Part shown: piece by piece, positions 1 to 64,000 of the stretch
How positions within the stretch are numbered: position 1 is the stretch's first letter
How the letters are laid out: each line of letters begins with the position of its first letter
Source: a virus
Virus genome (UHGV): UHGV-1558314
Length of the DNA stretch: 64,000 nucleotides
Direction: 5' to 3' (one strand)
The notes under the pieces: model-generated
Databases searched by the model: none
Seen by the model: the letters and a program-made list of their open reading frames with translations, nothing else
What the model was told of the DNA's origin: nothing
Translations under genes and position numbers: made by a program

Positions 1-1417
1 CATATTGTGTAGACGCTTTTTGACGTTCAACATCATTCTTGAAATTGTTTGTATTGAGCTTTGACATCACAGATGCAATGTCAGAGTCAAGCACCGACAT
101 TTCTTGCTGAACTGCTCGTTTTTGATTGTACAATGACAAAATTCGAGATTTGTCAGTGTTGTCAATCAAATGCGTGTTAAGCTGAATGACTTTGAATGCT
201 TCTGCAGACAATTGCAAACGATTTGGCTTAATTGCATATTGCGATGGCGCAAGCATATCAGTAGTCAATGCGGCAATATAAGTGCCAATTGATGCGTCGC
301 CATGTGACAACATATACGAGTTTGCATTGACAAGCTCATTTGTTGCAGTACGAATTGTAAGTGTTGCAGTGTCAATCAAAACTGCTGGGCTGTACTGAGC
401 TACTGTGTTATATGCATCATGCACAGGCGACAAGAACAACACGAATTTTTCAGAATGTCGAAGTGGTACTTCAATGACTTTTCGAACAATGGGCTCTACA
501 AAGACGAGGTCAGTGACTTCTACATTCAATGCATTCAAGCCTGCAGTACGCTGCAGTATACATGTTTGCGACAGTTTGTCAATCGAAACAATTTGCAGTA
601 ATACTGAACCAGTTGGGTCTGACAATGTGTCACCGACTTTCAATGTCAGTGAACCAGCAACTTTTGCGTCAATTGCATCATATACAATGCTGTCAAGTTT
701 GACAGCGATTGTGCCATTGTTCGCATTTTGCTTCTTGAGAATTTTGAAGCTGCCACTTGATGCTGCTCGTCGTGGTCGCAGATTAACTGTGAAGTCTTCA
801 AGAGTATAGTCATCATCAGTATGCCAGCCATGCGCATCAATTTCAGCAAGCAATGCAGCATGGCTCATTTCAATGCCTGTTTGTGTCACAATTTGCTGCA
901 ATGCAGCAAACATGACGTCTGAGCATATGTACTTTGTAACTTGACATTGTTTAAGATACGATGATGCTTGACCAGTCACATCAATTTGCACGTGCATACC
1001 AAGCGCTGTTGCGCGTTCAAGCATATCATTGCCAAGTGCGACAACATTGTTATCTTCTGCTATCGTGCCTTGCAAAGTTTTCAAAGTCTCAGGCTGATTC
1101 AACAAGCTCATATGCACCATTGTACGCATATTGTTGTTTGCATCTACAAGTTGTGCATACAACTGCTCGCCATTATTTAAGCCTATCAAGACTTTCATAT
1201 TTTGCTCAATGACAGTCATGCGACGTTGAATTGACGCAAAGCTTGGCACAGTAATGCTTGTTGTGTTGCCATCGTCATTTGTCAATGTTATTGTGACTGT
1301 ATCTTCTGATGATGACACTGCAGCTTGCAGCACATCAAGGTATTGCAGACTATTGTCATACAGTTGCTTAATGTCTGACAGCAATTGTTGCATTGCATTT
1401 GTTGAAACTTCTGACAT
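1..1417 (-). CDS. hypothetical protein, 3' end beyond window (at least 472 aa)
   Basis: Manual reverse translation: ATG at 1417-1415 opens a continuous frame (MSEVSTNAMQQLLSDIKQLYDN...) with no stop before position 1. Absent from ORF track because it has no stop in window. Antisense ORFs 405..809 etc. are low-complexity. Confidence 0.5.
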   Translation of the reverse strand, partial: MSEVSTNAMQQLLSDIKQLYDNSLQYLDVLQAAVSSSEDTVTITLTNDDGNTTSITVPSFASIQRRMTVIEQNMKVLIGLNNGEQLYAQLVDANNNMRTMVHMSLLNQPETLKTLQGTIAEDNNVVALGNDMLERATALGMHVQIDVTGQASSYLKQCQVTKYICSDVMFAALQQIVTQTGIEMSHAALLAEIDAHGWHTDDDYTLEDFTVNLRPRRAASSGSFKILKKQNANNGTIAVKLDSIVYDAIDAKVAGSLTLKVGDTLSDPTGSVLLQIVSIDKLSQTCILQRTAGLNALNVEVTDLVFVEPIVRKVIEVPLRHSEKFVLFLSPVHDAYNTVAQYSPAVLIDTATLTIRTATNELVNANSYMLSHGDASIGTYIAALTTDMLAPSQYAIKPNRLQLSAEAFKVIQLNTHLIDNTDKSRILSLYNQKRAVQQEMSVLDSDIASVMSKLNTNNFKNDVERQKASTQY

Positions 1418-1503
1418 ATGCTTAAAATGTGGTGTTTGAATATGTACAAACAAAAAGACTGCTGCAAATTATTGCAGCAGTCTTTGATAATTGCTTGTTT
1501 ATG

Positions 1504-2397
1504 CTATGTCAATGCAATAAAGACATCACCAGATTGCTCAGCCTCAAGCTCTTTTTCAACTGTCTGTTGCATTGTTTGACCTTTTGACGCAAGTCTATCA
1601 AAGTTAATGCGAACATTGCCGGGCAACTTGAAGTCATATGTGCCAATGATATCTGCAAGTTCTTGCATGCATTGACCAGTGCAGTATCTCAAGAAACGCC
1701 TGTCTTCATACAATGATTGCAGTGGCACTCTTACCCAACACATCAACACCAAATCAGACCCTTCATTGTCACCAAGAATGTTCAGCTTATGACTAAATCT
1801 GTTGAAGTTATACGTGATTGTTCGTTGCAGAATGCTTTCATACGTGCCAATTTCATACATTGTCACCCACAAGTCATCTGCAATTGATGCATTTTGAGAA
1901 CCTGCAGGCCCAGCGTAGTTAAATGACACACCATTTGCCTCACTGTAGAAATTGATTGAATTGCTAAGCAGTCGTTCAAGATAGAAATTTGCACGCCGCA
2001 TTGATAACTTATGCTGCGATTCAAGTAGCTGAACATCTGATACAGCCCAGATTTGTGGCGGCAATTTGACAATTTTGTTTGCGCCATCAGTCATGTCAAT
2101 ATCGCGAACAACAAACCAGCGCTCTTCAAGAGCAGACTCAGAATGTTCAAAGAACCATTCTGCACAAGTCTCAATGATTTGTGGCATACGAGTCTTCGGA
2201 ATTGCAAATGGCAATGCACAGCCTCGTGTGACTTCTTGTACAAGTCGCTCAATAAATCGCAAGTCTATGCTGTAGTCATATCGAGAATTGATATTTTCGA
2301 CTTCAGGCTTATTGCACGCAGTTGTTGTAGCACCTTCAACTTTCCAAGAAGTTGCACCATCATTAAATTCTGCTTGTGGTTTACGATTGACTTTCAT
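1504..2397 (-). CDS. hypothetical protein (297 aa), possibly virion-associated
   Basis: Long ORF in track, co-directional and tightly packed with neighbours; no recognised motif. Confidence 0.5.
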   Translation of the reverse strand: MKVNRKPQAEFNDGATSWKVEGATTTACNKPEVENINSRYDYSIDLRFIERLVQEVTRGCALPFAIPKTRMPQIIETCAEWFFEHSESALEERWFVVRDIDMTDGANKIVKLPPQIWAVSDVQLLESQHKLSMRRANFYLERLLSNSINFYSEANGVSFNYAGPAGSQNASIADDLWVTMYEIGTYESILQRTITYNFNRFSHKLNILGDNEGSDLVLMCWVRVPLQSLYEDRRFLRYCTGQCMQELADIIGTYDFKLPGNVRINFDRLASKGQTMQQTVEKELEAEQSGDVFIALT

Positions 2398-2846
2398 AGA
2401 GTTTGTCTTACAACAAGTTGAATGACCGGCATATTGTACACGTCCATTTTGAATATGTCTTCGCCTTCTGTCATTAGCAATGCATCAAGAACCGCATTGC
2501 CAATGGGTGAATTCATAAACATTGACGTGCTATTAAGTGCCAATTCAGCCAAATATGTAGAAATATCTACATTATCGCCAGGTCGCATTTCCTGACGTAT
2601 ATAATAAGGGTCGTTTGGATTATCCAAGTAATCATTCCAGCCAAAACCATCGGGCTGCTTAGTATAAGCAATATCAGTAAAACCAAGCTGTGCTCTTATC
2701 ATCTTATCATTGTCAAGTAACTTGTACCAAACTTGGCCATCAGCAGATACCATGTAATTTGATGGCACAGTTAAGTTGTACTTTGATTTTGCTTGTGCAG
2801 CAGTTAATACGCCGCTTTCAAATGTGAAGCCAGCTGTTGCATGCAT
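2394..2846 (-). CDS. hypothetical protein (150 aa)
   Basis: ORF track; 4-nt overlap with the downstream gene typical of phage operons. Confidence 0.5.
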   Translation of the reverse strand: MHATAGFTFESGVLTAAQAKSKYNLTVPSNYMVSADGQVWYKLLDNDKMIRAQLGFTDIAYTKQPDGFGWNDYLDNPNDPYYIRQEMRPGDNVDISTYLAELALNSTSMFMNSPIGNAVLDALLMTEGEDIFKMDVYNMPVIQLVVRQTL

Positions 2847-2915
2847 AGCATTTTGTGCTCTGTAATGTTATTGAGTTACACGTGACATATGAGTCTCAAT
2901 TTTATTGTGTTTGTT

Positions 2916-2985
2916 TATCTATCAACTTGTGATTATCTCTATCTATCAACTTATGATTGTCCATCTCTTATCAAAGTTGTGATGT
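2916..2985. repeat. imperfect direct repeats (about 23-28 bp period, unit TATCTATCAACTT[G/A]TGAT)
   Basis: tatctatcaacttgtgattatctc / tatctatcaacttatgattgtccatctc / ttatcaaagttgtgatgtcaacttatggtg read directly in the intergenic region upstream (minus sense) of gene 2394..2846. Confidence 0.5.
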
Positions 2986-2989
2986 CAAC

Positions 2990-3601
2990 TTATGGTGCAA
3001 CAATCGGTCCGCCACCAGGCAGACTTGAGCATGTTTGCATGTACGAGTACAACAAGTTGCCAATGTTCTGCATAATGTTTGCAAACATAAGTGCAATGCC
3101 TCGCAAATCTGCTTCGCCTTCAAATGTGTTGATAAATGCTTGCTGAGCGCATGCAAACATTACTGGCACAGTCGATGCACTTGTCATTGCTATCACAGGT
3201 CCACCAGGCGACAAGGGCAGCACCGGTGGTGATGCTGGCACAGTTAAGTTTGTTGGAATCCATGCTGCAACTGCTGCAGCATAGGGCTTAAAGCCATTGC
3301 CAAACTTTATTGCAATGTTCTTTGGGTCTGCTTCACCTTGAAAAGTTTCTATAAGTGCTTGTCTGCCTGCTTCAAATAGAGATTGCTCAAGTGTAGCAGT
3401 TGGACCTGCAGCTATTGGACCGCCGACAGGCAAACCTGTGCAAGTTGCAATGTAGCTTGCTACACCTGTAGCAAACAATTGACTGAATTTGTTGGCAAAC
3501 TTTGATGCAATTTGTGGTCTATCAAGCTCACCTTGAAAAGTTGCAGTGTATGCTTGATATGCAATTGGCTGCACAGCAGCTTGCAATGTAGCGCCTGACA
3601 T
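2990..3601 (-). CDS. hypothetical protein with three internal repeats of about 70 aa
   Basis: ORF 2990..3664 trimmed to internal Met (MSGATLQ...) so it does not overlap the upstream gene. Motif F-x-GE-x-D...IA-x-KFAN-x-F occurs three times (TFQGELDRPQIASKFANKF; TFQGEADPKNIAIKFGNGF; TFEGEADLRGIALMFANIM). Confidence 0.45.
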   Translation of the reverse strand: MSGATLQAAVQPIAYQAYTATFQGELDRPQIASKFANKFSQLFATGVASYIATCTGLPVGGPIAAGPTATLEQSLFEAGRQALIETFQGEADPKNIAIKFGNGFKPYAAAVAAWIPTNLTVPASPPVLPLSPGGPVIAMTSASTVPVMFACAQQAFINTFEGEADLRGIALMFANIMQNIGNLLYSYMQTCSSLPGGGPIVAP

Positions 3602-3602
3602 A

Positions 3603-3887
3603 TCAATCCAACAATTGAGCAGCAGCAACTGCGCCAAGTGCTGCAGATATGAATGATTGCGCAATGTATGATAAACTCCAGCAACGTTCTATTGCATAGA
3701 GTTTTGACAAGCCACATGCAATAATGTCAAGTGTTACTGAAAGTAACGTAACTACAAGCAAATGTGTTCGCAATGGCACTTCAATTGTGTCGTATGTCAT
3801 TAGTGTTGTTGCAAATGCAATGAATGCGATTATTACGCAGTGCAGCAGTGCAAACATCAAGCGTTCAATGAAATGTTGACTGTTCAT
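3603..3887 (-). CDS. small membrane protein (two predicted TM helices)
   Basis: ORF track; hydrophobic stretches LLHCVIIAFIAFATTLM and LLVVTLLSVTLDIIACGL. Confidence 0.45.
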   Translation of the reverse strand: MNSQHFIERLMFALLHCVIIAFIAFATTLMTYDTIEVPLRTHLLVVTLLSVTLDIIACGLSKLYAIERCWSLSYIAQSFISAALGAVAAAQLLD

Positions 3888-3889
3888 AT

Positions 3890-4768
3890 TTAGTCTTGGC
3901 CTTTATCAATTGTTGCGATTTTTGATAGTGTCTCAGGCAAAAAGTTTGAGTCTTTCTTATGTGTACTGTTTGATGGCTGCTGCACTTTTGTAGGATATGT
4001 TCCAAACACAGGTGCGAGTGGACTTGTGTATGGATTGCCTTGAGCTGTTGTCTGGAGCTGCTTCATGACTTCTGCAAGATTGTCAACAACTTCTTTCACA
4101 TAGTCAAGAACATTTTGATGCGCAGTTTTGTTGTCATCTCCAACTACACAAGGCTGTTCTGATTTATCTGTGCTGCCAAAGCTCAAATGACCATCAGCAG
4201 TCATATGAATGACTCCATTTTTGTCAGCATCAGTAGTCATATGAATTGACTTGTCCTTGCGCAAATTGATGTCTGTGCCATTGTAGTGAATATGCCAGCC
4301 TTGTTCAGGTGTCCACCAAATGCCAAACTTGCCCTCTGTGCCATATCGTTCAGCATCATCATAGACAACAATCTTTGCTTTGGCGTTTTCATCACCAATG
4401 ACATCTTTTGCGATATCTGAACGAGAATCAAGATGCATCCAAGTCATATTGTAAACACCTCGACTCAAATCAAGCATAACCCAGTCACCCACAATTGGCG
4501 CATCATACATGTTCATCATGCTGCTATCTGCATAGCACCATGGCAGCTTGTCTGTAGCAATTTCATTGTCAGCAAATCGAGTAAAGCCATCAATTTGACA
4601 GCGTATACGACATTGTAACATGTCATCATCAACATCAACAACTTCACCAATGAGCTTAACTGGCATACCCTCTGTCAAAGACCCAATTGATGATGCAGTT
4701 ATTGATGCATTGTATGCTGATATCTTTTCAAACAGCTCTTCTTGAGTAACAAGCAACATATCAGACAT
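3890..4768 (-). CDS. putative baseplate spike/hub protein (gpV/gp5-like OB-fold motif)
   Basis: ORF track; YDAPIVGDWVMLDLSRGVYN resembles the P-x-VGD-x-V...G motif of gpV/gp5 N-terminal domains. Remembered motif, not searched. Confidence 0.35.
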   Translation of the reverse strand: MSDMLLVTQEELFEKISAYNASITASSIGSLTEGMPVKLIGEVVDVDDDMLQCRIRCQIDGFTRFADNEIATDKLPWCYADSSMMNMYDAPIVGDWVMLDLSRGVYNMTWMHLDSRSDIAKDVIGDENAKAKIVVYDDAERYGTEGKFGIWWTPEQGWHIHYNGTDINLRKDKSIHMTTDADKNGVIHMTADGHLSFGSTDKSEQPCVVGDDNKTAHQNVLDYVKEVVDNLAEVMKQLQTTAQGNPYTSPLAPVFGTYPTKVQQPSNSTHKKDSNFLPETLSKIATIDKGQD

Positions 4769-6198
4769 TACATTGAATCTTCATACACATTGATACGACC
4801 AAGCTTTGGTAGTTTGCTTTGGTCTGGTTCATACACAGGATTTGCAAGTGCTTTCTGTGATAAGTTGTCATCATACTTTGTTACTGCAGACCCTTTGAGC
4901 AATTGCTTTGCTCTTGAATATGCAAACTGTGGATTTGTCAATGCTGCAATTTCAACAGAATTCAAGCCATAAACATTGCCAACAGTCTTGCCAACAAGTA
5001 TTCGACTTGCTTGCATATTGATTTCAGCCAACGCATTTGCTGCAGTAGACAAAGCAAACTCTTTTGCATATTCAAGCGCTTCTTTAGCCGCTTTATTGAC
5101 TGCGTCTTTGAGCAATTGTTTGACTGATTGACCTTTCATTGTCGACACAACTTGCTGTGTAATCTTGCCGTATTTGCTGTCTTTTGCAAGCTTGACAAAT
5201 TGCTGGCCGTACGTCTCTTTCTTTTTCTCAACTGTTTCTGATGTATCAGTGTCACTAAGAATTTTTTGAGACTGCACTACAAGGCCCTTATGGCTATCTT
5301 TCATTGCTGCAAATGCAGATGAAATTGACAATGTGCCATATGACACTTTGATGTTGTTTGTCGCCATTGTAGGCTCAGCAGTGTTGTCTATGTCTTGTAC
5401 AAAATTTGCGCCAGAATCGGGCATAAATGCACATTGCCCAAAATTGAAGAGCACATACTGACCAGCATTGATTACGACTGCAATGTCATCAGGTCTTGCC
5501 ATTTGAGTTGATGATGACACGCCTTCTATGCGTGCTTGCTGAATTGCTTTGATGTCTTCACCGTAGTTTGCAACTTCTGTTCTCGTATCACCAAAACTGT
5601 GCTCTGACATACCAAGCATTTGCTCAACTTCATTGTCAAGTTTTAATGACTTGTCATCTGCAAGTTCTTCTTGGAATATGCGAACTTCTGTTACATACAC
5701 AAACATATTGAAGCGTTGCAAGTTCAGTGGTAGCACATAGACCATGCGGTCGTAGTCATATAACACTTGCTTGAGCAGTGTGTTAATTGTCGCAAATCGC
5801 CAGTCAACGCTTTCTGTCACAGTAAGCCCAATGGTTTTGTCATTCAAAATGACTTCTTTCATTGTTCGCTTATATGCGTCAGCAAGTCCTTGAATGCCTG
5901 TAAAGCAATGAAACGCAGAGTCCTGAATTGCTTGCAGCATCTTTATGACAATTTCAAGCTGTGCATATCGTGTATCATCACCAATTCGCTTCAAATACGC
6001 CAATGCGCTGTTCTTAAACTTAGCATCTGCAAGTAAACCCATTTCAGAGTCAAAGTTAAAGAACACTCTGAATGTCAAATATGTTGGGTCTTGATATGCA
6101 TTGCACAACACACCATTTATGACCTCTGGGTCAAGTGACATGAACTGGTATACACCATTGAACATGTCTATGCGTGAAGTTGCGTGATTTGATGGCAT
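4768..6198 (-). CDS. hypothetical protein (476 aa), likely virion-associated
   Basis: Long ORF in track; no recognised motif. Confidence 0.5.
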   Translation of the reverse strand: MPSNHATSRIDMFNGVYQFMSLDPEVINGVLCNAYQDPTYLTFRVFFNFDSEMGLLADAKFKNSALAYLKRIGDDTRYAQLEIVIKMLQAIQDSAFHCFTGIQGLADAYKRTMKEVILNDKTIGLTVTESVDWRFATINTLLKQVLYDYDRMVYVLPLNLQRFNMFVYVTEVRIFQEELADDKSLKLDNEVEQMLGMSEHSFGDTRTEVANYGEDIKAIQQARIEGVSSSTQMARPDDIAVVINAGQYVLFNFGQCAFMPDSGANFVQDIDNTAEPTMATNNIKVSYGTLSISSAFAAMKDSHKGLVVQSQKILSDTDTSETVEKKKETYGQQFVKLAKDSKYGKITQQVVSTMKGQSVKQLLKDAVNKAAKEALEYAKEFALSTAANALAEINMQASRILVGKTVGNVYGLNSVEIAALTNPQFAYSRAKQLLKGSAVTKYDDNLSQKALANPVYEPDQSKLPKLGRINVYEDSM

Positions 6199-6304
6199 AT
6201 TGTGTATAGTTTGCTTTCTTAATTTTTGGATATATACACATGCTCAAACTGCACAAAAAACTTCGCATCAATAACTTGATGCGAAGTGTACTCAATGTAA
6301 TATG

Positions 6305-7966
6305 CTAACGACCGTAGCTGTATGCATTTGCTTTATCAGCATTTGCTTTACGTGCATTGTTTCGTTGAGTTTGACTACGAATTGCTTTCTTATTGCCAGA
6401 TGCTGCAAGTGCATCATTGTACTGCTTAACTGCTGCATTGAGCTCGTTCACAAATTGCTGTGTATTGCATTGTTCAAGCAACAGCATGTCAGATGTCAAT
6501 TGCGCTGACTCAGTATTATCATTGAGCTGCTCCAAATCACGACAATTGTAATATGTGGTGACGTCATCATCTGTAATGCTGACACAAGTTGATGCAAATG
6601 CCACTGTAGGCTTAGCAATGTTGCATTCATATTCATAGTATTTGACGTCTTGATAGTCATATCCACCACTCAAGCGCTTAACTTTGACATTATTGCGAAC
6701 TTGTTCTACTTTCTGAATGTTTGCTATCTGTGCAAGCTGTGCATACTTAGACGCATCAATGGTTGCAACTCCAAGTGATTCAGATGCTTTAATGTCTTCA
6801 AGCAATTCATAAATTGCTGCAGCAATGTTTGATTTGATGCCTACATAATTTGCTGTTAGCTGCTGAGGCGTACGAGCTTGTTCAACAATCTTTACATTTT
6901 GACGAAGCTTAGCAAAGTTGTCAGTGCTTGTTAGCAATGCATTGTAGAGCAAAGTGTCATTTGCAGGCTCACCACCGTATTTGGCGCATAATGCATCGTT
7001 GGGCTTGCCAAACACGTCTTCAATACGATTTGCGTAGATACCAGTTGGAATTCGTGCAGCACTTCTGTTTGTCACATAGATTTCATTACCAGATTCATCG
7101 CAAATTGCTAAGTAACTGTTGTCTTCTGTGTATACTCTGCAAGTTTTGCCTTTGATATTTTTGAGCTTATATTTGCGATTGTTACTGTCAAACCATACGC
7201 TGTCGCTTTTAATGACATTGCCATCAGTGTCATAATTTGCAAACCACTGAAAAGTTTTAGAATTGAAACTCTTAGACTGCACTGCATCATTAGGTTCCCA
7301 AGTTGCATTTGGCAGCTGACGAGCATGCGTAGTCAATTCATATCGTCCATCGTCAGCATTCCATGTTTTTGTAATGATATGCGCCTTTGTTTTGTCTGTC
7401 CATACAGTGCAAGTGCCATCAGATGTTCGCTCAGAATACATTTCGCCAATAGGACTGATTTCCCAAAAGATGTCACCAGTTTTGCCAGCAGTCTGTATAA
7501 ACTTGCGATTGTCTTCACCAGTGATTCTATCGATGCGACCAACAAGTTCATATTTGCTTACAGTGTATTCATAGCCATTGTCGTCATATGCAATAGTGTG
7601 TTTGAGTCTGCACTGATATTTGCCATTGTCGGTATACAACTCCTGATAAACTTCACGGCCTTTGCTGTCATATGACCACTTGCCTAACAGTTGACCAAGT
7701 GAATTGTATTCAAGCCAAGTGCCTGACTGCTTGCCATCATTGTCCCAAGTTCGAATCATAGCAAGTTGAGCGTTATCGAACCACTGTTCGTCTTTAATGA
7801 CGACGCCTGCAGCATTCGTAGTAGTTCTACTACGCAAGCATTTGTCTACAAGACTTCCGTCTTTAAGTGTTTGCCAATGCGTCGTCGTGACTTTTTGTGC
7901 GTCTGCGTTTACATGCATAAGCACACTTGCCGCTAATACAAGCAGCAACATTTTTAGTGTTTTCAT
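6305..7966 (-). CDS. secreted repeat protein with N-terminal signal peptide and MORN-like repeats
   Basis: N-terminus MKTLKMLLLVLAASVLMHVNADAQ has basic n-region, hydrophobic core and A-x-A-like site. Body has W/Y-x-Y-x-x-x-G repeats (TWLEYNSLGQLLGKWSYDSKGREVYQELYTDNGKY). Confidence 0.55.
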   Translation of the reverse strand: MKTLKMLLLVLAASVLMHVNADAQKVTTTHWQTLKDGSLVDKCLRSRTTTNAAGVVIKDEQWFDNAQLAMIRTWDNDGKQSGTWLEYNSLGQLLGKWSYDSKGREVYQELYTDNGKYQCRLKHTIAYDDNGYEYTVSKYELVGRIDRITGEDNRKFIQTAGKTGDIFWEISPIGEMYSERTSDGTCTVWTDKTKAHIITKTWNADDGRYELTTHARQLPNATWEPNDAVQSKSFNSKTFQWFANYDTDGNVIKSDSVWFDSNNRKYKLKNIKGKTCRVYTEDNSYLAICDESGNEIYVTNRSAARIPTGIYANRIEDVFGKPNDALCAKYGGEPANDTLLYNALLTSTDNFAKLRQNVKIVEQARTPQQLTANYVGIKSNIAAAIYELLEDIKASESLGVATIDASKYAQLAQIANIQKVEQVRNNVKVKRLSGGYDYQDVKYYEYECNIAKPTVAFASTCVSITDDDVTTYYNCRDLEQLNDNTESAQLTSDMLLLEQCNTQQFVNELNAAVKQYNDALAASGNKKAIRSQTQRNNARKANADKANAYSYGR

Positions 7967-8273
7967 TGTTTGTTGTTATTTGAGATGGTTTTGGGCAAGC
8001 TGCAAAGAATGGATTGCATTTGTAGTTGTTCAGTCGCAAATCATCATACTGTGACTTGTCAATGTATTGCACTGTGACTTTGTTAAACGCTAGTTTGACG
8101 CCAAATCGAGCAGCGCATTGGCCATATAACATATAACGATAATTGACGTTCTTACGAGATATGCTGCTGTCCTTATTAAAGGATATTTTTCGTGTGCTTA
8201 TGTATGCAAATGTAACATCGCCGTCAAGACATGTAAACTTGCGTGCATACACATATACTAGAACAGTTTTCAT
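7863..8273 (-). CDS. doubtful small ORF
   Basis: ORF 7863..8375 trimmed to internal Met; its 3' end overlaps the signal-peptide gene start by about 100 nt and it is Cys-rich. Confidence 0.2.
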   Translation of the reverse strand: MKTVLVYVYARKFTCLDGDVTFAYISTRKISFNKDSSISRKNVNYRYMLYGQCAARFGVKLAFNKVTVQYIDKSQYDDLRLNNYKCNPFFAACPKPSQITTNNENTKNVAACISGKCAYACKRRRTKSHDDALANT

Positions 8274-8277
8274 AGCA

Positions 8278-9543
8278 TTACCGATATTTGATGTGCCATG
8301 GCCGCATAAATGCGCATGCATTAATGCAGTTTGCATACACATATCGAAGCATTGCAATTGCATTGCTGACATCACTTACTGCAGCAGGCTCATAATTTGC
8401 ATGGCCGCCAATCTTAGCATTCAAAGCATCACGAGTAATTGGTGCAAGACTCCCATTTCTGAGTTCAGGCCATAACTGTGCTGCAAGTGATGCATTGTTT
8501 ACAATGGCTTGCTTATGAAATATTGCATTTTCTCGTGCGTTCTTTTTGCAATTTGACTGCCATATGCCATACACAAAGTATGGCTGATGCATAACCACAC
8601 AATTGCCAGACAGCTGCAAAATTGCATGCACAAAGTCGATTGCAGTGTCTGCATCAAGACCCTTTGTTTTGCAATCATTGTAATCGATATTGTACAACTT
8701 AAGCCACTCTGCATCGAACATCTCATATGGGTCATTGATGTAAATGTGCTTGAACCATAGCAATTCTGCATCAGAAGACATCACTGCAATGTCTACTTGT
8801 GCAATACGCTGCCAGTTGTCATCAAATATGCTGCTTGGGATGCTGTCATGCTTTACGCCACTGTAGCATGTCATTGCTGCAGTGCAATGCAGCATAGGCC
8901 AAACTTGAAGTCGCTTGCAGCATTCTGCAAAAACATCTGCGCATGCATTGACATCAGCAAGGGCGTCATGAGCAGATTCAAAGTCATGACCGAACAAACC
9001 TCGATATGCATCGACAAGTTTTGCAGACCCATTGCTCAAATGCTTTGCAAAGCCTTTGTACAGAAACTTTGTGTCAATGACGGGATATTGAGTCATGAAG
9101 TTTGCAGTTTTGCAACGCTGACATTCATAATCGAGAATCGTCAAGTCATATGGTGCGTTGTGTGCAATAAGATGCGTTACACCAAAACGCTCCAAGTCAA
9201 GTCTGAACTGGTCAAGCACTTTTTGCATTGGCTCTCCATGTTCATACAACTGCGCCATAGTATGACCATGCACAGCAAGAGCTTCTGCTGGCATATCATC
9301 AAAACTGCTGTTGAATCTGCCAAGTGGCATTACAAGCATGTTGTTTCGATGCAGTTCTATAATGTTGCCCGCATAGTCAAGTCTGAAGATTTTGTATGCA
9401 AGCTGAACTACAAATGACATCTCTTGCAAATCAATGACATCTTGCTTATGCCAGTAATCGACTGCTAACCCTGTTGACTCTACATCAAACGCTGCGCATA
9501 CAAGCTCTGTGATATGCTCTTTGCTTTTATTGATATGTTCCAT
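8278..9543 (-). CDS. DEDDh-type 3'-5' exonuclease (DnaQ/DexA-like) with C-terminal extension
   Basis: Exo motifs AFDVESTGL (D-x-E), LIAHNAPYDLTIL, SAHDALADVNAC (H-x4-D) in the N-terminal 200 aa. Confidence 0.65.
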   Translation of the reverse strand: MEHINKSKEHITELVCAAFDVESTGLAVDYWHKQDVIDLQEMSFVVQLAYKIFRLDYAGNIIELHRNNMLVMPLGRFNSSFDDMPAEALAVHGHTMAQLYEHGEPMQKVLDQFRLDLERFGVTHLIAHNAPYDLTILDYECQRCKTANFMTQYPVIDTKFLYKGFAKHLSNGSAKLVDAYRGLFGHDFESAHDALADVNACADVFAECCKRLQVWPMLHCTAAMTCYSGVKHDSIPSSIFDDNWQRIAQVDIAVMSSDAELLWFKHIYINDPYEMFDAEWLKLYNIDYNDCKTKGLDADTAIDFVHAILQLSGNCVVMHQPYFVYGIWQSNCKKNARENAIFHKQAIVNNASLAAQLWPELRNGSLAPITRDALNAKIGGHANYEPAAVSDVSNAIAMLRYVYANCINACAFMRPWHIKYR

Positions 9544-9545
9544 GC

Positions 9546-10178
9546 TTATAAGAATTTTTCTGCAATCAAGCCAGGTGTAAAATCAGGATGGAACTGCAGA
9601 GGCCCATTATCAATGACATTGATTTCGAGATGATTGCCATCGATGTCTATGACAGACGCTTTGTCAAAGCCTACAGGGCTATTGTAGATGTACGCATTGC
9701 CAGATTTGTCAATGACAATATCACCATGAACAAAGTATTCACGCTCAGTTACAGCAAAGCCTCCGCAAGTTGCAGTGTTGTCTGACTCTTGTTTGACATC
9801 GTAGTCAGCTTTCAATGCTTGTGCAAGCGTAATGACATCTTTGCTGTACTTTCTGCGGCCAATAGGCGTGTCAATCATATTGATGAGCGACGTAATTTTG
9901 TCTTGCGGCGACATGTTCATAGCAGCATATTGCAATGCTGACATACAATGTAGCAATTCGCATGTATCAGTTGTAATACGACAAATCTGACAAACGTCAC
10001 CAATTGCAATGTCATCAATGTTGTCGCATTTTATTGATGTCACCAATAACTTTACGTTGTCATGCATGCACGATACTACAATAGAACTGATGCTGTTATC
10101 ATAATAACGTTCAATTTTTGTCACGGTTGCAATGCGGTAATTGCTGCGCTCTATCATGCGATAATTTGTTTTATTCAT
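9546..10178 (-). CDS. hypothetical protein (start uncertain)
   Basis: ORF 9546..10277 trimmed to internal Met MNKTNYRMIERS to avoid overlap with the upstream small gene. Confidence 0.4.
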   Translation of the reverse strand: MNKTNYRMIERSNYRIATVTKIERYYDNSISSIVVSCMHDNVKLLVTSIKCDNIDDIAIGDVCQICRITTDTCELLHCMSALQYAAMNMSPQDKITSLINMIDTPIGRRKYSKDVITLAQALKADYDVKQESDNTATCGGFAVTEREYFVHGDIVIDKSGNAYIYNSPVGFDKASVIDIDGNHLEINVIDNGPLQFHPDFTPGLIAEKFL

Positions 10179-10392
10179 ATGTGTAAGTGTGAAGTTGTTC
10201 AAAAAGGTCTTCAATTGAGTTTGTTTCAAATGCAAACTCATCTTTTGATATGCAAGTGACCATATAAATGCCATCAATATTTACAATGCGGCAATCATGG
10301 CCATCTGGGCTGAACTTCTTGTCTTTGTACAGAATTTCAGCCATGATGAGTCGTTGGTTAAGCGTAAGTGGATTGCTATAGAATCGTTTCAT
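10171..10392 (-). CDS. hypothetical small protein (73 aa)
   Basis: ORF track; operon packing. Confidence 0.4.
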   Translation of the reverse strand: MKRFYSNPLTLNQRLIMAEILYKDKKFSPDGHDCRIVNIDGIYMVTCISKDEFAFETNSIEDLFEQLHTYTYE

Positions 10393-10396
10393 ATCA

Positions 10397-10618
10397 TTAA
10401 GCTTCTTTGAAATTCAAGCAATTATTGAACCAGAGTTCTTCTGCAATCGTAAGCTCCAGTTCAGAGCAGTTATTCTTAATGAAGTCAGTCGGGTCATAAT
10501 TGAAATACACATATTCACCTGAATAGTGAAAAGGCTGTTCCATAGCAATCAATGCGAACATTAAACTGTCGATGTCCCTTTTATTGCCATATGCTACGTA
10601 AACTTTAATCTGTTTCAT
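10397..10618 (-). CDS. hypothetical small protein (73 aa)
   Basis: ORF track; preceded by a conserved promoter motif and a 5' UTR (AACCTCTACAACA-ATG) shared with gene 43203..43514. Confidence 0.45.
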   Translation of the reverse strand: MKQIKVYVAYGNKRDIDSLMFALIAMEQPFHYSGEYVYFNYDPTDFIKNNCSELELTIAEELWFNNCLNFKEA

Positions 10619-10635
10619 TGTTGTAGAGGTTTTAT

Positions 10636-10664
10636 ATTATATATTGATATATTACAACATTTGT
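10636..10664 (-). promoter_or_regulatory. conserved phage promoter motif (ATGTTGTAATAT...TATAAT)
   Basis: Minus-sense AAATGTTGTAATATATCAATATATAATATAAAACCTCTACAACAATG; the -10 TATAAT lies about 20 nt before the ATG. Confidence 0.45.
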
Positions 10665-10710
10665 TGTCAATTTGCACAATTGTTGTTAACAAAATGCATT
10701 ACATTGACAA

Positions 10711-10744
10711 AAAAATAAAGGCTCAGTTTGTATAACTGAGCCTC
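10711..10744 (-). terminator. rho-independent terminator after thyA
   Basis: 10-bp stem AGGCTCAGTT/AACTGAGCCT with 5-nt loop, followed on the minus strand by TTTATTTTTTTG. Confidence 0.55.
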
Positions 10745-10763
10745 TTGAAATGACACGAACTTA

Positions 10764-11822
10764 TTACTGCTTCAAGCCTGTGAACAGTTCATACTTGAAT
10801 GCAGGCCCTGCTGTGTAAGCCTCAAAGTAGAAGTCACCAATATTGATGCTTGCAATAGCGTCATCGACAGCTTTCTTGTAGCCTACACGTTCAATTGTCT
10901 GCTTATCGCATTTACGCCAATATGTGCTGTGCATCATAAGCGTGGGTGATGCAGCATAGTCTACTGCAAGCTGTTGTTTTGCAGTGTCAATGTGATGTTC
11001 ATAGATGTGCACATCATTGCCAGTCCAAATGAACTCTCTTGCCGCACAGTTAGTCAATGTTGCAACAATATGTGTAAGCAATGCATATGATGCGATATTG
11101 ATGGGCACACCAAGACACATGTCACAACTACGCTGAGTAAGCGCACAGTCAAGCCACATGCTTGGTACTTGAGCAGAATCAAGGCATTCTGCAGAACAAT
11201 CATGCACAAGCATGCTATCATTAGCAATCTGAATTCGTTCTTCAAGAGTCATTGGCTGACAATTGAACTGAAACAGCATATGACATGGCGGCAATGCCAT
11301 CTGAGACATTTGTGCAGGATTCCATGCAGACACGACTTTGTAGCGGCCAGTTGGATTGATGACAATGTCTTTAATGCAAGTTGCAAGTTGGTCATATCCA
11401 CTGTCATTGAAGTTGCGCCACTGATACCCATAGATAGGTCCGCAATCACCATACTCAGGCTTGCTGAATTTTGTGTTATGCAGTTCTGTGCACCAAGTTT
11501 CAAAGTCGACATCTTCACCTGGATGCAGTTTACGCCAATGACGATATGCATCCTGATGCCAGAACTTTGTAATACCAAGCGTGTCAAGCGTTTTTACATT
11601 TGTATCACCTGACATAAACCACAGAAGTTCTCCAATGACACCCTTGACAAACATTCTCTTGGATGTCAACAGTGGAAAGCCTTTACGCAAATCAAATCGC
11701 ATTGATTCTACAAACAATGACTTTGTGCGAGGCATGTTTTCACGAGCAGGCTCCTTAAATCTGCCATGTTCAATAACATTGTTAAGTACTCTCAAGTACT
11801 CAGTGTCGTGTTTGATATTCAT
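10764..11822 (-). CDS. thyA: thymidylate synthase (ThyA family, with insertion)
   Basis: FPLLTSKR, VVSAWNPAQ, catalytic ALPPCHMLFQF, and LGVPINIASYALL with Asn at the base-specificity position (uracil-specific). Confidence 0.8.
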   Translation of the reverse strand: MNIKHDTEYLRVLNNVIEHGRFKEPARENMPRTKSLFVESMRFDLRKGFPLLTSKRMFVKGVIGELLWFMSGDTNVKTLDTLGITKFWHQDAYRHWRKLHPGEDVDFETWCTELHNTKFSKPEYGDCGPIYGYQWRNFNDSGYDQLATCIKDIVINPTGRYKVVSAWNPAQMSQMALPPCHMLFQFNCQPMTLEERIQIANDSMLVHDCSAECLDSAQVPSMWLDCALTQRSCDMCLGVPINIASYALLTHIVATLTNCAAREFIWTGNDVHIYEHHIDTAKQQLAVDYAASPTLMMHSTYWRKCDKQTIERVGYKKAVDDAIASINIGDFYFEAYTAGPAFKYELFTGLKQ

Positions 11823-12483
11823 GAATGGGATGTTTATGAGTGTCTAATGATATGTCTGAGAATTCATATGCATACTTTGATATTGCAACACCATTTGCAT
11901 CTTCAAATGCTTCTGTAAAGTTGCTATCAATCCATCGTTTGACAGACTTAACTCCGCCTAAATGACATGCTGCAAGCAATGACGCTTCGGTTATTGTAAA
12001 TGTGTTATCATTGTATGTCGCTTTACGCCCAATTGCGTCATAACAACCGTAGTGCTGCAGCAATTCTTGTTGACGTTCAAGTAGCATATGCTGCACCGCA
12101 ATCTGCTTTGTAGAATCTTTAGCAATTTCTTGCAGTGAACAAGTCAATCCTTTGTATCGTACCAAGTCATCATGAGCAATCTTTGTTAGCTGCCATCGAC
12201 CTGTTGCGCCAAATCGATTTGTGATATGCCAACGATTGCGAGATTCAAGATAGCCCAGCTTATCTAAGTATTCTGCAAAGCTGCAAGTTTCTGGTTCAGT
12301 GACGTCTAACAAGACGTGCACATTTGACAAATTTGCGACTGGCGCATATGTGACATGTTTTGTTGCAGTGCAATCACATAATGTCGGCCATGCAATGATA
12401 AAAGCAACACCAATTTTGATGAGCGATTCACATAATCTTATCATTTGTTTGAAATTAGTGAAGAGCACTTGCAGGCAGCTCAA
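11800..12483 (-). CDS. hypothetical protein (227 aa; start uncertain)
   Basis: ORF track; overlaps thyA start by 23 nt; no confident motif. Confidence 0.4.
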   Translation of the reverse strand: MSCLQVLFTNFKQMIRLCESLIKIGVAFIIAWPTLCDCTATKHVTYAPVANLSNVHVLLDVTEPETCSFAEYLDKLGYLESRNRWHITNRFGATGRWQLTKIAHDDLVRYKGLTCSLQEIAKDSTKQIAVQHMLLERQQELLQHYGCYDAIGRKATYNDNTFTITEASLLAACHLGGVKSVKRWIDSNFTEAFEDANGVAISKYAYEFSDISLDTHKHPIHEYQTRH

Positions 12484-12509
12484 TCTCCTGACAGTACACT
12501 GTCATGCAA

Positions 12510-14387
12510 TCAAAAGCCTGCAAAGAAATCAGCATCAGCAGCATCTTGCTGCGATGTTGACTCTTGTTCAATCACAAATCGACTGTGCAACTTTTGATTA
12601 TGTTTTATGTATGGCATAATGCGCCGGATTGATTCATCAATGACAAACGTTTCACACCAGTCATTTGCATGTCGAATGCCTCGACCAACTGACTGTACGA
12701 AGCTTTGATAGCACTTATTGCGATACCAGCTTTCGTGATTTGCAGCTTTTGTTTTGACTACGATATCACCAAGTGATTGCCAAGGTAATTTTGCAACAAT
12801 TTGACATCTACAACGATTGTCTGGTAAGTCAACGCCTTCAGTAATGCTAAAGCCTACAAGTACGTAGTTAGTGCCATCAGCAAGCATTGCAAGTTTGTTT
12901 TGTTTATCTTCAGCATTGACATATGTCAGCATTCTGCGTTTGTGCTTGCTGTTATTGATGATATAGTTTGCAATGTCTCGTGTTGATGTGTGTATGATAC
13001 AGTTGCAGTCATGCGTGTCAAGAATGCTGTCAATCTTCTCAACAAGTCGAGGCATATTTGCCGCTTTATTCTTGTAGCTCAATGACAACGCAGGCCTGCA
13101 CAGTACAATGGGGGATTTGCTAAAATCCCAATCAGGCTCCATGTAGAATGCTACATAGTTTTTGATGCCATTGAGTGCAGCAAATGTGTCGATGTCACCA
13201 ATTGTCGCTGACATCCACAATTGTGCGTGTGTAGCATCACTGTGATGCACCAGCGTATTTGCAAGAAGCTCATCATTGACACATTTGAATTGCAAGCTGT
13301 TTGTTGCAGCGTCAAGTACTACAAGCATGTCACCAGGTGATTGTTCAGTTGCATCAAGCATTGTAATGATTGAATATGACAACGTATCACAGCTGGCAAC
13401 AAAGCGAATGAACGCTTTCTCAAATTGACCAAGTATTTTACCAGAATCCTGAAGTTCACTTAGCTTGTCATATGCAGTATGCAAAAAGTCTACAAGTTCT
13501 GACAACTGCTGTGCAAGCACTCTTGCTTCTGCTCGCATTGTTGCAATGTCATATTGTGTTGTTGCAAGCTTAATGATTGCTTTGACTTGTGCAAACACAT
13601 TATTGCGAAGTTCTACATATTTATTCTGATTTTCAAGAGTCATGATACCTGCAATCAGTGACTCGGCCTTTGTGCAATTCTGAATGAATCGAGGACCAAT
13701 TGACGTGTAAAGAAAGCCTGACAAAATGTCATCAATCTTATGGCACTCATCGAATATTGTCAATTCACGAGGCCCAAATAAGTTTTTGACGCAATTGACT
13801 TGTATCAACCAGTATGCATAATTGAGCACAGTGCAATTTGCTGCTGCAGCCTTTTGACGAGTCTGCAAATATGCGCATTTAGGTCCGCATGGCAATGCAA
13901 GAGCTTTCTTTGATGACAGCCCGTCTTGCTGGCATTTGCCCATACTGAATGGCAGCCCATTGACATGACAAATGTAGTTGTCTCGACCTTTGAGCATTAC
14001 ACAACTTCTGAATGCTGAAGTAGTTGTATCTGCTTTAGCATTGTTGTCGTACAAATATTGCTGAATGAACTTGTCGTACTGGTCTTGCAGCAGTTTATCA
14101 GAAGTCAGTACATACGACTTAAAGAACGTTGCACAAAACATTGCAACCACAGATTTCCCCGTTCCAGTCGCGCCCTGCAACACAACATTTTGCCCATTTG
14201 CAATGCAACGAATGATGTCAATAATTAGTTGACGTTGAGTTGCGTCAAAACGTGCTTGGTCCCATTTGCATGTCTTTGATTGTGCAAGATATGCTGAGAA
14301 TTTGTCGATATGTGCTACAATGAGCTCATCAAGCTCTTGCTGAGACTGTTCTTCTGTCTTATGTTCTGTTGGTGTTAGTCTACCCAT
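12510..14387 (-). CDS. XPD/DinG-like (Rad3 family) SF2 DNA helicase with Fe-S Cys cluster
   Basis: Walker A VLQGATGTGKSVV, DECH box IFDECHKIDD, motif VI VQSVGRGIRHANDW, and four Cys between motifs I and II (ICH, KCQ, PCGPKC). Confidence 0.7.
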   Translation of the reverse strand: MGRLTPTEHKTEEQSQQELDELIVAHIDKFSAYLAQSKTCKWDQARFDATQRQLIIDIIRCIANGQNVVLQGATGTGKSVVAMFCATFFKSYVLTSDKLLQDQYDKFIQQYLYDNNAKADTTTSAFRSCVMLKGRDNYICHVNGLPFSMGKCQQDGLSSKKALALPCGPKCAYLQTRQKAAAANCTVLNYAYWLIQVNCVKNLFGPRELTIFDECHKIDDILSGFLYTSIGPRFIQNCTKAESLIAGIMTLENQNKYVELRNNVFAQVKAIIKLATTQYDIATMRAEARVLAQQLSELVDFLHTAYDKLSELQDSGKILGQFEKAFIRFVASCDTLSYSIITMLDATEQSPGDMLVVLDAATNSLQFKCVNDELLANTLVHHSDATHAQLWMSATIGDIDTFAALNGIKNYVAFYMEPDWDFSKSPIVLCRPALSLSYKNKAANMPRLVEKIDSILDTHDCNCIIHTSTRDIANYIINNSKHKRRMLTYVNAEDKQNKLAMLADGTNYVLVGFSITEGVDLPDNRCRCQIVAKLPWQSLGDIVVKTKAANHESWYRNKCYQSFVQSVGRGIRHANDWCETFVIDESIRRIMPYIKHNQKLHSRFVIEQESTSQQDAADADFFAGF

Positions 14388-14404
14388 TCTAAATGAGATT
14401 TAGA
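14388..14404 (-). promoter_or_regulatory. palindromic leader element TCTAAATGAGATTTAGA abutting the helicase start codon
   Basis: Perfect 7-bp inverted repeat with 3-nt spacer at positions -1 to -17 from the ATG; identical element at 21342-21358. Confidence 0.5.
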
Positions 14405-14626
14405 TTATGTTCGAATATATGAGAACATATATTATTTGTAAAGATATAATACTACAAACAGCACACATTTGCACTTTGACATAACTGATTGAGTATCAAT
14501 CAATTATGAGTTTATAAAAGTTTTTCAAAAGTAGGGTGTTGTTGTTTGAGTAGAGTGTTGTTAATGCTGTCAGCTGTCTTGTTAGCATTATCGATTGCTT
14601 GCAAACTATCAGCCGTCATAGAACAT

Positions 14627-14666
14627 CACAAAAGCAAGCAGACTACAATTGCAGTCTGCTTGCTTT
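14627..14666 (-). terminator. rho-independent terminator (13-bp stem) followed by TTTTGTG
   Basis: AAGCAAGCAGACT / AGTCTGCTTGCTT stem; near-identical palindrome at 30977-31004. Confidence 0.55.
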
Positions 14667-14687
14667 GACATATGTGTAGCATATAGC

Positions 14688-15044
14688 TTATTTGCACATA
14701 AACAATGCAGCAAACCAATTCACTGGCTTGTCAATAAGCTGCTTCCACATAGTCCAATTGTACATGCCATGTGCAAACATTGTAAGAGCAAACAGCAGCA
14801 TACACATTGATACAAGCCAATCAGCAAATGGCATATTGCCCCATCGAATGTACTCGAAAATGCCAACTTTAACAAGCTGAGCAAACAAAATGAGCATTAC
14901 AGCCATTGCAAGTCGCGTCCAGACTACATATTGCTGAGTCTTATCTACAAACTTTGCAATCAATGCTGGCACAAAGTACATAATGTATGCAAACAGCAGC
15001 AAGCAAAAGCCTGCATACAGCAGATTAGAAATAAAAGCTCCCAT
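14688..15044 (-). CDS. integral membrane protein (3-4 TM)
   Basis: ORF track; strongly hydrophobic segments (FCLLLFAYIMYFVPALIA, AMAVMLILFAQLV, LVSMCMLLFALTMF). Confidence 0.45.
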   Translation of the reverse strand: MGAFISNLLYAGFCLLLFAYIMYFVPALIAKFVDKTQQYVVWTRLAMAVMLILFAQLVKVGIFEYIRWGNMPFADWLVSMCMLLFALTMFAHGMYNWTMWKQLIDKPVNWFAALFMCK

Positions 15045-15047
15045 ATT

Positions 15048-15929
15048 CTATCGTTTGAATTTGATGAAGTGTTCAGCATCGAGGCCCTCAAATACATACG
15101 GGTCAAGAGTTTCCCAGAAGTTTGAGTATGTCGTTGTCTTTGCAATGCTTGTTTGCTTTGACAAGTTCATATTTGGGTAGCCAAGCATTGCATAGTGTCG
15201 CTCATATATGTGCATTGACGTCGCATTATGCACATATGCGCCAAGCTTAAGACCAAGTTCATTTGCGACAAGTTCTTGCAACAAAGTGAATGCAAACTGG
15301 TCGTTGCAAAAGCCCCAAATGACATCATTGCTTCGCATGTATGTTGTCAAGTACAGCTTATCACCACGAACATTGAAAACAAGATTCAATGTGCATGGCA
15401 TGTCTTTGCCAGTGTAGTTTGCATATTGCGGCTCATAAATGCTAATAACTGCTCGTCTTGTGCATTCATGATTTCGCAAACGTTCAATGACATCTGCAAT
15501 CTGCTTGTGCCAAATTGCGCCATACTGTGAATTGACATTGACACCATCGTCGCTGAATTGCTTCCAACGAGGCAAATAACGTTCAATGCATTCAACTGCA
15601 GGATTGGCTGTCATGTACCACGCAAATTCTGCAGCAGCATTGAGCTTTTTCCATGGTCGTACGTCAATCTTGATTTGCCGCTGTGAAGGGTCCTGAATAA
15701 CTACAGACACATTCAGCAATTCTTTTGTTCGAGTCACTGTTTGTGCATTGTTGCCCTTTGATTCTACAAACTCACCTCTACAATGAAGTTCATACAAAAT
15801 TGAGCGAAATGCTTCTGTTGCAGTGTTTTCAATGATTGTCGTCTGTTGATAACATAAATTTGACGACAATGCTTCAGCATCATTGTACTTTATGCTGTCA
15901 TTGTCATAAGGTGAATTTTTTGTGTGCAT
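15048..15929 (-). CDS. deoxycytidylate 5-hydroxymethylase (T4 gp42-like, ThyA fold)
   Basis: Catalytic Cys in DMPCTLNLVF; YMRSNDVIWGFCNDQFAF closely resembles gp42 NMRSNDVVFGFRNDYAW, with Asp at the position equivalent to ThyA Asn177 / gp42 Asp179. Confidence 0.7.
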   Translation of the reverse strand: MHTKNSPYDNDSIKYNDAEALSSNLCYQQTTIIENTATEAFRSILYELHCRGEFVESKGNNAQTVTRTKELLNVSVVIQDPSQRQIKIDVRPWKKLNAAAEFAWYMTANPAVECIERYLPRWKQFSDDGVNVNSQYGAIWHKQIADVIERLRNHECTRRAVISIYEPQYANYTGKDMPCTLNLVFNVRGDKLYLTTYMRSNDVIWGFCNDQFAFTLLQELVANELGLKLGAYVHNATSMHIYERHYAMLGYPNMNLSKQTSIAKTTTYSNFWETLDPYVFEGLDAEHFIKFKR

Positions 15930-15953
15930 ATTTTGGGATGTTTGTTTTTGTTA

Positions 15954-17048
15954 TCATACAACGACGGTATCTCGTTTGCAATCTGTTCTGTCGAATATCG
16001 AGCAACAATATGATGCAGATTGCTCTTTGATTGCAATAGCTTCGTCATTGTCAAGTGATGAAATACCATCTATGTATGCTTTTGTATTGCCAGCGATGTC
16101 ATCATTTGTTAGCAATGCTGCACGACGTTCAGTACCAAAGAAGCCAAAGCACAATTGACGCTGCAATGCTTCACGAGAAATCTTGTCATCAAACTCGGAT
16201 TTCATGTGTTGCATAAATTCGACAATATCATCAATGTCGCATTGAGTAAAGTCAATGTACAATTTATGCATGTACTTGAATCGTTTGTAGTCTGTTGCAA
16301 GAATTTCTGGGTGCACAATGAACAACGTCTTTTTGCTGTCTATTGGATTTGCAATGACTGACGCTTGAACATAATCAACAAGCACGCCAGATTCACGAAG
16401 TTGCTCAACTGTTTTGCCAAATATATGCCCAAACGTGTCATCAAACCACTTCAAGTATACTTCGTTGTCTTCATCTTTTGATGCGCCAACAATGTAAATC
16501 TCATTGACTCCAAGCGCTTTAAGACGAGTGTCAGATAGCATCGTGTTCAATTGATGCTGCACATACAGCATTGGGCTGCTATGCAAAACTGTTTTGACAA
16601 TCTCACAAGCAATGTCCATATATGCATAGTCAAGCTTTGCAGATTTTGACACATACACTGCACGTTGCTGCAATGGCTCAATTGCTGAGCATGTGGTCAC
16701 AAAGTTGCCAACACATTCTGCTACTGCAATGTCATGCAAGTCATCTGCAATGTACACAATACTTGACAAGTCATCAAATGTTTGAACAAGTTGCTGAAGC
16801 TTTGTTTTGTAATTGCAGAGCATCAATGACTTGATGTTGCAATTGCCAAGCATTGTCTTGATGAGTCGTTGACCTGCTTCAGTGCTGTCACCAGAAATGA
16901 CATGCACATCGCAGTCAAACCAGTTCAACATGTCGATTGCATGCCGAACGCCATATTGCATTTGTTTTGCGAACTTGCCAGATTCATTGAACAGCATTTC
17001 ACCTGACATAATGCCGTCAAAGTCACATACGATTTGAAGTCTGTCCAT
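15954..17048 (-). CDS. HAD-superfamily phosphatase domain protein with uncharacterised C-terminal domain
   Basis: N-terminal IVCDFDGIM matches the HAD motif I (D-x-D-G). Confidence 0.5.
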   Translation of the reverse strand: MDRLQIVCDFDGIMSGEMLFNESGKFAKQMQYGVRHAIDMLNWFDCDVHVISGDSTEAGQRLIKTMLGNCNIKSLMLCNYKTKLQQLVQTFDDLSSIVYIADDLHDIAVAECVGNFVTTCSAIEPLQQRAVYVSKSAKLDYAYMDIACEIVKTVLHSSPMLYVQHQLNTMLSDTRLKALGVNEIYIVGASKDEDNEVYLKWFDDTFGHIFGKTVEQLRESGVLVDYVQASVIANPIDSKKTLFIVHPEILATDYKRFKYMHKLYIDFTQCDIDDIVEFMQHMKSEFDDKISREALQRQLCFGFFGTERRAALLTNDDIAGNTKAYIDGISSLDNDEAIAIKEQSASYCCSIFDRTDCKRDTVVV

Positions 17049-17052
17049 GTTG

Positions 17053-17358
17053 CTACAATTTTGAAGTTAAGTCAATTCGAATTTTGTCTGCGTTGCTTTG
17101 GTCAACAAATCTGTCATCAAAGAAACATTCAACTACGACAAGCTTCTTTGAATTCACAAATTCGATTAGCGATTTTTGCATTGCATCAAGTTGCTTCATG
17201 CATTTACAAAAGCTGCTGTATGACATGATTTGCTTTGGTAACATATCAAATGCGTCTGCAATTCGCTGATGAGCAATCTTTTTTGATGTTGCAATAATGA
17301 CATCTGCTTTGTTGTCATTTGCATGATTGCCAAATATCGCAATATGGTAAACTTTCAT
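17053..17358 (-). CDS. hypothetical small protein
   Basis: ORF 17053..17385 trimmed to internal Met MKVYHIAIFG. Confidence 0.35.
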   Translation of the reverse strand: MKVYHIAIFGNHANDNKADVIIATSKKIAHQRIADAFDMLPKQIMSYSSFCKCMKQLDAMQKSLIEFVNSKKLVVVECFFDDRFVDQSNADKIRIDLTSKL

Positions 17359-17412
17359 TGTATGAGTGATTTTGCTGTTATACATTTATGTTATATATGC
17401 ACATTGTGCCAG

Positions 17413-20400
17413 TTAACAAATTGATGACGTGCCATCAGTATTTGCTACAACTGTCAATGCACTATCAAACTCATCTTGTTGCAATACATGGTCAACTATG
17501 AGTGTTTTGCGAATTGCAGAAAGCTTGGTAAGCAACTGCATCAACACTTGCTGATAATTGATATTGTTGACATCATGCTCAGCGCCAACAATCTGCCCAT
17601 TGCTAAGCTTGCCACTGATTTCGTCAATGAGCAAGATGTTGCCCACTTTGTTTAAGCGTTGAGTCAAAATGAGATGCACGATTGCAAGACCTGCGAAAGT
17701 TCCTTCCATGCCAGACATTTGACTTACACTTCGAATTGACTTCGAGCCCATCAAGTCAATCATCTTCAACACATTGTTGTCATTGATGTCAAAGAACACT
17801 CGGTAGTTCAATGAATCCAGCAAATCATTGAGCTGTGCATTCAGTGATGTTGCAATTGCTGCAAAGACATATGAAACTAAGCCTCGTTTGCTTGTGCACT
17901 GCTTATATGCATTGTACACCAAGTTTGCAATGTTCCACTTTTTCGAAGCTTGCAAATCTTTCTTGAGAGCTTCAATTCGCACATTGTTTGCTGATAAGTC
18001 TGCTTGCATTGTTGCAATTTCTGCATTGATGCTTAGCAGTTTTGAGTTCGCTTCAGTTTCATGCTGCTTAGCATCATCAATGTCGACTTGCAATGCAGCA
18101 TTTGTTGTAATATGCTGCTGAGTTTGCTGTGCATGTTCAAGTGCAAATGCTGCAGCAGTCTTATCAATCTCAAGTTGTTTAAGCGCAGACTCATATGTCG
18201 CTTTCTTATCATACTCTGCTTGAGCAATTTCAAGTTCAGCATTTATTGCAGCCAGTTCTGATTCTACTGTAGATTTTGATTGCAATACATCTTGCTTTGC
18301 TTGTTCAGCTTTACGTTTGATGTCTGCAAGTTGATTTGTGATATCTGCAATTTGCATTTTGACTGCTTCGACTTCAAGCAATGTTGCTGCAGTAGCCATT
18401 GGTTGTGCAATGAATGCATCTAAGTCTCTTTGCGCATTGACTACAGTTCTCTGCAAATCATTGAGCTTTTCTGCATGCATGTCATATGCTGCTTTGTGTG
18501 CTGGATTCAGTGCAGCAATTATTGCATTTGAATCTGTAACATCTATGATTGCTGCTTGCAGTTGCTCAATTTCATACTTCAAATTGCCAATTTTGACAAC
18601 ATTCTCATTGAATTGCTCTGTCTTTTGCGCACATTCTTGACGCAACTTAGCAAGCTCAGTTGACAACCACAGCTTGTATGCTTGTCCTGTGCCAGATGTC
18701 AAGTCATTTGTACATACAGGGCATTTGTCGTTTTCAAGTTGCTTTTGCTTGTCTATAACATTGTCGATGTTTGTTTTTGCAGCAGATATTTCTGTTCTAA
18801 GTGCATTTTGAACAGTGTTGATGTCTTCAATTTGCTTTTGCAAAGCATCTATTTTTGCCCGAGTGTTTGCATTGTACGACTTGCCAAGATTTATCAGCAC
18901 AGAATCAATGTGCTGCTTTGCTGCATCATATGCAAGCTTTGATTCATCAAGCTTTGTTCTGTACAATGACTCTGCATGCGCAACTTCTTTCTGCACTTTT
19001 GCAGATAGCTCATTCTGTTTTGTAAGCAGCTCAGCATATGTATTGTGCAGCTGTGAGCCAGATGCTATGACATTTGTGTATGCTGTATTAGCTTCATTGT
19101 CAATATTAGTGAGTTGCTGCTCAATCTGTGCTTTTGCTGTTTGCAACTTAGACATATCTTGCAATGCAAGTGCAGCAATGTCAAGCTCAACTTTGTGAAT
19201 CTTTGCAATGATGCCATCGATATTTGCTGTTGCATCTTCTATAGTTAAGATGTCTGCAGGAATTTGATGTAGTTTCTTTGAGAGCTCTTCTACTTTTGCA
19301 CGAGCTTTTGTAAGCTTCGCGGACCACTCTTTTTGATTATCTTGTCGTAACTGCAAAGAGTAATTGAGTTCATTGCAAGTTGTATTGAGAGACTCAAGTT
19401 CTGCTTTTATTGCAACATCAGTCAATGCGGGCTTACTAAGGCCATCAAACAATGCAGCCTTTGCAGCATCATTAGAATTGCCAAGCTGTACAAATGTATT
19501 GATGCCAAGAGTATCAAGTAGCCAGTCATTCAATGAATTTGAGTCCATTGCAATGATTTGGTCAAGTAGTGTCTGATTGATACAAACATATCGCGACAAT
19601 TCCCAGATAGAGCCAAAGATTGCATATAGCGTGTCTTTGATTTCATGCTGCGGCACTACGTAGTCATCTGACAATCTTACAAGCTGAACAGTCTCATTGA
19701 CTGCTGACACGTTATCTCGCCATGAGCCATCTGCATTTATTCGAGAACCTCGTTTGAATTTGCGTTCAAGTGTTCGAATCAATTTGTAGTGAACATTTTG
19801 ACCTGCTACTACATGCACAAAGACACAAGAAGCTTCAAGCTTATCATATGACTCATTGTCAATCAATTTGTCATTGAAGTATGTCAAAGCGTTCTGCTTT
19901 GTTGCTGCAGAAGACTGTTCAGCGTCAATAAAGCCAGTCAGCAGCCATTTGATAAGTCTGAAGATTGTAGTCTTGCCATTGCCATTGTTGCCTCTAACTT
20001 GTGTAAGCTGTGCAAGATTGTCAAAGCTGACATCAACATCTTTCAATGCCATGAACTGATTTGCTTTAACATTTTGAATGACATATTTTGCAACTTCAGT
20101 GTCAAAAGACAATTTATCAATTTGTTCATCAATCAATGACTTGAACATGTCAACAAACTGCTGAGCATCTTCAGTAGCAACTATGGCATTGCGTTCAATG
20201 TATGCATTGACCCAGTCAAGTGCAGCGTCTTTAAGCCATTCAGCAGTTTGAACCTTTTGCAGCAAATTGTCGCCATTTGCGTCTACAGCATTGATTGAAT
20301 CAATGACAGCAGAATCATACAGAATGTCAATTGCAGCAACAACATATGAACTTACAAGATTCTGTGCAATGCGCTCAACAATACCAGACAGTTCGGGCTT

Positions 20401-21339
20401 TGTGACCTTTGACTTGATTTTGATTTTATTGATGCGGCCAGGGTTGATGAGTGCAATCTTGTCTGTTTTGACATCATTATCAATTGTGATTGTATGATAA
20501 TGCACAAGCTGCTCAAGTGGATGCCACTCTACCACAATTCGCTTGTTGTCAATATCGATGTCAAGCAAGTTGTAGCCATGTTCTGCAGTACCATGCTGTA
20601 TTGCAGTGTCATTCAACAAATAGTCGCCTTCACCAAAATCTCTGACAATTGGCGAGCCGCAATATGTTAATGTCTTATCACCAGCAACCCATATTGCATG
20701 CTTATGAATGTCACCCATTGCAACAAAGTTGCTATTAAATTGCATTGCATCTATACGACTGTCATTGTCACCACGAACAATACAATCATCAAAGTTGACA
20801 CAATTCTTTACAGGGTCATGGAACAGCTCAATGACACACATTGATGACAATGCTGCAATCTGCGATTCATCAAGTGATGCCCAAGGCGAATATGTGCCAC
20901 CAGACCACTTCTCATTTTGAGCCCATACTGCAGCAGCAAAACCAGGTGCAAGCAGTTCAACTCTTGAACTGTTGATATACTTGATTCGCTTGTCATCAAT
21001 TGCAGTTACAAGCTTGTCAATGCTATCTGTCCACTGCATTTGTGAACCATCACCAGCATCAAATGTGTTATCACGTTGCTTCAAATCATGATTGCCAGCA
21101 GTAATGACAATTTGAAGCTTGTCATTGACTTCAAGCATGCCTTTGAGCAGCTTAACAAACAGCGACTCTTCAAGTGAATTGCTATTCCAATGCTCAAACA
21201 CGTCGCCGACAATGAATACAAACTCAACTGACTTTGCTTTGTCAATTAGTTGTTTGTTGATGTGCTCATATTCTACGAAACGTCGTAAATGACCTTGTCG
21301 AACATTATATTGAATGTCTGCTATGTGAAGTGCTTTCAT
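17413..21339 (-). CDS. fused Mre11/SbcD nuclease - Rad50/SbcC ATPase (1308 aa)
   Basis: N-terminal phosphoesterase motifs VFIVGDVFEHW, VITAGNHDL, GDIHKH; Walker A GNNGNGKTTIFRLIKWLL; coiled-coil with zinc hook DKCPVCTNDL; signature SGMEGTFAGLAIV; Walker B LLIDEISGKLS. One uninterrupted ORF. Confidence 0.75.
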   Translation of the reverse strand: MKALHIADIQYNVRQGHLRRFVEYEHINKQLIDKAKSVEFVFIVGDVFEHWNSNSLEESLFVKLLKGMLEVNDKLQIVITAGNHDLKQRDNTFDAGDGSQMQWTDSIDKLVTAIDDKRIKYINSSRVELLAPGFAAAVWAQNEKWSGGTYSPWASLDESQIAALSSMCVIELFHDPVKNCVNFDDCIVRGDNDSRIDAMQFNSNFVAMGDIHKHAIWVAGDKTLTYCGSPIVRDFGEGDYLLNDTAIQHGTAEHGYNLLDIDIDNKRIVVEWHPLEQLVHYHTITIDNDVKTDKIALINPGRINKIKIKSKVTKPELSGIVERIAQNLVSSYVVAAIDILYDSAVIDSINAVDANGDNLLQKVQTAEWLKDAALDWVNAYIERNAIVATEDAQQFVDMFKSLIDEQIDKLSFDTEVAKYVIQNVKANQFMALKDVDVSFDNLAQLTQVRGNNGNGKTTIFRLIKWLLTGFIDAEQSSAATKQNALTYFNDKLIDNESYDKLEASCVFVHVVAGQNVHYKLIRTLERKFKRGSRINADGSWRDNVSAVNETVQLVRLSDDYVVPQHEIKDTLYAIFGSIWELSRYVCINQTLLDQIIAMDSNSLNDWLLDTLGINTFVQLGNSNDAAKAALFDGLSKPALTDVAIKAELESLNTTCNELNYSLQLRQDNQKEWSAKLTKARAKVEELSKKLHQIPADILTIEDATANIDGIIAKIHKVELDIAALALQDMSKLQTAKAQIEQQLTNIDNEANTAYTNVIASGSQLHNTYAELLTKQNELSAKVQKEVAHAESLYRTKLDESKLAYDAAKQHIDSVLINLGKSYNANTRAKIDALQKQIEDINTVQNALRTEISAAKTNIDNVIDKQKQLENDKCPVCTNDLTSGTGQAYKLWLSTELAKLRQECAQKTEQFNENVVKIGNLKYEIEQLQAAIIDVTDSNAIIAALNPAHKAAYDMHAEKLNDLQRTVVNAQRDLDAFIAQPMATAATLLEVEAVKMQIADITNQLADIKRKAEQAKQDVLQSKSTVESELAAINAELEIAQAEYDKKATYESALKQLEIDKTAAAFALEHAQQTQQHITTNAALQVDIDDAKQHETEANSKLLSINAEIATMQADLSANNVRIEALKKDLQASKKWNIANLVYNAYKQCTSKRGLVSYVFAAIATSLNAQLNDLLDSLNYRVFFDINDNNVLKMIDLMGSKSIRSVSQMSGMEGTFAGLAIVHLILTQRLNKVGNILLIDEISGKLSNGQIVGAEHDVNNINYQQVLMQLLTKLSAIRKTLIVDHVLQQDEFDSALTVVANTDGTSSIC

Positions 21340-21341
21340 AT

Positions 21342-21358
21342 TCTAAATGAGATTTAGA
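21342..21358 (-). promoter_or_regulatory. palindromic leader element TCTAAATGAGATTTAGA just upstream of the Mre11-Rad50 start codon
   Basis: Same 17-bp palindrome as at 14388-14404, at -3 to -19 from the ATG. Confidence 0.5.
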
Positions 21359-21386
21359 TTATATGTTGATATTGTACAACATGCAA
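21358..21386 (-). promoter_or_regulatory. sigma-70-like promoter TTGCAT-N17-TATAAT with conserved TTGTACAA core
   Basis: Minus-sense TTGCATGTTGTACAATATCAACATATAAT, about 18 nt upstream of the ATG at 21339. Confidence 0.55.
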
Positions 21387-21418
21387 AATGCACTTGCATT
21401 TTGATACAACGTATGTCA

Positions 21419-21766
21419 TTATTTTGCAAGCATTTTGCTGATTGCATCTATCACAGTTTCACTGAGCAAGTAGTAGACAACGCTTATCAGCAATGATATC
21501 AGTACTGCAGCTGTGATAAATTGCAACGCATTCACAATTGCACGCACAAATGTTATCTGTGTGTTGTATGCAAGCACTATGCAGCATAGCACAATAATGA
21601 CACACCAGACTACAATTGCATATGCAGGCATCAATGAATTTGTCCATATGCAGTACAATACAGTAGTTAGCATCAAAAATGCTATTGCTCTGATGACTGA
21701 CACAATGATGTCTATGTAGAGCTTCATTACACGTAAATGAACTCTTGGCTTATGCGGTTTCATCAT
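21419..21766 (-). CDS. small membrane protein
   Basis: ORF 21419..21829 trimmed to internal Met; hydrophobic segments IIVSVIRAIAFLMLTTVLYCIW, AIVVWCVIIVLCCIVLAY, AAVLISLLISVVYYLL. Confidence 0.4.
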   Translation of the reverse strand: MMKPHKPRVHLRVMKLYIDIIVSVIRAIAFLMLTTVLYCIWTNSLMPAYAIVVWCVIIVLCCIVLAYNTQITFVRAIVNALQFITAAVLISLLISVVYYLLSETVIDAISKMLAK

Positions 21767-23001
21767 GACTTTATGTACAATTCTGCAAGTTGTCTGGTGT
21801 ACAATCGTGGATTGTGATATGCTTTCCAATATGCAGTAGACTTTATTGCAGCAAGAATCTCATCATAATGTTTGACTGCTTTTGCTACAACTTCATCAAG
21901 TACATGCAAATCTTCTACACTAACAAGCAGCCATTTTTCTACAATGTCAATGAATTCTTGATTGCAATTAAAGCCATATTTGTAGTTGCAAGTGTCAAGT
22001 ACAAGTGGGATGCAGTCATTTGTCAGTGCTTCAAAAAATCTACGAAGACTGAAACAATTCTCATCATATGATGGAATGCTTAATGTAAACTTGGCAGTCT
22101 TGATGAGTTGCAAATACTCTTCGTATGGAATCAGAGGACCATTGTGCTTCCACTGATTGTTATGTCGTCTTGTTGTGTACTTGAACAAAAACTTTGAACT
22201 GTCAAGCTCACAAAGATGGTCCATGCGTAAAATGTAGTTATAGCGGTCTCTTCTATCAGGCCAACTGTCAGTCATTGCAAACACAAAGTCTCTTTGCTTG
22301 TCACATTTTGCTGACATACCTCTATGCTGACACATGCAGTACCAATATTGCTGCGATGGACTGAACTCGAACTTTGAGTGATGCTCACTGCCATCTTTGC
22401 ATTGTTGAACGTAAATATTGTCAGGCACAAAGTGAAAGTAGAAATGTCGAATTTGCAAGCCGTCAATGTAGTCAAGCTTATGCTGCAATGGGTCCTCACA
22501 GAAATTGTAACACTGAATGCGTTTTGCTGCAGCATACTCAGCAACTATGAATGTGCACACCCATTGCAATGCGATGTCTTCACTCTTCAAAAAGTCAACA
22601 AGTGGCTCATTTGGATGCGCTTTGCATTCATTGAACATTTTGTACCACTTGCATTGCTCCATGTCATACTTGGAGACTGTATTGCCATTAAAAAATGACA
22701 CAGTATCAATTTTGAATGCCTCAAGTTGTTTATGCACAATGTCGATTGCTTGTGCATATGTGACAGTCTCATCAGACATTATTTGTGCAAACTTGATTGG
22801 ATGCGCATGCAAATTTGCAATTGTGTCTGCTGACATTTTGCGCTGTGTATGATAATCGACATACAAAAACTGACACTTGTCTGTAAGCAATTCAAGCATT
22901 GCTACAGATTTCCATCGAATTGCTTGAAAGAAATTGAAGTGCGCAGTTTGAAAAATGAGATGCGTAGGCTTGTCAGAATGAGTCAAAGTTTGCATGGACA
23001 A
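21763..23001 (-). CDS. putative DNA glycosyltransferase, GT-B-like (paralog A1)
   Basis: Paralogous to 26026..27582 (shared EDPLQHKL[D/N]YID, SPSQQYWY, IPSYDENCFSLRRFFEALTNDCIPLV). The C-terminal S-L-R-x-F-x-E...P-L-V patch resembles the catalytic region of phage beta-glucosyltransferase. Family assignment is from memory. Confidence 0.45.
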   Translation of the reverse strand: MSMQTLTHSDKPTHLIFQTAHFNFFQAIRWKSVAMLELLTDKCQFLYVDYHTQRKMSADTIANLHAHPIKFAQIMSDETVTYAQAIDIVHKQLEAFKIDTVSFFNGNTVSKYDMEQCKWYKMFNECKAHPNEPLVDFLKSEDIALQWVCTFIVAEYAAAKRIQCYNFCEDPLQHKLDYIDGLQIRHFYFHFVPDNIYVQQCKDGSEHHSKFEFSPSQQYWYCMCQHRGMSAKCDKQRDFVFAMTDSWPDRRDRYNYILRMDHLCELDSSKFLFKYTTRRHNNQWKHNGPLIPYEEYLQLIKTAKFTLSIPSYDENCFSLRRFFEALTNDCIPLVLDTCNYKYGFNCNQEFIDIVEKWLLVSVEDLHVLDEVVAKAVKHYDEILAAIKSTAYWKAYHNPRLYTRQLAELYIKS

Positions 23002-24158
23002 ATGTCGCAGTTATGTTGATGTTTGTGTTTATTTATGAAGTCATATGTCACTGCAAAAAAGTGCTTTGCAATGTCATATCGAGTTTTCAAATATGCTGCT
23101 TGTCGTTCACAAAATGCTGCATAAATATCTGGGTGTTGTTTGAATGCTGCAATGCGTTGCTGTACTTGTTCTGCAGAATGCACATATGACACTTTGCTCA
23201 AATATACATCATCTGCAAATAATCGTTTGTCTTTGTCAACTGCGCAATCAACAAAAGTTGCAATTCGTGCAACAATTGCTTCACCGACACGATTTGGTAT
23301 TAGCCCATATTGCTCATATTGCTGTTCGCCGATAGCAATGTGTGCTGCTGCATATGACATTGCATATGGCACACTATAAAATGGCACACTAAAATCAAAT
23401 GAACAATTTGACTGCAGCAATTGTGTTTGTGCATCAGACAATCTACTTGTCAAGTTGCCTGTATATTTGTGCTCACCAAGAAAACTTGAGCGACAGCCTG
23501 AATCTACATAGTATCGAATGACTTTGTTTATGCGACTGTCAGATAGCATATGCCAATCTCTTGTAGCATATATCAAGTCTACTGTTTTTGCGCCAATATG
23601 ACGAGGCTCTATCGCAACATTGCTGTATGTTGGCAGCATAAACAATGGCAGCCATTTGACATTGTTGAACACTGAATGCTCATTTGACAAATTCATGCAC
23701 TGGCTAAGTTCAAGTACTGGCTCATCATACACGCCATGTAGCTCAACTCTGCCTGCATGCACAAAGTTGACACGCTTAAATGGAAATCGCATATCAGTGC
23801 AAACTGTCATTCTTGCTGCAATAGACATTCGCCACATAGCATGCAGCTTAACAACTGCTTCTGCTTGAGGTCGAGGCAACATATTTAGCAAATCAATCCA
23901 GCCGCCCCACAAAATCCAAACATCATTTGAACAGATGTTGAATTGCAAACTCAATATGTCTTCTACTGTTGTAGCAATAATGTCATGCCCATTGATGCTT
24001 GCAAGGTGTTTTCGTTGATTTGCAATAATAATGACTTGACTGAATGGAGACTCTGGAAATGACACAAGCGCTTTTGCAAACAACACGGGTTCTTGCGACA
24101 CCAAGTTGTTTGAGTATGGGTCGATTATGCAATCAAGCTTGTGTATGAAGAGTCTCAT
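22983..24158 (-). CDS. hypothetical DNA-modification-associated protein (paralog B1)
   Basis: Paralogous to 27579..28745 (similar N-termini MRLFIHKLD / MSKLFILKFD; shared L[L/I]PNR[W/V]-x-E-x-[V/I] near C-terminus). Sits immediately upstream of A1, as B2 does of A2. Confidence 0.4.
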   Translation of the reverse strand: MRLFIHKLDCIIDPYSNNLVSQEPVLFAKALVSFPESPFSQVIIIANQRKHLASINGHDIIATTVEDILSLQFNICSNDVWILWGGWIDLLNMLPRPQAEAVVKLHAMWRMSIAARMTVCTDMRFPFKRVNFVHAGRVELHGVYDEPVLELSQCMNLSNEHSVFNNVKWLPLFMLPTYSNVAIEPRHIGAKTVDLIYATRDWHMLSDSRINKVIRYYVDSGCRSSFLGEHKYTGNLTSRLSDAQTQLLQSNCSFDFSVPFYSVPYAMSYAAAHIAIGEQQYEQYGLIPNRVGEAIVARIATFVDCAVDKDKRLFADDVYLSKVSYVHSAEQVQQRIAAFKQHPDIYAAFCERQAAYLKTRYDIAKHFFAVTYDFINKHKHQHNCDICPCKL

Positions 24159-24889
24159 TTTGCAGATGATTCAAAAAATTTGTAGACATCGCAGTTAGCA
24201 ATGTGGTCATTCCAAGCATCTTCAGAGTCTGCAACAAAGCCACAATGACAGCGTTTTGGCTGCCAAACTGGTTCAACTACTGCAGGCATTGCTTCTTCAA
24301 TAGTGTTTGCAGGTTCATTATCTGCTGGCAATACTTCAACGTCTTCAACTTGTGCTGCATCTTGTTGTGCACGCTGCTCAATGACATTGCCCTCAAAGTC
24401 AAACTGAATGCCAGCTTGTTCTGCTTTTGTACGATTATTACGAGCTACGAACAAATACGCAAAGATGAATTCGACAAGCGCTATGGCAAGTGACTTCAGT
24501 GCATTGACAAGAAGCATGATGCCTGTTGATAAATGGCCGTCAAAGCTCAAAAACACGAACACACATGTAAAGCATGACATAAACACTGCAATCAGTGGAA
24601 TGTTCTTGTATTTTGGCAACAAATCAGAGTTGACTGATGTAAGCAACACAACGAATTGATAACCTATTGCAAGCCAATAGTCGCCAAACACTGCATAGAT
24701 ATGCGTAGTGATGCCAATAAGAAATGTGATAGTCACAATCATAATGAGCAACACACTTGTCAGAAAGTCTGCAATAGAATTGCTGAGCTTGTCATACCAG
24801 TGTTTGTTGACAATTGACGTGTTGGCTACGCGCACTTTACTAAGTGCATCTATGCCGCTTTTGATATTTGATTGTGCTTTCATACACAT
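24155..24889 (-). CDS. membrane protein with C-terminal Cys/His cluster
   Basis: Four hydrophobic segments; C-terminal RCHCGFV...HIANCDVY could bind zinc. Confidence 0.45.
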   Translation of the reverse strand: MCMKAQSNIKSGIDALSKVRVANTSIVNKHWYDKLSNSIADFLTSVLLIMIVTITFLIGITTHIYAVFGDYWLAIGYQFVVLLTSVNSDLLPKYKNIPLIAVFMSCFTCVFVFLSFDGHLSTGIMLLVNALKSLAIALVEFIFAYLFVARNNRTKAEQAGIQFDFEGNVIEQRAQQDAAQVEDVEVLPADNEPANTIEEAMPAVVEPVWQPKRCHCGFVADSEDAWNDHIANCDVYKFFESSAK

Positions 24890-25030
24890 ATAACGTTATA
24901 TCATATCTACACACAAAGCAAATGCTACTGCAAGTGCAGCCATAATTGCATATACGACTATCGATGCAGTATAATCTGATTCAGGATTCCACTTATCAGG
25001 TGTGTTAAGCTTGTGATACTTGTCTCGTCT

Positions 25031-25082
25031 CATCTTGAGTCAAAAAATGATGGCTGCTGCTACATTTTGTGAAATCATGTGC
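25031..25082 (-). promoter_or_regulatory. hairpin plus U-tract (possible attenuator or terminator) between promoter and gene 24155..24889
   Basis: 12-bp inverted repeat GATGGCTGCTGC / GCAGCAGCCATC with 20-nt loop, followed on the minus strand by TTTTTT. Confidence 0.4.
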
Positions 25083-25124
25083 AGCAGCCATCTGGCAGGT
25101 TTCTTGCTTTGTAAAGCTTGGATA

Positions 25125-25153
25125 GAGGATGGATTTTATATGTTGATATTGTA
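25125..25153 (-). promoter_or_regulatory. sigma-70-like promoter TTGCAT-N17-TATAAA (second copy of conserved motif)
   Basis: Minus-sense TTGCATGTTGTACAATATCAACATATAAA; spacer identical to the copy at 21358-21386. Confidence 0.5.
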
Positions 25154-25195
25154 CAACATGCAAAATGTATTTGCATTTTGATACAACATATATTG

Positions 25196-25411
25196 TCATT
25201 TTGCACAGTCTGATGCAATTAAATCTTTGTCAAAGCATTCATCTATAATGTCTTCAATAAGATACGCTTCGACATTGTTAAGCTTCAAGATATCTACGAG
25301 TTTTGCTTTGATATCGCAAGCTAATGCAGATTCGACTGTATGCAATATGACTGATGATACGACATGCTTGTCTGTCATCATTTGTAATTGCTGTGGTGTT
25401 ACTCTACTCAT
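25196..25411 (-). CDS. hypothetical small protein (71 aa)
   Basis: ORF track; 4-nt overlap with the upstream kinase gene. Confidence 0.35.
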   Translation of the reverse strand: MSRVTPQQLQMMTDKHVVSSVILHTVESALACDIKAKLVDILKLNNVEAYLIEDIIDECFDKDLIASDCAK

Positions 25412-25980
25412 GCGCCAAGTTCAGCTAAGCATTTCAACACATTGTCTTGCAGACTTGCATTGTTGTCAATTTCGACAATATGCAATGGTGAGTTCTTTCG
25501 CCACTCATCATATGCAGCAATCATTTCATTGCGTTTGCTGACATCAATGTTGACATCACCGCAAAAATTATCGACAAAATCTGGCACAACATCACGCTTG
25601 CATAAGAACACTACGTGCGGCAATGTTGCAAGCTTCTTTTCATATGCTTCAAAGAATGCTTGATGCTTATCAGTGTGCAGCTCTTTGTAAAGCGTTGTGT
25701 TGAAGATTTGATGCGTGATGAATGAACGGTCACACAAAAACGTTGCTTTGCCAAAGCCTTGAGAGTCATTTCCAATGAACTCTAAGAAGAAGCGCCAATC
25801 ATAAAAGAACGCTTCATTGAGGTCCCAAGGTTCGGGCATTGGGTCATCACCTGACTCATGCTGCTGCCACCAAGAACGAGATGTTCGTTTGCAATTGATA
25901 AACCATGGGCGCCACTTCATCAATTCATTGATGAGTGTTGTTTTGCCTGAAGCTTCTACACCTTCAAATATCGCTATCAT
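25408..25980 (-). CDS. P-loop deoxynucleoside monophosphate kinase (thymidylate kinase-like)
   Basis: N-terminal IAIFEGVEASGKTTLI (Tmk-type P-loop) and CDRSFITHQ (DR[Y/S]-like motif). Confidence 0.6.
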   Translation of the reverse strand: MIAIFEGVEASGKTTLINELMKWRPWFINCKRTSRSWWQQHESGDDPMPEPWDLNEAFFYDWRFFLEFIGNDSQGFGKATFLCDRSFITHQIFNTTLYKELHTDKHQAFFEAYEKKLATLPHVVFLCKRDVVPDFVDNFCGDVNIDVSKRNEMIAAYDEWRKNSPLHIVEIDNNASLQDNVLKCLAELGA

Positions 25981-26025
25981 TGTGTATTATGTTTGATTTT
26001 TGATTACAGTACAACGTAGTTATGC

Positions 26026-27582
26026 TCATTGCACTTCTACGAATGGCTCTTTCAACACAAAGCTGTCACCATTGCAACATGCGGCTGAGCCATCGTCTGC
26101 ATCAAGTGCGCATGACATATCAGACTTGCAGAACTTGCAATATGAACATGACCATGCATGACTCATAAAGTTGTTTGCTTCACAAATTACACAGCGCTCA
26201 TGTGAAAGTGTATTGTCGCAATTGTCACAAGACTTCTTGATTGGCACATCTTTATTGATATATGCAAGATGCAATGCAATATCATACACAAAGTCACCCG
26301 TATATTGCTGAATGAAATCAGTGTGCCACAACTCTTTTAACAATTGTGTATGTCTATATGGCTGAACAATGTCTTCAAGATGCTGCAAGTCATCATCGCT
26401 AACCATGAGCTTCTTAATGACAAACTGTTTGAACTGCGGCCATCTGTCAAACATATAGAGTTTGCATGAGTTGTGCACAAGTGGAACACAGCCAAGCACA
26501 ATGCTTTCACAGAATCTACGCAAACTAAAACAGTTTGCATCATATGACGGCACAATCAATGTGAATCTGCTATGCTTGATGAGTTCAAGGTATGTGTCAT
26601 ATGGCAGTAGCTTGTCTGACAATGGCTGCTGTTGCTTGTCCCTGCTGAAAAATCTGAACACAATGCCTTTATCAATTGCATCTTGATTGTGCAGATGCAT
26701 GAGTTTGTTGATGAGTTCTGTGCGTTCAGTTTTGTCTCGCCAAGTATTCGTCAATGCAAATGCAAAATTCAGTCGCTTGTCATCAAACGTCGCTTCAATG
26801 TCATCCCAAGTTTTGTCATGCAAATACCAGTATTGCTGTGATGGGCACCATCCATAATATGCAATAGCGTCTTGTTCTGCTGTAACGTCATACACATATG
26901 CAGAATTGTATTCAAGGCCAAGCCCTTTGACATTGTTGCAGTCATGAAAGTACCAATGCTGCACTTTGAATATCTTTGATGCACTGAATGCGCTTTCATA
27001 TGGCCCTGAATAGCGATAGTCAATGTAATTGAGCTTGTGCTGCAATGGGTCTTCGACAAAGTTGTTTATGACTGTGCCTTGTTGTTTGCCATTAGTCTTG
27101 CGAGCATTCAATGCAATATTGTACTGCATAATGACTGACAGCATCTCATACACTACATACATGAGTGCTTTGTAGACTGAGCCTGCTGCGTCAATTAGCG
27201 GCAAATCACGTTTGACTGATGCAGTACCAAATGTCTTGCAATATGCAGAAAATGTATCAAGTTCTGCCTGTTGAAATGAATTGCATGCGCCATTGAATAT
27301 GTTGAATGTTGCAATGTAGCTCATATTACAAGATGTCATTGACATATCAAGACGCTTCATAATGTCAGCAATGCGACATTGAGCAAAATCTGACACATCA
27401 ACATATTTGACATGATGACCTGATGCAGTCAAGCCAACTGCGACTTCTTTCATTTGTGGCACAAAGCCTACTACAATGAACAAGTCATCTTTGTTTGCTC
27501 GTTCAAACATTGCTGCACTTTTCCAAGTCAATGAATTGAAAAAGTCTATGTAGCCAGTCTGTGTGATGATATGTGTTCTCAT
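26026..27582 (-). CDS. putative DNA glycosyltransferase, GT-B-like (paralog A2) with Cys-rich C-terminal tail
   Basis: Paralog of 21763..23001 (VEDPLQHKLNYID, CPSQQYWY, VPSYDANCFSLRRFCESIVLGCVPLV). Extra C-terminal Cys cluster (CDNCDN...CVICE...CSYCKFCK). Confidence 0.45.
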   Translation of the reverse strand: MRTHIITQTGYIDFFNSLTWKSAAMFERANKDDLFIVVGFVPQMKEVAVGLTASGHHVKYVDVSDFAQCRIADIMKRLDMSMTSCNMSYIATFNIFNGACNSFQQAELDTFSAYCKTFGTASVKRDLPLIDAAGSVYKALMYVVYEMLSVIMQYNIALNARKTNGKQQGTVINNFVEDPLQHKLNYIDYRYSGPYESAFSASKIFKVQHWYFHDCNNVKGLGLEYNSAYVYDVTAEQDAIAYYGWCPSQQYWYLHDKTWDDIEATFDDKRLNFAFALTNTWRDKTERTELINKLMHLHNQDAIDKGIVFRFFSRDKQQQPLSDKLLPYDTYLELIKHSRFTLIVPSYDANCFSLRRFCESIVLGCVPLVHNSCKLYMFDRWPQFKQFVIKKLMVSDDDLQHLEDIVQPYRHTQLLKELWHTDFIQQYTGDFVYDIALHLAYINKDVPIKKSCDNCDNTLSHERCVICEANNFMSHAWSCSYCKFCKSDMSCALDADDGSAACCNGDSFVLKEPFVEVQ

Positions 27583-28745
27583 GATTTGAATGTTTGTTCA
27601 AGAATTGTGTAACACTGCACAATCATTACTGCAAGAGCTTTTTGCTGTGCTTGTTTGCAATCATCAAAATTTGTGGGCGCAGTGCGTACGCGTGTTTTGC
27701 TATTAAGTGTCGCAAATGTCGCGTAGTCATCGAAGCCTATAATGTCAGCAAATAGGGCAATTGGCTTATAATCTACAAGTATGTTGCAGCAATTTGCAAG
27801 TACGCCTTCAACCCATCGATTTGGCAGCAAGTCTGCTTGCACATACAATGAATCACCAACTACAAGATTGTATGCCGACTGTGACATTACACGCGGCATT
27901 GCATCGTATGTGACTTTGTATTTAAGTGTAAAGTTTGGTGCTGCTGATTTAATCGCAGACAAAATTGTGTCATCAAGATATGATGTTATGAGACACGTGT
28001 CGCACATATGTATGACAAATTGTTCAATCACACTTCTACGATACTCGTCAAGATATGTGAAACCTGCACAACTTGCACAGCATGCATATTGCTGCTTTAT
28101 GTCAGCAAAGCTACGCACATGAGCTTCAATTGCATTTTGCATCGTTACTTGTAGTTTAAGCAATCTTGGCTCTTTAATGTATTGAAGCTTCAATGCATTG
28201 ACTGCTGCAATGATTTGCAATGGGGCAAACACACATTGAGACTCATCAAGCCAAGCGTATTTGAGATTTTTGTGCTGGCATAGATGCGTAATGTTGTCTT
28301 TTTGTGATTCTAAGTACTCTTTGTAATTGTGCAATCGCTTTGTCAATGTGCATTCTTTATCAAAGTCGAATCGCAAATCAGTTGTTAGTGTAAATTTGCG
28401 AGCGTTTGACAAACACCATGTTTTGAATGCATTCCACAGAACATCTTGCTGAAATTCTGAGCAATGTTCAAGAGCAGCCTTTGAACCTTGCCAGAATATT
28501 GCGCAATCATCTGATTTTGCGCACTTCAGCATATCTTGCCATGCATGTATGTTATTGATAATATGCACATTATCATACACAAGCTCATCAAGTATTGCAT
28601 GCTTGTTCTCAGGGTCGCCAAACACATATACAGCATCAAACATTGTCTGCACAAAACCTGCAAATGCAATAGGTTCTGTATGCTTAAGATGCTGTACGTC
28701 TGAACGCACGCATGTGTCAAATTTCAAAATGAATAGTTTGCTCAT
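27579..28745 (-). CDS. hypothetical DNA-modification-associated protein (paralog B2)
   Basis: Paralog of 22983..24158; same position relative to its A partner. Confidence 0.4.
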   Translation of the reverse strand: MSKLFILKFDTCVRSDVQHLKHTEPIAFAGFVQTMFDAVYVFGDPENKHAILDELVYDNVHIINNIHAWQDMLKCAKSDDCAIFWQGSKAALEHCSEFQQDVLWNAFKTWCLSNARKFTLTTDLRFDFDKECTLTKRLHNYKEYLESQKDNITHLCQHKNLKYAWLDESQCVFAPLQIIAAVNALKLQYIKEPRLLKLQVTMQNAIEAHVRSFADIKQQYACCASCAGFTYLDEYRRSVIEQFVIHMCDTCLITSYLDDTILSAIKSAAPNFTLKYKVTYDAMPRVMSQSAYNLVVGDSLYVQADLLPNRWVEGVLANCCNILVDYKPIALFADIIGFDDYATFATLNSKTRVRTAPTNFDDCKQAQQKALAVMIVQCYTILEQTFKS

Positions 28746-29442
28746 ATACTTTGCAATTATCTATTACATGTTGATATTGTACTTCATCTATGATGTGATT
28801 TGCAATGACACCATATGAGGCGTCATACATTGGCATCTTCTCATATGACAATGCTGCGTCAAGATTGCATATCACATAATTGCAATGCACAATGTCATCT
28901 ACATTGTCACTAACTGCTACGATATTGACACACTTTGCAAGAAATGCATCATCAAAGTCTACTTGATTGCATGCAACCTCATAATCTGCTGCGCTTCTTG
29001 GGTACCAATATAACTCAATGCCAGCACTACTAAGTAGTCGCAAGCCATCTATGTGATGATACAAGTCAACAAAATGCACTTGCTTAACGCCTGCTTGCAA
29101 AATAAGCTTTGCGCAATCAATGCATGGACTGTATGTTACATACAGCACTGCGTCATTTGCGGTCGCATTGCCATATTTGCACAGCTTCATCAATGCGTTT
29201 GATTCTGCATGCAAAACTTCTTTGTTGGTTTTGATACCTGCCGATGTTGCATGCTCACAACAATTTGACATGCCAGTTGGCATGCCATTGTAGCCATCTG
29301 AAATTATGCAACCATTTTTTACAAGCAATGCGCCAACTTTTGCTCGCTGAGCATATGAATTTAATGACCAAAGCTCAGCCATTTTAAGATATATGAGATT
29401 TCGTTGAAACTGCTTTGTTTCAGACCAAGTTAGCCATTTCAT
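28717..29442 (-). CDS. dCMP deaminase (zinc-dependent cytidine/deoxycytidylate deaminase family)
   Basis: Zinc-ligand motifs LHAESNAL (H-A-E) and YSPCIDCAKL (P-C-x-x-C). Confidence 0.8.
   Translation of the reverse strand: MKWLTWSETKQFQRNLIYLKMAELWSLNSYAQRAKVGALLVKNGCIISDGYNGMPTGMSNCCEHATSAGIKTNKEVLHAESNALMKLCKYGNATANDAVLYVTYSPCIDCAKLILQAGVKQVHFVDLYHHIDGLRLLSSAGIELYWYPRSAADYEVACNQVDFDDAFLAKCVNIVAVSDNVDDIVHCNYVICNLDAALSYEKMPMYDASYGVIANHIIDEVQYQHVIDNCKVYEQTIHFEI
28763..28791 (-). promoter_or_regulatory. partial copy of conserved promoter motif inside the 3' end of the dCMP deaminase gene
   Basis: Minus-sense GAAGTACAATATCAACATGTAAT, about 18 nt upstream of the B2 start codon at 28745. Confidence 0.35.
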
Positions 29443-29446
29443 ATGC

Positions 29447-30829
29447 TTACAGTGAGTTTATAATTTTGATAAAGTCTGTTACAATGTTTGTATGCAACTC
29501 AATGAGATAGTTGTCTTGTAATGTCATAAGCTCATCAAGTTCATCTACACTTAATGACTTGAAGACTTCTGCACAATGCTTGGCATTTTTGATGTGTGCG
29601 ACTTTATGATACTTGATAAAGTCAGGACACACACAATTATTCACGTACATACAAGGCAAGCCTGCAAGCATTGATTCAGTTGCTCTGAATGTAATTGCGT
29701 TGCATTGTTTCATATTCTCTTCACACACAATGTATGCAAAGTCGAACTGCGACAAGTATGTTAACATGTCAAAATACTTGATTGTGCCATTATAGACATG
29801 TGGCATATCAATGTCGATATTGCCGACAACATGAGTTTCGATGTCTGCGCAGCCAAGCAAATCAATGACTTCTTGTTTGCGTTCAGCGCACATGTCATTC
29901 CAAGCAACCATCGGCATTGCAGTAGTCAACTTGCCTGATTGCAATTTTGCTAAACGTTTTTCGTTATGTGATGCATACAATGGAATGCCTTCAAGTCTTG
30001 CATGCTGAATTGTGTTGACATTGATTTCTGTCAGCATTGACAACGCATTATGCATGTTCTGTGCTTGTGTGACAACTGTCATCTTTTTGCAGCGCAATCT
30101 AAAGTTTGCAATGTGTGGCACGAGTCGTAAATCATACCACAGCCATACAATGTCACCCTTCCATGACTCAATAAGCTGCTTGTGCTGTTTGTAGATGACT
30201 GACTGACTCATCAAGTCATTCATTGCTGAGCATACAATGTACAACACACCATATTTGTCAATTGAGTGCTGCACATAGTCAACTGAGCAGCATAGCACAT
30301 CTTTGTCGAAAAGTTTTGGGTCATGCACTTCTGCATCATCTACAATAAGATGTGCCTTGTATTGATGCTGCTTTGTTGCATCAATGATGCGAGCAATTGC
30401 AAAGCATTCTCTACTTTGAATGTCTGTCTTATCTTGTCGTGGTTGGTCTTGTGTTCGTACAGGATATGCAGGCTTAAGTATTACAGGCACAAAATGTGTT
30501 TTTGCAGAATATGGTGCATCTACTGCAGCAAACTCCGCGTTGCATCGTTGTGAATGCAGATGTCGTGCATATGATTGCAACAATTCATGAATCATTGCAA
30601 TGTACTCTTTCAATTCAAACAGCTCGTGTACAGTTGCGTTTGTTATGTCGACTACGACAGTTTGTCGCACAATTGGATACACACAAATAACGTAATCATT
30701 ATATGATAGTGGAATGCCTATAAATGCTGAGCATCTGTTTCGAAGCCATGCAATGCAATCAGCGTCAAACACAATTTCATATTGCTGCTGCAAAGCATTT
30801 AATTGCGCTATAATCAAATCATTGTGCAT
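29447..30829 (-). CDS. putative glycosyltransferase-like protein (family C)
   Basis: C-terminal ITFRATESMLAGLPCMYV resembles the GT-B acceptor/donor motif (R-x-x-E...G-x-P). Confidence 0.4.
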   Translation of the reverse strand: MHNDLIIAQLNALQQQYEIVFDADCIAWLRNRCSAFIGIPLSYNDYVICVYPIVRQTVVVDITNATVHELFELKEYIAMIHELLQSYARHLHSQRCNAEFAAVDAPYSAKTHFVPVILKPAYPVRTQDQPRQDKTDIQSRECFAIARIIDATKQHQYKAHLIVDDAEVHDPKLFDKDVLCCSVDYVQHSIDKYGVLYIVCSAMNDLMSQSVIYKQHKQLIESWKGDIVWLWYDLRLVPHIANFRLRCKKMTVVTQAQNMHNALSMLTEINVNTIQHARLEGIPLYASHNEKRLAKLQSGKLTTAMPMVAWNDMCAERKQEVIDLLGCADIETHVVGNIDIDMPHVYNGTIKYFDMLTYLSQFDFAYIVCEENMKQCNAITFRATESMLAGLPCMYVNNCVCPDFIKYHKVAHIKNAKHCAEVFKSLSVDELDELMTLQDNYLIELHTNIVTDFIKIINSL

Positions 30830-30845
30830 ATTCGTATTGTTTTAT

Positions 30846-30874
30846 CATATATGAATATATTGTACAACATGTAT
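30846..30874 (-). promoter_or_regulatory. conserved promoter motif (ATACAT-N17-TATATG variant)
   Basis: Minus-sense ATACATGTTGTACAATATATTCATATATG, 16 nt upstream of the ATG at 30829. Confidence 0.45.
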
Positions 30875-30970
30875 TGAGCTTTTGCACAACATATGTTGTT
30901 AAAATATCATCATTGTACAACATAAAGCGCATATTTGCACGTTGTGTTGCTAAAAATATTGTTATTGTAC

Positions 30971-31004
30971 ACAAAACAAGCAGACTGCAATTGCAGTCTG
31001 CTTG
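30971..31004 (-). terminator. rho-independent terminator (perfect 28-bp palindrome) followed by TTTTGT
   Basis: CAAGCAGACTGCAATTGCAGTCTGCTTG; stem near-identical to the hairpin at 14632-14666. Confidence 0.55.
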
Positions 31005-31051
31005 CACTTGTTATTAACCCTTAAAATCAATGACACTATGTCAATGTCATT

Positions 31052-31597
31052 TTAGTTTGCGTCCGCTTCCTGCGATTCAGCTTCAGCAGACTTTTCAGCA
31101 AGTTCTGCTTGCTTGCGTTTGTCAATTTCCTGCAAGCAAGTATCAAGTGCAGTAGCATTTTCACGATACTGCTCGTCGAACTTCTGTACTTCTGCTGCAG
31201 GTGCCTCAAGCAGATTGTTGAGCGAATCCAGTGCTGCAGCAACCTGAGCACCCTTGAACTTCGTTGTAGATACTGCACGAACAATGTACTTGAACTCGAA
31301 GATGCCCATGGTGCTTCGTCCTTTTGCAGCGTCAGTAGCCCATGCAGCAAATGCGACAACATCACGCATAAGTCGCATATCAAACTCAAGCTGCGGCAAA
31401 ACAAGTTCGCACACATTACGTGCAACAGACTTGAGCAATTCGCCATCAGTCGTGACAATCATCTGCATTGACTGCGATTTGTCTTCGAGTTCTTTTCGAG
31501 CTTCACTGAGCAACTTTTCAAGTGCTTTCAGCTGCTCCATTGTCATGTCTTTGAGTTCAGTTGCAGGCTTTGCTGCAACAGCATTTTTCTTTGCCAT
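31052..31597 (-). CDS. hypothetical protein (181 aa), predicted helical with acidic C-terminus
   Basis: ORF track; charged, Ala/Lys/Glu-rich sequence. Confidence 0.45.
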   Translation of the reverse strand: MAKKNAVAAKPATELKDMTMEQLKALEKLLSEARKELEDKSQSMQMIVTTDGELLKSVARNVCELVLPQLEFDMRLMRDVVAFAAWATDAAKGRSTMGIFEFKYIVRAVSTTKFKGAQVAAALDSLNNLLEAPAAEVQKFDEQYRENATALDTCLQEIDKRKQAELAEKSAEAESQEADAN

Positions 31598-31610
31598 ATG
31601 AATAAATGTG

Positions 31611-32171
31611 TTATGAGATGATTTTGATGATTGCTAATGCTAATGTTGCTAAGCACAATGCGCTTAACAGAATCTTCCATATTGTGGCAGAATATCTTAA
31701 CAATCGTAAGGGCTGTTCTTCTGCATATGCAAGATATTCGAGTTCAGCAACATTTGACATCACTGTTCTAATGATGCCATTGCCAGTGTAGTTATGTCGA
31801 AGTGTTACGACATCAAGCAGATTGTTTTGCACAAGTTGATTGAAGACAGGTTCCATGCGTTCATGCATGATGTGCTCAACAATTGCGACTGAGTCAAGTG
31901 CTTCAAATTCTGTGCCCTGTATTGTTGCAATGACTTCAGCAGGGAGCTGCGTATGCACAATGAGACATCGTTGTTCATTGAACAATGCAAATCCACTGTT
32001 CTTCAAAAATGTCAAAAAGTACTCATGCTCAGGGTCATTAAGATAGTCAAGCAGATATTGATGCCACTTGTTAGCTTCTGCATCAAGCTTGTTTAGACGT
32101 CGAATGACACCAAATGGCCATAGAGCCAATTTGGTATTGTGGAGGACGGTTTTATATTTCATATGCATCAA
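31611..32171 (-). CDS. hypothetical protein with C-terminal membrane anchor
   Basis: ORF track; C-terminal ILLSALCLATLALAIIKII. Confidence 0.45.
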   Translation of the reverse strand: MMHMKYKTVLHNTKLALWPFGVIRRLNKLDAEANKWHQYLLDYLNDPEHEYFLTFLKNSGFALFNEQRCLIVHTQLPAEVIATIQGTEFEALDSVAIVEHIMHERMEPVFNQLVQNNLLDVVTLRHNYTGNGIIRTVMSNVAELEYLAYAEEQPLRLLRYSATIWKILLSALCLATLALAIIKIIS

Positions 32172-33166
32172 TGTTCAAGATGACATGCACCATTCTGACA
32201 GCCCGCATTGCCATCTGACATGCTTGCAAGATTTGCATTGCTGTCACCACCAGCAGCTTGACCAATATTACCAGATGAGCCAACAATGCTTATGAGTCTG
32301 CTGTCAGACATTGCAGAGCCTGCATTAGCCGAACCTGATTTGCTTGGCAATGATATTCTGGCTTCATCATAGTTGCCACCAAAAGTGATGTTCAAGTCAA
32401 GTGTAGAATCATCACCATCAATATCAATGTTGTGCTCGTAGTCTGTGATGATGTCATCGCCAGCCCATATATTATCGCCAGAATTAATTGCAGGATATTG
32501 CAAGTGTAATGTCAATGGAAGCTTGATGACTGCATCAATGTCTTCTTTGCCATGCGCAATTGTATGCTGAGCATCCATAGAAGACACATCGAATTCATAT
32601 GACGCGCCATGCATAGTGCCCGCCCAGACAAAACCATACATGTTCAACTGATACAGCTTGCTAAGCAGATACTCGTAAGTCTCAAGCGCAGTTAGCCAAT
32701 CTGTTGAAAACACTTGAACATTGATTGCAAAATCTACTGGTATTCGTCTCATTGTGCTATACAATGCAGCAGGCACGCTGTCAATTGTAGCAATCAAACG
32801 AATCTGTGTATCTTGCATGCCAAGCGCTTGTTTGTTGATTCGAGGCGACTCTACTTCAACAACGCATCGCGGCACAGTTTGAACAAAGTTCTTCGCGTCA
32901 ACAAATGCATTTTCAAGTGAATTTGTTGGTGTATTGCCAACTGGGCTTGAGCCTTTACCAACAAGTTCACCTGACCAATATCGTTGGTCGCCAGTGCTCA
33001 GCATGTATGTAGGCATATTCAGACGAGCATACAAATCAGACAGCAGGCCAATAAATGCATTACGAAAGAAGTGCTGAAATGTCACGTCTTTTGCATTGAC
33101 TTGCTGTTTGATTGCAGCTTGAGCTGATTTCAGCTCAGCCGAGCCTCTGTTCAGTGAATCTTTCAT
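32168..33166 (-). CDS. hypothetical protein (332 aa)
   Basis: ORF track; Gly/Ser-rich C-terminal tail. Confidence 0.45.
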   Translation of the reverse strand: MKDSLNRGSAELKSAQAAIKQQVNAKDVTFQHFFRNAFIGLLSDLYARLNMPTYMLSTGDQRYWSGELVGKGSSPVGNTPTNSLENAFVDAKNFVQTVPRCVVEVESPRINKQALGMQDTQIRLIATIDSVPAALYSTMRRIPVDFAINVQVFSTDWLTALETYEYLLSKLYQLNMYGFVWAGTMHGASYEFDVSSMDAQHTIAHGKEDIDAVIKLPLTLHLQYPAINSGDNIWAGDDIITDYEHNIDIDGDDSTLDLNITFGGNYDEARISLPSKSGSANAGSAMSDSRLISIVGSSGNIGQAAGGDSNANLASMSDGNAGCQNGACHLEH

Positions 33167-33597
33167 TGGTCAAGCATATCATTAGCAGCTTTTTGCTGCA
33201 TAACGAGTTTTAGCAAAGCGTCATTGCCCTGTGATTCAAGCATGTTTTTAGCTATGATGAGCTTGTTTGTGTATGACAACTGGTCCCAACAAAGCTTTGT
33301 GTCAAGCTCATAGTATGTGTTGATTGCATCAAACACATCGATAAGCTGCAAAGCGTTTTTTGTTAACGCAGCGCATTTTGCAATGCACTCATTGTACTTT
33401 GTAGGTTCAATGAACTTATATTTGCGAAGTCTTATTCTAATGTACCTGTGATACGAAGACTTTTGCAAAAACTGTTCTATTGTAGATGTTGCTAATGCTA
33501 CTACAGTGTCGTCATTGATTGAAAGCTTGTCGTATTTGATTTCAAACCGCTCAAGTTCCGTAGATAGCCATTCATTGTCAAATATCGACTTACCCAT
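33163..33597 (-). CDS. hypothetical protein (144 aa)
   Basis: ORF track; operon packing. Confidence 0.45.
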   Translation of the reverse strand: MGKSIFDNEWLSTELERFEIKYDKLSINDDTVVALATSTIEQFLQKSSYHRYIRIRLRKYKFIEPTKYNECIAKCAALTKNALQLIDVFDAINTYYELDTKLCWDQLSYTNKLIIAKNMLESQGNDALLKLVMQQKAANDMLDQ

Positions 33598-33621
33598 AGT
33601 GTATGAACTGCTTGTAGCGTG

Positions 33622-33939
33622 TTATTGCATATTGTCGACAATCAGTTGTTCAAGTGCAATAGCTGACAATGCACCAGTTGCACGACCAGCTTCAATGCAA
33701 TCACGAAAGACAATTGTCGTTGGTACTGAACGAACATTATGAGTGCTATCAAGCTCATCGCACTCTTCAACATTCACTTCAGCAAATGTCACCTTGCCAT
33801 TGAATTTCTTTTCAGTTGACTCGAAAATTGGTGCATAGCCTTGACAAGGCACGCACCATGGCGCACTGAACTTCACTACAACGAGTTGATTGTTTGCAAG
33901 TGCTCGAGCCATTTCGGCTTTATGTTTGAGTTGCAACAT
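33622..33939 (-). CDS. thioredoxin
   Basis: Active-site APWCVPCQ (W-C-x-P-C) in a 105-aa protein of thioredoxin size. Confidence 0.75.
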   Translation of the reverse strand: MLQLKHKAEMARALANNQLVVVKFSAPWCVPCQGYAPIFESTEKKFNGKVTFAEVNVEECDELDSTHNVRSVPTTIVFRDCIEAGRATGALSAIALEQLIVDNMQ

Positions 33940-33981
33940 ATCTTTTTATGTTTGTTTGTTGACAATATATGTATATTTGCA

Positions 33982-34437
33982 TTACTCATCATCTTCTACA
34001 GCAAGAACAGCTTCAAGCAATCTTGCGGTGCCTTTGCTAATGTTCTTGTCTTTGACGTTGGTGAGCTTTTTAAGGTCATACTGCATGATGCGCTCAAGCT
34101 TCTTTGCAGACTTGACTATGTCAACATCTTCAGCACGCATTGCTTTTGCAATTTGTGCAGCAAAGATGCACTTGTAGATATCAAGTTCTACGAAATCTGC
34201 TGCTTTGATGTCCTGTTCTTTGTACAGCTCAGTCAATGCTAAGCCAAACTGATTTGACGCTCTGTCAAAATCAACTTTTGTTGCGGGCTGTTGTGTTGCA
34301 TTTGCTACAGCTTGAATTCGCTTTGTGACAAGCAAATAAGTGTCAAACACACCTTTGAGGTCTCGCTGCTCAACTATAGGCCGCAGCATTTCTTTGATTT
34401 CAGTAGAATTGAACGGTTGCATATTGTTTATTAGCAT
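33982..34437 (-). CDS. hypothetical protein (151 aa)
   Basis: ORF track. Confidence 0.45.
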   Translation of the reverse strand: MLINNMQPFNSTEIKEMLRPIVEQRDLKGVFDTYLLVTKRIQAVANATQQPATKVDFDRASNQFGLALTELYKEQDIKAADFVELDIYKCIFAAQIAKAMRAEDVDIVKSAKKLERIMQYDLKKLTNVKDKNISKGTARLLEAVLAVEDDE

Positions 34438-34455
34438 TTATATTGATAATGTACA

Positions 34456-36051
34456 TCAAAGTTTGAATTTTTGCACTTTTGCATCTACTGGCATCTTTTC
34501 AGCGTCATAGATTCGTTTTCGAGCAGCAAAGTGTTGCATGTCATAATTGCAGTAGCAGTAGCCTTTGCGAAGCTTGACAAGCATATCACTGTGAATTGTA
34601 AGCTTATGTGCAATATCAATAATGATTGCTTTCTGCTTAAGTGGATGCTTACGCAACAGTCGCCCAATTGACTGCAATGTTACGTTGTCAGATTTGCCAA
34701 TCATCAAGAATGCAGCATAAAACCAAGCATGCACAGATACGCCTGTAGATAATGTGCCAGTTGTTGCAATCATGATGTGTCTATCAGGCTCTGCTTCCAT
34801 CATTGCAAGCATGTCTTTGCGTTCATGCAAGGGTACATCACCTCTAATGATGTGAACAACCTTGTCAACACCAGACTGCTGTATGAATGTTTGACATGCA
34901 TCATAGATGTTCTGCACATGGTCTCGTCGTTTGCAAAGCACAAGAGCATTTTTGTCAAGCGAACAAATGATTTTTGCAATGAGCTTGTTAGCATCGACGT
35001 AGTTCATGCAATGATGTTGTTCTGCTGGAAGCAGTCTTGCAGTGTTATCAAACACTTCAGGATGCTCTTCAAGATACTGCACAAATGACGCATCATATTC
35101 TGCTGAATGCTCAATGACTACTCGTTTAATTTCAAAGTCAGACACGATGTTCTTTTCGAGTGCTTGAGCTACACCAAATGTACCCAATATTGGCCCAATG
35201 TAAGATTCAATTGTCAAACGAGCTGCAGTGTGCTCAAGTGGCAATGAACCAGAAACTCCAAGACGATAATGAGCTTTTGTGCAATGACTGAAGATTTCAC
35301 GAATTGATGCTGCAGGTGCACCATGAGCTTCATCAGTTACAATGAAGTCGAACTGTTCGAAAAAATCTGCTGGCATATTAACAAGACTTTGATATGTGCC
35401 GACAACCATATCTGCATCTTGCATCTTGTACTCATTGCGAACGCCTGAATGGATTTTGTAGAGCTTGTAGTTCTTGTTTGCTAAATCTGACTCATTTTGT
35501 TGATAGCTGACAACAATATCGTCAAATGCTTGTGACACGAGATGCACCGAGGGCACAATCATAAGTGTTTTGCCATTGATTCTCTTGCTATCTTTTAAGA
35601 AGCGACTAATTACATAAACAAGAGCTGTTTTGCCATAAGAAGTCGCAAGGCGTAAACAGCATTTCTTGAATTTGCAAGCAGTCAAAATAAACTTGAGCTG
35701 GTCGTCACGCATGTCAAATGGCATGTCAAGACATTCTGCCCATTGCTCAAGTTCTTCAAGCGACACAATGCGGTCAAAGTTGTCAATGAGGCCCTCAATC
35801 TTGACTTCGTATGGAATTGGCTTACGCAATTGTAAGTCCCAAATACGCTTCCATAAGCCAAATGGTAGGTATATGCCATTAAACACATAGCAAATTTGCC
35901 CATTCCAATCTGTTTTGCGCCCTTTGCGCTTATTGACTGCTGCTGCAACAAAGTTTGGCACTTCTGCAGTAGCTTCAGCGTATAATTGCTTGGCTTCCAA
36001 ATCATTTGCTTCGACAATCTGAAGCAAATCACCTATGACTTTGAGTCTCAT
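34456..36051 (-). CDS. SF2 DEAH-box DNA helicase (UvsW-like)
   Basis: Walker A LATSYGKTALVYVI, DEAH box FIVTDEAHGAPAA, motif VI LQSIGRLLRKHP. Confidence 0.65.
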   Translation of the reverse strand: MRLKVIGDLLQIVEANDLEAKQLYAEATAEVPNFVAAAVNKRKGRKTDWNGQICYVFNGIYLPFGLWKRIWDLQLRKPIPYEVKIEGLIDNFDRIVSLEELEQWAECLDMPFDMRDDQLKFILTACKFKKCCLRLATSYGKTALVYVISRFLKDSKRINGKTLMIVPSVHLVSQAFDDIVVSYQQNESDLANKNYKLYKIHSGVRNEYKMQDADMVVGTYQSLVNMPADFFEQFDFIVTDEAHGAPAASIREIFSHCTKAHYRLGVSGSLPLEHTAARLTIESYIGPILGTFGVAQALEKNIVSDFEIKRVVIEHSAEYDASFVQYLEEHPEVFDNTARLLPAEQHHCMNYVDANKLIAKIICSLDKNALVLCKRRDHVQNIYDACQTFIQQSGVDKVVHIIRGDVPLHERKDMLAMMEAEPDRHIMIATTGTLSTGVSVHAWFYAAFLMIGKSDNVTLQSIGRLLRKHPLKQKAIIIDIAHKLTIHSDMLVKLRKGYCYCNYDMQHFAARKRIYDAEKMPVDAKVQKFKL

Positions 36052-36065
36052 GACATGACTTGTTA

Positions 36066-36105
36066 AATGAAAAGAGGCTCAGACAAACAATGTCTGTCTG
36101 AGCCT
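36066..36105 (-). terminator. rho-independent terminator after the SSB gene
   Basis: 12-bp stem GAGGCTCAGACA / TGTCTGAGCCTC, followed on the minus strand by TTTTCATTT. Confidence 0.55.
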
Positions 36106-36131
36106 CGAGCATCTTTGATGCGCTTGTACTG

Positions 36132-37265
36132 CTACTTGAGCCCATTGATGAATGCTTCAGTTTCAGCATCCATCGTTGCTGCTGCAGGTGCTGCTGCTGG
36201 AGCTGCTGCAGGTGCAGGCTCTGCTGCAGGTGCTGAAGCTGCTGCAAACGGGTCAATAGCTGTCTGAGCTGCTGGTGCAGTAGCAGGCGCAGCTGCCGGA
36301 GCTGCTGCAGGTGCAGGCTGAGTAGTCTGTGCCTGCTGAGCTGCTGACGAATTGATGACAATGTCAGGCCAGATATCCGACACATCCTTGTAGTTAGCAA
36401 GGCGCATCTTAACCTGACGCTTGATGTCATCAGAAGCTTCGTGGTAGCCCCACTCCTTTTCGACATTCGGGTACTCCTTGAGCATGTCGACAATCTGCTG
36501 CATGATTTGCTGCTTGTATGCAGGGTCAGTGTCATACTTCGCCTGGTCAACAAGGCTGCCATCTGCAAGCAGCATCGACGATACGTTGGGCGAAATCGTC
36601 GAAGTCTCGTAGTCACGCATTTCAACGCCATTGACGTCTTTAAGCGTAATCTTCAAGAGAATGTCGTGGCCCTTAACAGGATGGAACATGTCCATAGGCT
36701 GAGCGCCCATTTGGATGTCTTCGTCGGTCGGCTTCATTGAGCTCAGCATTCTTTTATACAATGCAGCAGGGAGTCGATATGGGAGTACTTTCCCAACGTT
36801 CTCAGGGTGCACTGAATCAGCTTTGATTTGCACGAGGCAAGTGTACTGACTCTGCATACTGAACTCTCGCTTTGCAAGCGCTTCCTGCTGAGCATCCTTG
36901 GTATTGATGAGTTCCCAGTAGAACGCCGAAATGGGGCACCAACCGTAGGGTTTCATCAAATTTTCCGGATTTTCAGGATGCGGATTAGGCGAGCTCGGCG
37001 AATTGTAGCGGAAGCCCTGATTATGGCCAGTTGCAAACCAGTAATAACGAACGATTGAAATCGGTACTGCTGGGTCTGCTAAATTCGGCAATACGCGAAT
37101 AACTGCACGATAAACTTTGTCCTTTGGCGAATCCTGCGGCTTAGGATTGAAGAACTCAGGTCCTGCAGAACGTTCCGGCTTAGCAAAGCTTGCTACATTG
37201 TCCGGCTGGACATCAAAGATTGACAGCGGCTGATTACCGGTCTGTCCATTTTCAATTTGTGACAT
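36132..37265 (-). CDS. single-stranded DNA-binding protein (T4 gp32-like) with Ala/Pro-rich linker
   Basis: RAVIRVLPN and HPENVGKVLPYRL resemble gp32 core segments (AVIRFLPS; APENEGKVFKYRF), recalled from memory. Codon usage is visibly G/C-richer than neighbours. Confidence 0.55.
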   Translation of the reverse strand: MSQIENGQTGNQPLSIFDVQPDNVASFAKPERSAGPEFFNPKPQDSPKDKVYRAVIRVLPNLADPAVPISIVRYYWFATGHNQGFRYNSPSSPNPHPENPENLMKPYGWCPISAFYWELINTKDAQQEALAKREFSMQSQYTCLVQIKADSVHPENVGKVLPYRLPAALYKRMLSSMKPTDEDIQMGAQPMDMFHPVKGHDILLKITLKDVNGVEMRDYETSTISPNVSSMLLADGSLVDQAKYDTDPAYKQQIMQQIVDMLKEYPNVEKEWGYHEASDDIKRQVKMRLANYKDVSDIWPDIVINSSAAQQAQTTQPAPAAAPAAAPATAPAAQTAIDPFAAASAPAAEPAPAAAPAAAPAAATMDAETEAFINGLK

Positions 37266-37337
37266 CGCAATAAATTTTTAGAAAGTTTAACAAAAAGTTT
37301 GAAATGAACTCTTCAGAAAATCTTCAGAAGTTTATTT

Positions 37338-37398
37338 GTTATTTGTATATGTATTGTGCAACATGCATATTCATATTGTATATGAATATGATACAACA
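37338..37398 (-). promoter_or_regulatory. two tandem copies of the conserved promoter motif upstream of the SSB gene
   Basis: Minus-sense TTCGCATGTTGTATCATATTCATATACAAT and ATATGCATGTTGCACAATACATATACAAAT. Confidence 0.45.
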
Positions 37399-37416
37399 TG
37401 CGAATATCATTTGCAC

Positions 37417-38553
37417 TTATCTTGCATGACCGCAATCGTACACTGCAACATAACCAGCATCAATCATAGTCTGTTCATCTTGACCACAGTCTTCAATGTG
37501 CTCTTTTGTCTTCAAATGACACCAGTGCTTACGAATTGTTGACTTGTCATCTGACAGTTGCGGATTGAGCACAAAATCAGTTGAGTCTACTTGTTCACCT
37601 GCAAGATGCTTTCTAATGGCGTCAATGACTTCGTTGTCATCCATCCATTCGAATATTGTAATGCAAGTGTAGCCATGTTTGAGAGCAAGTTGAGCTTTGT
37701 CGAAGTGGTAGAATTTGCCAACTGGCTTATTGTGTTTTGTGCGCCCAGTTAAATATGCAAAGCCATATGTTGCATTGTGTGACCAAAGAGGATTAACTTC
37801 AATCAAAAGTTTGCAGTGTTCATTACAATAATCAAGGTCATATGACCATCGTCCAAGATTGACATTATCAAGCCCGCAATCAATACCAAGTTCTTGCAGC
37901 AATTTGTCATGCCACCAATGGTTTGTTTGCGATTTTATATGACCTTGAGCATTACGGCATTTAGTAGTCATACAAAACCATGGCACACCATGTCGTTCCA
38001 TATTGACTTCTTGAACGCGTTCAAGATTGCCGCTCTTATTGCCATAACGTTGCTGTTTTGTTTGCAATGCAGCATCAATATTGCCCCATGCATTGCCATA
38101 TCGTTTTACAACAGTTTGTCTACGTTTTTCAACATCACAGCACTTATTGCCATATTTACGCAATTTAGTGTCAAATGCTTTTTGTGTATTGCCTACGCCA
38201 CGTTTGACCCATTTGCGCTCTTTGCCTTGTTGACATCGTTCTTGGTTACCCCATGTGCTGCCATATCGTTCTAAATTTGTTTGTCTACGTTTTTCAACAT
38301 TGCCTGCTTTGCATCCATATCGTGCTAAATTTGTTTGTTGTTGTTTAGCTACGCAATCTTTGTTACGTGCAGGAAATTCAACGCCTAATGAACGTAGACA
38401 GCCAATTCTACGATTATAATTACGTTTAATATTGCCGTGTGATGTTTTACAAGGCCCATATCTTACAAACTCAGTTGTTCTCAACAACTCATCTCGCTCT
38501 TGCTCAAGCTCTGCAATGCGCTTCTCAAGAGCTTCACCAGTTAGTGGCGTCAT
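37417..38553 (-). CDS. basic tandem-repeat protein with C-terminal restriction-endonuclease-like domain (putative homing-type nuclease)
   Basis: Five to six tandem repeats of about 22 aa with consensus [K/Q]-x-QTN-L-x-RYG-x-x-x-GN; C-terminal DLDYCNEHCKLLIEVNPLWSHN resembles the D...l-IEV-[D/N]-G...H patch of Vsr/DUF559-type nucleases. Tentative. Confidence 0.4.
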   Translation of the reverse strand: MTPLTGEALEKRIAELEQERDELLRTTEFVRYGPCKTSHGNIKRNYNRRIGCLRSLGVEFPARNKDCVAKQQQTNLARYGCKAGNVEKRRQTNLERYGSTWGNQERCQQGKERKWVKRGVGNTQKAFDTKLRKYGNKCCDVEKRRQTVVKRYGNAWGNIDAALQTKQQRYGNKSGNLERVQEVNMERHGVPWFCMTTKCRNAQGHIKSQTNHWWHDKLLQELGIDCGLDNVNLGRWSYDLDYCNEHCKLLIEVNPLWSHNATYGFAYLTGRTKHNKPVGKFYHFDKAQLALKHGYTCITIFEWMDDNEVIDAIRKHLAGEQVDSTDFVLNPQLSDDKSTIRKHWCHLKTKEHIEDCGQDEQTMIDAGYVAVYDCGHAR

Positions 38554-39305
38554 TTCACTTCAGGTTTTGCTTGCTTGGCCAACTCAGCTTCAGCATTGAA
38601 CTCTTTGCCCTCAGCTTTCATTGTTTCAGCATAAGTCTTTTCATCAGTGTAACGTTCTACGTCATCACCAAGCAGTTTTGCAACTTCATCATCTGCTTCA
38701 AACAATGGCTGTGGATTGTCATCATTGTCATCTTTGAGTTGCTCAAATGTGCTGTTATGCTTTTCTGCAATTTTGATGAGGTCAACGATTGAACGAGTTA
38801 CGAGTTCACCATTGATGCCTGACTGTTGTTCAGATTGACCAGAGCCTTGTTGCAATTCTGCTTGAGTTGCTCGAACATTATTATTGAGTGATGCAAGTAC
38901 ATTGGGAAGAGTTCGACAATATGATATATACTGCTGAACCAACGACATTGCATCATTCTGCAGTTTGATGAGAAATGCAAACTCACCCATGCCTCCGCCT
39001 TGTGCATCAATGCGCTCGAATACTGAATCAAGTGCATGCATTGCATAGAACACTTGTTTGCAAAGTAAATTGATGTTTGTCTTCTCCATCTCGATTGATG
39101 CATCGATAAACGGTGACTTAACATCTGCTGCTATGCACAATTTGCGAACTTCGTCAACATATTTTGAACACTTGTCAAGTGTCTTGTCAAGTTTGCTTCG
39201 GTCAAACTGCTTGTAAACTTCTAATGCATCGCTTACTTCTGCAGCATCCAATATTGCATTTGCTGCAGCCAATTCTGATTCTCTGCTCATCTCAAAATGG
39301 TCCAA
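38550..39305 (-). CDS. hypothetical protein (251 aa)
   Basis: ORF track. Confidence 0.45.
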   Translation of the reverse strand: MDHFEMSRESELAAANAILDAAEVSDALEVYKQFDRSKLDKTLDKCSKYVDEVRKLCIAADVKSPFIDASIEMEKTNINLLCKQVFYAMHALDSVFERIDAQGGGMGEFAFLIKLQNDAMSLVQQYISYCRTLPNVLASLNNNVRATQAELQQGSGQSEQQSGINGELVTRSIVDLIKIAEKHNSTFEQLKDDNDDNPQPLFEADDEVAKLLGDDVERYTDEKTYAETMKAEGKEFNAEAELAKQAKPEVK

Positions 39306-39901
39306 GCTTCAATGATTGCTGAAAAATCTTCAAAGGGCATTGTAGTGTAGCCGGAATCACCCCAAGATATACCCCAGCTATTCTTGATGATGAATGAGTC
39401 TTTTGTATAGCCGACAATTGACACTGCATGACCACCAAAATTGCCATCGCCTTTCCAAAAATGCTCAGCATCAATGTCTTTTACGAGCATACCAACAAAG
39501 ACAGGCCCATTTGCTACAACAGCAGATTTGATTTCATCAATTGTGTAGCAACGTCTGTATGCAGTTATTGGCAATTGCTCTGAGCCCTTTGACATTTTGA
39601 TTGGCTGTGCTTTGAGTAGCTTAAAGACGTCACGTGGAATCATGCCCTCTTGAGGCTTATTTGAACGACGCTCATACAATGCTTTGATGTCAAGCTTGCC
39701 TTGCATAGACAGCACAGAAGACCACCAGTCAATCATTGTTGCTGCTGTGTAAGCTGCACACATTGATGTACTGCCTTGGTCTTCTACTTGAAGCTGAGCA
39801 AGCTTATATGCAAGTGGCAAGTCGGTTTTTGCGTCAAAGCGCAAGTCTCTGTCATCTTGTGGTGACTGGATGTAGCCCAGTCCATATGTCATCTGTTTCA
39901 T
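39287..39901 (-). CDS. papain-like (C1 family) cysteine peptidase
   Basis: Catalytic motifs in order: QGSTSMCAAYTAA (Gln...Cys), GGHAVSIVGY (His), KNSWGISWGDSGY (Asn-Ser-Trp). Confidence 0.6.
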   Translation of the reverse strand: MKQMTYGLGYIQSPQDDRDLRFDAKTDLPLAYKLAQLQVEDQGSTSMCAAYTAATMIDWWSSVLSMQGKLDIKALYERRSNKPQEGMIPRDVFKLLKAQPIKMSKGSEQLPITAYRRCYTIDEIKSAVVANGPVFVGMLVKDIDAEHFWKGDGNFGGHAVSIVGYTKDSFIIKNSWGISWGDSGYTTMPFEDFSAIIEAWTILR

Positions 39902-39916
39902 ATCAGATAGTGTATA

Positions 39917-40213
39917 TCATTGTTCATGCCAGTGTCCTGTCAAGTCAAACATTGCTTCACGTTGTGCCTTTGTGCATTTTGCAATGTCGTCAATAATCCA
40001 ACGCGGAGTGCTTCCCCAGTTGCAATATCGAATATAGCCTAATTGCTCAAGTTCTGCAACTGGGTCATACGCAAGACTAATTGGCATATTGTATGCATCA
40101 AACAGTTCTGGTTTGAGCTTTTGCAACAATATGTCAGCAGTTTTGTTATGTTCAGCAAAGCCACAGTAGGTGACTTGACCTGATGAGCTTAACCAGCAAG
40201 ATTGCATTGTCAT
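39917..40213 (-). CDS. hypothetical protein (98 aa)
   Basis: ORF track. Confidence 0.4.
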   Translation of the reverse strand: MTMQSCWLSSSGQVTYCGFAEHNKTADILLQKLKPELFDAYNMPISLAYDPVAELEQLGYIRYCNWGSTPRWIIDDIAKCTKAQREAMFDLTGHWHEQ

Positions 40214-40572
40214 TCATTTGGTTGAGGCTCAATTCGCATCACTACACGCACAGAATCTCTATAAGGATAAACTGACGCAACAATCAAATACCAACGTTTG
40301 TCGTCGACTTCGCCATTTGACTTGATGTATGGCGCAGAAGTAGTAATGTATCGAGCATGTTTGAATGTCGTATCTACTCTTGCAGCAAGACAGGTAGAAT
40401 CAGTCGTTTGAGCATGCCACACATCAATTTCTGGTAAATACGTGTTATGAGCATTGCATACACTATCAACAAATTCTCGTGGTTGCAAAGTGACAGTTGA
40501 CACATATATTGGCTTAACTGCAGCGCATGCAATGCATGCAATTGCAATGAACAACAATGTAAATCGTTTCAT
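40210..40572 (-). CDS. small secreted or lipoprotein-like protein
   Basis: N-terminus MKRFTLLFIAIACIACAA is a signal peptide with Cys near the predicted cleavage region. Confidence 0.45.
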   Translation of the reverse strand: MKRFTLLFIAIACIACAAVKPIYVSTVTLQPREFVDSVCNAHNTYLPEIDVWHAQTTDSTCLAARVDTTFKHARYITTSAPYIKSNGEVDDKRWYLIVASVYPYRDSVRVVMRIEPQPNE

Positions 40573-40576
40573 ATTC

Positions 40577-40846
40577 TTAGACGTTTTGTAGTTCTACAAT
40601 ATCATATCGCTTATGCAATTCAGACCAGTCACGAACGTAGCCTGTCATAAAGACATGCAACATGTATGGCTTGCTGTCAACATACTTGACTGCACCTGCA
40701 GCATCTTTGATTTGCTTGGCAGTTAGCCAAACTTCTGCGTTGTTACTTGTGTATACGCAATGATACACAGGCTCTGACAATTCAGTCACTGTGATTTTCT
40801 TGCCATTGCGCAATATGCATCGTACTTGTTTGCCCATTGCTTGCAA
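40577..40846 (-). CDS. small hypothetical protein (paralog of 41180..41476)
   Basis: Shared segments VTELSEPVYHCVY / ITELAQPVFPCFVY and GYVRDWSEL / GYVRGWTEL. Confidence 0.4.
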   Translation of the reverse strand: MQAMGKQVRCILRNGKKITVTELSEPVYHCVYTSNNAEVWLTAKQIKDAAGAVKYVDSKPYMLHVFMTGYVRDWSELHKRYDIVELQNV

Positions 40847-40886
40847 TTTATGATATTGTTAAGATATCTACAAAAAGCAATGCACT

Positions 40887-41183
40887 CTACAAAAAGCAAT
40901 GCACCATAAAACCCAAGAACATAATTATTGCAGGCTGCATGATGCAATACATAAAGAACTGTGCAGCAATCGGCAATTCATTGAACTTGTTGACTGTGTC
41001 ATGATTCTTGAACAATGCCAGTACAAATGATATCCCAATTGCATGCTTAAGCGATAACGCAGTCAATGCGGGCCACACAGGCATCACAAACCACTCCCAG
41101 AAGTTCATAATAATGCAGCCATTCAGAATATAGCCTAACAGCATGAACATAATGCATGCAACAGTTGTCAGAAAGTTTTTCAT
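40887..41183 (-). CDS. small membrane protein (3 TM; holin-like candidate)
   Basis: ORF track; three hydrophobic segments in a 98-aa protein. Confidence 0.4.
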   Translation of the reverse strand: MKNFLTTVACIMFMLLGYILNGCIIMNFWEWFVMPVWPALTALSLKHAIGISFVLALFKNHDTVNKFNELPIAAQFFMYCIMQPAIIMFLGFMVHCFL

Positions 41184-41476
41184 ATACGCTCAAGTTTTAT
41201 GATGTCAGTTCTTAATGATTTGTATACAGCAAATAATTCAGTCCAGCCTCGTACATAACCAACGCCAATTACATGCAATGCATGTGCATCTGGTTTTGTA
41301 TGGCAATGTCTTGCATGAGGCTGCTGTTCAAGTTCTGCTTGTGTAAGATAGACCTTTGATGTGTCATCATACACAAAACATGGAAATACTGGCTGTGCAA
41401 GTTCTGTTATGTCAATGTCTTGACCATTAGATAGCTTTGCAAGATATAATGTATTGGATTGCATATTAGCTTGCAT
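41180..41476 (-). CDS. small hypothetical protein (paralog of 40577..40846)
   Basis: See 40577..40846. Confidence 0.4.
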   Translation of the reverse strand: MQANMQSNTLYLAKLSNGQDIDITELAQPVFPCFVYDDTSKVYLTQAELEQQPHARHCHTKPDAHALHVIGVGYVRGWTELFAVYKSLRTDIIKLERI

Positions 41477-41477
41477 A

Positions 41478-42401
41478 TTACATTGAGATGTTAAGAATTC
41501 GCTTGACTACAGAATCGATATCATTGTTTGCAGCATTGCACAGTTCCATGCGAACATTAGAATCAATGAACAAGTTATGAAACGTTGACGCAGCTTGAAC
41601 AAGATGACACCAGATTGCTCGTCTACACATTGCAAGTTCTCTGTCAGCTTTGCTGCATTGCATGAGATACGAGTTTGCTCTATCACTGTAATATGACTGA
41701 GCATACTTGCATTGACGTTCAGCGTCATTTACAATGTACATGTATGGAGTCTTGACGTCAAAGTAAATTTTGCAATACAATGACTTGTCATCAATTGCAA
41801 AGTCATCAATATTGACAGTCAAATCTGTCATTGCATACGTCAAACCTCTGTCATGCAAATATGCAAACATTGCAGTATAGCATTGATGCAATGTAGCAAT
41901 CAATTCACATTTGTCAGTTGACTGAACAACTTTGTATGCTGCTTTGATTGCCTTTGCATATATGAGCTGCAAACACAGCTCTTTGCGACGCAATGCTTTG
42001 CGTTCAAATTGTCGCTCATATTTGATGTGCTTACGTATGCGTTTGCGTTCTGTAAGCAATTTCGACAAGTCAATACGAATGTATTTTGATACATTTGTAA
42101 CAGCGGTGTCAATACTGTGCCACTGTTCAATGTCGTCAATGTCAAGTTCATGCGCAAGTGAATGTGACACTCTGCCGTACATGTATAAGACTTTGCAGTT
42201 GTCATCGCATAATGCATACATACACCATGATGACAGTTCAATGTCATGCTCAAATGTGGCAAAATCAACTTCTACTGCAATATTTGCGTTTGTGCATATG
42301 CATTTTTGAATGTCAATGTCACTTAAGTACCACTTGAAAAATGAATCGACTTCTGCAGAATGTTGACTTATGATGCGCTTGAACAGCTTGTTCGATTTCA
42401 T
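41478..42401 (-). CDS. hypothetical protein (307 aa)
   Basis: ORF track. Confidence 0.45.
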   Translation of the reverse strand: MKSNKLFKRIISQHSAEVDSFFKWYLSDIDIQKCICTNANIAVEVDFATFEHDIELSSWCMYALCDDNCKVLYMYGRVSHSLAHELDIDDIEQWHSIDTAVTNVSKYIRIDLSKLLTERKRIRKHIKYERQFERKALRRKELCLQLIYAKAIKAAYKVVQSTDKCELIATLHQCYTAMFAYLHDRGLTYAMTDLTVNIDDFAIDDKSLYCKIYFDVKTPYMYIVNDAERQCKYAQSYYSDRANSYLMQCSKADRELAMCRRAIWCHLVQAASTFHNLFIDSNVRMELCNAANNDIDSVVKRILNISM

Positions 42402-42688
42402 GCTCGTATAAGTTTGATGACACAGTGCCTACAAGTAGCAAAAGTACTCAATATTGTTTCTACTTTGACACTGTACTGCACATCAATGACACGATATGTG
42501 CCACACAATGCAGACATTTCTTGACGACGTTCTGCAGGTACATTGACACTGTCTGTCAAATTGATGATTGCACCAATCTGCATAGATGACATGACTGCAA
42601 ATTGTTCTGGACCTACTTCTGCTTTGCGATATGCGACTTGTTTGTTGTTTTCGCAAATACTGAATGCTACTGTATAATCTGGTGTCAT
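42398..42688 (-). CDS. hypothetical protein (96 aa)
   Basis: ORF track; 4-nt overlap. Confidence 0.4.
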   Translation of the reverse strand: MTPDYTVAFSICENNKQVAYRKAEVGPEQFAVMSSMQIGAIINLTDSVNVPAERRQEMSALCGTYRVIDVQYSVKVETILSTFATCRHCVIKLIRA

Positions 42689-42700
42689 GATAGTCGCGTT

Positions 42701-43180
42701 TTATTCATTATCGTCATCATATCCCATGCAATCTTCAAGACTTGCAAAGTCATCATCAAAGTCATCGAATTCAGGCTCTTTATTGCACCATTTGTAAGGT
42801 GGATTGTTGAGCAATTCAAGCTCTATTGCATTTGACTGTGCAGAAATCGGAACATATTCGAATGCTTCGACTGACATATCAAATTTGATGCAATGCAGCC
42901 ACGGAAACATATCAGTGTCCTCATGCACAATGGGCTGACGAACGTAGTCTTTCATTGCAATGAACTTGCTGCTGTTGTCCCAGTCTTCAATAGGAATTTC
43001 AAACTGTGATATGGTCGTATGACAATCGTCAAAGAAATTGCAGGATACGCCTACAATAACGTGCGTGTCTGTACGTTGACGTTCTATTGCAAGAAAGTCG
43101 TGTTTCTTGGAAAGATGAACTTCTCCATGCTTCTCTAAAAAGATTTTAAGAAGCTCTTTGTTAATGTCATTGATATTCAT
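42701..43180 (-). CDS. hypothetical acidic protein (159 aa)
   Basis: ORF track; acidic C-terminus. Confidence 0.4.
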   Translation of the reverse strand: MNINDINKELLKIFLEKHGEVHLSKKHDFLAIERQRTDTHVIVGVSCNFFDDCHTTISQFEIPIEDWDNSSKFIAMKDYVRQPIVHEDTDMFPWLHCIKFDMSVEAFEYVPISAQSNAIELELLNNPPYKWCNKEPEFDDFDDDFASLEDCMGYDDDNE

Positions 43181-43202
43181 TGCTGTAGAGATTTTATGAT
43201 GT

Positions 43203-43514
43203 TTAATACTGAGTTTTTGCAGATATAGCTACTTTAATTGCTGCTTTAATTTGTTCGATTGCATCTTGTGAGAACAATTCTGGCACTGCTAAATAGTGAT
43301 ACCATGATGTTGGCGCTGCCTGCATATCAGTTCGTTTAATTGCGAACCGAAGTTCTTTTGGTGAACCAAGGCAACCCATATATTGGCAGCTTATTAGCTT
43401 AACTTGCACATTGTTAATGCTGCTATGAATAGCAAGATGAGACAGATTTATTCTGTCATAGAATTTTAGATGCTTGAGTTGTTTTTCAATTGCTTTGAAT
43501 GCGTTTGTATTCAT
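43203..43514 (-). CDS. hypothetical protein (103 aa)
   Basis: ORF track; promoter/5' UTR (AAACCTCTACAACA-ATG) near-identical to that of gene 10397..10618. Confidence 0.4.
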   Translation of the reverse strand: MNTNAFKAIEKQLKHLKFYDRINLSHLAIHSSINNVQVKLISCQYMGCLGSPKELRFAIKRTDMQAAPTSWYHYLAVPELFSQDAIEQIKAAIKVAISAKTQY

Positions 43515-43587
43515 TGTTGTAGAGGTTTGTATACTATATTGATATATGATAATTGTACTACAAATTTATCAAATTTGCACTGATTTA

Positions 43588-43696
43588 ATATATAATATGT
43601 CAATAAATTTCACATATAAAGTCTTTTCGCTTATGAAAACTACTCAACTCTGGTTTGAACGCCAGCAGTCAATCGCGGGGGGGCTCTTCGTGACAC
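43588..43696. repeat. left arm of a near-perfect inverted repeat of about 109 bp
   Basis: tatataatatgtcaataaatttcacatataaagtcttttcgcttatgaaaactactcaactctggtttgaacgccagcagtcaatcgcgggggggctcttcgtgacac; its reverse complement occurs at 46611-46721 with one small indel. Confidence 0.85.
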
Positions 43697-43749
43697 AGGC
43701 ATGCGCATATACGTGCGTGACAATGCTGATAACATTGTTAATGGGCTAA
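43633..43749 (+). other. short leader ORF (MKTTQLWFERQQSIAGG...) containing a G7 tract, in the +1 frame relative to downstream gene 43701..44333
   Basis: ATG at 43633; G7 at 43677-43683. The gene A frame is open from 43659 through the G tract, so a -1 shift or one extra G fuses leader and gene. Confidence 0.5.
43677..43683 (+). repeat. homopolymeric G7 tract (candidate slippage site)
   Basis: cgcgggggggctc read directly. Confidence 0.9.
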
Positions 43750-44333
43750 CTTGCTATTTGCACTGTATTGAAACAGGTCGAACACTTCAAAGAGACTTGC
43801 ACACAAGCAATAATGGTGATGGCGTCACATTTTACATAACTGGTGATGACTATAAGCAATTAGTCGGCTCAACAAAAGACGCACAATTTTATCTTATTGA
43901 CACGCCTGATGCTGCAGATATGTCTTGGTCATCTGCAGCATTTACACTTAGATATGGCGCAGATATAGTTAACAACACACTAAATGTCAATATTGAAGCG
44001 TTCAAATCATGCGAAGTAACAATAACTAACAGTGGCAATACATGCAGTTGCACCGCAATGCTTGAATCTGCATTGCCAGTGGCAATTAAACTGTCAACAA
44101 TTTGCAATACATCAGTAGCATCTAATGTCGATGTGTCAGTTAACATAGCTGCAAATAGCTTGACTGCTAATTTTAGAGTTGGCAATAGCTTATCTGCAAA
44201 ATTGACGCATGTCGGCATATGGTCTATTGCTAATGCTTCTTATGTTTCACCAATATATGAGGGTGCTATAATTGTGAAAACACTGAACGACATATTTCAC
44301 GTGTTCATAACAGATAAGACAACACTTGGCTAA
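43701..44333 (+). CDS. cassette gene A (210 aa), candidate variable fibre or receptor-binding protein
   Basis: ORF track; first plus-strand gene after the strand switch; starts 5 nt after the IR. Confidence 0.5.
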   Translation: MRIYVRDNADNIVNGLTCYLHCIETGRTLQRDLHTSNNGDGVTFYITGDDYKQLVGSTKDAQFYLIDTPDAADMSWSSAAFTLRYGADIVNNTLNVNIEAFKSCEVTITNSGNTCSCTAMLESALPVAIKLSTICNTSVASNVDVSVNIAANSLTANFRVGNSLSAKLTHVGIWSIANASYVSPIYEGAIIVKTLNDIFHVFITDKTTLG

Positions 44334-44368
44334 GTGTACATATCTTACAACATTCAAACATATAGCAT

Positions 44369-44425
44369 ATGAAAACTCCACAATTTTGGTTTGAGCGTCA
44401 ACAAGGGCTAGCGGGGGGGCTCTAA
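44369..44425 (+). other. leader ORF copy B (MKTPQFWFERQQGLAGGL, 18 aa) with G7 tract
   Basis: Diverged at nucleotide level from the IR copy but conserved as peptide. Stop immediately after the G tract, while the gene B frame opens immediately before it. Confidence 0.5.
44413..44419 (+). repeat. homopolymeric G7 tract
   Basis: gcgggggggctc read directly. Confidence 0.9.
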
Positions 44426-44462
44426 ATTAGTCTACCTGCAACTTGTTATTGGCGACGCTTCG

Positions 44463-44891
44463 TTGTACAACTTTGGCACTACTGAAACAATGGCGATACA
44501 AGGTACAATATCGCTTGACAATGTCACAGTTAACATACCAACGTCAGGCTTTCCTATCAAAATGATGGAATGCCGCGGTGGTGAAACTCATGCAATTGGT
44601 GCGTTAATGATGCCAAAAGCTTATGACTACTCAAACTTTGCTGCAAAAATTGGTTTTGGCTGCTATGCAGCAGATGGTCGTGGCACTGGCAACGTTTACA
44701 ACATCAATGTGTATGCCAACATTAACAACACAAGCCCTGGTGGTAATCCCATACTGTTAACTTCTATGGCATGGCAATATCCATTAGGCGTTGGTGATAA
44801 GCTTACATTGCCAATGTCAAATCCATCTGTCAAAGTTAACAATGGAGATATCGTGTCAATCATACTTAAGAATGCAAGGAAAGTCAGCTAA
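44463..44891 (+). CDS. cassette gene B (142 aa; start uncertain)
   Basis: ORF track uses a TTG start; in-frame ATG at 44490. The frame is open upstream to the G7 tract (RGGSKLVYLQLVIGDASLYNFGTTET...). Confidence 0.45.
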   Translation: MYNFGTTETMAIQGTISLDNVTVNIPTSGFPIKMMECRGGETHAIGALMMPKAYDYSNFAAKIGFGCYAADGRGTGNVYNINVYANINNTSPGGNPILLTSMAWQYPLGVGDKLTLPMSNPSVKVNNGDIVSIILKNARKVS

Positions 44892-44975
44892 CTGACAGAT
44901 GCATCACATATAAGCAATGCTCCACTGAGAAATCTCAGTGGAGCATTTTTTGTGCTGTTTGGCAATTTTAGACAT

Positions 44976-45386
44976 CTATATGCTATAGTATGCCCTATTG
45001 ACAAGCAACACATAGTCACCACACAGTAATGCAGCGTACGACATCATGCAATCATCTTGCGGCGCACTGACATCTGCATATCCTTTTGCGTACATAACCA
45101 TGTTGTTGTGCACAAAGTCAACTTTAGCATTTGCATAAATTGCATCAGTGCCACGGTCAACTATAAATGATTCACCGCGTTCAAGCGCATTTGCATTAAT
45201 TGTCACGGTAGATGTACCAGCATTAATGCTGTACAATGTATTTGGCACAGCATTAATGCTGGTACTTGATACCGTCATAAACTTAGCAGCAAATATGCTA
45301 TCAACCAAATCACCAAATTGTGCTGAGGTGGGTTTATCTCCGGTTTCAAAATACGTTTTGAGTACCGAACGTGTTTGAACTGCCAT
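44976..45386 (-). CDS. tail-fibre-like protein (cassette gene D, 136 aa)
   Basis: N-terminal LKTYFETGDKPTSAQFGDLVDSIF resembles a motif I recall from phage tail fibre/collar proteins. Not searched. Confidence 0.45.
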   Translation of the reverse strand: MAVQTRSVLKTYFETGDKPTSAQFGDLVDSIFAAKFMTVSSTSINAVPNTLYSINAGTSTVTINANALERGESFIVDRGTDAIYANAKVDFVHNNMVMYAKGYADVSAPQDDCMMSYAALLCGDYVLLVNRAYYSI

Positions 45387-45404
45387 ATGTTTCGATGTTT
45401 TAAG

Positions 45405-45587
45405 TTATGCAATGTGACATGAAAGCAACACTGCAAACTTTTCATCGAATGCAATGTCACCTACGTTATAACAAGAGATTGAGCCAGATATGTGACCCCC
45501 CCAATTCAATTTGAATGTCATAAAGCTTATGAGTTTGTAAATGTTTGTTTTGTTTATATATTTTGACTGCCCATATGTACATATCAA
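45405..45587 (-). other. small upstream ORF (60 aa) containing a G7 tract, in frame with and 6 codons upstream of gene D
   Basis: ORF track; ...FKLNWGGHISG... spans the G7 tract. Confidence 0.3.
45496..45502 (-). repeat. homopolymeric G7 tract (C7 on plus strand)
   Basis: gtgaccccccccaatt read directly. Confidence 0.9.
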
Positions 45588-45658
45588 AACAACATCTTAG
45601 TTGTTTTGCATCTTGCATCAAAACAACATCTTAGTTGTTTTGCATCTTGCATCAAAAC
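45583..45658. repeat. tandem direct repeat (34-bp unit, 2.2 copies), each unit containing a 9-bp-stem hairpin
   Basis: atcaaaacaacatcttagttgttttgcatcttgc repeated; CAAAACAAC / GTTGTTTTG inverted repeat inside each unit. Confidence 0.8.
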
Positions 45659-45895
45659 TCATAGGCATTGCATTCAAAGATGAAGATTTTACAGCAGACA
45701 TTGCACTTGATAACGCGTCATTTTATGATGGCCAAACTGCATGGCTAACTGGAAAGCTTCTGGCAGCATTGTGTTAAGTATAAAACAGTTACATTGAAAG
45801 CTAACACAACAGTAAACATCGCCATTTAATGCACATCAAAAACTCCACTGAACAATTAAGTTCAGTGGAGTTTTTGATGTGTAGTGTGCAAAATA

Positions 45896-46549
45896 CTACA
45901 ACATATTCCAGTTTGTTATGTCATACATGTTGAAGCTGAACGCTGATGTGATGTATCCAAGAGTAGTCAAGATGTCCACACCAACTACAGGGTCATTTGC
46001 AATAAGCAAAATACAGTTAGTGACAGACGTATCGACCATATTGTCTGCTTGAAAATCATTGTGCATCAACCAGTCAGCAAAGCAGATGTCATAGTACACA
46101 GGATTGCCTGCAAATACTTTATCATTTCCAAATGCTTCTGATGGGTGCGACAATGTAGATGCAAGCAGTTGAATGTCTTCATCTGTGCAAGACGATTTAA
46201 TGTCATCAAGCACAATTGCTACACGCTGCTCATTTGTCTCTGAATCACCTCTATGAATTTCATGAATCCAAGGCAAGCATGCAAGTGCATCACCACATGT
46301 CAAATTGACATTATCAAGTGTCTCGCCTTGACCTGCGTAGCAATATAAAGTGGAGCCAGTGCCATAACGTAGACAGTCATTTATGCTGACATTATCAAGA
46401 TACACTGAACAAATTGACAATGCACCTGCACCAAGCCTGTTTGCAGGAATTGTCAACTTATATGTTGGCACGCCATTTGACTGCACTGTAATAGGCGAGC
46501 CCGCTAATAATTCACCAGTGTCAGCATCATAGCATTCGACTTCTTGCAT
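45896..46549 (-). CDS. cassette gene C (217 aa), candidate variable fibre or receptor-binding protein
   Basis: ORF track; its frame is open upstream through the IR G7 tract (TPAVNRGGALRDTIISGTINKADGSLLEAAYAT-MQEVECYD...). Confidence 0.5.
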   Translation of the reverse strand: MQEVECYDADTGELLAGSPITVQSNGVPTYKLTIPANRLGAGALSICSVYLDNVSINDCLRYGTGSTLYCYAGQGETLDNVNLTCGDALACLPWIHEIHRGDSETNEQRVAIVLDDIKSSCTDEDIQLLASTLSHPSEAFGNDKVFAGNPVYYDICFADWLMHNDFQADNMVDTSVTNCILLIANDPVVGVDILTTLGYITSAFSFNMYDITNWNML

Positions 46550-46610
46550 AGTCGCATATGCAGCTTCAAGTAGTGAACCATCTGCTTTGTTGATAGTGCC
46601 GCTGATAATA

Positions 46611-46721
46611 GTGTCACGAAGAGCCCCCCCGCGATTGACTGCTGGCGTTCAAACCAGAGTTGAGTAGTTTTCATAAGCGAAAAGACTTTTTGTATGTGAA
46701 ATTTATTGACATATTATATAT
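46611..46721. repeat. right arm of the inverted repeat (reverse complement of 43588-43696)
   Basis: Direct comparison of both arms; includes the leader ORF start (ATG at 46674, minus) and a G7 tract. Confidence 0.85.
46624..46630 (-). repeat. homopolymeric G7 tract (C7 on plus strand)
   Basis: gagcccccccgcg read directly. Confidence 0.9.
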
Positions 46722-46734
46722 CAGGCAGCAATAT

Positions 46735-46775
46735 GCACAAAAAAGAAGAGCATCGGTTAAAAACCGATGCTCTTT
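46735..46775 (-). terminator. rho-independent terminator after BACON-like gene
   Basis: Stem GAAGAGCATCGGTT / AACCGATGCTCTTT, followed on the minus strand by TTTTTTGTG. Confidence 0.55.
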
Positions 46776-46822
46776 CAAGTTCTGCTGTGAACTGTTCAAT
46801 AGTGTAATCTTGTTGTACTCGA

Positions 46823-47437
46823 TTACGATACAGTCCACGGGCAGTTTGCGGTAACCGTAACCGTAACGGCAGGAGTACCGGCCTGAGGAATCGTGATTTC
46901 CTGCTTGTCGAGTACCAGCGTCGGGTCACCAGCAGCCTGAACGATTGCAATCTGAGCAGTCTGGGCACCGTTGGCAGTTACCAAAATCGATGTCGTGCGC
47001 TCGTTAATCGTCAAGTTGGCAGGAATGTCAAGCTCAATGCTGAAAGCAAACTCGGCGTTGGCACCAGGGTCACCAGTGATTGCTACGCCATTGTTGGTTT
47101 CTACACCAGCAACTGCGTACTTTTTAGGCAGTTCGATAACAAACTCGCCGCCCTCAACGATGCTGAACGTCAGCTTCGATGAGTTAGATACACCGGTTAC
47201 GGTAAGAGTACCGCCAGCTTTAGGAGCTGACATCTCTGAGCCGTTGTCAAATGACACGAACTCAGCCTTTGCAGTCTGCTGTACATTGTACGTTGAAGGC
47301 GCTGCAATACCAGCACCCTGAACGGTTACAACACCAGTACGTGCAATACGACCAGTGTGGGCGTCAGCAGAGTTGGAAATTGAACCATTACCCGAACCAG
47401 ATGTCGGGCTAAGTTTCAACCATGCGGGTTTAGCCAT
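46823..47437 (-). CDS. BACON/Ig-like domain protein (204 aa)
   Basis: N-terminus MAKPAWLKLSPTSGSGNGSISNSADAHTGRIARTGVVTV fits the BACON pattern (W-L...SP-x-SG-x-G...R-x-G-x-VTV) and ends ...VTVTANCPWTVS. Codon usage is G/C-richer than its neighbours. Confidence 0.5.
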   Translation of the reverse strand: MAKPAWLKLSPTSGSGNGSISNSADAHTGRIARTGVVTVQGAGIAAPSTYNVQQTAKAEFVSFDNGSEMSAPKAGGTLTVTGVSNSSKLTFSIVEGGEFVIELPKKYAVAGVETNNGVAITGDPGANAEFAFSIELDIPANLTINERTTSILVTANGAQTAQIAIVQAAGDPTLVLDKQEITIPQAGTPAVTVTVTANCPWTVS

Positions 47438-47495
47438 TGTTCAAAATTGTTATTAAGTGAGTGTATATGTTTAACACAAATTCGATGATTGCTCA

Positions 47496-48095
47496 TCAAA
47501 GAATTTTCCAAGAAGCGTTTGATGTCAAATTCATTGTGATTGTCGTGCCATCATCATCAACTGTCACAGATTCTGTACTCAGCACAAGAGTTGCTGCAGC
47601 AGCTGCTTGAGTAATGCTAACATTCAATGATTTGCCACCAGGAGTTGTCACTGTCAATACAAATGATTTCTGTTCAATTGTCAAATTTTGCGGTATTGTA
47701 GCTTCAATTGACCATGCAAACTTTGCAATATATCCAGGGTCATTTGCAATTGCTGTGTCATTTGTTGCAGCGACGCCATTTGCTGTGTACGCAGTCGGAA
47801 TGCTAAGATTCGGATTTGTAGTTGCAAACTTAAGTTTTGCTGCGTTAGACTCACCAGAAACAACAATTTTTGTGGTTGCCGCAGAAACATTGTATGATGT
47901 TGTGCCAGATACAAATTCTGCAAGAGCAGCTTGGTTGATTGTTGCTTGCTTTGTAACTGTTGGTGTGGTCTTCGTTTGCACAGTCGCAATTGTGCTACGA
48001 ATGCCTCTGCCGGTATGAGCTCCTGCAGTAAATGCCAGGATATCATTACCCTCACCAGACATTGGTGAACACTGTGCCCATATAGCTTTTGCCAT
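47496..48095 (-). CDS. BACON/Ig-like domain protein (199 aa), paralog
   Basis: N-terminus MAKAIWAQCSPMSGEGNDILAFTAGAHTGRGIRSTIATV parallels 46823..47437 and 48167..52495. Confidence 0.5.
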   Translation of the reverse strand: MAKAIWAQCSPMSGEGNDILAFTAGAHTGRGIRSTIATVQTKTTPTVTKQATINQAALAEFVSGTTSYNVSAATTKIVVSGESNAAKLKFATTNPNLSIPTAYTANGVAATNDTAIANDPGYIAKFAWSIEATIPQNLTIEQKSFVLTVTTPGGKSLNVSITQAAAAATLVLSTESVTVDDDGTTITMNLTSNASWKIL

Positions 48096-48166
48096 TGTTA
48101 CTGTGCAATTTTTAATTGTTTGACATGATATTTATATGCATTGCTTAAGCAATGTTGAATTGACAT

Positions 48167-51100
48167 TTATCGAACAAGGAATGATGTACCAACAACCATA
48201 TTCGGGATTGCCAAGCCATTGCCAGACTGGCTTACTGCAACTGTGCCACTTGTGTAGCCTGACAATGCAGCAGTAATTGTTGCCGACCTGCTGTTATCTG
48301 AACCCCAGTTGTTTGCAGCTGACAATGTCGAACCGCTGATTGTGAATGCACCATTGTTCGATGAGTACGTTGGAGTAACCGCAGCATCTGATGTTGTAGA
48401 CTGACCTGTCGTGTACTTTGTGACAGTTCGACCTGTCGTAGACAATGTTGCAGTGCCACCAGCAGCCCCAAAGCTTGTAACAGTTGAGCTGACAATCAGA
48501 GTCTTCGTAGTCGAAGTCACACTGTTGGCTTCCTGTGTAGCAGTGATTGCTTTTGAGCCAGTTTGACCATTCAACGCAACCGTCATATTGACTGTAGCGG
48601 TTCTTGCAGAACCAGCAGTTGTGCCACGATTTGCAGCAGTCAATGAACCGGTTGTACTACTGTTAAGCGTAAAGCCAGTAGTTGTAGCCATACTGTATGA
48701 AATTGTACCGCCAGATGTAATAGTAGTTTTTGAACCACTTGTGTACGTTGCTGTCTGCGAGTATGCTGGCGTGCCTGTTGGAGTCTTTGTTGCACCTGCT
48801 GCAGCAAATGTTGCATATGATGTTGCTGTAGTAACTGTGACTGCGCTGTATGATACACTGTTAGCTGCTTGATAAACATCAAGAGCTTTTGTAGCAGTCT
48901 TAGACCCTTCACCAGTAGCAGTTGCAGTCAAAGTGCCAATCTTTGTACGAGCTTTGACTGTAGTGCCAAGCGATGATGCGCTGACTTTTGTGCTATACGC
49001 AATGCTAACTGAACCTGGCCTTGTGCTGCCAGACGTATATGTAATTGTCTGTGATGCACTGATGCCAGACATTGATGCAACTTCACCGCCACCAGCAGGA
49101 ATATCTGACACAGTTCCACCAGAAATTGTAACCGCGCCATATGTCGTAATTGCATTTGCAGCTTGGTACACATCGACTGCTTTTGTTCCAGATTTGCCAT
49201 TGACTGTTACTGTAACAGTAGATGTTGTAATCTTTGTGCGGGCTTTAGCAGTAGTGCCAAGTGAACTACCAGACACTGCGCCAGTAGACGTTGTTACACC
49301 AGTGCCAGACCATGATTTGCTGCCACCAGACGTAACTGTCTGTGTTGAGCCACTTGACCACATAACTGATTGACTGAATGACACTGAAGGCGTAACTGAG
49401 CCACCCTTTGCAGGAACATCGCTATAAGTCATCGAAACTGTGGGCGTACCATATGTAGCAGCATTAGCATTTTGAGATGCAGTAGCAGTCTTTGTTCCAC
49501 TGATGGCTTTTGTGCCTGCAGCATTGTATGACGCAGTAGGCGTCCATGTAGCTGTTACAGTCTTTGTGACTGTCAGCGATGTAGTTGCGCCACTTGCAGT
49601 AGTGCCTTTTGATGATGCGGTTATAGCACCAGTAGATGTATTGAGTGCAGTGAACAATCCTGATGCGCCTGGCCAACTATATGATGTTGTAGTTGACAAT
49701 GAACCATACGTAGATGCTGGCGCAGTAGTTGAAGTACTGCCACTACTAAAATGGTATGTTACTGTGTTTGCACCATTTGACGGTGTAGATGTTCCGCCAC
49801 CTGCAGCAATTGCAGGATATGACATCGAACCAACTGCAATATTGAGTGCAGTCACATAGTTGCCTGCCTGATAAATCGTGGCAGACTTGCTGGCAGATTT
49901 GCCATTCATTGTGACTTTAACAGTCAGTGTGCCTGCAGTAGTCTGGTTAGATATTGCGGTGTCTTTTGATTGCGCAGTGACTGTTGACGTATACTCAATT
50001 GTTCCGCCGCTTGTCAGTGTTTCTGTCGTCTTTTCACCAGTAGCATATGTCGTAGTTTTGACCTGCGAGTAAGTTACTGTGCCAGATTTTACAGAACCTC
50101 CGCTTGCTGCAATGATAGTTGCAGACGGCGTCAAGTTAACTGTGATATCGCTATATGTAACTGTGCCAGCAGATTGAGCTGCTTGATAAACATCTGCAGC
50201 TTTTGATGCAGACTTGCCATTGAGTGCTACTGTGACAGTCAATGTGCCAATCTTTGTTCGTGGCTTAACTGTTGTGCCAAGTGATGATGCAGTGATACCT
50301 GCTGCTGGACTGTATGAAATTGTTGCACCAGTAGTGATGTTCTGTGTTGAAGTTGATGTGTATGTTGCAGTCTGCGAATATGACACATTGCCGCTCTTAA
50401 TTGTACCACCAGTTACAGGAATATCTGCTACAGTGAAGCTTGAAATTGTAACTGCGCCATATGACACAGTGTTTGCAACTTGCTTGACTGTGCAAGAACC
50501 AGTTTTTGTAACACCGCCCTCAGTATATGAGCCAGAAATTGTAATGCTGCGTTCTGCGCCTACGACTGTTGTGCGATTTGCTGCAGTTACTGTAGCAGTC
50601 GACAATGTAAAGCCAGTTGCTGAACCGCTAAGTGTTGCAGATACTGCAGCAGATGACGTTGAGCCTGATGCATATGTGTATGACGCTGTTGAAGTGATTG
50701 TAGTTGAACCGCCACCAGCTGCCAATGTTGCAGCGCCAGGTGTCAATGTCAAGCCATTCAGCGTCTTTGAGTTTGCAGTTTGTGTTGCAGTAGCAGTTTT
50801 TGTAGCAGACTTGCCATTGATTGCTACCGTAACTGTGACAGCATTTGAAGCATCAGTAGAGCCTACATATGATGTGCCCATTGACGTTACAGTCAATGCG
50901 CCACTTGTCGTATTCAATGTCCAGCGTGACTTAGCAGTCATTGCATAAGACAATGTAGCGCCACTTGTCAATGTGCCACCTGAGCCAGCTACGCCATTCC
51001 AAGTCCAAACTTGTGAATATGAAACAGTTGGGTTTGATGTACCACCAGCAGGAGCAATGTTAGCATATGAGAATGTTCCAATGACAGGCGTTGCATAGAC

Positions 51101-52495
51101 TTTAGCACCTGCAGCTTGGTTGAACGTAATATCTTTTGATGCAGACTTACCATTTGCAGTGACTGTCAAGGTGACAACAAACCCATTACGTGCAACAGTA
51201 GAATTGTTGTTTGTCACTGTGACATTCAAGCCAGACAAGCTGTAGCCTGTTGCAGCAGTTTTGACGGCAGCAGTCCATATGCCGCCTGACGTGTTACTAT
51301 CAGTTGAGCCGCTGCTGTATGTCATTGACTGCGTAAATGTTGCAGATGCATTAGCTGCAACAGTTTGACCTGCTACTGCAAGAGCAACTGGTGTTGTCTT
51401 TGTAATGACTGGTGTGCCGTATGTAATGCTGTTGGCTGCTTGTGTAATTGATACAGTAGCAGTTGCATTGCCATATGACGCTGTGCCGCTAAATGACCGA
51501 GCATCACCGACAGTCTTACCACGATTTGCAGATGTTACAGAATTTGCAGATATTGTAAAGCCTGTTGCAGTGCCTGTAATTGTTGGCTTGACATTTGTTT
51601 CAGTAGATGTAACAACACCGTTCCATGTCACAGTGTACGTACCAGTGATGGTTGATGTTCCACCTGCTGCAGTATGACTTGTTGAATATGTGTTCAAAGC
51701 AAGTTTGTACACAACTGAACCTGCAGCTTGTGAGCATTTAACGGTCTTCGATAATTCATGACCACTTACAGTCAGTGTTGGTGTAACTGCTGCAGTTGAC
51801 GTGTTGTTCGGTGTATTGACAGTGATTGTTGCAGGACCTGTGCCAGATGCTTTTGAGACTGACCAACCTGCAGGTACGCCCGAAATTGTCCATGCAAAGT
51901 CAGGATTACAAGAAATTGCGAATGTCTTCGATTCACCCTTTGCAACAAATGACAAAGTTTCTGGTGATACTGCCAATGTTGCACTTGCACCAGCTTGATT
52001 TACTGTAAATGTTGCAGACTTGCCACCAGGCGTTGACAATGTGAAAGTGAATGCCTTTGCAGCGATTGCAGTATGTGCAGCAATCTGCACTCGTACAATG
52101 ACTTCAAATTCTGCATTGACACCAGGGTCATTGTCAAAATTTGTATTAAGCGCATAATCTTTGCTTGCAACAGTTACGCCAAGCACTGTGCCACTTGCAG
52201 TACCGCCAGTACTGCCAAGCACAAGTTTTTGTGCATTTGTGACACATTTCAATGTTGCAATAGTGCCACCATTTGACGCAATGTTTGTAGATGCAACTGT
52301 AGCTCGTATAGTTTCACCAGGAGACTCTTGCAATACTGCACAGTTTTCAGTTACTACTGGTGAACCTGTAGTTGTTTGCGCAGTAAAGCTGCCAGACCTG
52401 TTATTTCGACCAGTATGCACAGATGCTTTGACAGACAACTGTGAGTTGCCTGTGCCAACATCAGGTGTAACTGTCAACCAAGTAGGCTTTGCCAT
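48167..52495 (-). CDS. giant Ser/Thr/Gly-rich fibre or adhesin-like protein (1442 aa) with N-terminal BACON-like domain and about eight tandem Ig-like repeats
   Basis: N-terminus MAKPTWLTVTPDVGTGNSQLSVKASVHTGRNNRSGSF; repeated T[L/V]TV-x-x-NGKS-x-[ST]K...YQAAN modules of about 100 aa. Plus-strand ORFs here are antisense artefacts. Confidence 0.65.
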   Translation of the reverse strand: MAKPTWLTVTPDVGTGNSQLSVKASVHTGRNNRSGSFTAQTTTGSPVVTENCAVLQESPGETIRATVASTNIASNGGTIATLKCVTNAQKLVLGSTGGTASGTVLGVTVASKDYALNTNFDNDPGVNAEFEVIVRVQIAAHTAIAAKAFTFTLSTPGGKSATFTVNQAGASATLAVSPETLSFVAKGESKTFAISCNPDFAWTISGVPAGWSVSKASGTGPATITVNTPNNTSTAAVTPTLTVSGHELSKTVKCSQAAGSVVYKLALNTYSTSHTAAGGTSTITGTYTVTWNGVVTSTETNVKPTITGTATGFTISANSVTSANRGKTVGDARSFSGTASYGNATATVSITQAANSITYGTPVITKTTPVALAVAGQTVAANASATFTQSMTYSSGSTDSNTSGGIWTAAVKTAATGYSLSGLNVTVTNNNSTVARNGFVVTLTVTANGKSASKDITFNQAAGAKVYATPVIGTFSYANIAPAGGTSNPTVSYSQVWTWNGVAGSGGTLTSGATLSYAMTAKSRWTLNTTSGALTVTSMGTSYVGSTDASNAVTVTVAINGKSATKTATATQTANSKTLNGLTLTPGAATLAAGGGSTTITSTASYTYASGSTSSAAVSATLSGSATGFTLSTATVTAANRTTVVGAERSITISGSYTEGGVTKTGSCTVKQVANTVSYGAVTISSFTVADIPVTGGTIKSGNVSYSQTATYTSTSTQNITTGATISYSPAAGITASSLGTTVKPRTKIGTLTVTVALNGKSASKAADVYQAAQSAGTVTYSDITVNLTPSATIIAASGGSVKSGTVTYSQVKTTTYATGEKTTETLTSGGTIEYTSTVTAQSKDTAISNQTTAGTLTVKVTMNGKSASKSATIYQAGNYVTALNIAVGSMSYPAIAAGGGTSTPSNGANTVTYHFSSGSTSTTAPASTYGSLSTTTSYSWPGASGLFTALNTSTGAITASSKGTTASGATTSLTVTKTVTATWTPTASYNAAGTKAISGTKTATASQNANAATYGTPTVSMTYSDVPAKGGSVTPSVSFSQSVMWSSGSTQTVTSGGSKSWSGTGVTTSTGAVSGSSLGTTAKARTKITTSTVTVTVNGKSGTKAVDVYQAANAITTYGAVTISGGTVSDIPAGGGEVASMSGISASQTITYTSGSTRPGSVSIAYSTKVSASSLGTTVKARTKIGTLTATATGEGSKTATKALDVYQAANSVSYSAVTVTTATSYATFAAAGATKTPTGTPAYSQTATYTSGSKTTITSGGTISYSMATTTGFTLNSSTTGSLTAANRGTTAGSARTATVNMTVALNGQTGSKAITATQEANSVTSTTKTLIVSSTVTSFGAAGGTATLSTTGRTVTKYTTGQSTTSDAAVTPTYSSNNGAFTISGSTLSAANNWGSDNSRSATITAALSGYTSGTVAVSQSGNGLAIPNMVVGTSFLVR

Positions 52496-52550
52496 TTTAT
52501 GTCGTTTTGTTATTTTCTGTGATATTTACACACACAATGTAACTTGCATT

Positions 52551-54479
52551 TTATCGAACATGCCAAAGAGTGTTCGACTTCACATTGACAGAGCTCTTAA
52601 AGTTATTATGACTACATAGCCAAACATGCGACTTATCAAGTTCTGCATAGGCATCTGACTTTAAGAATGCTTCAGAAGATTTGCTTGTCTGTTGCTTTGT
52701 CATTGATGCATCGCCTACAAGCATTGCAGTAGAGCCTTTGTACACTTGTTGCGCGTCATCTGCAATCAATGTAGCTTCAAACGGCTGTTGCTGCATAAGC
52801 AATGCAAGCGTAGACCTACATGCATCTTTGTCTACTCGTATATGTGTGATTTTGCCAGCAAAGCCATACAGCTGAACAATGTCTGAGTCATTTGACCAGT
52901 CATGCAAAATTGATGTAGACTTAACAACTTCTGTCAAGATTTGCATGTCATTGACTATGGTCGATGTTGACAAACTCAGTACAAGTTCAACGTCACCATT
53001 GTTAAGATTGCGTTGTCTAATGACTACGCCGTTCCAGCTCTTGCAAATCTTATCATCTACGCTTGCTAAGCTTTCGCCAGTTTTGACATCAAGCACATGT
53101 AACAAGCCAGATGACACTGCAAGCATCAATCTGCCAAGTCGCATCAGTTGCCATGATGCTGCTTGAGCTTTTGCATTGTCTTCAAGCATAAACAAGCAAC
53201 ATGCAGACCAATCTGACGTATCAAGTGATTTGACATACTCAACTGCAATGTCATTGCCAACTGCATTCATATCATAATATGCAGCAGACACTGGCACATA
53301 TTTGAACGACAGCGGTGATTCATTTACACTGACTGCTTTATGAATGAATCTACGATTAGTTTCGTACATGCTCAAGTCGACATGCATGTCATTAACAAAC
53401 ATATTGAGAGCAATGTCTTCGACTTGTTCAGTTGCAACTTTGTCTGCATCAAAAGTATCGAATGTTTTTGTGAGCTCGTCCAAATTAAGTATCTCTTTCA
53501 CATCATCAGCAACTTGCATCTTAGACTCGTCACGATATTCAGGTCGATGCTCATATGACTTCAATGTTAGCTCATAATATGGCGTTGATAACATAATGCC
53601 ATTTGGATGCTGCACAGATGCGACTTCAAGCATTCGATTTGCTATTGGCACGTAGCAATAGTCAAATTGCTGCGGCTGCTTGCCAATGCCAAATACTCGT
53701 TCATATTCTGCTTTTGGCACATGAGCTGTTATGCATTGTTCAAAATCAATGTCAAATGCGTCATATGTGACTTTGTTCGTGCTAAATTCATTGTCAACGA
53801 CCATCAACTTCAGCCACTTAACTGCGCCAGTATGAATCAAATCATATGCACGCAATGATGCAACACGATGTTCATCTGACACTTCATGACTAAACCAGAT
53901 AACAACATGACCAAGCTGACGATTCACAGCATTTACAATGTTGTCTTGCAATGCTATAGCATCTTGCATGTGCGTGTATGGATTGTACAGATGATTGTCT
54001 GATTCAATGACAATTGATGCTTGTTTTGCTGGTGCAAAAATCTCGTCAGCATATGTGACATTGTCAACAGACTCTTCATTGACTTTGATGTCTTCAAGCA
54101 CGTATGAGTCATGACGAACATTTGCTGCATCTGTCCATTGCTTGCGCCATGCAATATCAACAATCATAATGAACTTGACATACACTGGTTCGTCCGCAGT
54201 TGCATATGCAAGTACAAACTCATTCAAATGCGTTGCAGCATCATACACAGACCCAGGCTCAGACCACGTCTTGCCTACATCTACAGACCATTTGAACTGC
54301 ACATTGAGCATTGCATGACATTGCTCAGCATTGTCGACAAGCTCAATGTTATTCAATGAGCCTTTGATATCTGCAGCAAATTCAAGATACAGCGTAGAAT
54401 CTTGTCTTACGATGATGCAATCGTCATCAGCCCTTTGTGACACTGACTGCTTTGTTGATTCGTTTGATGACTTTGCCAT
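52551..54479 (-). CDS. hypothetical virion structural protein (642 aa)
   Basis: Long ORF directly upstream of the fibre genes; no confident motif. Confidence 0.45.
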   Translation of the reverse strand: MAKSSNESTKQSVSQRADDDCIIVRQDSTLYLEFAADIKGSLNNIELVDNAEQCHAMLNVQFKWSVDVGKTWSEPGSVYDAATHLNEFVLAYATADEPVYVKFIMIVDIAWRKQWTDAANVRHDSYVLEDIKVNEESVDNVTYADEIFAPAKQASIVIESDNHLYNPYTHMQDAIALQDNIVNAVNRQLGHVVIWFSHEVSDEHRVASLRAYDLIHTGAVKWLKLMVVDNEFSTNKVTYDAFDIDFEQCITAHVPKAEYERVFGIGKQPQQFDYCYVPIANRMLEVASVQHPNGIMLSTPYYELTLKSYEHRPEYRDESKMQVADDVKEILNLDELTKTFDTFDADKVATEQVEDIALNMFVNDMHVDLSMYETNRRFIHKAVSVNESPLSFKYVPVSAAYYDMNAVGNDIAVEYVKSLDTSDWSACCLFMLEDNAKAQAASWQLMRLGRLMLAVSSGLLHVLDVKTGESLASVDDKICKSWNGVVIRQRNLNNGDVELVLSLSTSTIVNDMQILTEVVKSTSILHDWSNDSDIVQLYGFAGKITHIRVDKDACRSTLALLMQQQPFEATLIADDAQQVYKGSTAMLVGDASMTKQQTSKSSEAFLKSDAYAELDKSHVWLCSHNNFKSSVNVKSNTLWHVR

Positions 54480-55977
54480 TTCGAGGATTTATGATTGCAA
54501 GTTCAATATCATAGTCGCCGATATGACGAAAATGATGTCTAAAAAGATATTTGTCAGATGTAGCTTCAATGACTCCACCAGATATTGCATTGCGATATGT
54601 GCATGTCCATTTGATGTCATGTGGAGCATAAGCATATGACAGCTCATCTGGGAAGCAGCACACTTGACTACCAACTGTCACAGTTGCGCCATTGTCAATC
54701 TTGCAAAACCTTGTATCATTTGGTCTACGTTGCACTGCATAGTGATGTTGACATTCAAACATATCTGATTTGATTGACAAAGTTTGCCAAGGTGATTCAA
54801 TGAGATATCGAGGCTTTTGAGACTCTTCACTTACAAGTTTACAATGTAACCCAAGATTTTCAAGCTCTTCAACAAGTTGAGTGTTTGCAATGTGTAGGGT
54901 GTAGTGTTTGTCATTTGTGTGTATTTCCACATCATGCTCAGTAGCATCAACGACATCTGCAATGATTGTCGCAGGCCAATTGCCAGTCAGCTCAAAGTCA
55001 TCAAATGAGAAATGCAAATCTGTTTTGACATGCAATTGTGCTCTGCTCATAGGCTCTTTGCTGTACGCATACAATGCCCATTGCATTGAATTGTCAAGCA
55101 TCTGAATTTCTTGCACAGACCATGTAAACTTCACAAATTGTGAATCTGCTTGCAATTCACAGTAGTCATTGATTTGCTTGAGCAAGTCTTTAACATCTGT
55201 GTATGCAATGTTGACTTCATCTGCGTCAACTTGAACGCCATCGACATCGACAAACTCAGACATCGACATTGCAAACGTGCCAGCACCTTCAATATCAATT
55301 TGCATGTTCAGATATGTTGAGCCGTACTGCAACAATCGCATGCAATCAGAATCAATAAGTTTGATGTCATTCAAATGGTCAAGCCATAGAACATTTGATT
55401 GCGCCTTGTCAAGATTGTAGAGCCATTTTATGATTGAGCCGTCTTTTTTGACATTTTCTGGGTCAAATACGTTAGGGTCTGGGTAGCTCATGAAATCTGG
55501 CACACCCAATGCTTTGCGTGTGCTATAGAACAATGTAGCATTGTTCATGCCTGCAATGTCAATAGACTCATCAGGCTCTTGAAGCTTTGCAGCAATTTGA
55601 GACAATGAATTGCCAGCATATGACTGCTCAAGTGAATGTAGTTTGCAGTCTGCAATAGCAATGACGAAGTTTGCTTGCAATTCTACGATGTTCAGTGTGC
55701 GTTTGAACACTTGCACTTGACCATAGCAATCTTTGAGAGTCAACACAAGTTCATATGCACCTGCAGTTGTTATGCCAAGCTTAAGATGCTGTTGAACATC
55801 AAGATACGTTCTGTCAAACACAAGCTTGCCAGATTCATCATAGATTTCATATGTAGCTTCTCTACAATTTTGTATGAGCGCAGATAAGTCTGCGTCTTTT
55901 GATGACCATGCTGCAATTGAAATGTCTATAATTGCTACATTGTCTCTGTAAAAAAGCCCTATAGGTTGCGGATTCAT
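54427..55977 (-). CDS. hypothetical virion structural protein (516 aa)
   Basis: ORF track. Confidence 0.45.
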   Translation of the reverse strand: MNPQPIGLFYRDNVAIIDISIAAWSSKDADLSALIQNCREATYEIYDESGKLVFDRTYLDVQQHLKLGITTAGAYELVLTLKDCYGQVQVFKRTLNIVELQANFVIAIADCKLHSLEQSYAGNSLSQIAAKLQEPDESIDIAGMNNATLFYSTRKALGVPDFMSYPDPNVFDPENVKKDGSIIKWLYNLDKAQSNVLWLDHLNDIKLIDSDCMRLLQYGSTYLNMQIDIEGAGTFAMSMSEFVDVDGVQVDADEVNIAYTDVKDLLKQINDYCELQADSQFVKFTWSVQEIQMLDNSMQWALYAYSKEPMSRAQLHVKTDLHFSFDDFELTGNWPATIIADVVDATEHDVEIHTNDKHYTLHIANTQLVEELENLGLHCKLVSEESQKPRYLIESPWQTLSIKSDMFECQHHYAVQRRPNDTRFCKIDNGATVTVGSQVCCFPDELSYAYAPHDIKWTCTYRNAISGGVIEATSDKYLFRHHFRHIGDYDIELAIINPRNGKVIKRINKAVSVTKG

Positions 55978-55988
55978 TATATTGCAGT

Positions 55989-56438
55989 CTATTGATGATT
56001 GTTGTTATCGCACTTATTGAGCAACTGGTCATAATACGTTTGCTCTGTCTTACGCTGCTGTTCTATCAAAATGATGATTTGTTCCATCTGAATTTCAAAC
56101 GCGGCGTTTTTGCGAACAAGTGCCTTATGTTGCTCAGCAGTCAATGATGCGTCAAGAATATCCAACATATCTGCATAATATGCAGCAATAATTTTGTTGT
56201 ATTGCTGCATTGCAGTTTGCAATGACTCAAATGACTGGTCAGATAATGTTGACAAAATCTGAACATGCATTTTGTCTGTCAAGCCAATTTTTGCTTGCAG
56301 CAAATCACGTTCTGCTGAATGCTTTCTGTCAATGTTGATGATAAACATCATCAAAATCATCAATACAAAAGCTATAACAGTCTTGTAGTTCTTGTCATCA
56401 ATGAATCGCAGCAAAAATATGTCTAAAAACTTTTCCAT
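55989..56438 (-). CDS. hypothetical protein with N-terminal TM segment (149 aa)
   Basis: ORF track; VIAFVLMILMMFIINI hydrophobic segment. Confidence 0.4.
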   Translation of the reverse strand: MEKFLDIFLLRFIDDKNYKTVIAFVLMILMMFIINIDRKHSAERDLLQAKIGLTDKMHVQILSTLSDQSFESLQTAMQQYNKIIAAYYADMLDILDASLTAEQHKALVRKNAAFEIQMEQIIILIEQQRKTEQTYYDQLLNKCDNNNHQ

Positions 56439-56440
56439 TG

Positions 56441-57790
56441 TTACTCTGCGATTTCCCAGATTCGTGTTCGTTTATTTGCTATGCTTCGTACAACAGCATC
56501 ATCACCTATGTGAACATCCAATGCTCGATTTGACGTCAATGTGATGTTCTTTGTGCCACCAGGCTGCTCAAATGACAAGTTAGCTTTGTCAAGTTCAAGC
56601 AATGGGGCCAAGTCCATGCTTTGGTCAATAAGCCAATCAAAGTACTCAGCGTCAATTTGTGTCGTGTCAATGTCTGCTTCAGTTACTACAAAAATGTCAT
56701 TAAGCTTGTTTGGTCTAACAGTGTCACCAATTGGCTCAAATGCAGTGCTTGACAGAAGCATTGTATGTGGACGAATGTAAATGATGTCTTCATCTACAAA
56801 TGCATTCATATCTTTGACGACAATTTGTGCTGCAGGAGTGTATGGCTTTGACGTCACAATTTCTGCATTGTCTGAGCCATACAAATACCGAGCCATGTAG
56901 GATGCAAAAACATCAATGCTGACATCTGCAAAATGAATGTGCTCTGGCAAAAAGACATCTTCAAGAATCATGACAAGATACTGCAGCTTCAGCAACAAAT
57001 CTTGATTGTCTGCCATGTTCTTGACAAATTCAGGCATGCCACAATTCAGATATTTGCCAGACGCTTCATTGTATTCATAGGTCAATTGCAGCAAATTTGT
57101 GCGTTTGTACATGCCTGCGTATGGCGAAATGTCATCTTGCAATGACAATAATGTTCTGTTGTTGCCATCAAGTGATTTGAGCACTTCATAGATGCGAACA
57201 GCTTCACTGTAGCCAAGCCAGTCTAATGCAGCATGCAACCCATTGTATGTACCAAGCTTACTGTCAATGTCATCTCGTCGTATGAGCCACTCTCTTGCTT
57301 TGCTATTCTGCAATATGAAGTCAACGACATCTTGTCGAATGTCATTCAGCATCAATGCTTTGTTGTAGTACTCAAGATAGTCATGACCCATATTAGACAT
57401 CATGACAAGCAAGCGTTCATCTGCGTCAACGACTGTAGCAGTCACATTGACATGCAATGCAATGCCATCAACGACAACTTCAATTGCACAAACATTATTG
57501 CCAACATCAACAGCGTTGAATATGATGTTTGCAATCATATCATTGTTGACAAGATGTCGAGTAGTCTTATCTACAAGCAGCAATTCATTGTTCTCGTCAA
57601 CTGCAAAGAAACTCAATGCAGATGATAGCAATCTGACTGTGCATTCAACATTGTCTGAAAACAATGATGCAATGTTATATGTGCCCTTTGACACATTGCC
57701 AAGCTCTATGTTAGCGCCGTCATAGATGCGCTTGCCGAATCTGTCAAAAATGTTTATTGCAGCCATGTTACAGTTTCTTATCGATGTCAA
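56441..57790 (-). CDS. hypothetical virion structural protein (449 aa)
   Basis: ORF track. Confidence 0.45.
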   Translation of the reverse strand: MTSIRNCNMAAINIFDRFGKRIYDGANIELGNVSKGTYNIASLFSDNVECTVRLLSSALSFFAVDENNELLLVDKTTRHLVNNDMIANIIFNAVDVGNNVCAIEVVVDGIALHVNVTATVVDADERLLVMMSNMGHDYLEYYNKALMLNDIRQDVVDFILQNSKAREWLIRRDDIDSKLGTYNGLHAALDWLGYSEAVRIYEVLKSLDGNNRTLLSLQDDISPYAGMYKRTNLLQLTYEYNEASGKYLNCGMPEFVKNMADNQDLLLKLQYLVMILEDVFLPEHIHFADVSIDVFASYMARYLYGSDNAEIVTSKPYTPAAQIVVKDMNAFVDEDIIYIRPHTMLLSSTAFEPIGDTVRPNKLNDIFVVTEADIDTTQIDAEYFDWLIDQSMDLAPLLELDKANLSFEQPGGTKNITLTSNRALDVHIGDDAVVRSIANKRTRIWEIAE

Positions 57791-58010
57791 AGTATGACGT
57801 AAAGCGATTCACAAATTCAACAAACAAAATCGACAATGCATCACACATGCCAATGAGAGTTGACACGCCAAAATACGCTGCAACTCTTGTGCTCTTATTG
57901 AACACTACTCTACTATATACGCCACTCTGCCATGATGGCTTTGCGGTGACAAGCATTGATTGCTTGATTTTGTCTCTTGTTGTGAAATTCGATTGCATAT
58001 TTGTGAATCA

Positions 58011-59621
58011 TCAACATTCTACATACGAGCCATCAGTGTTTTCAACAAGCACTTTGATGCTCAAGCCCACATCTGTGCCTTGCTGACTTCTTATCAATGG
58101 CACAATGTTTTTTGATTGTGGTGCAATGTTGCCCATATTGTCAATGTGCTCGTCATTGCCAATAAACTGTACATCCACTGATTTGATGACATCAAGCTCT
58201 TCAAGTTTTGCAATTGCAGCAGAACGACTAACGAATGTCGATGCATTTGACCATGAGTCTTCTACAAATGTTTTTGCAGCATCAAGCAATTGCTGCTTGA
58301 CGTCTTCTATATTTTGCAGTACTGCGGTCTTTTTGACAAGAATGAGCATCTGATAAAATTCAAGTTGCACAGTGTCAAATTGTACATCAGTTAGCAGCAC
58401 ATAGTCACCAGTGTTTTCAATAGCATTGTTCAGATATTGTCTATCTATAGAGTCAATCGTAAATTCTGCTATTGGCAATGACCAGTAGTCATACACTATT
58501 GAGCCTGCTTTGACATACTTGTCTGCAATGTTGGGCACCAGTACAACATGAATTGTCTGAGTCTCTGTATTTGACCAGACATCAAGTATCTTATACTGGC
58601 CAAAACGTGACATGAATGCTCTGATTGAATCTGCTGAGTGCAACACAAGTGCCCTGTTAATTGAGCCTGCATGTGAACGTATCGATTCGATGTCTTCACC
58701 ATTGTAACCACCTACAATGTCTGTCAACTGTTCAATGACTAATACACCCTTTGGGCTTACAGCAGTAGTGTTTGCATCATACATGCCATTGACCCATTCA
58801 AATGTTGCATCATTGTCAATCAAAATGTTTCCTGCATAGCCCTCACATGCAGTGTATTCTACATTGACGACTGCATTTTGTGCAGGAATTTGACCAGCAG
58901 TACCATTGCCAAACACAATCTGTAGTTTGCCATCATATGACCAGCGTTCAATGTACCCCTTGCTGTATCGGTCCATTTCATCAAACCCTGCATAGCAAGT
59001 CCACAGCTCATTGCCAACTGTGACAGTCAATGAATCCTCAGACACAATCAAGTTGCGCTCTTCGATAGTGAATGTTGTCATTGACTCACCATCAGAAATA
59101 TATTGCTGAGACTTGCGTTCACCTTGTCTAACTGCGAATTCATATCGTACACCCGTCAACTCATTGTTGATGTTGAGTTGCGCAAAGTCTTGATGCATGT
59201 CGATGTAGTACATCAGCGAGTTCTCTTTGCATTTAATTGCAGCATATCGCTTAATGAACACAGTCGGGCCAAGCTCTTTAACTGCGTCATATGAAAAACT
59301 TAATGCAATTTTGCCTGATGCTGCAATGCCACCAACACATTTGTAGCATGCAAGCTGCGCAAGACCTCGTACAGATGCAGTTTGTTCTGCAGTAAGCAAG
59401 TTGTTTTCTTTTGTGCCTACTACAATTTGCGTAAAGATGAGTGACGCAAGTTCTCTGAAACTCTGAACAAGAATTCCAAAAATTGTATATTTGCCATACT
59501 GCTTCTTTGTAGAGTTCAGCAAATTCTGCAGCCAAGTATCTATAGACTGTGACACGCCTGAATATGACATTTGCATTTTCTGCATCCATGTCATATTGTC
59601 ACGAGTGTTATTTGTGCGCAT
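58011..59621 (-). CDS. hypothetical virion structural protein (about 536 aa; start reassigned)
   Basis: ORF 58011..59723 begins by translating the tandem DNA repeats (MCAYSKRLILICAHSKR...), so the start is moved to an internal Met (MRTNNTRDNMTWMQKM...). Confidence 0.4.
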   Translation of the reverse strand: MRTNNTRDNMTWMQKMQMSYSGVSQSIDTWLQNLLNSTKKQYGKYTIFGILVQSFRELASLIFTQIVVGTKENNLLTAEQTASVRGLAQLACYKCVGGIAASGKIALSFSYDAVKELGPTVFIKRYAAIKCKENSLMYYIDMHQDFAQLNINNELTGVRYEFAVRQGERKSQQYISDGESMTTFTIEERNLIVSEDSLTVTVGNELWTCYAGFDEMDRYSKGYIERWSYDGKLQIVFGNGTAGQIPAQNAVVNVEYTACEGYAGNILIDNDATFEWVNGMYDANTTAVSPKGVLVIEQLTDIVGGYNGEDIESIRSHAGSINRALVLHSADSIRAFMSRFGQYKILDVWSNTETQTIHVVLVPNIADKYVKAGSIVYDYWSLPIAEFTIDSIDRQYLNNAIENTGDYVLLTDVQFDTVQLEFYQMLILVKKTAVLQNIEDVKQQLLDAAKTFVEDSWSNASTFVSRSAAIAKLEELDVIKSVDVQFIGNDEHIDNMGNIAPQSKNIVPLIRSQQGTDVGLSIKVLVENTDGSYVEC

Positions 59622-59648
59622 ATCAGTTAATTTGTTTGTATATGTATT

Positions 59649-59722
59649 CGAATGTGCACACATGAGAATAGGTCTCTTCGAATGTGCACATATGAGAATA
59701 AGTCTCTTCGAATATGCGCACA
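59649..59722. repeat. tandem direct repeat (30-bp unit, about 2.5 copies) with TGTGCACA palindromes
   Basis: cgaatgtgcacacatgagaataggtctctt / cgaatgtgcacatatgagaataagtctctt / cgaatatgcgcaca; related atttgtgcgcatatc at 59611-59625. Confidence 0.8.
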
Positions 59723-59752
59723 AAAAGAAGAGCTTGCATATGCAAGCTCTTC
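59719..59752 (-). terminator. rho-independent terminator (26-bp perfect palindrome) followed by TTTTTGTG
   Basis: GAAGAGCTTGCATATGCAAGCTCTTC, downstream of gene 59795..60178. Confidence 0.55.
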
Positions 59753-59794
59753 CATCGCCAAAACCTATCTAATTATGGAAACACCTCTGAAAGG

Positions 59795-60178
59795 TCAAAT
59801 TATGAATCGTTTTGTGATTGGCCTGAAGTCTTCTGGCAAATCATAACGTTTTGTGATTGTTACATCGCAAACAAGCAAATCGTTCATTTGTGTAGCAGAT
59901 TTTGTAATGAAACAGTTGACAGACCATTCAAACAAATGCTGCGTAACGCTATAGTTTTTGAGTGCAGTAATGATATGTGATTGAATTGTTGCTGTCGAAA
60001 TGCTTCTGTGATAAAGCGCAGCATCAATCTTCTCGACATCAAACATAATGTCAATTTCATTCAAAAAGACACGCAATGAATCTGTTGTTTGCAATTCATC
60101 ATCTTCTTGAGTTTCTACAAAGTCAATACCTTGTAGCTCTTGTGACATTTGTGATGTATCGAAACGATTATCTGACAT
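59795..60178 (-). CDS. hypothetical protein (127 aa)
   Basis: ORF track. Confidence 0.4.
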   Translation of the reverse strand: MSDNRFDTSQMSQELQGIDFVETQEDDELQTTDSLRVFLNEIDIMFDVEKIDAALYHRSISTATIQSHIITALKNYSVTQHLFEWSVNCFITKSATQMNDLLVCDVTITKRYDLPEDFRPITKRFII

Positions 60179-60184
60179 GATATG

Positions 60185-61495
60185 CTATGCTGTTTGTTGA
60201 ACATTGACAGTCACAAGCACCTGTTTACCAGGCTCCTGCGATTTCATTTGACGTGACACTTCAATGAATGCATCAAGCAATTGCGCAGGTGAAACAGTCA
60301 TGCCTTGCTCCATAAGCTGCTTACGCAATGCTGCGATTTGCTGACTTGCATTTTGGTCATTGCCAATTGACAACATTAGTGAATCAAGTCGACGTCCAAG
60401 TTCTGCAACTTTAAGTTGAATTGACTGCAATTGCGATGCTGAATCTGCAAGTTGACTGATAGCTTGCATGTACAAATCAAGCGACACGCCATCAATGTTC
60501 GACACTTCAATTGGTGCAAGGCCGACATTGCATGAGCTTACTCGAGTGCAAATGCGAAATGCGATTGCATTTGCAGAGCCATCATCAGACATTGCTTTCT
60601 TAACAAAGCGTTGCATGCTATAGCCTCTGCCACCTGATTCTTCATATCGATTGACAAAGAACAATGAGTGCAAGCATCGTGTTTTGATAGATGGATTTGA
60701 CTGCAGCCAAACATCACAATACAATGCAATGCAATTGAATTCAATGTCTTCATTGAATGTTTCATAATCTGAGAACTGCAGCTTCAATCTGTCAACTGCA
60801 CGGCTCAAACTGTATCGACTTGCAGGTTCTACGACATCTGCATTGTCATAGATTGCTTTTGTGAATGTCGTGTCGCCATCTTCAAGACCTTGCGCGTTTT
60901 CTTGAAATGTTTCTGGCACATAGCCAACTTCAATGTCTGGATATGTTGCAGCAGTCCACTTTGCATTGCATCGCTTTGCATTTGCAGGTATGTACAGATA
61001 CTGTTCTGTGTATGACATGCCGTTAAGCTCAACTACACCAAAATCTATCGCATTGCCAATGTATGTAACAAGCGGCTGCCAATCTGAACGTTGCACGAAT
61101 GCTGCGCCATCTGCAGTAGACTCAAGTTCAAGAGCAGAAGCCTTTTGAAACATCTTCCACAACGCAGATTCTGTGAATGTTTCATTGGCAGACTCCAGCA
61201 ATGACGTTGCAAGCAATGAGCAGTTGTCGAGGTAGTTTTGACACAATGCTGGCACAAGAGCATTGGCGTCTTCGACCATCGTAGTGTCATTGAACTCTGA
61301 TGGATGCACAAAGAACTTTTGCCCATTGTGCTCAGCGTCATTGTACCAATCTGGAATGTTCAAACAAGCAAACACAGATGGTGACACGACAATGTCGTGA
61401 TTTAATGTCGCATTTGTCAGTAGCGTATTTGTGTCAGTGAACACAAGTACAGTGCCTTGTGTTAACTTTAACGGGTCGAAAACGGAAACTCTCAT
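60185..61495 (-). CDS. hypothetical virion structural protein (436 aa)
   Basis: ORF track. Confidence 0.45.
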   Translation of the reverse strand: MRVSVFDPLKLTQGTVLVFTDTNTLLTNATLNHDIVVSPSVFACLNIPDWYNDAEHNGQKFFVHPSEFNDTTMVEDANALVPALCQNYLDNCSLLATSLLESANETFTESALWKMFQKASALELESTADGAAFVQRSDWQPLVTYIGNAIDFGVVELNGMSYTEQYLYIPANAKRCNAKWTAATYPDIEVGYVPETFQENAQGLEDGDTTFTKAIYDNADVVEPASRYSLSRAVDRLKLQFSDYETFNEDIEFNCIALYCDVWLQSNPSIKTRCLHSLFFVNRYEESGGRGYSMQRFVKKAMSDDGSANAIAFRICTRVSSCNVGLAPIEVSNIDGVSLDLYMQAISQLADSASQLQSIQLKVAELGRRLDSLMLSIGNDQNASQQIAALRKQLMEQGMTVSPAQLLDAFIEVSRQMKSQEPGKQVLVTVNVQQTA

Positions 61496-61497
61496 TG

Positions 61498-61932
61498 TTA
61501 TAAAATTGTCAATCGATGCTCTGCATCAGTTTGCTCACTGTTAAATGTCACTGTCACTGAGTGCTCAGTGTCATTGAAACTTGCAATGCATTCATGCTCA
61601 ATGCCTGCAATTCGCAAATGCACATCAGCAAAAGTCTTGTCAATTGTTGATTTGATGACATACACATATTGCGGTGCTTGTGATTCAAGTCGAGTAACAG
61701 TCACATACTGATTGTCTACTTGCTCTTCACTATTTACAAGCTCAGTCAATGTTGGCTTTACTACACTGACATGTGCAAACTGCAATGCTTTAAGTACTGC
61801 TTTGCTTCTTGAATCTACTTGTTGCTGATTTGACACCAGCAGTTTGATTGCAGAGTATGGTGTCTCTACATTAGCATCAATAGTATTGAGTGCAATAGGC
61901 TTTACAGTAGCCAAAAATTCTGCAAGTGTCAT
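61498..61932 (-). CDS. hypothetical protein (144 aa)
   Basis: ORF track. Confidence 0.4.
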   Translation of the reverse strand: MTLAEFLATVKPIALNTIDANVETPYSAIKLLVSNQQQVDSRSKAVLKALQFAHVSVVKPTLTELVNSEEQVDNQYVTVTRLESQAPQYVYVIKSTIDKTFADVHLRIAGIEHECIASFNDTEHSVTVTFNSEQTDAEHRLTIL

Positions 61933-61933
61933 A

Positions 61934-62464
61934 TTATGAAAGCTGAGCCGTAGTGTACCAAGTTAAGTCAGATTCATTGTACGTCAATGCAATTGTAAGA
62001 GCTTGACCAAGTTGCTGTGACAATTGCTTACATGAATCAATGAATGCTTGCATATCTGCATATGACTTTGTGTAGAACATGCCCCATTCTGTTGTATTGA
62101 CTGCGACATTATGAACATCTGCAAGATGACAGACTTCTACAGATGATACATTAAAGTCTGAGCCATCTTCATCAACATGATGCACATTGTTTGCGCACCA
62201 ATACTGATACAAACGAGCTTTGTCTGATGCAGTCATGTCAAACTGCATGCGTTGAGCAATTGATTCATCGACATTATCAATGAATTGCTTTGCTGACTTT
62301 GATTCAAGCATCGCATGATGCAGTGTATGATTTGCATGCCAGTCTGGAGTGCCGATTGCTACGCTAAGCTGATTTTCAAACACAAATTGTTGTGCTTGAG
62401 CTTCTTCGTAGCATTGTGTCCATGTCTTTGTCATGTTGTTTATCTTAAGTTTGTATATGTACAA
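61934..62464 (-). CDS. hypothetical protein (176 aa)
   Basis: ORF track. Confidence 0.4.
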   Translation of the reverse strand: MYIYKLKINNMTKTWTQCYEEAQAQQFVFENQLSVAIGTPDWHANHTLHHAMLESKSAKQFIDNVDESIAQRMQFDMTASDKARLYQYWCANNVHHVDEDGSDFNVSSVEVCHLADVHNVAVNTTEWGMFYTKSYADMQAFIDSCKQLSQQLGQALTIALTYNESDLTWYTTAQLS

Positions 62465-62490
62465 ATAATGTTGATGTTGTATTGAAGCAT

Positions 62491-62533
62491 CGCAAAATAA
62501 GGCCAGACTACTCGGTTGAGCTTGCCTGGCCTT
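62491..62533 (-). terminator. putative terminator after sigma factor gene
   Basis: 8-bp stem AAGGCCAG / CTGGCCTT with long loop, followed on the minus strand by TTATTTTG. Confidence 0.35.
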
Positions 62534-62551
62534 TCAAATGCATTTTGCTTA

Positions 62552-63448
62552 TTACAGTGTTCCGCAAAGCAATTCACGTAAATCCATGCCGGCTTGTGTA
62601 CTGTACTGAGCAATAAGATTACGTTCTGAATCAGACATACTCCAATAAATCTTATGCAGAGCTCTACGAATAATAGTATGAATGCCAGATGTGCTACAAT
62701 TGAACTTCTTTGCAAGTTCTGCATGAGTTAACAAATCAGCATCGCCAAGGCCATACACATGTGTGAGTACAAGCTTTTCATTTTGAGTGAGTTGTTCAAA
62801 TGCTCTTTGCAGAATCTTTGTGATACGTTTGTGAGCATCTTCGATTTCAAGAACTTCTTGGCCTGTTTTGAAGTCTGACCTCAAATCATTCTGAACTGGT
62901 GACCATGCGTCACCATCTTTGTCAAGTGTAGTGTCATCCTTGCTGATGAATTGCTTGCCTTCAAGAGCTCTTTCATATGCTCCACGAATACCAGTAGATA
63001 ATTGTTGACTTGTCAGATTGAGTTCGTCAAGCACATATTTCTTAATCCAAGGATATGCATATGTGCTAAACTTTGCTTCACGAACTCCTGCAGGCAATAC
63101 GCCTTCTACGTAATTCTTGGCTGCTATTGACAATCCAAGATTGCCTGCTTGAATGACGTCATCAAATGGAACCGAGCGTTTGCCAGATGCGAACCATAAG
63201 CTTCGTGCAACTGATATGACCAATCTTAAACAAGATTTGATAAGAGCTTCACGATTTTCTTGAGTCTTCTTGAATCGAGTAACATCACAATATCGCTTTG
63301 CAGTAGCCAGCGATTTGACTTCTTCAGGAGTAAGCTCATTCTCCATCCTCATTTGCTTGAGCTCTTCCTTTGTGTATAGACGTTCTCTTGTGATTCTACC
63401 TACGTCCTTTACGTAGCCTTGATTGATTTGTGAATTTGAACCTGCCAT
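62552..63448 (-). CDS. sigma-70-family RNA polymerase sigma factor (regions 2 and 4)
   Basis: Region 2: DDVIQAGNLGLSIAAKNY and FSTYAYPWIKKYV; region 4 HTH: LTQNEKLVLTHVYGLGDADLLTHAELAKKFNCSTSGIHTIIRRALHKI. Confidence 0.7.
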   Translation of the reverse strand: MAGSNSQINQGYVKDVGRITRERLYTKEELKQMRMENELTPEEVKSLATAKRYCDVTRFKKTQENREALIKSCLRLVISVARSLWFASGKRSVPFDDVIQAGNLGLSIAAKNYVEGVLPAGVREAKFSTYAYPWIKKYVLDELNLTSQQLSTGIRGAYERALEGKQFISKDDTTLDKDGDAWSPVQNDLRSDFKTGQEVLEIEDAHKRITKILQRAFEQLTQNEKLVLTHVYGLGDADLLTHAELAKKFNCSTSGIHTIIRRALHKIYWSMSDSERNLIAQYSTQAGMDLRELLCGTL

Positions 63449-63581
63449 GGTTGTGTAACTTATTTAGTTTTAATTTGTTATATAAATTTAATCATTTTTT
63501 GTCACATATGAAAATGTTTTGCACATTATTGTCACATAAAGTGTAAAAAAGTTATGAACATTTTGTTAACACATGTAGACA

Positions 63582-64000
63582 TCAAACCATTTCATTCAAC
63601 TTGTCGACGTTCTTTTTAGCGTCTGCACTTTGTACAAATGCATAGACATTATCATAGACTTTGCTAATTGCTGCATCTGTGTAATCATAGAAGCTGTGTC
63701 GAGTTCTTGAAGTTCTGCCACCTTTGATGCCAAGTGATGCTTTGTCAGAATCTGATGGTTTCCAATATGTTCGTCCAAACCCCGTAGATAGAATCATACT
63801 TTCCACGCCAGACCTATCTCGTGGCATAGCATGTTTCAAATGGCAAGTTACAATGAAGTCAGTTGGAAAGTCATCATAGCCAAGCTCACTTGATGCAGGT
63901 TGAATGTCAGTCTTCGTTAAGATAAGATTGCCAATGCTTGCTATGGGTCGAAGTGGGTTTCCTAATAGCAAGTGCCATTCGCCGATGGCGTCGCCCTTCA
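63582..64000 (-). CDS. hypothetical protein, 5' end beyond window; weak calcineurin-like phosphoesterase resemblance
   Basis: Frame is open to the window edge (…KGDAIGEWHLLLGNPLRP…); the listed ORF start at 63971 is a TTG. GD-x-x-G...LLLGN loosely recalls the GD...GNH[DE] metallophosphatase motif. Confidence 0.35.
   Translation of the reverse strand, partial: KGDAIGEWHLLLGNPLRPIASIGNLILTKTDIQPASSELGYDDFPTDFIVTCHLKHAMPRDRSGVESMILSTGFGRTYWKPSDSDKASLGIKGGRTSRTRHSFYDYTDAAISKVYDNVYAFVQSADAKKNVDKLNEMV

What the first reader, a model, noticed from the sequence alone, without database searches (positions are those of the whole stretch)
43588..46721. Inverted-repeat-bounded 3.1 kb cassette with four G7 tracts upstream of four inward-facing genes
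Two near-identical arms of about 109 bp (43588-43696 and 46611-46721, inverted) bracket the only strand switch in the window. Inside, genes A and B read rightward and D and C read leftward. Each arm carries the same AT-rich upstream sequence, a short leader ORF (MKTTQLWFERQQSIAGG) and a G7 tract; a diverged third leader copy precedes gene B and a fourth G7 tract precedes the tail-fibre-like gene D. I noticed no other G7 or C7 run in the 64 kb, so four within 3 kb, all on the sense strand just 5' of a gene, is very unlikely by chance. The gene products are small, Cys/Asn/Thr-rich and mutually unrelated, and sit next to the BACON/Ig-like fibre genes, fitting alternative receptor-binding modules. 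The architecture fits a contingency locus in which homopolymer slippage, or programmed frameshifting, switches the alternative proteins on and off. DNA inversion between the arms is an alternative.
Basis: partly seen in the sequence, partly recalled or inferred. Interest (0 to 1): 0.88.

Follow-up and report, generated by a model that had tools for sequence, protein, structure and literature searches.

The report
Phage poly-G on/off gene cassettes
At the end of the tail-fibre genes of a large uncultured phage lies a small island of accessory genes, each read through a short shared leader containing a run of Gs whose length differs between natural isolates, so the genes switch on and off by slippage, much as already described for Campylobacter phages.

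Summary
Two 109/111-bp inverted arms (97% identical) bracket the only plus-strand genes in the window. The only four G/C runs of 6 or more in 64 kb lie here, all of length 7 (about 0.04 expected).

The tracts sit inside reading frames, not upstream of genes. The 17-codon leader MKTTQLWFERQQSIAGG joins gene A and gene C if the tract is G8, and a diverged leader joins gene B if it is G6. The fourth tract lies in a 38-codon upstream ORF before gene D.

About 15 contigs from other metagenomes support a mutational switch:
- Tract lengths at the same sites range from 5 to 11.
- In-frame alleles exist for A and C, and one A allele is locked on by an interrupted tract (GGGGGTGG).
- Two loci with no substitutions in 7.6 kb differ in one tract.
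- The spacer between tract and internal ATG of C varies almost only at third codon positions of the fusion frame.

The shared leader block also recombines. One contig shows the inverted orientation, and others show deletions and cargo or leader swaps.

D has a tail-fibre or tailspike docking-domain fold. A, B and C remain orphans.

I read this as a phase-variable contingency island, a new variant of a known kind. Most assemblies carry the off state (G7), which is unexplained.

The parts
43588..43696 (+). Left arm: AT-rich upstream sequence (43588-43632), leader ATG at 43633, 44 nt of leader, the G7 tract, and 13 nt (CTCTTCGTGACAC) that read ALRDT in the fusion frame.
   Evidence: The leader DNA is identical in 14 copies from 10 contigs.
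43677..43683 (+). G7 tract of gene A. Gene A is off as sequenced; G8 or a -1 shift fuses the leader to A.
   Evidence: Relatives carry G7 x3, G6 and GGGGGTGG (in frame). P0030 is a natural 233-aa fusion.
43677..44333 (+). Gene A cargo reading frame, open from the tract to the stop. The internal ATG at 43701 is GTG in relatives.
44369..44419 (+). Diverged leader copy (MKTPQFWFERQQGLAGG) with a G7 tract at 44413-44419, preceding gene B. B is off as sequenced; G6 or a +1 shift fuses leader and B.
   Evidence: A relative has B fused in frame to a different leader, MNITMNWGG (P0032).
44420..44891 (+). Gene B cargo reading frame (SKLVYLQLVIGD... to the stop).
44916..44947 (.). 14-bp-stem hairpin between the convergent B and D genes. 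It is terminator-like on the plus strand.
44976..45386 (-). Gene D. It belongs to a hypervariable family of about 140-aa proteins with an invariant 33-aa N-terminus. The predicted fold is two helices plus a beta-sandwich, like tail-fibre/tailspike docking domains.
45405..45521 (-). 38-codon upstream ORF (MTFKLNWGGHIS...) containing the fourth G7 (45496-45502). It is in the same frame as D and stops 18 nt before D's ATG.
   Evidence: The tract in relatives is 7, 8, 9, 10 or GGGGGAGGGG.
45583..45650 (.). Two exact 34-bp tandem repeats, each holding a 9-bp inverted repeat (CAAAACAAC-N6-GTTGTTTTG). Copy number differs between relatives.
45832..45881 (.). Perfect 22-bp-stem hairpin downstream of gene C.
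45896..46630 (-). Gene C cargo reading frame, open from the tract to the stop, with an internal ATG at 46549. The 74-nt spacer between tract and ATG evolves as coding sequence in this frame.
   Evidence: P0016 is a natural 259-aa fusion.
46624..46630 (-). G7 tract of gene C. Gene C is off as sequenced; G8 or a -1 shift fuses the leader to C.
   Evidence: Relatives carry G7 x4 and G6 x2. Gene-call lengths of 217, 251 and 259 aa in one 90% cluster fit G7, G6 and G8.
46611..46721 (-). Right arm, the inverted copy of the left arm. The leader ATG is at 46674.
46746..46774 (-). Terminator-like hairpin plus T run ending the upstream BACON/fibre operon, immediately before the right arm.

Best explanation
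This is a phase-variable accessory-gene island at the 3' end of the tail-fibre module of an uncultured myovirus of about 175 kb. The phage belongs to the group that infects mostly Bacteroidota.

How the switch works. Each cargo gene lacks a dependable start of its own. It is translated from a short portable leader: upstream expression signals, an ATG, 7-17 codons, and a poly-G tract that encodes Gly-Gly. Slipped-strand mispairing during phage DNA replication adds or removes Gs. This puts the cargo in or out of frame with the leader ATG, and each gene switches independently. A phage population therefore carries a mixture of expression states. For gene D the tract instead sits in a short upstream ORF that ends 18 nt before D. 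I infer, with low confidence, that it tunes D by translational coupling.

The leader block is also portable homology. The same block (62-109 bp, 97-100% identical between copies) recombines to invert the segment between the two arms, delete genes between direct copies, and exchange cargo and leaders.

Shown:
- tract polymorphism at orthologous sites
- in-frame natural alleles
- coding-type selection on the spacer
- recombinant arrangements
- D's fibre-adaptor-like fold

Inferred:
- that switching happens at high rate within one population
- that the cargo proteins are virion or host-interaction proteins
- the benefit (bet-hedging against variable hosts)
For: Reading frames
- Leader plus G8 gives uninterrupted 233-aa (A) and 259-aa (C) proteins. 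Leader plus G6 gives a 173-aa B.

Natural alleles
- P0016 is the C fusion and P0030 the A fusion.
- L017 has A in frame through an interrupted tract, GGGGGTGG.
- A relative has B in frame behind another leader, and F on at G9.
- Gene-call lengths in one 90% cluster fit G7, G6 and G8: for C, 217 aa in about 67 contigs, 251 aa in about 9 and 259 aa in 1. For A the lengths are 206-212, 225 and 233 aa.

Tract lengths read from DNA
- A: 7, 7, 7, 6, and 5+T+2
- C: 7 x4, 6 x2
- B: 7, 7 (+1 nt), 8
- D upstream ORF: 7 to 10, and one interrupted
- F: 9, 10 x4, 11

Other evidence
- L015 and L016 have no substitutions over 7.6 kb. They differ only in the F tract (9 vs 10) and in the copy number of the 34-bp repeat.
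- In the 74-nt C spacer, 6 of 7 variable sites are third positions of the fusion frame.
- Within WFERQQ, all four differences between leader copies are synonymous.
- The window has essentially no other G/C runs.
- Recombination through leaders: an inverted junction in L007 and A-deleted variants with different crossover points in L018 and L021. Leader-1 also sits in front of further cargo: E, H and P0110.
- Precedent: phase-variable poly-G tracts controlling receptor-binding proteins in Campylobacter phages (Sorensen 2021, as cited in PMC10579305).
Against: - Nearly every assembly has the leader-1 genes off: G7 in 13 of about 20 sites read, and about 1 in 77 contigs on for C. A freely switching tract should be in frame in roughly a third of cases.
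- No read-level data were available. Within-population heterogeneity is inferred from differences between assemblies, and homopolymers are error-prone in sequencing.
- A, B and C have no recognisable family or confident model, so what is being switched is unknown.
- The D tract does not control D's frame.
- G7 is short for a fast contingency tract.
Confidence: 0.75

Rival explanations
1. Programmed recoding. G7 is the functional wild-type state. A fixed small fraction of ribosomes shift -1 on G GGG GGG, or RNA polymerase stutters on the run, making leader-cargo fusions of A, C, E and H at a low constitutive level, like tail-chaperone frameshifts.
For: G7 is modal at leader-1 sites (cluster lengths). 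In the leader frame the run is a phased X XXY YYZ heptamer, and -1 gives the full cargo for A, C, E and H. The cargo and spacer stay under purifying selection even though the consensus is 'off'.
Against: There is no conserved or unusually stable structure downstream (z-scores -0.3 to +1.0) and no Rfam element. The arms' shared sequence ends 13 nt after the run. B needs +1 at G7, and a -1 shift hits a stop. Tract length is not conserved: G6, G8, an interrupted 8, and 9-11 at other sites. Genuine G8 and locked in-frame alleles exist.
Confidence: 0.12
2. Invertible-segment switch of the Mu G / P1 C type. Recombination between the two arms flips the 3.1-kb segment to choose which pair of genes is expressed.
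For: There are inverted arms with two gene sets converging inside. Contig L007 from another sample joins gene C to the left flank, which is the inverted orientation. The arms are more alike (97-99%) than orthologous DNA between strains (about 93%), suggesting ongoing exchange.
Against: Each arm carries its own upstream sequence, ATG and leader, and the right arm is preceded by a terminator, so flipping does not change what is joined to expression signals. No resolvase/invertase or integrase domain was found in 47 ORFs of the window. Arm polymorphisms are shuffled rather than fixed around one core. Several relatives lack the right arm and C altogether. L007 is a 5x-coverage contig whose join runs through a 110-bp repeat, so a mis-join is possible.
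Confidence: 0.08
3. The leader is a virion-targeting tag like the T4 capsid-targeting sequence. On this reading the cargo proteins are packaged and injected anti-defence proteins rather than receptor binders. This rivals the function of the cargo, not the switch.
For: The architecture matches the T-even internal-protein loci: unrelated small proteins sharing only a short N-terminal leader. The T4 CTS is MKTYQEFIAE and its internal proteins are diverse (PMC8442874; PMC3012670). The leader here starts MKTTQLWFER. The phage has T4-type replication genes such as gp32. There is peptide-level selection on WFERQQ.
Against: Only 4 of 10 residues match the T4 CTS. The island sits at the end of the tail-fibre operon, beside D, which has a fibre-docking fold. 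B works with two unrelated leaders. No prohead protease or cleavage site could be examined.
Confidence: 0.15
4. Decaying pseudogenes plus homopolymer sequencing or assembly error. On this view the G runs are accidents of a duplicated promoter region.
For: All leader-1 genes are out of frame in the window. Homopolymers are error-prone.
Against: Third-position bias in cargo and spacer. The same tracts were recovered in independent assemblies made with different assemblers. An in-frame allele is fixed by a substitution inside the run. G runs are extremely depleted elsewhere in the window.
Confidence: 0.04

Closest known systems
Hypermutable poly-G tracts in Campylobacter phages (Fletchervirus/Firehammervirus; Sorensen et al. 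2021, Cell Rep 35:109214, known here only through citing papers PMC10579305, PMC8696038 and PMC9311878)
   Same: Lytic phage genes carry G runs whose length changes put them in or out of frame, creating phenotypically mixed phage populations. The genes are associated with host recognition.
   Different: The phage lineage and host phylum differ: the nearest cultured relatives at about 25% aa identity are phages of Chryseobacterium, Tenacibaculum and Prevotella, plus Sphingomonas phage PAU. Here the tract is part of a portable promoter-leader module shared by many unrelated cargo genes, clustered in one island and bounded by inverted copies. The off state predominates. Phenotype is untested.
Simple-sequence contingency loci of bacteria (for example poly-G genes of Campylobacter jejuni, Haemophilus and Neisseria)
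   Same: A homopolymer near the 5' end of an ORF, independent stochastic on/off switching of several surface-related genes, and combinatorial phenotypes.
   Different: The locus is encoded by a virus and uses short tracts (7-11). Several genes share one identical leader.
Invertible tail-fibre segments: Mu G/Gin, P1 C/Cin (cited in PMC10579305)
   Same: A segment of about 3 kb bounded by inverted repeats, next to tail-fibre genes, with two gene sets converging inside. An inverted isolate was seen.
   Different: No constant gene part or promoter lies outside the segment, and no invertase gene was found in 64 kb. The repeats carry complete start signals, so orientation should not matter.
T-even internal-protein loci with the capsid-targeting sequence (PMC3012670, PMC8442874; the role of the shared leader as recombination homology is from my memory of Repoila et al. 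1994, not checked here)
   Same: Polymorphic sets of unrelated small ORFs, each preceded by the same expression signals and the same short N-terminal leader. The shared block can mediate cassette shuffling.
   Different: T4 leaders have no homopolymer switch. The location and likely virion compartment differ, and sequence similarity is limited to MKT-Q.

Membership tests
Slipped-strand (homopolymer) phase-variable gene / contingency locus | Homopolymeric tract inside the 5' part of the reading frame or in its expression signals | tested here: met
   A G7 lies 44 nt after the leader ATG for A, B and C, and 19 nt after the ATG of the D upstream ORF.
Slipped-strand (homopolymer) phase-variable gene / contingency locus | Tract length differs between closely related genomes while flanking DNA is conserved | tested here: met
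   Lengths of 5-11 occur at orthologous sites in about 15 contigs. L015 and L016 have no substitutions in 7.6 kb but their F tracts are 9 vs 10.
Slipped-strand (homopolymer) phase-variable gene / contingency locus | One tract phase gives a full-length protein, and such alleles exist | tested here: met
   P0016 (C), P0030 (A), L017 A (locked on), and the relative's B and F.
Slipped-strand (homopolymer) phase-variable gene / contingency locus | The switched ORF is maintained by selection and is not a pseudogene | tested here: met
   Variable sites by codon position are 54/20/16 (3rd/1st/2nd) in the C body, 36/19/16 in the A body and 6/1/0 in the C spacer.
Slipped-strand (homopolymer) phase-variable gene / contingency locus | High-frequency reversible switching within one clonal population, with a phenotype | not testable with these tools
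   This needs reads or a lysate. Only consensus assemblies were available.
Invertible tail-fibre segment (Mu G/Gin, P1 C/Cin type) | Inverted repeats bounding a segment with alternative genes in opposite orientation | tested here: met
Invertible tail-fibre segment (Mu G/Gin, P1 C/Cin type) | Both orientations occur | tested here: inconclusive
   One low-coverage contig (L007) has C next to the left flank. About 10 others have the window's orientation.
Invertible tail-fibre segment (Mu G/Gin, P1 C/Cin type) | Promoter and constant 5' gene part lie outside the segment, so that inversion swaps the expressed variable part | tested here: not met
   Each arm contains its own upstream sequence, ATG and leader. 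A terminator precedes the right arm.
Invertible tail-fibre segment (Mu G/Gin, P1 C/Cin type) | Adjacent site-specific invertase gene | tested here: not met
   No Resolvase or Phage_integrase hit among 47 window ORFs. The four genes left of the cassette have no Pfam hit. The remaining roughly 110 kb of the genome was not examined.
Programmed -1 ribosomal frameshift site | Slippery heptamer X XXY YYZ phased to the upstream frame, with -1 giving the long product | tested here: inconclusive
   Met for A and C (G GGG GGG). Not met for B, where -1 meets a stop and +1 is needed, nor for the D upstream ORF.
Programmed -1 ribosomal frameshift site | Stimulatory structure a few nt downstream, conserved with the site | tested here: not met
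   MFE z-scores of -0.28, +0.97 and +0.67. The arms' homology ends 13 nt after the run. No Rfam match.
Programmed -1 ribosomal frameshift site | Site invariant among relatives | tested here: not met
   G6, G7, G8 and an interrupted variant occur at the same sites.
T4-type internal proteins with capsid-targeting sequence | Unrelated small proteins sharing only a short N-terminal leader and upstream signals | tested here: met
   Leader-1 precedes A, C, E, H, P0110 and, in L018, B. The cargo proteins are unrelated to each other.
T4-type internal proteins with capsid-targeting sequence | Leader homologous to MKTYQEFIAE and cleaved by the prohead protease; protein located in the head | not testable with these tools
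   Only MKT-Q is shared. The protease, the cleavage and the location in the virion could not be examined.

The most novel reading that the evidence does not exclude
The promoter-leader-polyG block may be a portable 'plug-in' expression and recombination module, a viral analogue of an integron or shufflon attachment site. On this reading it captures unrelated cargo genes, tags them with a common N-terminal peptide that directs them to one place in the virion, and keeps almost all of them silent (G7) in almost all genomes. Rare G8 or locked variants would pre-exist for each cargo, and low-level -1 recoding on G7 might sample all cargoes at once. That would be a new organisational principle for phage host-range or anti-defence bet-hedging. 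It would also explain why off alleles stay under purifying selection.
Probability: 0.2. Interest if true: 0.85.

Novelty: new variant of a known kind. Interest (0 to 1): 0.66.

Why it matters
To my knowledge and in the literature searched, phase-variable poly-G genes in phages have been shown experimentally only for Campylobacter phages. This locus extends the mechanism to a distant, uncultured lineage of large myoviruses of the Bacteroidota-infecting group.

It also shows a more elaborate layout: many unrelated genes behind one identical switchable leader, with that leader doubling as recombination homology. If the cargo proteins affect adsorption or defence evasion, single metagenome 'species' of such phages are mixtures of functionally different particles. 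That matters for host-range prediction, for phage therapy design, and for interpreting frameshifted 'pseudogenes' and contig breaks in virome assemblies.

The leader-tract module could also serve as a compact stochastic switch for engineering.

Tried and rejected
Database and model searches that gave nothing
- DNA search against 50,697 cultured phage records found no match.
- Pfam, PHROGs and PDB sequence searches of A, B, C, D, E and F gave no meaningful family. The C hit to designed Kelch proteins is a single 30-residue blade-like segment.
- The single-sequence AlphaFold model of C was unusable (pLDDT 41).
- An exhaustive HMMER search with A against 1.84 billion representatives found only its own cluster, one 32% paralogue behind the same leader, and a weak repeat match.
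- A census of proteins starting with the leader failed twice. The 22-aa query was too short. The chimeric 57-aa query found nothing because only cluster representatives are indexed and the in-frame alleles are non-representative members.
- Rfam search and tRNA search returned nothing relevant.

Look-ups that failed or added little
- Exact-protein look-ups with the flanking 103-aa and 204-aa proteins returned only the source contig and fragments.
- The Sorensen 2021 paper itself is not held, so it is cited only through other papers.

Analyses that were negative or had to be corrected
- The sigma-70 promoter scan found nothing in the arms beyond the chance level. The promoter is therefore undefined; the phage encodes its own sigma-like protein.
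- A DGR was not pursued. No reverse transcriptase domain appeared among the window ORFs, and no template/variable repeat pair was seen.
- I first treated L005, L004 and L003 as contiguous. Later look-ups showed that the relative's contig ends inside the cassette, so gene E is truncated and the 6.1-kb size estimate for that cassette is withdrawn.
- One Markov simulation timed out and was replaced by an analytic run-length estimate.

Full report
**What is in the sequence**

The window comes from IMG/VR contig IMGVR_UViG_3300045988_149023, which is 175,564 bp. All credible genes are on the minus strand except two, A (43701-44333) and B (44463-44891).

These two genes, together with the minus-strand genes D (44976-45386) and C (45896-46549), lie between two inverted arms at 43588-43696 and 46611-46721. 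The arms are 97% identical and differ by a 2-nt change in an A run.

The only G or C runs of 6 or more in the 64 kb are four runs of exactly 7: at 43677-83, 44413-19, 45496-502 and 46624-30. Each is a G7 on the sense strand of the adjacent gene. The window otherwise almost lacks G/C runs (G4 x3, G5 x1, C4 x15). A run-length model predicts about 0.04 runs of 7 or more.

**Reading frames**

The tracts are inside ORFs.

- **A and C.** In both arms an ATG (43633; 46674 on the minus strand) opens MKTTQLWFERQQSIAGG, and the G7 supplies the last base of Ala and the two Gly codons. As sequenced, the leader runs into short nonsense ORFs. With one more G, or a -1 shift, it continues as ...GGALRDT... into the whole of A (233 aa) or C (259 aa) without a stop.
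- **B.** A 76%-identical leader copy (ATG 44369, MKTPQFWFERQQGLAGG) precedes B. It needs one G fewer (or a +1 shift) to read through into B (173 aa). A -1 shift hits a stop.
- **D.** The fourth tract lies in a 38-codon ORF (ATG 45521, MTFKLNWGGHIS...). This ORF is in D's frame but ends with TAA 18 nt before D's ATG.

**Comparative evidence for a mutational switch**

Sources of related DNA:
- An exact-pattern scan with the leader found a 93%-identical sister phage in the same metagenome (contig 152288, loci L003-L005) and four contigs in other metagenomes (L006-L009).
- The D protein family (43 clusters) gave access to eleven more loci.

Tract lengths at orthologous sites:

| Site | Lengths seen |
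|---|---|
| A | 7, 7, 7, 6, GGGGGTGG |
| C | 7 x4, 6 x2 |
| B | 7, 7 with one extra base, 8 |
| D upstream ORF | 7 x3, 8, 9, 10 x5, GGGGGAGGGG |
| F (absent from the window, leader MQIPRNWGG) | 9, 10 x4, 11 |

In-frame alleles exist:
- P0016 is MKTTQLWFERQQSIAGGALRDTIISG..., 259 aa.
- P0030 is the 233-aa A fusion.
- L017 has A in frame through a run interrupted by a substitution, which should stabilise the on state.
- In the sister phage B is fused in frame to a different leader (MNITMNWGG-SKLVYLQ...) and F is on at G9.

Within single 90%-identity clusters the gene-call lengths fall into the classes expected for G7, G6 and G8. For C these are 217 aa in about 67 contigs, 251 aa in about 9 and 259 aa in 1. 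For A they are 206-212, 225 and 233 aa.

Loci L015 and L016 have no substitutions over 7.6 kb. They differ only in the F tract (9 vs 10) and in the copy number of a 34-bp tandem repeat.

**The fused protein is the selected product**

- In six C sequences, the 74-nt spacer between the tract and the internal ATG has 7 variable sites. Six are third positions of the fusion frame (chance probability about 0.007).
- The gene bodies show the same bias: 54/20/16 for C and 36/19/16 for A.
- A's internal ATG is GTG in relatives.
- Between the two leader versions, all four differences within WFERQQ are synonymous.

**Why not programmed frameshifting or inversion as the switch**

G GGG GGG is a correctly phased slippery heptamer for A and C, and G7 is the commonest state, so some -1 recoding cannot be excluded. 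Several results argue against it as the main mechanism:
- Downstream folding is unremarkable (z-scores -0.3 to +1.0).
- No Rfam element matches.
- The shared sequence ends 13 nt after the run.
- B needs +1.
- The run length is not conserved.

Inversion is seen once. L007 joins gene C to the left flank. However:
- Both arms contain complete start signals, and a terminator precedes the right arm.
- No recombinase domain occurs in 47 window ORFs.
- Arm polymorphisms are shuffled among contigs.
- Several relatives lack C and the right arm entirely.

I therefore read inversion as one outcome of general homologous recombination through the leader block. Other outcomes of the same process are seen:
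- A was deleted twice with different crossover points (L018 and L021).
- Leader-1 sits in front of additional cargo: E, H and P0110.
- B has swapped leaders.

The 44-nt leader is identical in 14 copies, while cargo differs 5-8% between contigs. Three independent assemblies of relatives break inside the island.

**What the genes are**

The phage encodes gp32-like, SbcCD-like, helicase, thymidylate synthase, dCMP deaminase and sigma-70-like proteins. Its baseplate wedge protein is about 25% identical to those of Chryseobacterium, Tenacibaculum, Prevotella (Lak) and Flavobacterium phages and of Sphingomonas phage PAU.

The island follows three BACON-headed fibre-like genes.

A, B, C, E and F have no family, no solved relative and no usable model. 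A receptor-binding role is plausible from position and composition but is not shown.

The layout of unrelated small proteins sharing one short leader also recalls the T-even internal proteins and their capsid-targeting sequence MKTYQEFIAE. I keep this as a rival for the cargo's function.

**Comparison and verdict**

The closest described system is the hypermutable poly-G tracts of Campylobacter phages, which make receptor-binding proteins phase-variable (Sorensen 2021, cited). Literature searches found no such report for phages of Bacteroidota.

The locus passes every sequence-testable criterion of a contingency locus. It fails key criteria of a Mu-type invertible switch and of a programmed frameshift site.

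It is a new variant of a known kind. What is new is the portable promoter-leader-tract module shared by many cargo genes, its second role as recombination homology, and the lineage in which it occurs.

The main unexplained point is that the off state (G7) dominates assemblies while the genes remain under purifying selection.

Noticed in passing
window 41602-42377 (ORF 41478-42401, minus strand, 307 aa): This gene is present in the window, L011 and L021 but cleanly absent from the sister phage and from L007, L008, L017, L018 and L020. It is a presence/absence polymorphism of an orphan gene with no Pfam hit.
   Followed up: partly
window 45583-45650: Two exact 34-bp tandem repeats, each containing a 9-bp inverted repeat (CAAAACAAC-N6-GTTGTTTTG), lie in the divergent intergenic region upstream of the D leader. 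Copy number differs between otherwise identical loci (L015 vs L016). They may be an operator or another length-variable regulatory element.
   Followed up: partly
window 43612-43620 and 46687-46697 (arms, 5' untranslated part): An A run between the AT-rich upstream motif and the leader ATG varies from A3 to A5 (CACATATAAAG / CACATACAAAAG / CACATACAAAAAG). It varies between the two arms and among contigs, independently of which gene follows.
   Followed up: partly
L005:10514-11548 (sister phage, minus strand): The sister phage's island carries a 333-aa predicted lipoprotein. It has a signal peptide with Cys followed by acidic residues, and six SxDGxxW (BNR/Asp-box-like) repeats. A G8 tract lies in frame in its 5' end. 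The gene is absent from the window.
   Followed up: no
L014, L015, L016 (ends of the 128-kb, 174.6-kb and 176-kb contigs): Three independent assemblies of relatives terminate inside the island, just past a D-family gene. Tandem D-like genes share an identical first stretch of about 100 nt. This suggests that population heterogeneity or repeats there break the assemblies.
   Followed up: partly
whole window: G and C homopolymers are strongly avoided: P(G after G) is 0.074, and there is no run longer than 5 outside the island. A and T runs of 6-7 occur 20 times.
   Followed up: partly
window 46823-47437, 47496-48095, 48167-52495 (minus strand): Three consecutive genes (204, 199 and 1442 aa) begin with the same BACON-like N-terminal domain (MAKPxWL...HTGR). 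The first and third match Pfam BACON (the third below its cutoff); the 199-aa protein has no Pfam hit and is grouped with them by its N-terminal sequence. The 1442-aa protein is a long Thr/Ser/Ala-rich repeat protein.
   Followed up: no
window 36001-37000 (ORF 36132-37265, gp32-like): A local GC spike (0.505 against about 0.40) falls within the gp32-like single-strand-binding protein gene. The window also holds two thymidylate-synthase hits, a dCMP deaminase, a sigma-70-like protein, a papain-like peptidase (39287-39901) and two exostosin-like glycosyltransferase hits.
   Followed up: no
window 45601-45777 (+): A small plus-strand ORF (58 aa; called as 54 aa by JGI) lies between the 34-bp repeats and the C terminator. 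It occupies the position where relatives have the poly-G gene F. It has no leader or tract and may be a remnant.
   Followed up: no

What the first reader, a model, noticed from the sequence alone, without database searches (positions are those of the whole stretch)
43633..43749. Leader ORF A: the G7 tract sits where the upstream frame must shift by one nucleotide to enter gene A
The leader starts at ATG 43633 and carries the G7 tract at 43677-43683. Gene A (ATG 43701) is in the -1 frame, and that frame is open from 43659 through the tract to the ATG (TPAVNRGGALRDTG-MRIYV...). A single G insertion or a -1 ribosomal slip would give MKTTQLWFERQQSIAGG-ALRDTG-MRIYVRDNADN... as one polypeptide. Gene C has the identical arrangement on the other arm.
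Basis: seen in the sequence. Interest (0 to 1): 0.8.

Follow-up and report, generated by a model that had tools for sequence, protein, structure and literature searches.

The report
Poly-G on/off switches in phage tail-region genes
The run of seven G's is a slippage-prone switch inside one gene (short leader plus "gene A") of an uncultured large gut-type phage: at seven G's the gene is off, related phages carry eight G's and make exactly the predicted fused protein, and several neighbouring genes have the same switch.

Summary
ATG 43633, the G7 tract at 43677-43683 and gene A in the -1 frame, open from 43659, are all there. Gene C on the other arm has the same layout.

Related phage genomes carry G8 at this tract (locus L024, protein P0030), and one carries an interrupted GGGGGTGG (L018). 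All three encode MKTTQLWFERQQSIAGG/V-ALRDTG..., 233-234 aa. G6 alleles also exist. Gene C occurs as G6, G7 and G8; the G8 form, P0016, is the predicted 259-aa fusion.

- **Coding starts at the tract.** Between the tract and the annotated ATGs, substitutions are synonymous in the body frame: 11 of 12 sites for C and B together.
- **The internal start is not conserved.** The ATG at 43701 is GTG in relatives.
- **The tracts are the fastest-changing sites.** Two near-identical genomes differ over 5.5 kb only by one tract length (G9 versus G10) and a repeat copy number.
- **The tracts are not chance.** The window has four G/C runs of 7 or more, against 0.05 expected, all inside this 3-kb locus next to baseplate genes.

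Best reading: replication slippage creates a poly-G contingency locus, and gene A is OFF in this genome. No frameshift-stimulating RNA structure was found, so ribosomal frameshifting is a minor rival. The closest known case is the poly-G tracts of Campylobacter Fletchervirus phages. This is a new variant with shared leader modules and inverted-repeat arms.

The parts
43588..43696 (+). Left inverted-repeat arm: AT-rich upstream region, type-1 leader, G7 and 13 nt beyond the tract
   Evidence: I1 and I3: 97% complementary to 46611-46721. The same module is present in relatives.
43633..43749 (+). Leader ORF A as read with G7, the OFF state: MKTTQLWFERQQSIAGG then an out-of-frame tail LFVTQACAYTCVTMLITLLMG*
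   Evidence: The tail is not conserved in relatives.
43677..43683 (+). Poly-G tract (G7) of cassette A. It is the length-variable switch and is ON at G8.
   Evidence: Alleles seen: G6 (L023, P0025); G7 (window, L005, L011, L013); G8 (L024, P0030); GGGGGTGG (L018)..
43683..44333 (+). Body of gene A in the -1 frame (ALRDTG-MRIYV...). It is coding from the tract onward, and ATG 43701 is internal.
   Evidence: The ATG is GTG in L005, L013, L018 and P0025.
44369..44425 (+). Diverged type-1 leader B (MKTPQFWFERQQGLAGGL*), with G7 at 44413-44419
   Evidence: Its differences from leader A within FERQQ are all synonymous third-position changes.
44421..44891 (+). Body of gene B in the +1 frame (SKLVYLQLVIGDASLYNFGTTETMAIQG...). 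It is ON at G6 or G9 and OFF here.
   Evidence: In relative L005 the same body is joined in frame to a type-2 leader, MNITMNWGG. There are 4 synonymous and 0 non-synonymous sites upstream of ATG 44490.
44916..44947 (.). Terminator-like hairpin between the converging genes B and D. It scores as a terminator on both strands, but only the + strand copy is followed by a clear T-run.
44976..45386 (-). Gene D: 136 aa with an invariant N-terminal 34 aa and a hypervariable middle. Its fold resembles the T4 gp9/gp10 and tailspike N-terminal attachment domains.
   Evidence: AlphaFold2 pLDDT 89. Foldseek matches.
45402..45521 (-). Short upstream ORF with a type-2 leader (MTFKLNWGG...) carrying G7 at 45502-45496. 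It ends 15 nt before the ATG of gene D.
   Evidence: Tract lengths in relatives are 7, 8, 9 and 10. In 9 of 11 cases the frame gives the 38-39-aa ORF. One allele is interrupted, GGGGGAGGGG.
45583..45650 (.). 34-nt tandem repeat, 2 copies, each containing a hairpin. The copy number varies between relatives.
   Evidence: D11. A 68-nt copy-number difference separates the near-identical L016 and L017.
45832..45881 (.). Perfect 22-bp hairpin just downstream of the stop of gene C; a likely terminator
   Evidence: I4
45896..46624 (-). Body of gene C in the -1 frame (ALRDTIISGTINKADGSLLEAAYATMQEV...). It is ON at G8 and OFF here.
   Evidence: P0016 is the 259-aa fusion. There are 7 synonymous and 1 non-synonymous sites between the tract and ATG 46549.
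46624..46630 (-). Poly-G tract (G7) of cassette C
   Evidence: Alleles seen: G6 (L003, L012, L017); G7 (window, L014, L015, L018, L020); G8 (P0016)..
46611..46721 (-). Right inverted-repeat arm, the same promoter-like region plus leader module as the left arm. The leader ATG is at 46674.
46746..46774 (-). Terminator-like hairpin separating the upstream BACON-domain gene from the right arm

Best explanation
The G7 tract is a hypermutable homopolymer, a contingency tract, inside the 5' end of a single gene. The true reading frame of that gene is the leader (ATG 43633), then the tract, then "gene A".

**How it works.** Slipped-strand mispairing during phage DNA replication changes the number of G's.
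- At G8 the 233-aa protein MKTTQLWFERQQSIAGG-ALRDTG... is made.
- At G7, as in this genome, or at G6, translation ends after a short peptide and the body is silent.

**The wider locus.** Gene A is one of several such cassettes in a 3-kb locus at the end of the baseplate and tail module.
- A and C use an identical promoter-like region plus leader module, present as inverted-repeat arms. Both are ON at G8.
- B uses a diverged copy of that leader and is ON at G6 or G9.
- A fourth tract sits in a short ORF upstream of the gp9/gp10-like gene D.
- Relatives carry further cassettes (E', F, H and a lipoprotein gene) with tracts of 7 to 11 G.

**What is shown and what is inferred.** The tract-length polymorphism, the in-frame natural alleles, and coding selection starting at the tract are shown. 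Two points are inferred. The first is that slippage is fast enough to create mixed populations within one infection lineage. The second is that the products are peripheral tail or host-recognition proteins, so that switching acts as bet-hedging for adsorption or host range.
For: 1. **Fused ON alleles of gene A exist in nature.** They are the uninterrupted G8 in L024, the 233-aa P0030, and the interrupted GGGGGTGG in L018. The last cannot be a homopolymer-length miscall and looks like a stabilised ON allele. OFF alleles with G6 (L023, P0025) and G7 (four assemblies) also occur.
2. **Gene C behaves the same way.** It occurs as G6, G7 and G8. P0006, the G6 form found on 6 contigs, has a body identical to P0005, the form called from ATG 46549 found on 52 contigs.
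3. **A near-isogenic pair isolates the tract.** L016 and L017 show no substitution over 5.5 kb. They differ only by the E' tract (G9 versus G10) and by 68 nt of the 34-nt tandem repeat.
4. **The body frame is coding from the tract onward.** For C, 7 sites are synonymous and 1 is not in the body frame, against 0 and 8 in the leader frame. For B the figures are 4 and 0 against 0 and 4. ATG 43701 is GTG in several relatives. Body F has no start codon near the tract.
5. **The leader is a translated peptide.** Leaders A and B differ at four consecutive codons (FERQQ) only at synonymous third positions.
6. **The tracts are not chance.** There are four runs of 7 or more against 0.05 expected, all in this locus.
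7. **The context fits tail and host-recognition genes.** A baseplate wedge gene and BACON-domain proteins lie alongside. Gene D has a gp9/gp10-like and tailspike N-terminal-like fold and a hypervariable middle.
8. **There is a precedent.** Fletchervirus phages carry poly-G tracts of 7 to 11 G in receptor-binding proteins (Sorensen 2021, as described).
Against: - No read-level data were available, so heterogeneity within one population and the switching rate are not shown.
- G7, the OFF length, is the commonest for every type-1 cassette whatever frame its body needs: A in 4 of 9 alleles, B in 7 of 8, and F and H once each. A freely switching tract under selection for expression would not obviously behave like this. 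The pattern leaves room for expression by slippage at the RNA or ribosome level.
- The function of bodies A, B and C is unknown. They have no Pfam or PHROG hits, and the AlphaFold2 model of A has a pLDDT of only 44.
- The tract upstream of gene D never gives a long fusion in any frame, so the simple ON/OFF model does not explain it.
Confidence: 0.78

Rival explanations
1. Programmed -1 ribosomal frameshifting. G7 is the designed state, and a fraction of ribosomes slip back on G_GGG_GGG to make the leader-A and leader-C fusions alongside the short leader peptide.
For: - In the leader frame the tract reads GC-G GGG GGG. That is a perfect X_XXY_YYZ heptamer in the correct phase.
- G7 is the modal length for A, C, F and H.
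Against: - No stable structure lies downstream. Folding z-scores are -0.6, +1.6, +0.15 and +0.3, and the sequences of A, C, F and H diverge 9 to 13 nt after the tract.
- Rfam gives nothing at the tracts.
- Cassette B at G7 and cassette E' at G10 would need a +1 shift, not -1.
- G6, G8 and interrupted in-frame alleles exist.
- From general knowledge, not tested here: GGG-rich heptamers are poor shifters in E. coli.
Confidence: 0.08
2. Transcriptional slippage. RNA polymerase adds or drops a G on the 7-11-nt run. Each cassette, whatever its DNA length, then yields a minority of in-frame mRNAs in either direction.
For: This would explain why cassettes needing -1 (A, C, F, H) and cassettes needing +1 (B, E' at G10) can all sit one nucleotide away from ON. 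No RNA structure is required.
Against: - There is no direct evidence for it.
- The polymorphism at the DNA level and the stabilised interrupted ON allele show that the DNA length itself is what varies and what is selected.
- From general knowledge: slippage is best documented on A/T runs of 9 or more.
Confidence: 0.07
3. The leader is an independent small upstream ORF, and gene A is translated from its own ATG at 43701. The G tract has no frame-switching role.
For: Gene callers annotate A, B and C from internal ATGs. An ATG exists at 43701.
Against: - That ATG is GTG in several relatives.
- Purifying selection in the body frame extends upstream to the tract for C and B.
- Body F has no nearby start codon.
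- Natural fused ORFs exist.
Confidence: 0.04
4. Sequencing or assembly artefact. The true tract is G8 everywhere, and the homopolymer length is miscalled.
For: Homopolymer runs are error-prone. The platforms behind these assemblies are unknown.
Against: - G7 at tract A recurs in four independent assemblies.
- Other tracts in the same contigs are called at 8 to 11 G.
- The interrupted alleles GGGGGTGG and GGGGGAGGGG are not length miscalls.
- There are no frameshifts elsewhere in the 5.5-kb near-identical pair.
Confidence: 0.02

Closest known systems
Hypermutable poly-G tracts in receptor-binding-protein genes of Campylobacter Fletchervirus phages (Sorensen et al. 2021, Cell Rep 35:109214; known here only through citing papers)
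   Same: - Homopolymeric G tracts of about 7 to 11 nt lie inside phage genes of the host-recognition region.
- Length changes switch the reading frame.
- Several tracts occur per genome.
- The proposed role is bet-hedging.
   Different: - The phage is unrelated: about 175 kb, 40% GC, with distant kinship to Bacteroidota jumbo myoviruses. There is no DNA match in the phage collection.
- Here the tracts sit at the junction between a short, shared, translated leader module and interchangeable bodies.
- Two cassettes are mirror-image copies in 109-nt inverted repeats.
- Leader and body pairings differ between strains at or just after the tract.
- No phenotype or mutation rate has been measured here.
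Phage contingency loci in T2/T4 and other phages (Gomez, Barrick and Waters, bioRxiv 10.1101/2025.10.21.683753)
   Same: Reversible +/-1 frameshifts arise at homopolymer repeats through polymerase slippage and generate population heterogeneity.
   Different: - Those are mostly A-runs of 6 or more, scattered through many gene classes and under-represented in tail fibres.
- Here the only G/C runs of 6 or more in 64 kb are concentrated in one 3-kb locus. They are placed 6 to 14 codons after start codons, a dedicated architecture.
Bacterial simple-sequence contingency genes, such as the poly-G tracts in Campylobacter, Neisseria and Haemophilus surface genes
   Same: - A tract lies early in the ORF.
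- States are ON or OFF according to length modulo 3.
- Interrupted tracts act as stabilised alleles.
- The affected genes are clustered and surface-related.
   Different: These tracts are encoded by a virus, and several unrelated bodies share one N-terminal leader module.
Invertible tail-fibre segments of phages Mu (G segment, Gin) and P1 (C segment, Cin)
   Same: Inverted repeats flank a segment of roughly 3 kb carrying alternative genes next to tail genes. One contig (L014) shows the segment in the opposite orientation.
   Different: - Each arm carries its own start codon and leader, so inversion changes no coding sequence.
- No recombinase gene lies within about 5-8 kb on either side of the locus (Pfam table).
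- Switching is by tract length.
Canonical -1 programmed ribosomal frameshifting, such as dnaX or the phage tail-assembly chaperone G/GT
   Same: A short 0-frame product and a longer -1 frame product share an N-terminus. The heptamer G_GGG_GGG is in phase.
   Different: There is no stimulatory structure, the frame relationship is not conserved between alleles or cassettes, and in-frame DNA alleles exist.

Membership tests
Simple-sequence-repeat (homopolymer) phase-variable / contingency gene | Homopolymeric tract of about 7 nt or more inside, and near the 5' end of, a coding sequence | tested here: met
   G7 lies 14 codons after ATG 43633. The same holds for B and C.
Simple-sequence-repeat (homopolymer) phase-variable / contingency gene | Tract length differs between otherwise identical or near-identical genomes | tested here: met
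   L016 and L017 differ over 5.5 kb only at a tract (G9 versus G10) and a tandem repeat. The gene C bodies of P0005 and P0006 are identical but have different tract states. Tract A occurs as G6, G7 and G8.
Simple-sequence-repeat (homopolymer) phase-variable / contingency gene | Length changes toggle between a full-length ORF and early termination | tested here: met
   For A, G8 gives 233-234 aa, G7 gives 38 aa and G6 gives 19 aa. For C, G8 gives 259 aa.
Simple-sequence-repeat (homopolymer) phase-variable / contingency gene | The ON-state ORF is a real, selected coding sequence across the tract | tested here: met
   Upstream of the annotated ATGs, 11 sites are synonymous and 1 is non-synonymous in the body frame. 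Leader differences are synonymous. An interrupted in-frame allele exists.
Simple-sequence-repeat (homopolymer) phase-variable / contingency gene | Elevated, reversible mutation rate and mixed tract lengths within one population | not testable with these tools
   No raw reads or cultures were available.
Fletchervirus-type poly-G receptor-binding proteins | The tract-bearing genes encode receptor-binding proteins, and switching changes host recognition | tested here: inconclusive
   The locus adjoins baseplate and BACON-domain genes. Neighbour D has a gp9/gp10-like fold. Bodies A, B and C have no family hits and no usable model.
Fletchervirus-type poly-G receptor-binding proteins | Sequence homology to Fletchervirus phages or their receptor-binding proteins | tested here: not met
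   The locus has no blastn match in 50,697 phage records. The closest cultured relatives by protein are Chryseobacterium, Tenacibaculum and Sphingomonas jumbo phages.
-1 programmed ribosomal frameshift site | Slippery heptamer X_XXY_YYZ in the 0 frame | tested here: met
   GC-G GGG GGG in the leader frame.
-1 programmed ribosomal frameshift site | Stimulatory hairpin or pseudoknot a few nucleotides downstream | tested here: not met
   Folds of the 80 nt after four tracts give z-scores from -0.6 to +1.6. No Rfam frameshift element lies at the tracts.
-1 programmed ribosomal frameshift site | Frame relationship and slippery site conserved in homologues | tested here: not met
   G6, G8 and interrupted alleles exist. 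Cassettes B and E' need a +1 shift.
Site-specific invertible tail-fibre segment (Mu G / P1 C type) | Inverted repeats flanking the segment | tested here: met
   Arms of 109 nt, 97% complementary.
Site-specific invertible tail-fibre segment (Mu G / P1 C type) | Adjacent invertase (serine recombinase) gene | tested here: not met
   No recombinase domain was found in the neighbours scanned or in the precomputed Pfam table, which covers about 8 kb to the left and 5 kb to the right of the locus.
Site-specific invertible tail-fibre segment (Mu G / P1 C type) | Inversion joins alternative variable 3' parts to one constant 5' gene part | tested here: not met
   Both arms carry a complete upstream region, ATG and leader, so inversion leaves every leader-body pairing unchanged.

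The most novel reading that the evidence does not exclude
The poly-G tract may be more than an on/off switch. It may also be the joint of a modular cassette system. A constant unit, made of the promoter-like region, the translated leader and the tract (plus ALR), is re-attached by recombination at or within 13 nt of the tract to unrelated bodies.

Three observations point this way:
- Body B carries either a type-1 or a type-2 leader.
- In L019 an A-type leader sits on body B.
- An identical leader unit sits on body F in L004 and on body H in L018.

The phage would then hold a repertoire of peripheral tail proteins, each kept one slip away from expression. Neighbouring strains in the same sample would express different subsets. 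A phase-variable upstream ORF might additionally gate gene D through translational coupling. That would be a viral, combinatorial contingency system, not a set of isolated hypermutable genes.
Probability: 0.3. Interest if true: 0.78.

Novelty: new variant of a known kind. Interest (0 to 1): 0.62.

Why it matters
A 2025 review describes poly-G phase variation encoded by phages themselves as "an exceptional case", known from Campylobacter phages. A 2025 preprint argues that contingency loci are general in phages.

This locus is an independent and elaborate example in an uncultured phage of about 175 kb. Its relatives and its BACON domains point to a Bacteroidota host. It recurs in at least 14 public assemblies, some with cohort-style sample names that suggest the human gut; that last point is an inference.

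Natural ON, OFF and locked alleles are already visible in public data. Read-level counts of tract lengths could therefore test directly whether gut phages hedge their bets on host recognition.

The finding also has a practical consequence. Gene callers truncate or split these genes: 206, 210, 217 and 251-aa calls for what are 233 and 259-aa proteins.

Tried and rejected
- **DNA similarity to known phages:** none found.
- **Pfam and PHROG scans of A, B, C and D:** no hits.
- **AlphaFold2 on body A from a single sequence:** pLDDT 44, unusable, so no fold search was run.
- **Profile search with fused N-termini for other bodies carrying the leader:** it returned only one 47-aa leader ORF, P0109. 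The index holds cluster representatives, which are mostly OFF calls.
- **Direct look-up of the contigs encoding P0016 and P0030:** These two fusions are therefore known at protein level only. L024 and L018 supply the DNA-level evidence.
- **Flanking-gene look-ups:** they mostly returned the source contig, or short contigs that break inside the repeat arms.
- **RNA element hypothesis for the leader:** rejected. Rfam has nothing above threshold, and the third-position substitution pattern indicates a peptide.
- **Double-glycine bacteriocin-type leader:** considered from memory because of the ...IAGG ending. Rejected, because the Gly-Gly is simply what the G tract encodes and no supporting context exists.
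- **Invertible-segment switch:** rejected as the mechanism, for the reasons in the membership test.
- **Sigma-70 promoter scan:** no better than shuffled sequence, with 15 hits found against 12.5 expected. It is uninformative for a Bacteroidota-type phage.
Full report
**1. The observation**

- ATG 43633 opens MKTTQLWFERQQSIAGGLFVTQACAYTCVTMLITLLMG*, which ends at 43749.
- G7 lies at 43677-43683.
- Gene A (ATG 43701, ending at 44333) is 68 nt downstream of the leader ATG, so it is in the -1 frame. That frame is open from 43659 and reads TPAVNRGGALRDTG-MRIYV.

Gene C mirrors this on the - strand. Its leader ATG is at 46674, G7 at 46630-46624 and the gene ATG at 46549, again a -1 offset. The frame is open as GG-ALRDTIISGTINKADGSLLEAAYATMQEV.

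The two leaders, with about 45 nt of AT-rich upstream sequence and 13 nt beyond the tract, form inverted-repeat arms at 43588-43696 and 46611-46721. The arms are 97% complementary.

**2.

*A third leader copy.* It is 76% identical, starts at 44369, has G7 at 44413-19 and stops immediately (MKTPQFWFERQQGLAGGL*). Its downstream gene B is in the +1 frame, which opens exactly at the tract (SKLVYLQLVIGDASLYNFGTTETMAIQG...). B therefore needs G6 or G9.

*The leader is translated.* Leaders A and B differ at four consecutive codons (F-E-R-Q-Q) only at synonymous third positions. The leader is therefore a translated peptide and not an RNA or DNA motif.

*A fourth tract.* This G7, on the - strand at 45502-45496, lies in a short ORF (MTFKLNWGG...) upstream of gene D.

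*The tracts are not chance.* These four are the only G or C runs of 6 or more in the 64 kb. A dinucleotide-preserving Markov model expects 0.05 runs of 7 or more, and none of 300 simulations reached four.

**3. Where the window comes from**

The window is part of IMG/VR contig UViG_3300045988_149023, 175,564 bp.
- It is a phage. It carries helicases and an SbcCD-like nuclease on one side. On the other side it carries a baseplate wedge protein, a head-closure-like protein and BACON-domain proteins.
- Nearly all genes are on the - strand.
- The locus has no DNA match in 50,697 phage records.
- The closest cultured relatives share 25-30% protein identity. They are jumbo myoviruses of Bacteroidota (Chryseobacterium MA9V-1/2, Tenacibaculum pT24 and PTm1), Sphingomonas PAU, and large uncultured metagenomic phage records of 460-735 kb.

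The poly-G locus lies at the downstream end of the tail and baseplate module.

**4. Natural variants settle the fusion question**

I collected the same locus from a 94%-identical contig in the same sample (L003, L004, L005, L016). I also collected it from 12 further ENA, Logan and JGI assemblies, L011 to L024.

| Cassette | Tract alleles seen |
|---|---|
| A | G6 (L023; P0025 = MNASSQSRG-ALRDTGVHIYV) |
| A | G7 (window, L005, L011, L013) |
| A | G8, uninterrupted (L024, 234-aa ORF; P0030, 233 aa = MKTTQLWFERQQSIAGGALRDTGMHIYVRDN...) |
| A | GGGGGTGG (L018, giving MKTTQLWFERQQSIAGVALRDTGVHIYV..., 233 aa) |
| C | G6 (L003, L012, L017, and the 251-aa protein forms) |
| C | G7 (window, L014, L015, L018, L020) |
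| C | G8 (P0016, 259 aa, exactly the predicted fusion) |

The interrupted 8-nt allele is what a stabilised ON state of a contingency tract looks like, and it cannot be a homopolymer-length miscall.

**5. The body is coding from the tract, not from the annotated ATG**

- Among relatives, the 75 nt between tract C and ATG 46549 carry 8 variable sites. Seven are synonymous in the body frame and none is synonymous in the leader frame.
- For B, 4 of 4 variable sites are synonymous in the body frame and none in the leader frame.
- ATG 43701 of gene A is GTG in L005, L013, L018 and P0025.
- In body F (L004), which shares the same leader, the first Met codon is 17 codons after the tract.
- The upstream in-frame ATGs at 43546 and 43597 are out of frame or stopped in copies B and C. 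ATG 43633 is therefore the conserved start.

**6. The tracts are the fastest-changing sites**

- L016 (JGI) and L017 (an ENA assembly from another sample) align over 5.5 kb with no substitution. Their only differences are the tract of cassette E' (G9, in frame at 118 aa, versus G10) and two copies of a 34-nt tandem repeat just upstream of it.
- P0006 is the G6 form of C and occurs on 6 contigs. P0005 is the 217-aa call from ATG 46549 and occurs on 52 contigs. The two have identical bodies.

**7. The locus is a set of cassettes**

*Two leader families.*
- Type 1 is MKT[TP]Q[LF]WFERQQ[SG][IL]AGG.
- Type 2 is M-x4-NWGG (MNITMNWGG, MQIPRNWGG, MTFKLNWGG).

*Type-1 cassettes.* The leader, the tract and CTCTTCGTG (which adds ALR) precede four unrelated bodies: A, C, F in L004 and H in L018. 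All four are in the -1 frame.

*Body B carries three different leaders:*
- its own diverged type-1 leader at G7 or G8, OFF in 8 of 8 cases;
- the A-type leader in L019;
- a type-2 leader at G7, in frame, giving 165 aa (L005, P0032).

The sequence is identical from the tract onward in each case.

*Other tract-bearing genes.* The relative also has a lipoprotein-like gene with G8, in frame, after its lipobox. Cassette E' occurs at G9 (ON), G10 and G11.

*Two strains, two repertoires.* The two strains in one sample (3300045988) therefore display different repertoires.
- In the window strain A, B and C are all OFF.
- In the relative B, E' and the lipoprotein are ON, and A, C and F are OFF.

**8. 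What the products are**

A, B and C have no Pfam or PHROG hits. A single-sequence model of A was unusable, with pLDDT 44 and an all-beta prediction.

Gene D belongs to a family of 43 clusters. Its N-terminal 34 residues are invariant and its middle is hypervariable. It folds confidently, with pLDDT 89. The fold resembles the N-terminal attachment domains of CBA120 tailspike TSP4, T4 gp9 and gp10, and a Pseudomonas phage capsid spike (Foldseek E-values 5e-4 to 8e-3, TM about 0.45-0.5). It also matches many viral tail-fibre and baseplate models.

The position and this neighbour suggest peripheral baseplate or host-recognition proteins. That is an inference.

**9. Mechanism**

DNA-level slippage is the best-supported mechanism, for the reasons in sections 4 to 6.

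Ribosomal -1 frameshifting deserves consideration, because GC-G GGG GGG is a perfect heptamer in phase and G7 is the commonest length. Several findings count against it.
- The 80 nt after the tracts fold no better than shuffled sequence, with z-scores from -0.6 to +1.6.
- Rfam finds nothing at the tracts.
- Sequences diverge 9 to 13 nt after the tract.
- B and most E' alleles would need a +1 shift.
- In-frame alleles exist.

Transcriptional slippage could supply low-level expression in both directions and cannot be excluded.

The inverted repeats are not a Mu-type switch. Each arm has its own start codon, so inversion changes nothing, and no recombinase lies within about 5-8 kb on either side. 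One contig, L014, does join body C to the left flank, meaning the segment is inverted there. It is a low-coverage short-read contig, so this is only suggestive.

**10. Open points**

- Why G7, one step from ON, is the modal state of every type-1 cassette.
- What the tract upstream of gene D does. It is hypervariable (7, 8, 9 and 10 G, and an interrupted GGGGGAGGGG) but never yields a long ORF. In 9 of 11 cases it sits in the frame whose 38-39-aa ORF ends 15 nt before the ATG of D. That hints at translational coupling.
- The function of A, B and C.

**11. Comparison with what is known, and verdict**

The nearest precedent is the Fletchervirus poly-G tracts of 7 to 11 G in receptor-binding proteins (Sorensen 2021, as described). 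A second is the proposal that phages use contingency loci (bioRxiv 10.1101/2025.10.21.683753). Literature searches found no report of such a system in gut or Bacteroidota phages.

It is a new variant of a known kind.

Noticed in passing
window 45402-45521 (- strand); tract at 45496-45502: A fourth poly-G tract lies in a short ORF (MTFKLNWGG...) upstream of gene D. Its length is 7, 8, 9 or 10 in relatives, plus one interrupted GGGGGAGGGG allele, yet no frame gives a long protein. In 9 of 11 alleles the frame gives a 38-39-aa ORF that stops 15 nt before the ATG of D. This may be a phase-variable upstream ORF acting through translational coupling.
   Followed up: partly
window 45583-45650: A perfect 34-nt tandem repeat (ATCAAAACAACATCTTAGTTGTTTTGCATCTTGC, 2 copies), each unit holding a hairpin. 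Its copy number is one of only two differences between the near-identical loci L016 and L017. In relatives it lies just upstream of the E' leader. The window lacks the E' cassette.
   Followed up: partly
L014 (ERZ1106954 NODE-14520), compared with window 42379-46723: This contig joins body C, through the repeat arm, to the left flank of the window. The 2.9-kb segment between the arms is therefore inverted there. Several short-read contigs (L007, L008, L011, L018) also end inside the arms. The cause could be real inversion by recombination between the 109-nt repeats or an assembly ambiguity.
   Followed up: partly
L004 (contig UViG_3300045988_152288, 68918-70014): A further type-1 leader, G7 and -1 frame body (F) lies about 69 kb from the main locus in the relative. 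The equivalent position falls outside this window. Poly-G cassettes are therefore not confined to one locus.
   Followed up: partly
L005 about 10450-11520 (- strand); G8 at 11449: The relative carries an extra gene between B and D. It encodes a lipoprotein-like protein (MIKKMICIAVCAWMCASCEKNDGGG...) with repeated GNGKFV...TS.DG..WT motifs and an in-frame G8 right after the lipobox. This gene is absent from the window.
   Followed up: no
window 46823-47437 and 48167-52495 (- strand): BACON domains lie at the N-termini of a 204-aa and a 1442-aa protein. The large protein contains roughly 290-nt internal repeats (D3 and D6), perhaps repeated domains (not tested). Both genes lie immediately upstream of the poly-G locus.
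   Followed up: no
window 39287-39901 and 26026-27582 (- strand): The phage encodes a papain-like Peptidase_C1 protein of 204 aa. It also encodes a 518-aa protein with a weak match to the Exostosin GT47 glycosyltransferase family. Both are unusual phage cargo.
   Followed up: no
C, H and E2 bodies (window 45896-46549; L018): Bodies C, H and a large E-type body share a short motif, (C/V)LPW(I/F)(H/Y), although they are otherwise unrelated by BLAST. They may be very distant paralogues.
   Followed up: no

What the first reader, a model, noticed from the sequence alone, without database searches (positions are those of the whole stretch)
44369..44490. Leader copy B is conserved at peptide level despite nucleotide divergence, with a textbook shift-site frame layout
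Copy B encodes MKTPQFWFERQQGLAGGL against MKTTQLWFERQQSIAGG in the IR copies. The four substitutions are conservative (T/P, L/F, S/G, I/L) although the nucleotide sequence differs at many positions, which argues for selection on the peptide or its codons rather than a shared promoter alone. The leader frame stops immediately after the G7 tract (TAA at 44423) and the gene B frame opens immediately before it (TAG at 44409). Here the required shift is +1, or loss of one G, opposite to copies A and C, so different tract lengths would switch different genes on.
Basis: seen in the sequence. Interest (0 to 1): 0.78.

Follow-up and report, generated by a model that had tools for sequence, protein, structure and literature searches.

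The report
Poly-G on/off switches in phage genes
A large gut phage carries a cluster of small genes, each split from its start codon by a run of G's whose length varies between closely related genomes and sets the gene in or out of frame. This extends a gene-switching trick known from Campylobacter phages to a new phage group.

Summary
At 44369 a short ORF (MKTPQFWFERQQGLAGGL*) runs through a G7 tract (44413-44419) and stops at TAA 44423. The gene B frame opens after TAG 44409 and runs to 44891, offset +1.

The window has only four G7 tracts, all within 43677-46630 (0.07 expected). Each follows a short leader in front of a small orphan gene.

In 31 related loci from gut metagenomes (a ~175-181 kb Bacteroidota-type myophage), every tract varies in length: A G7/G8, C G6/G7/G8, D G7-G10, and B G7, G8, T+G7 or GGGAG7.

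In-frame fusions exist in nature: A at G8 (233 aa), C at G8 (259 aa), a substitution-locked C allele (GGGGAGGG), and gene B fused in frame to a different leader (MNITMNWGG, 165 aa).

The 69 nt between the B tract and its first ATG evolve as coding sequence (6 of 8 variable sites silent in the B frame). Leader differences are silent across WFERQQ.

The best reading is a cluster of poly-G contingency loci with a portable leader-tract module. Gene B is OFF in this genome and would be ON at G6 or G9.

The "opposite shift direction" is specific to this haplotype group and is not a conserved design. The mechanism is known from Campylobacter and T-even phages. The lineage, the clustering and the shared module are new. 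The function of the proteins is unknown.

The parts
44369..44425 (+). Leader B ORF (type 1b), MKTPQFWFERQQGLAGGL*. It ends at TAA 44423-44425.
   Evidence: The peptide is conserved, with only silent changes, in 20 related copies.
44413..44419 (+). G7 tract of cassette B. This is an OFF length; G6 or G9 would fuse the leader to gene B.
   Evidence: Relatives carry G7, G8, T+G7 and GGGAG7 at this site.
44409..44411 (+). TAG stop in the gene B frame immediately before the tract.
44412..44891 (+). Gene B reading frame, open from the tract to the stop (159 codons). First ATG at 44490, TTG at 44463. It is an orphan beta-rich protein.
   Evidence: The junction evolves as coding sequence. Gene body dN/dS is 0.09-0.31. 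The only family found is its own cluster. No Pfam or PHROG match.
43588..43696 (+). Left arm of the 109-nt inverted repeat. It holds upstream sequence, leader A (ATG 43633), the G7 tract at 43677-43683 and 13 nt beyond.
43633..43749 (+). Leader A ORF in the G7 (OFF) state, 38 aa.
43684..44333 (+). Gene A, in the -1 frame relative to the leader. G8 gives a 233-aa fusion. The internal ATG at 43701 is GTG in relatives.
   Evidence: G8 ON alleles occur in L070 and L090.
46611..46721 (-). Right arm of the inverted repeat. It holds leader C (ATG 46674) and the G7 tract at 46624-46630.
45896..46623 (-). Gene C, in the -1 frame relative to the leader and open from the tract. First ATG at 46549. G8 gives a 259-aa fusion.
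   Evidence: Database members of 217, 251 and 259 aa. L070 has G8 ON and L086/L087 have GGGGAGGG locked ON.
45405..45521 (-). Leader D (type 2), MTFKLNWGG..., with its G7 tract at 45496-45502. It is a 38-aa upstream ORF that ends 18 nt before the gene D start codon.
   Evidence: Tract lengths of G7, G8, G9, G10 and G8TG occur in relatives.
44976..45386 (-). Gene D. Its N-terminus (MAVQTRSVLKTYFETGDKPTSAQFGDLVDS) is shared with genes in many other phage contigs, which I read from my own knowledge as tail-fibre-like. Relatives carry a tandem family of D-like genes.
44916..44947 (.). Hairpin terminator shared by the converging A-B and C-D units.

Best explanation
The region 43588-46721 is a cluster of phase-variable (contingency) genes in a large gut Bacteroidota-type myophage. 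Each cassette has three parts in order: a short translated leader that supplies the only usable start codon, a poly-G tract, and the body of a small orphan gene.

Slipped-strand mispairing at the tract during phage DNA replication adds or removes G's. A given genome therefore either fuses leader and gene (ON) or terminates after 18-56 codons (OFF).

In this window cassette B is OFF at G7 and would be ON at G6 or G9. Cassettes A and C are OFF at G7 and would be ON at G8.

The leader plus tract plus about 4-15 nt behaves as a portable module. It is found in front of unrelated gene bodies and is exchanged by recombination at the tract.

What is shown:
- the anatomy of the cassettes;
- tract-length polymorphism between near-identical genomes;
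- natural ON and substitution-locked ON alleles;
- a coding-type substitution pattern across the junction and the leader;
- purifying selection on the gene bodies.

What is inferred:
- that switching is frequent and reversible within one phage population;
- that it serves bet-hedging, probably in host recognition or another host-interaction function, given the position at the end of the baseplate and tail-fibre module.
For: 1. G7 tracts occur only here: 4 in 64 kb against 0.07 expected.

2. Tract length varies at every cassette across 31 related loci.
- A: G7 x8, G8 x2, G6TGG x4.
- C: G7 x10, G6 x3, G8 x1, GGGGAGGG x2.
- F: G7 x5, G6 x2.
- B: G7 x10 (nine behind the type-1b leader, one behind the A/C-type leader in L089), G8 x4, T+G7 x2, GGGAG7 x5.
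- D leader: G7, G8, G9, G10, G8TG.
- E: G5, G9, G10, G11.
- The variation includes differences between assemblies that share an identical gene C or gene B protein (L071-L078; L083 against L084/L085).

3. In-frame fusions exist in nature.
- A at 233 aa (L070, L090).
- C at 259 aa (P0032/L070).
- C locked ON by a G-to-A change inside the tract (L086/L087).
- B at 165 aa behind leader MNITMNWGG (L035/P0005).
- E at 118 aa (L036).

4. The 69 nt between the B tract and the first ATG have 8 variable sites. Six are silent in the B frame, against 0 and 1 in the other frames, and no haplotype has a stop. This frame has no canonical start codon between TAG 44409 and TTG 44463.

5. All seven single-base differences among type-1 leaders (A/C type against B type, and within the B type) are silent.

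6. Gene bodies are under purifying selection although most are OFF: dN/dS is 0.09-0.31 for B, 0.21-0.34 for A and 0.23-0.48 for C.

7. There is no stable RNA structure downstream of the A, B or C tracts (z = -0.6, 0.1, +1.5) and no Rfam match.

8. Precedent exists. Hypermutable poly-G tracts in Campylobacter phages are reported by Sorensen et al. 2021 (Cell Rep 35:109214). That paper was not held in the library. It is cited in PMC12823448, which lists polyG tracts among possible determinants of broad host range. Homopolymer contingency loci in T2 and T4 are described in bioRxiv 10.1101/2025.10.21.683753.
Against: - No read-level data were available. High-frequency, reversible switching within one population is not shown, only differences between assembled consensus sequences.
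- ON states are rare: 5 of 61 type-1 copies. Gene B behind its type-1 leaders (20 B-type copies and one A/C-type) was never seen ON (0 of 21). Chance alone would give about one third ON. This requires selection against ON in bulk populations or another route to expression.
- The ATG at 44490 is conserved in all copies, so a 133-aa product independent of the tract cannot be excluded.
- The most frequent OFF state (35 of 61) is the one that a -1 ribosomal slip on G GGG GGG would rescue.
- Homopolymer-length errors in short-read assemblies could contribute to some length differences. They cannot explain the substitution-interrupted alleles.
- Protein function is unknown. Structure predictions failed (pLDDT 41-42).
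Confidence: 0.77

Rival explanations
1. Recoding rather than DNA switching. The G7 state is the working state, and ribosomes (-1 slip on G GGG GGG) or RNA polymerase (addition of a G) shift frame at the tract. This would give a low, constant level of fusion protein. The conserved 17-aa leader might act as a nascent peptide that pauses the ribosome on the Gly-Gly codons.
For: - In the leader frame, A and C read GCG GGG GGG, a formally perfect X XXY YYZ heptamer, and a -1 slip gives the gene frame.
- The same holds for gene B in the G8, T+G7 and GGGAG7 haplotypes.
- The state needing +1 nt is the commonest: 35 of 61 type-1 copies.
- The leader peptide is conserved at amino-acid level. The short type-2 leaders are the ones found in frame.
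Against: - There is no conserved or stable downstream structure. Sequence beyond about 13 nt after the tract is unrelated between cassettes.
- Frame relations are not conserved. Twenty-one of 61 type-1 copies, including gene B in this window, would need the opposite (+1) shift.
- In-frame G8 alleles and substitution-locked in-frame alleles exist.
- G-only heptamers are not established efficient slip sites (my own knowledge, not tested here).
Confidence: 0.1
2. Gene B is an ordinary gene that starts at ATG 44490. The leader and tract upstream are a separate small upstream ORF, or a decayed remnant of a duplicated 5' end, with no role in producing gene B protein.
For: - ATG 44490 is conserved in all 15 copies inspected.
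- Gene callers report 133 aa in nearly all database entries.
- Gene B behind a type-1 leader was never seen in frame (0 of 21).
- The gene body is under strong purifying selection although it is 'OFF'.
Against: - The 69 nt upstream of the ATG evolve as coding sequence in the gene B frame and never acquire a stop.
- One lineage has a 165-aa in-frame ORF running from a leader ATG through G7 into this stretch.
- The tract is retained in all 22 copies, while the sequence upstream of it has been replaced twice.
- The stops flanking the tract (TAG before, TAA after) are conserved.
Confidence: 0.08
3. Artefact or decay. The tract-length differences are homopolymer errors in short-read assemblies, and the cassettes are pseudogenes interrupted by frameshifts.
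For: All comparison sequences are metagenome assemblies, some at low coverage (for example L007 at cov 5 and L018 at cov 3.6). Longer tracts vary most.
Against: - Gene bodies show dN/dS of 0.09-0.48, and all but one of the gene-body comparisons are free of internal stops.
- Interrupted alleles (GGGGAGGG, G8TG, G6TGG, T+G7, GGGAG7) are substitutions or insertions, not run-length miscalls. Each recurs in several independent samples.
- The four tracts are confined to one 3-kb region of a 64-kb window.
Confidence: 0.03

Closest known systems
Hypermutable poly-G tracts in Campylobacter phages (Sorensen et al. 2021, Cell Rep 35:109214). The paper itself was not held in the library; it is known here only through citing papers.
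   Same: Lytic myophage. Poly-G tracts whose length changes create phenotypic diversity in the phage population. That the tracts lie inside genes at or near the host-recognition module, and that several phase-variable genes occur per genome, is my recollection of the paper and was not checked.
   Different: - No sequence relationship. There was no DNA or protein match in the phage collection and no PHROG match.
- The likely host phylum differs, judged from BACON domains and gut metagenome sources.
- Here the tracts sit directly behind a shared, portable leader with the start codon, in front of a family of unrelated small orphan genes, inside a segment bounded by a 109-nt inverted repeat.
Contingency loci in T2/T4 and other coliphages (Gomez, Barrick & Waters, bioRxiv 10.1101/2025.10.21.683753)
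   Same: Homopolymer runs of 6 or more in phage genes give reversible frameshifts by polymerase slippage, interpreted as bet-hedging.
   Different: In those phages the runs (the worked examples are A runs) are scattered through ordinary genes of all classes and switch a normally ON gene off. Here G runs are concentrated in one dedicated cassette cluster, sit at the 5' end, and are mostly OFF.
Bacterial translational phase variation in multigene families with a shared 5' end (Neisseria opa CTCTT repeats in the leader; Campylobacter and Haemophilus poly-G genes). From my own knowledge.
   Same: A repeat tract just after a conserved N-terminal coding segment sets the reading frame. Family members switch independently. 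Interrupted tracts give locked alleles.
   Different: The family is encoded by a virulent-type phage rather than a bacterium. The leader shows no signal-peptide character.
Invertible tail-fibre segments of Mu (G segment/Gin) and P1 (C segment/Cin). From my own knowledge; Mu is cited in PMC12823448.
   Same: Alternative host-interaction genes lie between inverted repeats that include the shared 5' coding part. One assembly (L007) has the segment in the other orientation.
   Different: No invertase was found among the neighbouring genes tested. Both repeat arms carry a complete leader, so inversion alone would not obviously change expression. The L007 arrangement could be a mis-join at the repeat.
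T4 internal-protein locus with capsid targeting sequence MKTYQEFIAE (PMC3012670; bioRxiv 10.1101/2021.01.19.427310)
   Same: A highly plastic locus of diverse small proteins that share only a short N-terminal peptide. The leader MKTTQLWFER shares M-K-T-x-Q with the capsid targeting sequence.
   Different: The resemblance is 4 of 10 residues, and MKT is a common N-terminus. Gene B also works with unrelated leaders. No head protease or cleavage evidence was obtained. This is a lead only.

Membership tests
Homopolymer-tract contingency locus (translational phase variation) | Homopolymer run of about 7 or more inside the 5' part of a coding sequence | tested here: met
   G7 at 44413-44419 lies between the leader ATG (44369) and the gene B body. 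The same layout holds at A and C.
Homopolymer-tract contingency locus (translational phase variation) | Run length is polymorphic among closely related genomes | tested here: met
   Every tract varies across 31 loci, including between assemblies with identical neighbouring proteins.
Homopolymer-tract contingency locus (translational phase variation) | Length changes toggle between a full-length ORF and early termination | tested here: met
   G8 gives 233-aa A and 259-aa C. G6 and G7 give 19-56 aa peptides. Gene B is 165 aa in frame behind a type-2 leader.
Homopolymer-tract contingency locus (translational phase variation) | High-frequency, reversible switching within a clonal population | not testable with these tools
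   No reads or cultures were available, only consensus assemblies.
Homopolymer-tract contingency locus (translational phase variation) | The switched product is functional and under selection | tested here: met
   dN/dS is 0.09-0.48 for the gene bodies. The junction and leader show a coding-type substitution pattern. A locked-ON allele exists.
Campylobacter phage (Fletchervirus) poly-G genes | Sequence homology of the phase-variable proteins or their genomic region | tested here: not met
   No megablast match to 50,697 phage records. No PHROG or Pfam match. The nearest phages by helicase are Chryseobacterium, Tenacibaculum and Sphingomonas jumbo phages at under 30% identity.
Programmed -1 ribosomal frameshift site | Slippery heptamer X XXY YYZ in the upstream frame | tested here: met
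   G GGG GGG is in phase at A and C (G7), and at B in G8-type haplotypes. It is not in the right register for B in this window, which needs +1.
Programmed -1 ribosomal frameshift site | Conserved downstream stimulatory RNA structure | tested here: not met
   Folding z-scores are -0.6, 0.1 and +1.5 for the 84 nt from each tract. Downstream sequences are unrelated between cassettes. There is no significant Rfam frameshift element: the only DnaX match, elsewhere in the region, scored 18 bits against a gathering threshold of 35.
Programmed -1 ribosomal frameshift site | Fixed frame relationship across homologues | tested here: not met
   All three registers occur at the same cassette in different genomes.
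Invertase-driven invertible segment (Mu G / P1 C type) | Inverted repeats flanking alternative genes | tested here: met
   109-nt repeat at 43588-43696 / 46611-46721, 97% identity.
Invertase-driven invertible segment (Mu G / P1 C type) | Adjacent site-specific recombinase gene | tested here: not met
   The ten ORFs from 41478 to 52495 give no recombinase match in Pfam or PHROGs. The rest of the genome was not examined.
Invertase-driven invertible segment (Mu G / P1 C type) | Both orientations present in populations | tested here: inconclusive
   L007 joins gene C to the left flank. However, it is a low-coverage contig and the repeat is long enough to cause a mis-join.
T4-type capsid-targeted internal proteins | Shared N-terminal targeting peptide cleaved by the head protease | tested here: inconclusive
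   A shared 17-22 aa N-terminus is present. Similarity to MKTYQEFIAE is limited to M-K-T-x-Q. tblastn of the leader against phages found nothing. Cleavage and packaging are not testable here.

The most novel reading that the evidence does not exclude
The type-1 leader may not be just a start-codon carrier. Its conserved peptide (W-F-E-R-Q-Q-x-[IL]-A-G-G, with Trp ten residues before the second Gly codon) could act in the ribosome exit tunnel. It would pause translation on the GGG GGG codons and drive a -1 slip. On this reading the common G7 'OFF' alleles of A and C, and the G8-type alleles of B, give a low constitutive level of protein. Tract-length changes would then move each gene between off, low and high expression. 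That would be a three-level volume control combining nascent-peptide-assisted recoding with DNA-level phase variation. A second untested reading of the same conservation is a virion-targeting peptide like the T4 capsid targeting sequence. That would make the locus a phase-variable repertoire of packaged effector proteins.
Probability: 0.1. Interest if true: 0.85.

Novelty: new variant of a known kind. Interest (0 to 1): 0.62.

Why it matters
Phage-encoded phase variation has been shown experimentally in very few systems: Campylobacter phages and, recently, T-even phages. This locus suggests that abundant, uncultured gut Bacteroidota phages run a whole bank of independently switchable genes beside their tail-fibre module. 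Their hosts are themselves well known for phase-variable surfaces.

The switches are built from a reusable leader-plus-poly-G module that recombination can place in front of new genes. If confirmed, this gives a simple sequence signature (short leader, G run of 7 or more, orphan ORF out of frame) for finding phase-variable phage genes in metagenomes.

It also explains why gene callers truncate or mis-start these genes. And it offers a tractable case of bet-hedging in phage-host arms races in the gut. The existing public metagenome reads could test it directly.

Tried and rejected
- **Close phage relatives.** Megablast of 43400-46900 against 50,697 phage records found nothing. tblastn of the 22-aa leader found nothing.
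- **Protein function.**
  - PHROGs and Pfam gave no hit for A, B, C, D, E' or F, whether as ON or OFF versions.
  - An exhaustive HMMER search of gene B against 1.84 billion representatives returned only its own cluster plus weak matches to repetitive, strand-rich proteins.
  - AlphaFold models of B and C were unusable, with pLDDT 41 and 42, so no fold searches were run.
- **Known RNA elements.** Rfam at a permissive threshold gave only sub-threshold noise.
- **Frameshift-stimulating structure.** None was found downstream of the A, B or C tracts. The apparent pairing of the G tract with the U-rich stretch before the leader A ATG was not significant (z = -1.35).
- **Host or prophage copies.** The scan of 185,579 species genomes gave four chance matches. 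Of the 25 metagenome pattern hits, 21 were chance.
- **Poly-G as a general feature of phages with D-family genes.** Rejected. Thirty-one other IMG/VR loci with the same N-terminal motif lack such tracts upstream.
- **The repeated motif at 43534-43580 as the promoter for A.** Rejected. In its other copies this motif sits just upstream of minus-strand genes, so here it belongs to the gene at 43203-43514.
- **The 109-aa gene B calls as evidence that ATG 44490 is not conserved.** Rejected. The ATG is present in all copies.
- **SecM-like and T4 CTS-like resemblance of the leader.** Kept only as untested leads.

Full report
**1. What is in the sequence**

- An ORF starts at ATG 44369 and reads MKTPQFWFERQQGLAGGL*. 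It passes through a run of seven G's (44413-44419) and stops at TAA 44423-44425.
- In the +1 frame, a TAG at 44409-44411 lies directly before the run. That frame then stays open to 44891.
- That frame holds no ATG, GTG or TTG before TTG 44463, and its first ATG is at 44490.
- Removing one G (or adding two) joins the leader to a 173-aa protein.

Two more copies of the leader sit at 43633 (+) and 46674 (-). Both read MKTTQLWFERQQSIAGG and lie inside a 109-nt inverted repeat (43588-43696 / 46611-46721, 97% identity). Each is followed by G7 and by a gene in the -1 frame: A (43701-44333) and C (45896-46549). For these, G8 is the joining length.

A fourth G7 tract (45496-45502, minus strand) follows a different short leader, MTFKLNWGG, upstream of gene D (44976-45386).

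These four are the only G7 runs in the 64-kb window, against 0.07 expected. All lie within 3 kb.

**2. Setting**

The window belongs to a large phage.

- It encodes a baseplate wedge protein, helicases, an SbcC-like nuclease, thymidylate synthase and a sigma-like protein.
- It has BACON-domain proteins next to the cassettes.
- Its helicase is under 30% identical to those of Chryseobacterium, Tenacibaculum and Sphingomonas jumbo phages. It has no close relative among 50,697 deposited phage genomes.
- Relatives at about 92-95% nucleotide identity occur in gut metagenome assemblies on contigs of 175-181 kb.

The cassettes follow, on the minus strand, the baseplate gene, a 1442-aa repeat protein and two small proteins. 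The units A-B (+) and C-D (-) converge on a shared hairpin terminator at 44916-44947.

**3. Is the leader translated, and does translation continue across the tract?**

Three lines of evidence say yes.

*The leader.* Leader B differs from A/C at 13 of 45 nt. Four codons are replaced (T/P, L/F, S/G, I/L). The four single-base differences, in the E, R, Q and Q codons, are all silent. Three further single-base polymorphisms among B-type leaders of relatives are silent too. If about a quarter to a third of random changes are silent, seven of seven has a probability of roughly 1e-4 (my own rough estimate).

*The junction.* The 69 nt between the B tract and ATG 44490 show 8 variable sites over six haplotypes. 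Six are silent in the gene B frame, against none and one in the other two frames. No haplotype has a stop in that frame. A roughly comparable estimate gives p of about 0.01. The same holds, less sharply, for gene C: 6 of 11 silent, against 1 and 2.

*Natural fusions.* Because the gene B frame has no start codon in that stretch, translation must enter from the leader ATG through the tract. Fused genes also exist in nature.
- The IMG/VR relative reads MNITMNWGG-SKLVYLQL... straight through a G7 tract into gene B, giving 165 aa (protein P0005).
- Other assemblies have G8 at A (233 aa; L070, L090) and G8 at C (259 aa; P0032/L070).

**4. Do the tracts vary?**

Thirty-one related loci were collected and tabulated.

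| Cassette | States observed |
|---|---|
| A | G7 x8, G8 x2 (ON), G6TGG x4 |
| C | G7 x10, G6 x3, G8 x1 (ON), GGGGAGGG x2 (in frame, tract broken by a substitution: a locked-ON allele) |
| F (extra cassette in some relatives) | G7 x5, G6 x2 |
| B, own (type-1b) leader | G7 x9, G8 x4, T+G7 x2, GGGAG7 x5, all OFF |
| B, A/C-type leader (L089) | G7, OFF |
| B, type-2 leader (L035) | G7, ON |
| D leader | G10 x8, G8TG x2, G7, G8, G9 |
| E | G5, G9 (ON), G10, G11 |

Differences occur between assemblies that encode identical gene C or gene B proteins: L071-L078, and L083 against L084/L085. So the tracts change faster than the surrounding sequence.

The gene bodies are nevertheless under purifying selection, with dN/dS of 0.09-0.31 for B, 0.21-0.34 for A and 0.23-0.48 for C. 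They are not decaying pseudogenes.

**5. Mechanism**

These features match homopolymer contingency loci. Slippage at the run during DNA replication shifts the frame between a full-length protein and a short peptide. Each cassette switches on its own.

The stops that bracket the B tract (TAG before, TAA after) make both OFF registers terminate at once.

The step not shown here is the rate and reversibility of switching within one population. That needs reads or a culture.

**6. Rival: recoding**

A -1 ribosomal slip on G GGG GGG, or a transcriptional G insertion, would rescue the commonest OFF register (35 of 61 type-1 copies). It could also explain why the leader peptide is conserved.

Several results count against it.
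- There is no stable or conserved structure downstream (z = -0.6, 0.1, +1.5) and no Rfam element.
- Sequence after the first 4-15 nt is unrelated between cassettes.
- All three registers occur at the same cassette. Twenty-one of 61 copies, including gene B in this window, would need the opposite shift.

I give this about 10%.

**7. Rival: ordinary start at ATG 44490**

The ATG is conserved in all copies, and gene B behind a type-1 leader was never seen in frame (0 of 21). A tract-independent 133-aa product therefore cannot be excluded.

It does not explain the coding pattern upstream of the ATG, the 165-aa fusion, or the retention of the tract in all 22 copies while the sequence upstream of it has been replaced twice. 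I give this about 8%.

Assembly artefact or pseudogene decay gets about 3%. The interrupted alleles recur in independent samples, and the genes are under constraint.

**8. A portable module**

Gene B is found behind three different leaders: its own, the A/C-type leader (L089, where gene A is absent) and MNITMNWGG (L035). In each case homology breaks exactly at the tract.

The A/C-type leader plus G(n) plus CTCTTCGTG precedes at least five unrelated gene bodies: A, C, F, a C2 variant, and a dispersed copy elsewhere in the genome (L001).

The type-2 element AACTGG-G(n)-CACAACAAGCCCTCC precedes at least four.

The unit of evolution is therefore start codon plus leader plus tract plus a few codons. 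Direct and inverted copies of it drive deletion (L089) and possibly inversion (L007) of cassettes.

**9.

In this window gene B needs one G fewer, while A and C need one more. That is true here and in the L071-type genomes.

In the G8, T+G7 and GGGAG7 haplotypes, gene B needs one more G, like A and C. The difference is one slippage step. It is not a designed opposition.

**10. Comparison with known systems**

The nearest precedents are two.
- Hypermutable poly-G tracts of Campylobacter phages (Sorensen et al. 2021). That paper was not held in the library, so it is known here only through citing papers.
- Homopolymer contingency loci reported in T2 and T4 (bioRxiv 10.1101/2025.10.21.683753).

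This locus works in the same way but shares no sequence with them. It lies in a different, uncultured phage lineage. It also differs in organisation: a dedicated cluster, tracts at the extreme 5' end behind a shared leader, a mostly OFF default, and an inverted-repeat frame.

The T4 internal-protein locus has diverse proteins sharing only the capsid targeting sequence MKTYQEFIAE. It is an intriguing analogy for the shared leader, but the match is only M-K-T-x-Q.

**11. What remains unknown**

- The function of A, B and C. They have no family or fold assignment.
- The host.
- The promoter.
- Why ON alleles are so rare in consensus assemblies.

**Verdict.** It is a new variant of a known kind of switch.

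Noticed in passing
window 45405-45521 (-), tract 45496-45502: The leader in front of gene D is a 38-aa upstream ORF that cannot fuse to gene D, because a stop lies 18 nt before the gene D start codon. Even so, 11 of 13 haplotypes keep the same register (G7, G10, or an interrupted G8TG allele). This hints that the long-uORF state matters, perhaps through translational coupling to gene D.
   Followed up: partly
window 45583-45650; L003 about 700-880: A perfect 34-nt tandem repeat (ATCAAAACAACATCTTAGTTGTTTTGCATCTTGC x2), each unit a small hairpin, lies just upstream of leader D. Relatives have three or more copies plus degenerate ones. There the repeats sit between leader D and a divergently oriented E leader.
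   Followed up: no
L007 (ERZ1106954 NODE_14520), compared with window 42379-43696 and 45897-46723: Gene C is joined through the repeat to the left flank. That is, the segment between the 109-nt inverted repeats is in the opposite orientation to the window. This is either a real inversion or an assembly mis-join at the repeat; coverage is about 5.
   Followed up: partly
L089 4381-5021: Gene A is absent and the A/C-type leader is fused at the G tract to gene B. This looks like a deletion between the two direct leader/tract copies.
   Followed up: partly
window 46624-46660 (-) and 43650-43683 (+); P0003, P0022; L071 10654-11328: When the tract block length is a multiple of three (G6 or G6TGG), the A or C gene frame lines up with a TTG inside the leader (tgg-TTTG-aac). 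Gene callers then report MNASSQSRG... proteins of 251 or 224 aa. This could be a weak second ON state.
   Followed up: no
L035 3765-4766 (-) (IMG/VR relative, not in the window): A 333-aa predicted lipoprotein gives weak, sub-threshold BNR-repeat-like matches. It carries an in-frame G8 tract immediately after its lipobox cysteine, which would be another phase-variable gene in the same region.
   Followed up: no
L002 10220-10350: Two direct copies of the 5' part of a D-family gene (encoding PTSAQFGDLID) lie in inverted orientation relative to gene D, with no complete gene attached. They may be remnants of cassette exchange. Relatives carry up to four tandem D-family genes (L071 8176-10035).
   Followed up: no
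window 10631, 21353, 25130, 28758, 30841, 37370, 43534: A conserved motif of about 46 nt (TTGATATTGTACAACAT...TTTGCA on the + strand) recurs in the window. At 21353 and 43534 it sits 14-20 nt upstream of a minus-strand gene start. It is a candidate phage promoter or 5' leader. The window also encodes a sigma-like protein at 62552-63448.
   Followed up: no
L001 (IMGVR_UViG_3300045988_152288, outside the cassette region): A further copy of the A/C-type leader plus G7 lies elsewhere in the 174.6-kb relative, in front of an unrelated gene in the -1 frame. Its flanks match none of the cassette loci.
   Followed up: partly
window 48167-52495 (-) and 36165-36319: The 1442-aa protein next to the cassettes has a weak, sub-threshold N-terminal BACON match and is built of diverged internal repeats. 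A separate GCTGCTGCAGG-type repeat region lies in overlapping ORFs near 36.2 kb.
   Followed up: no
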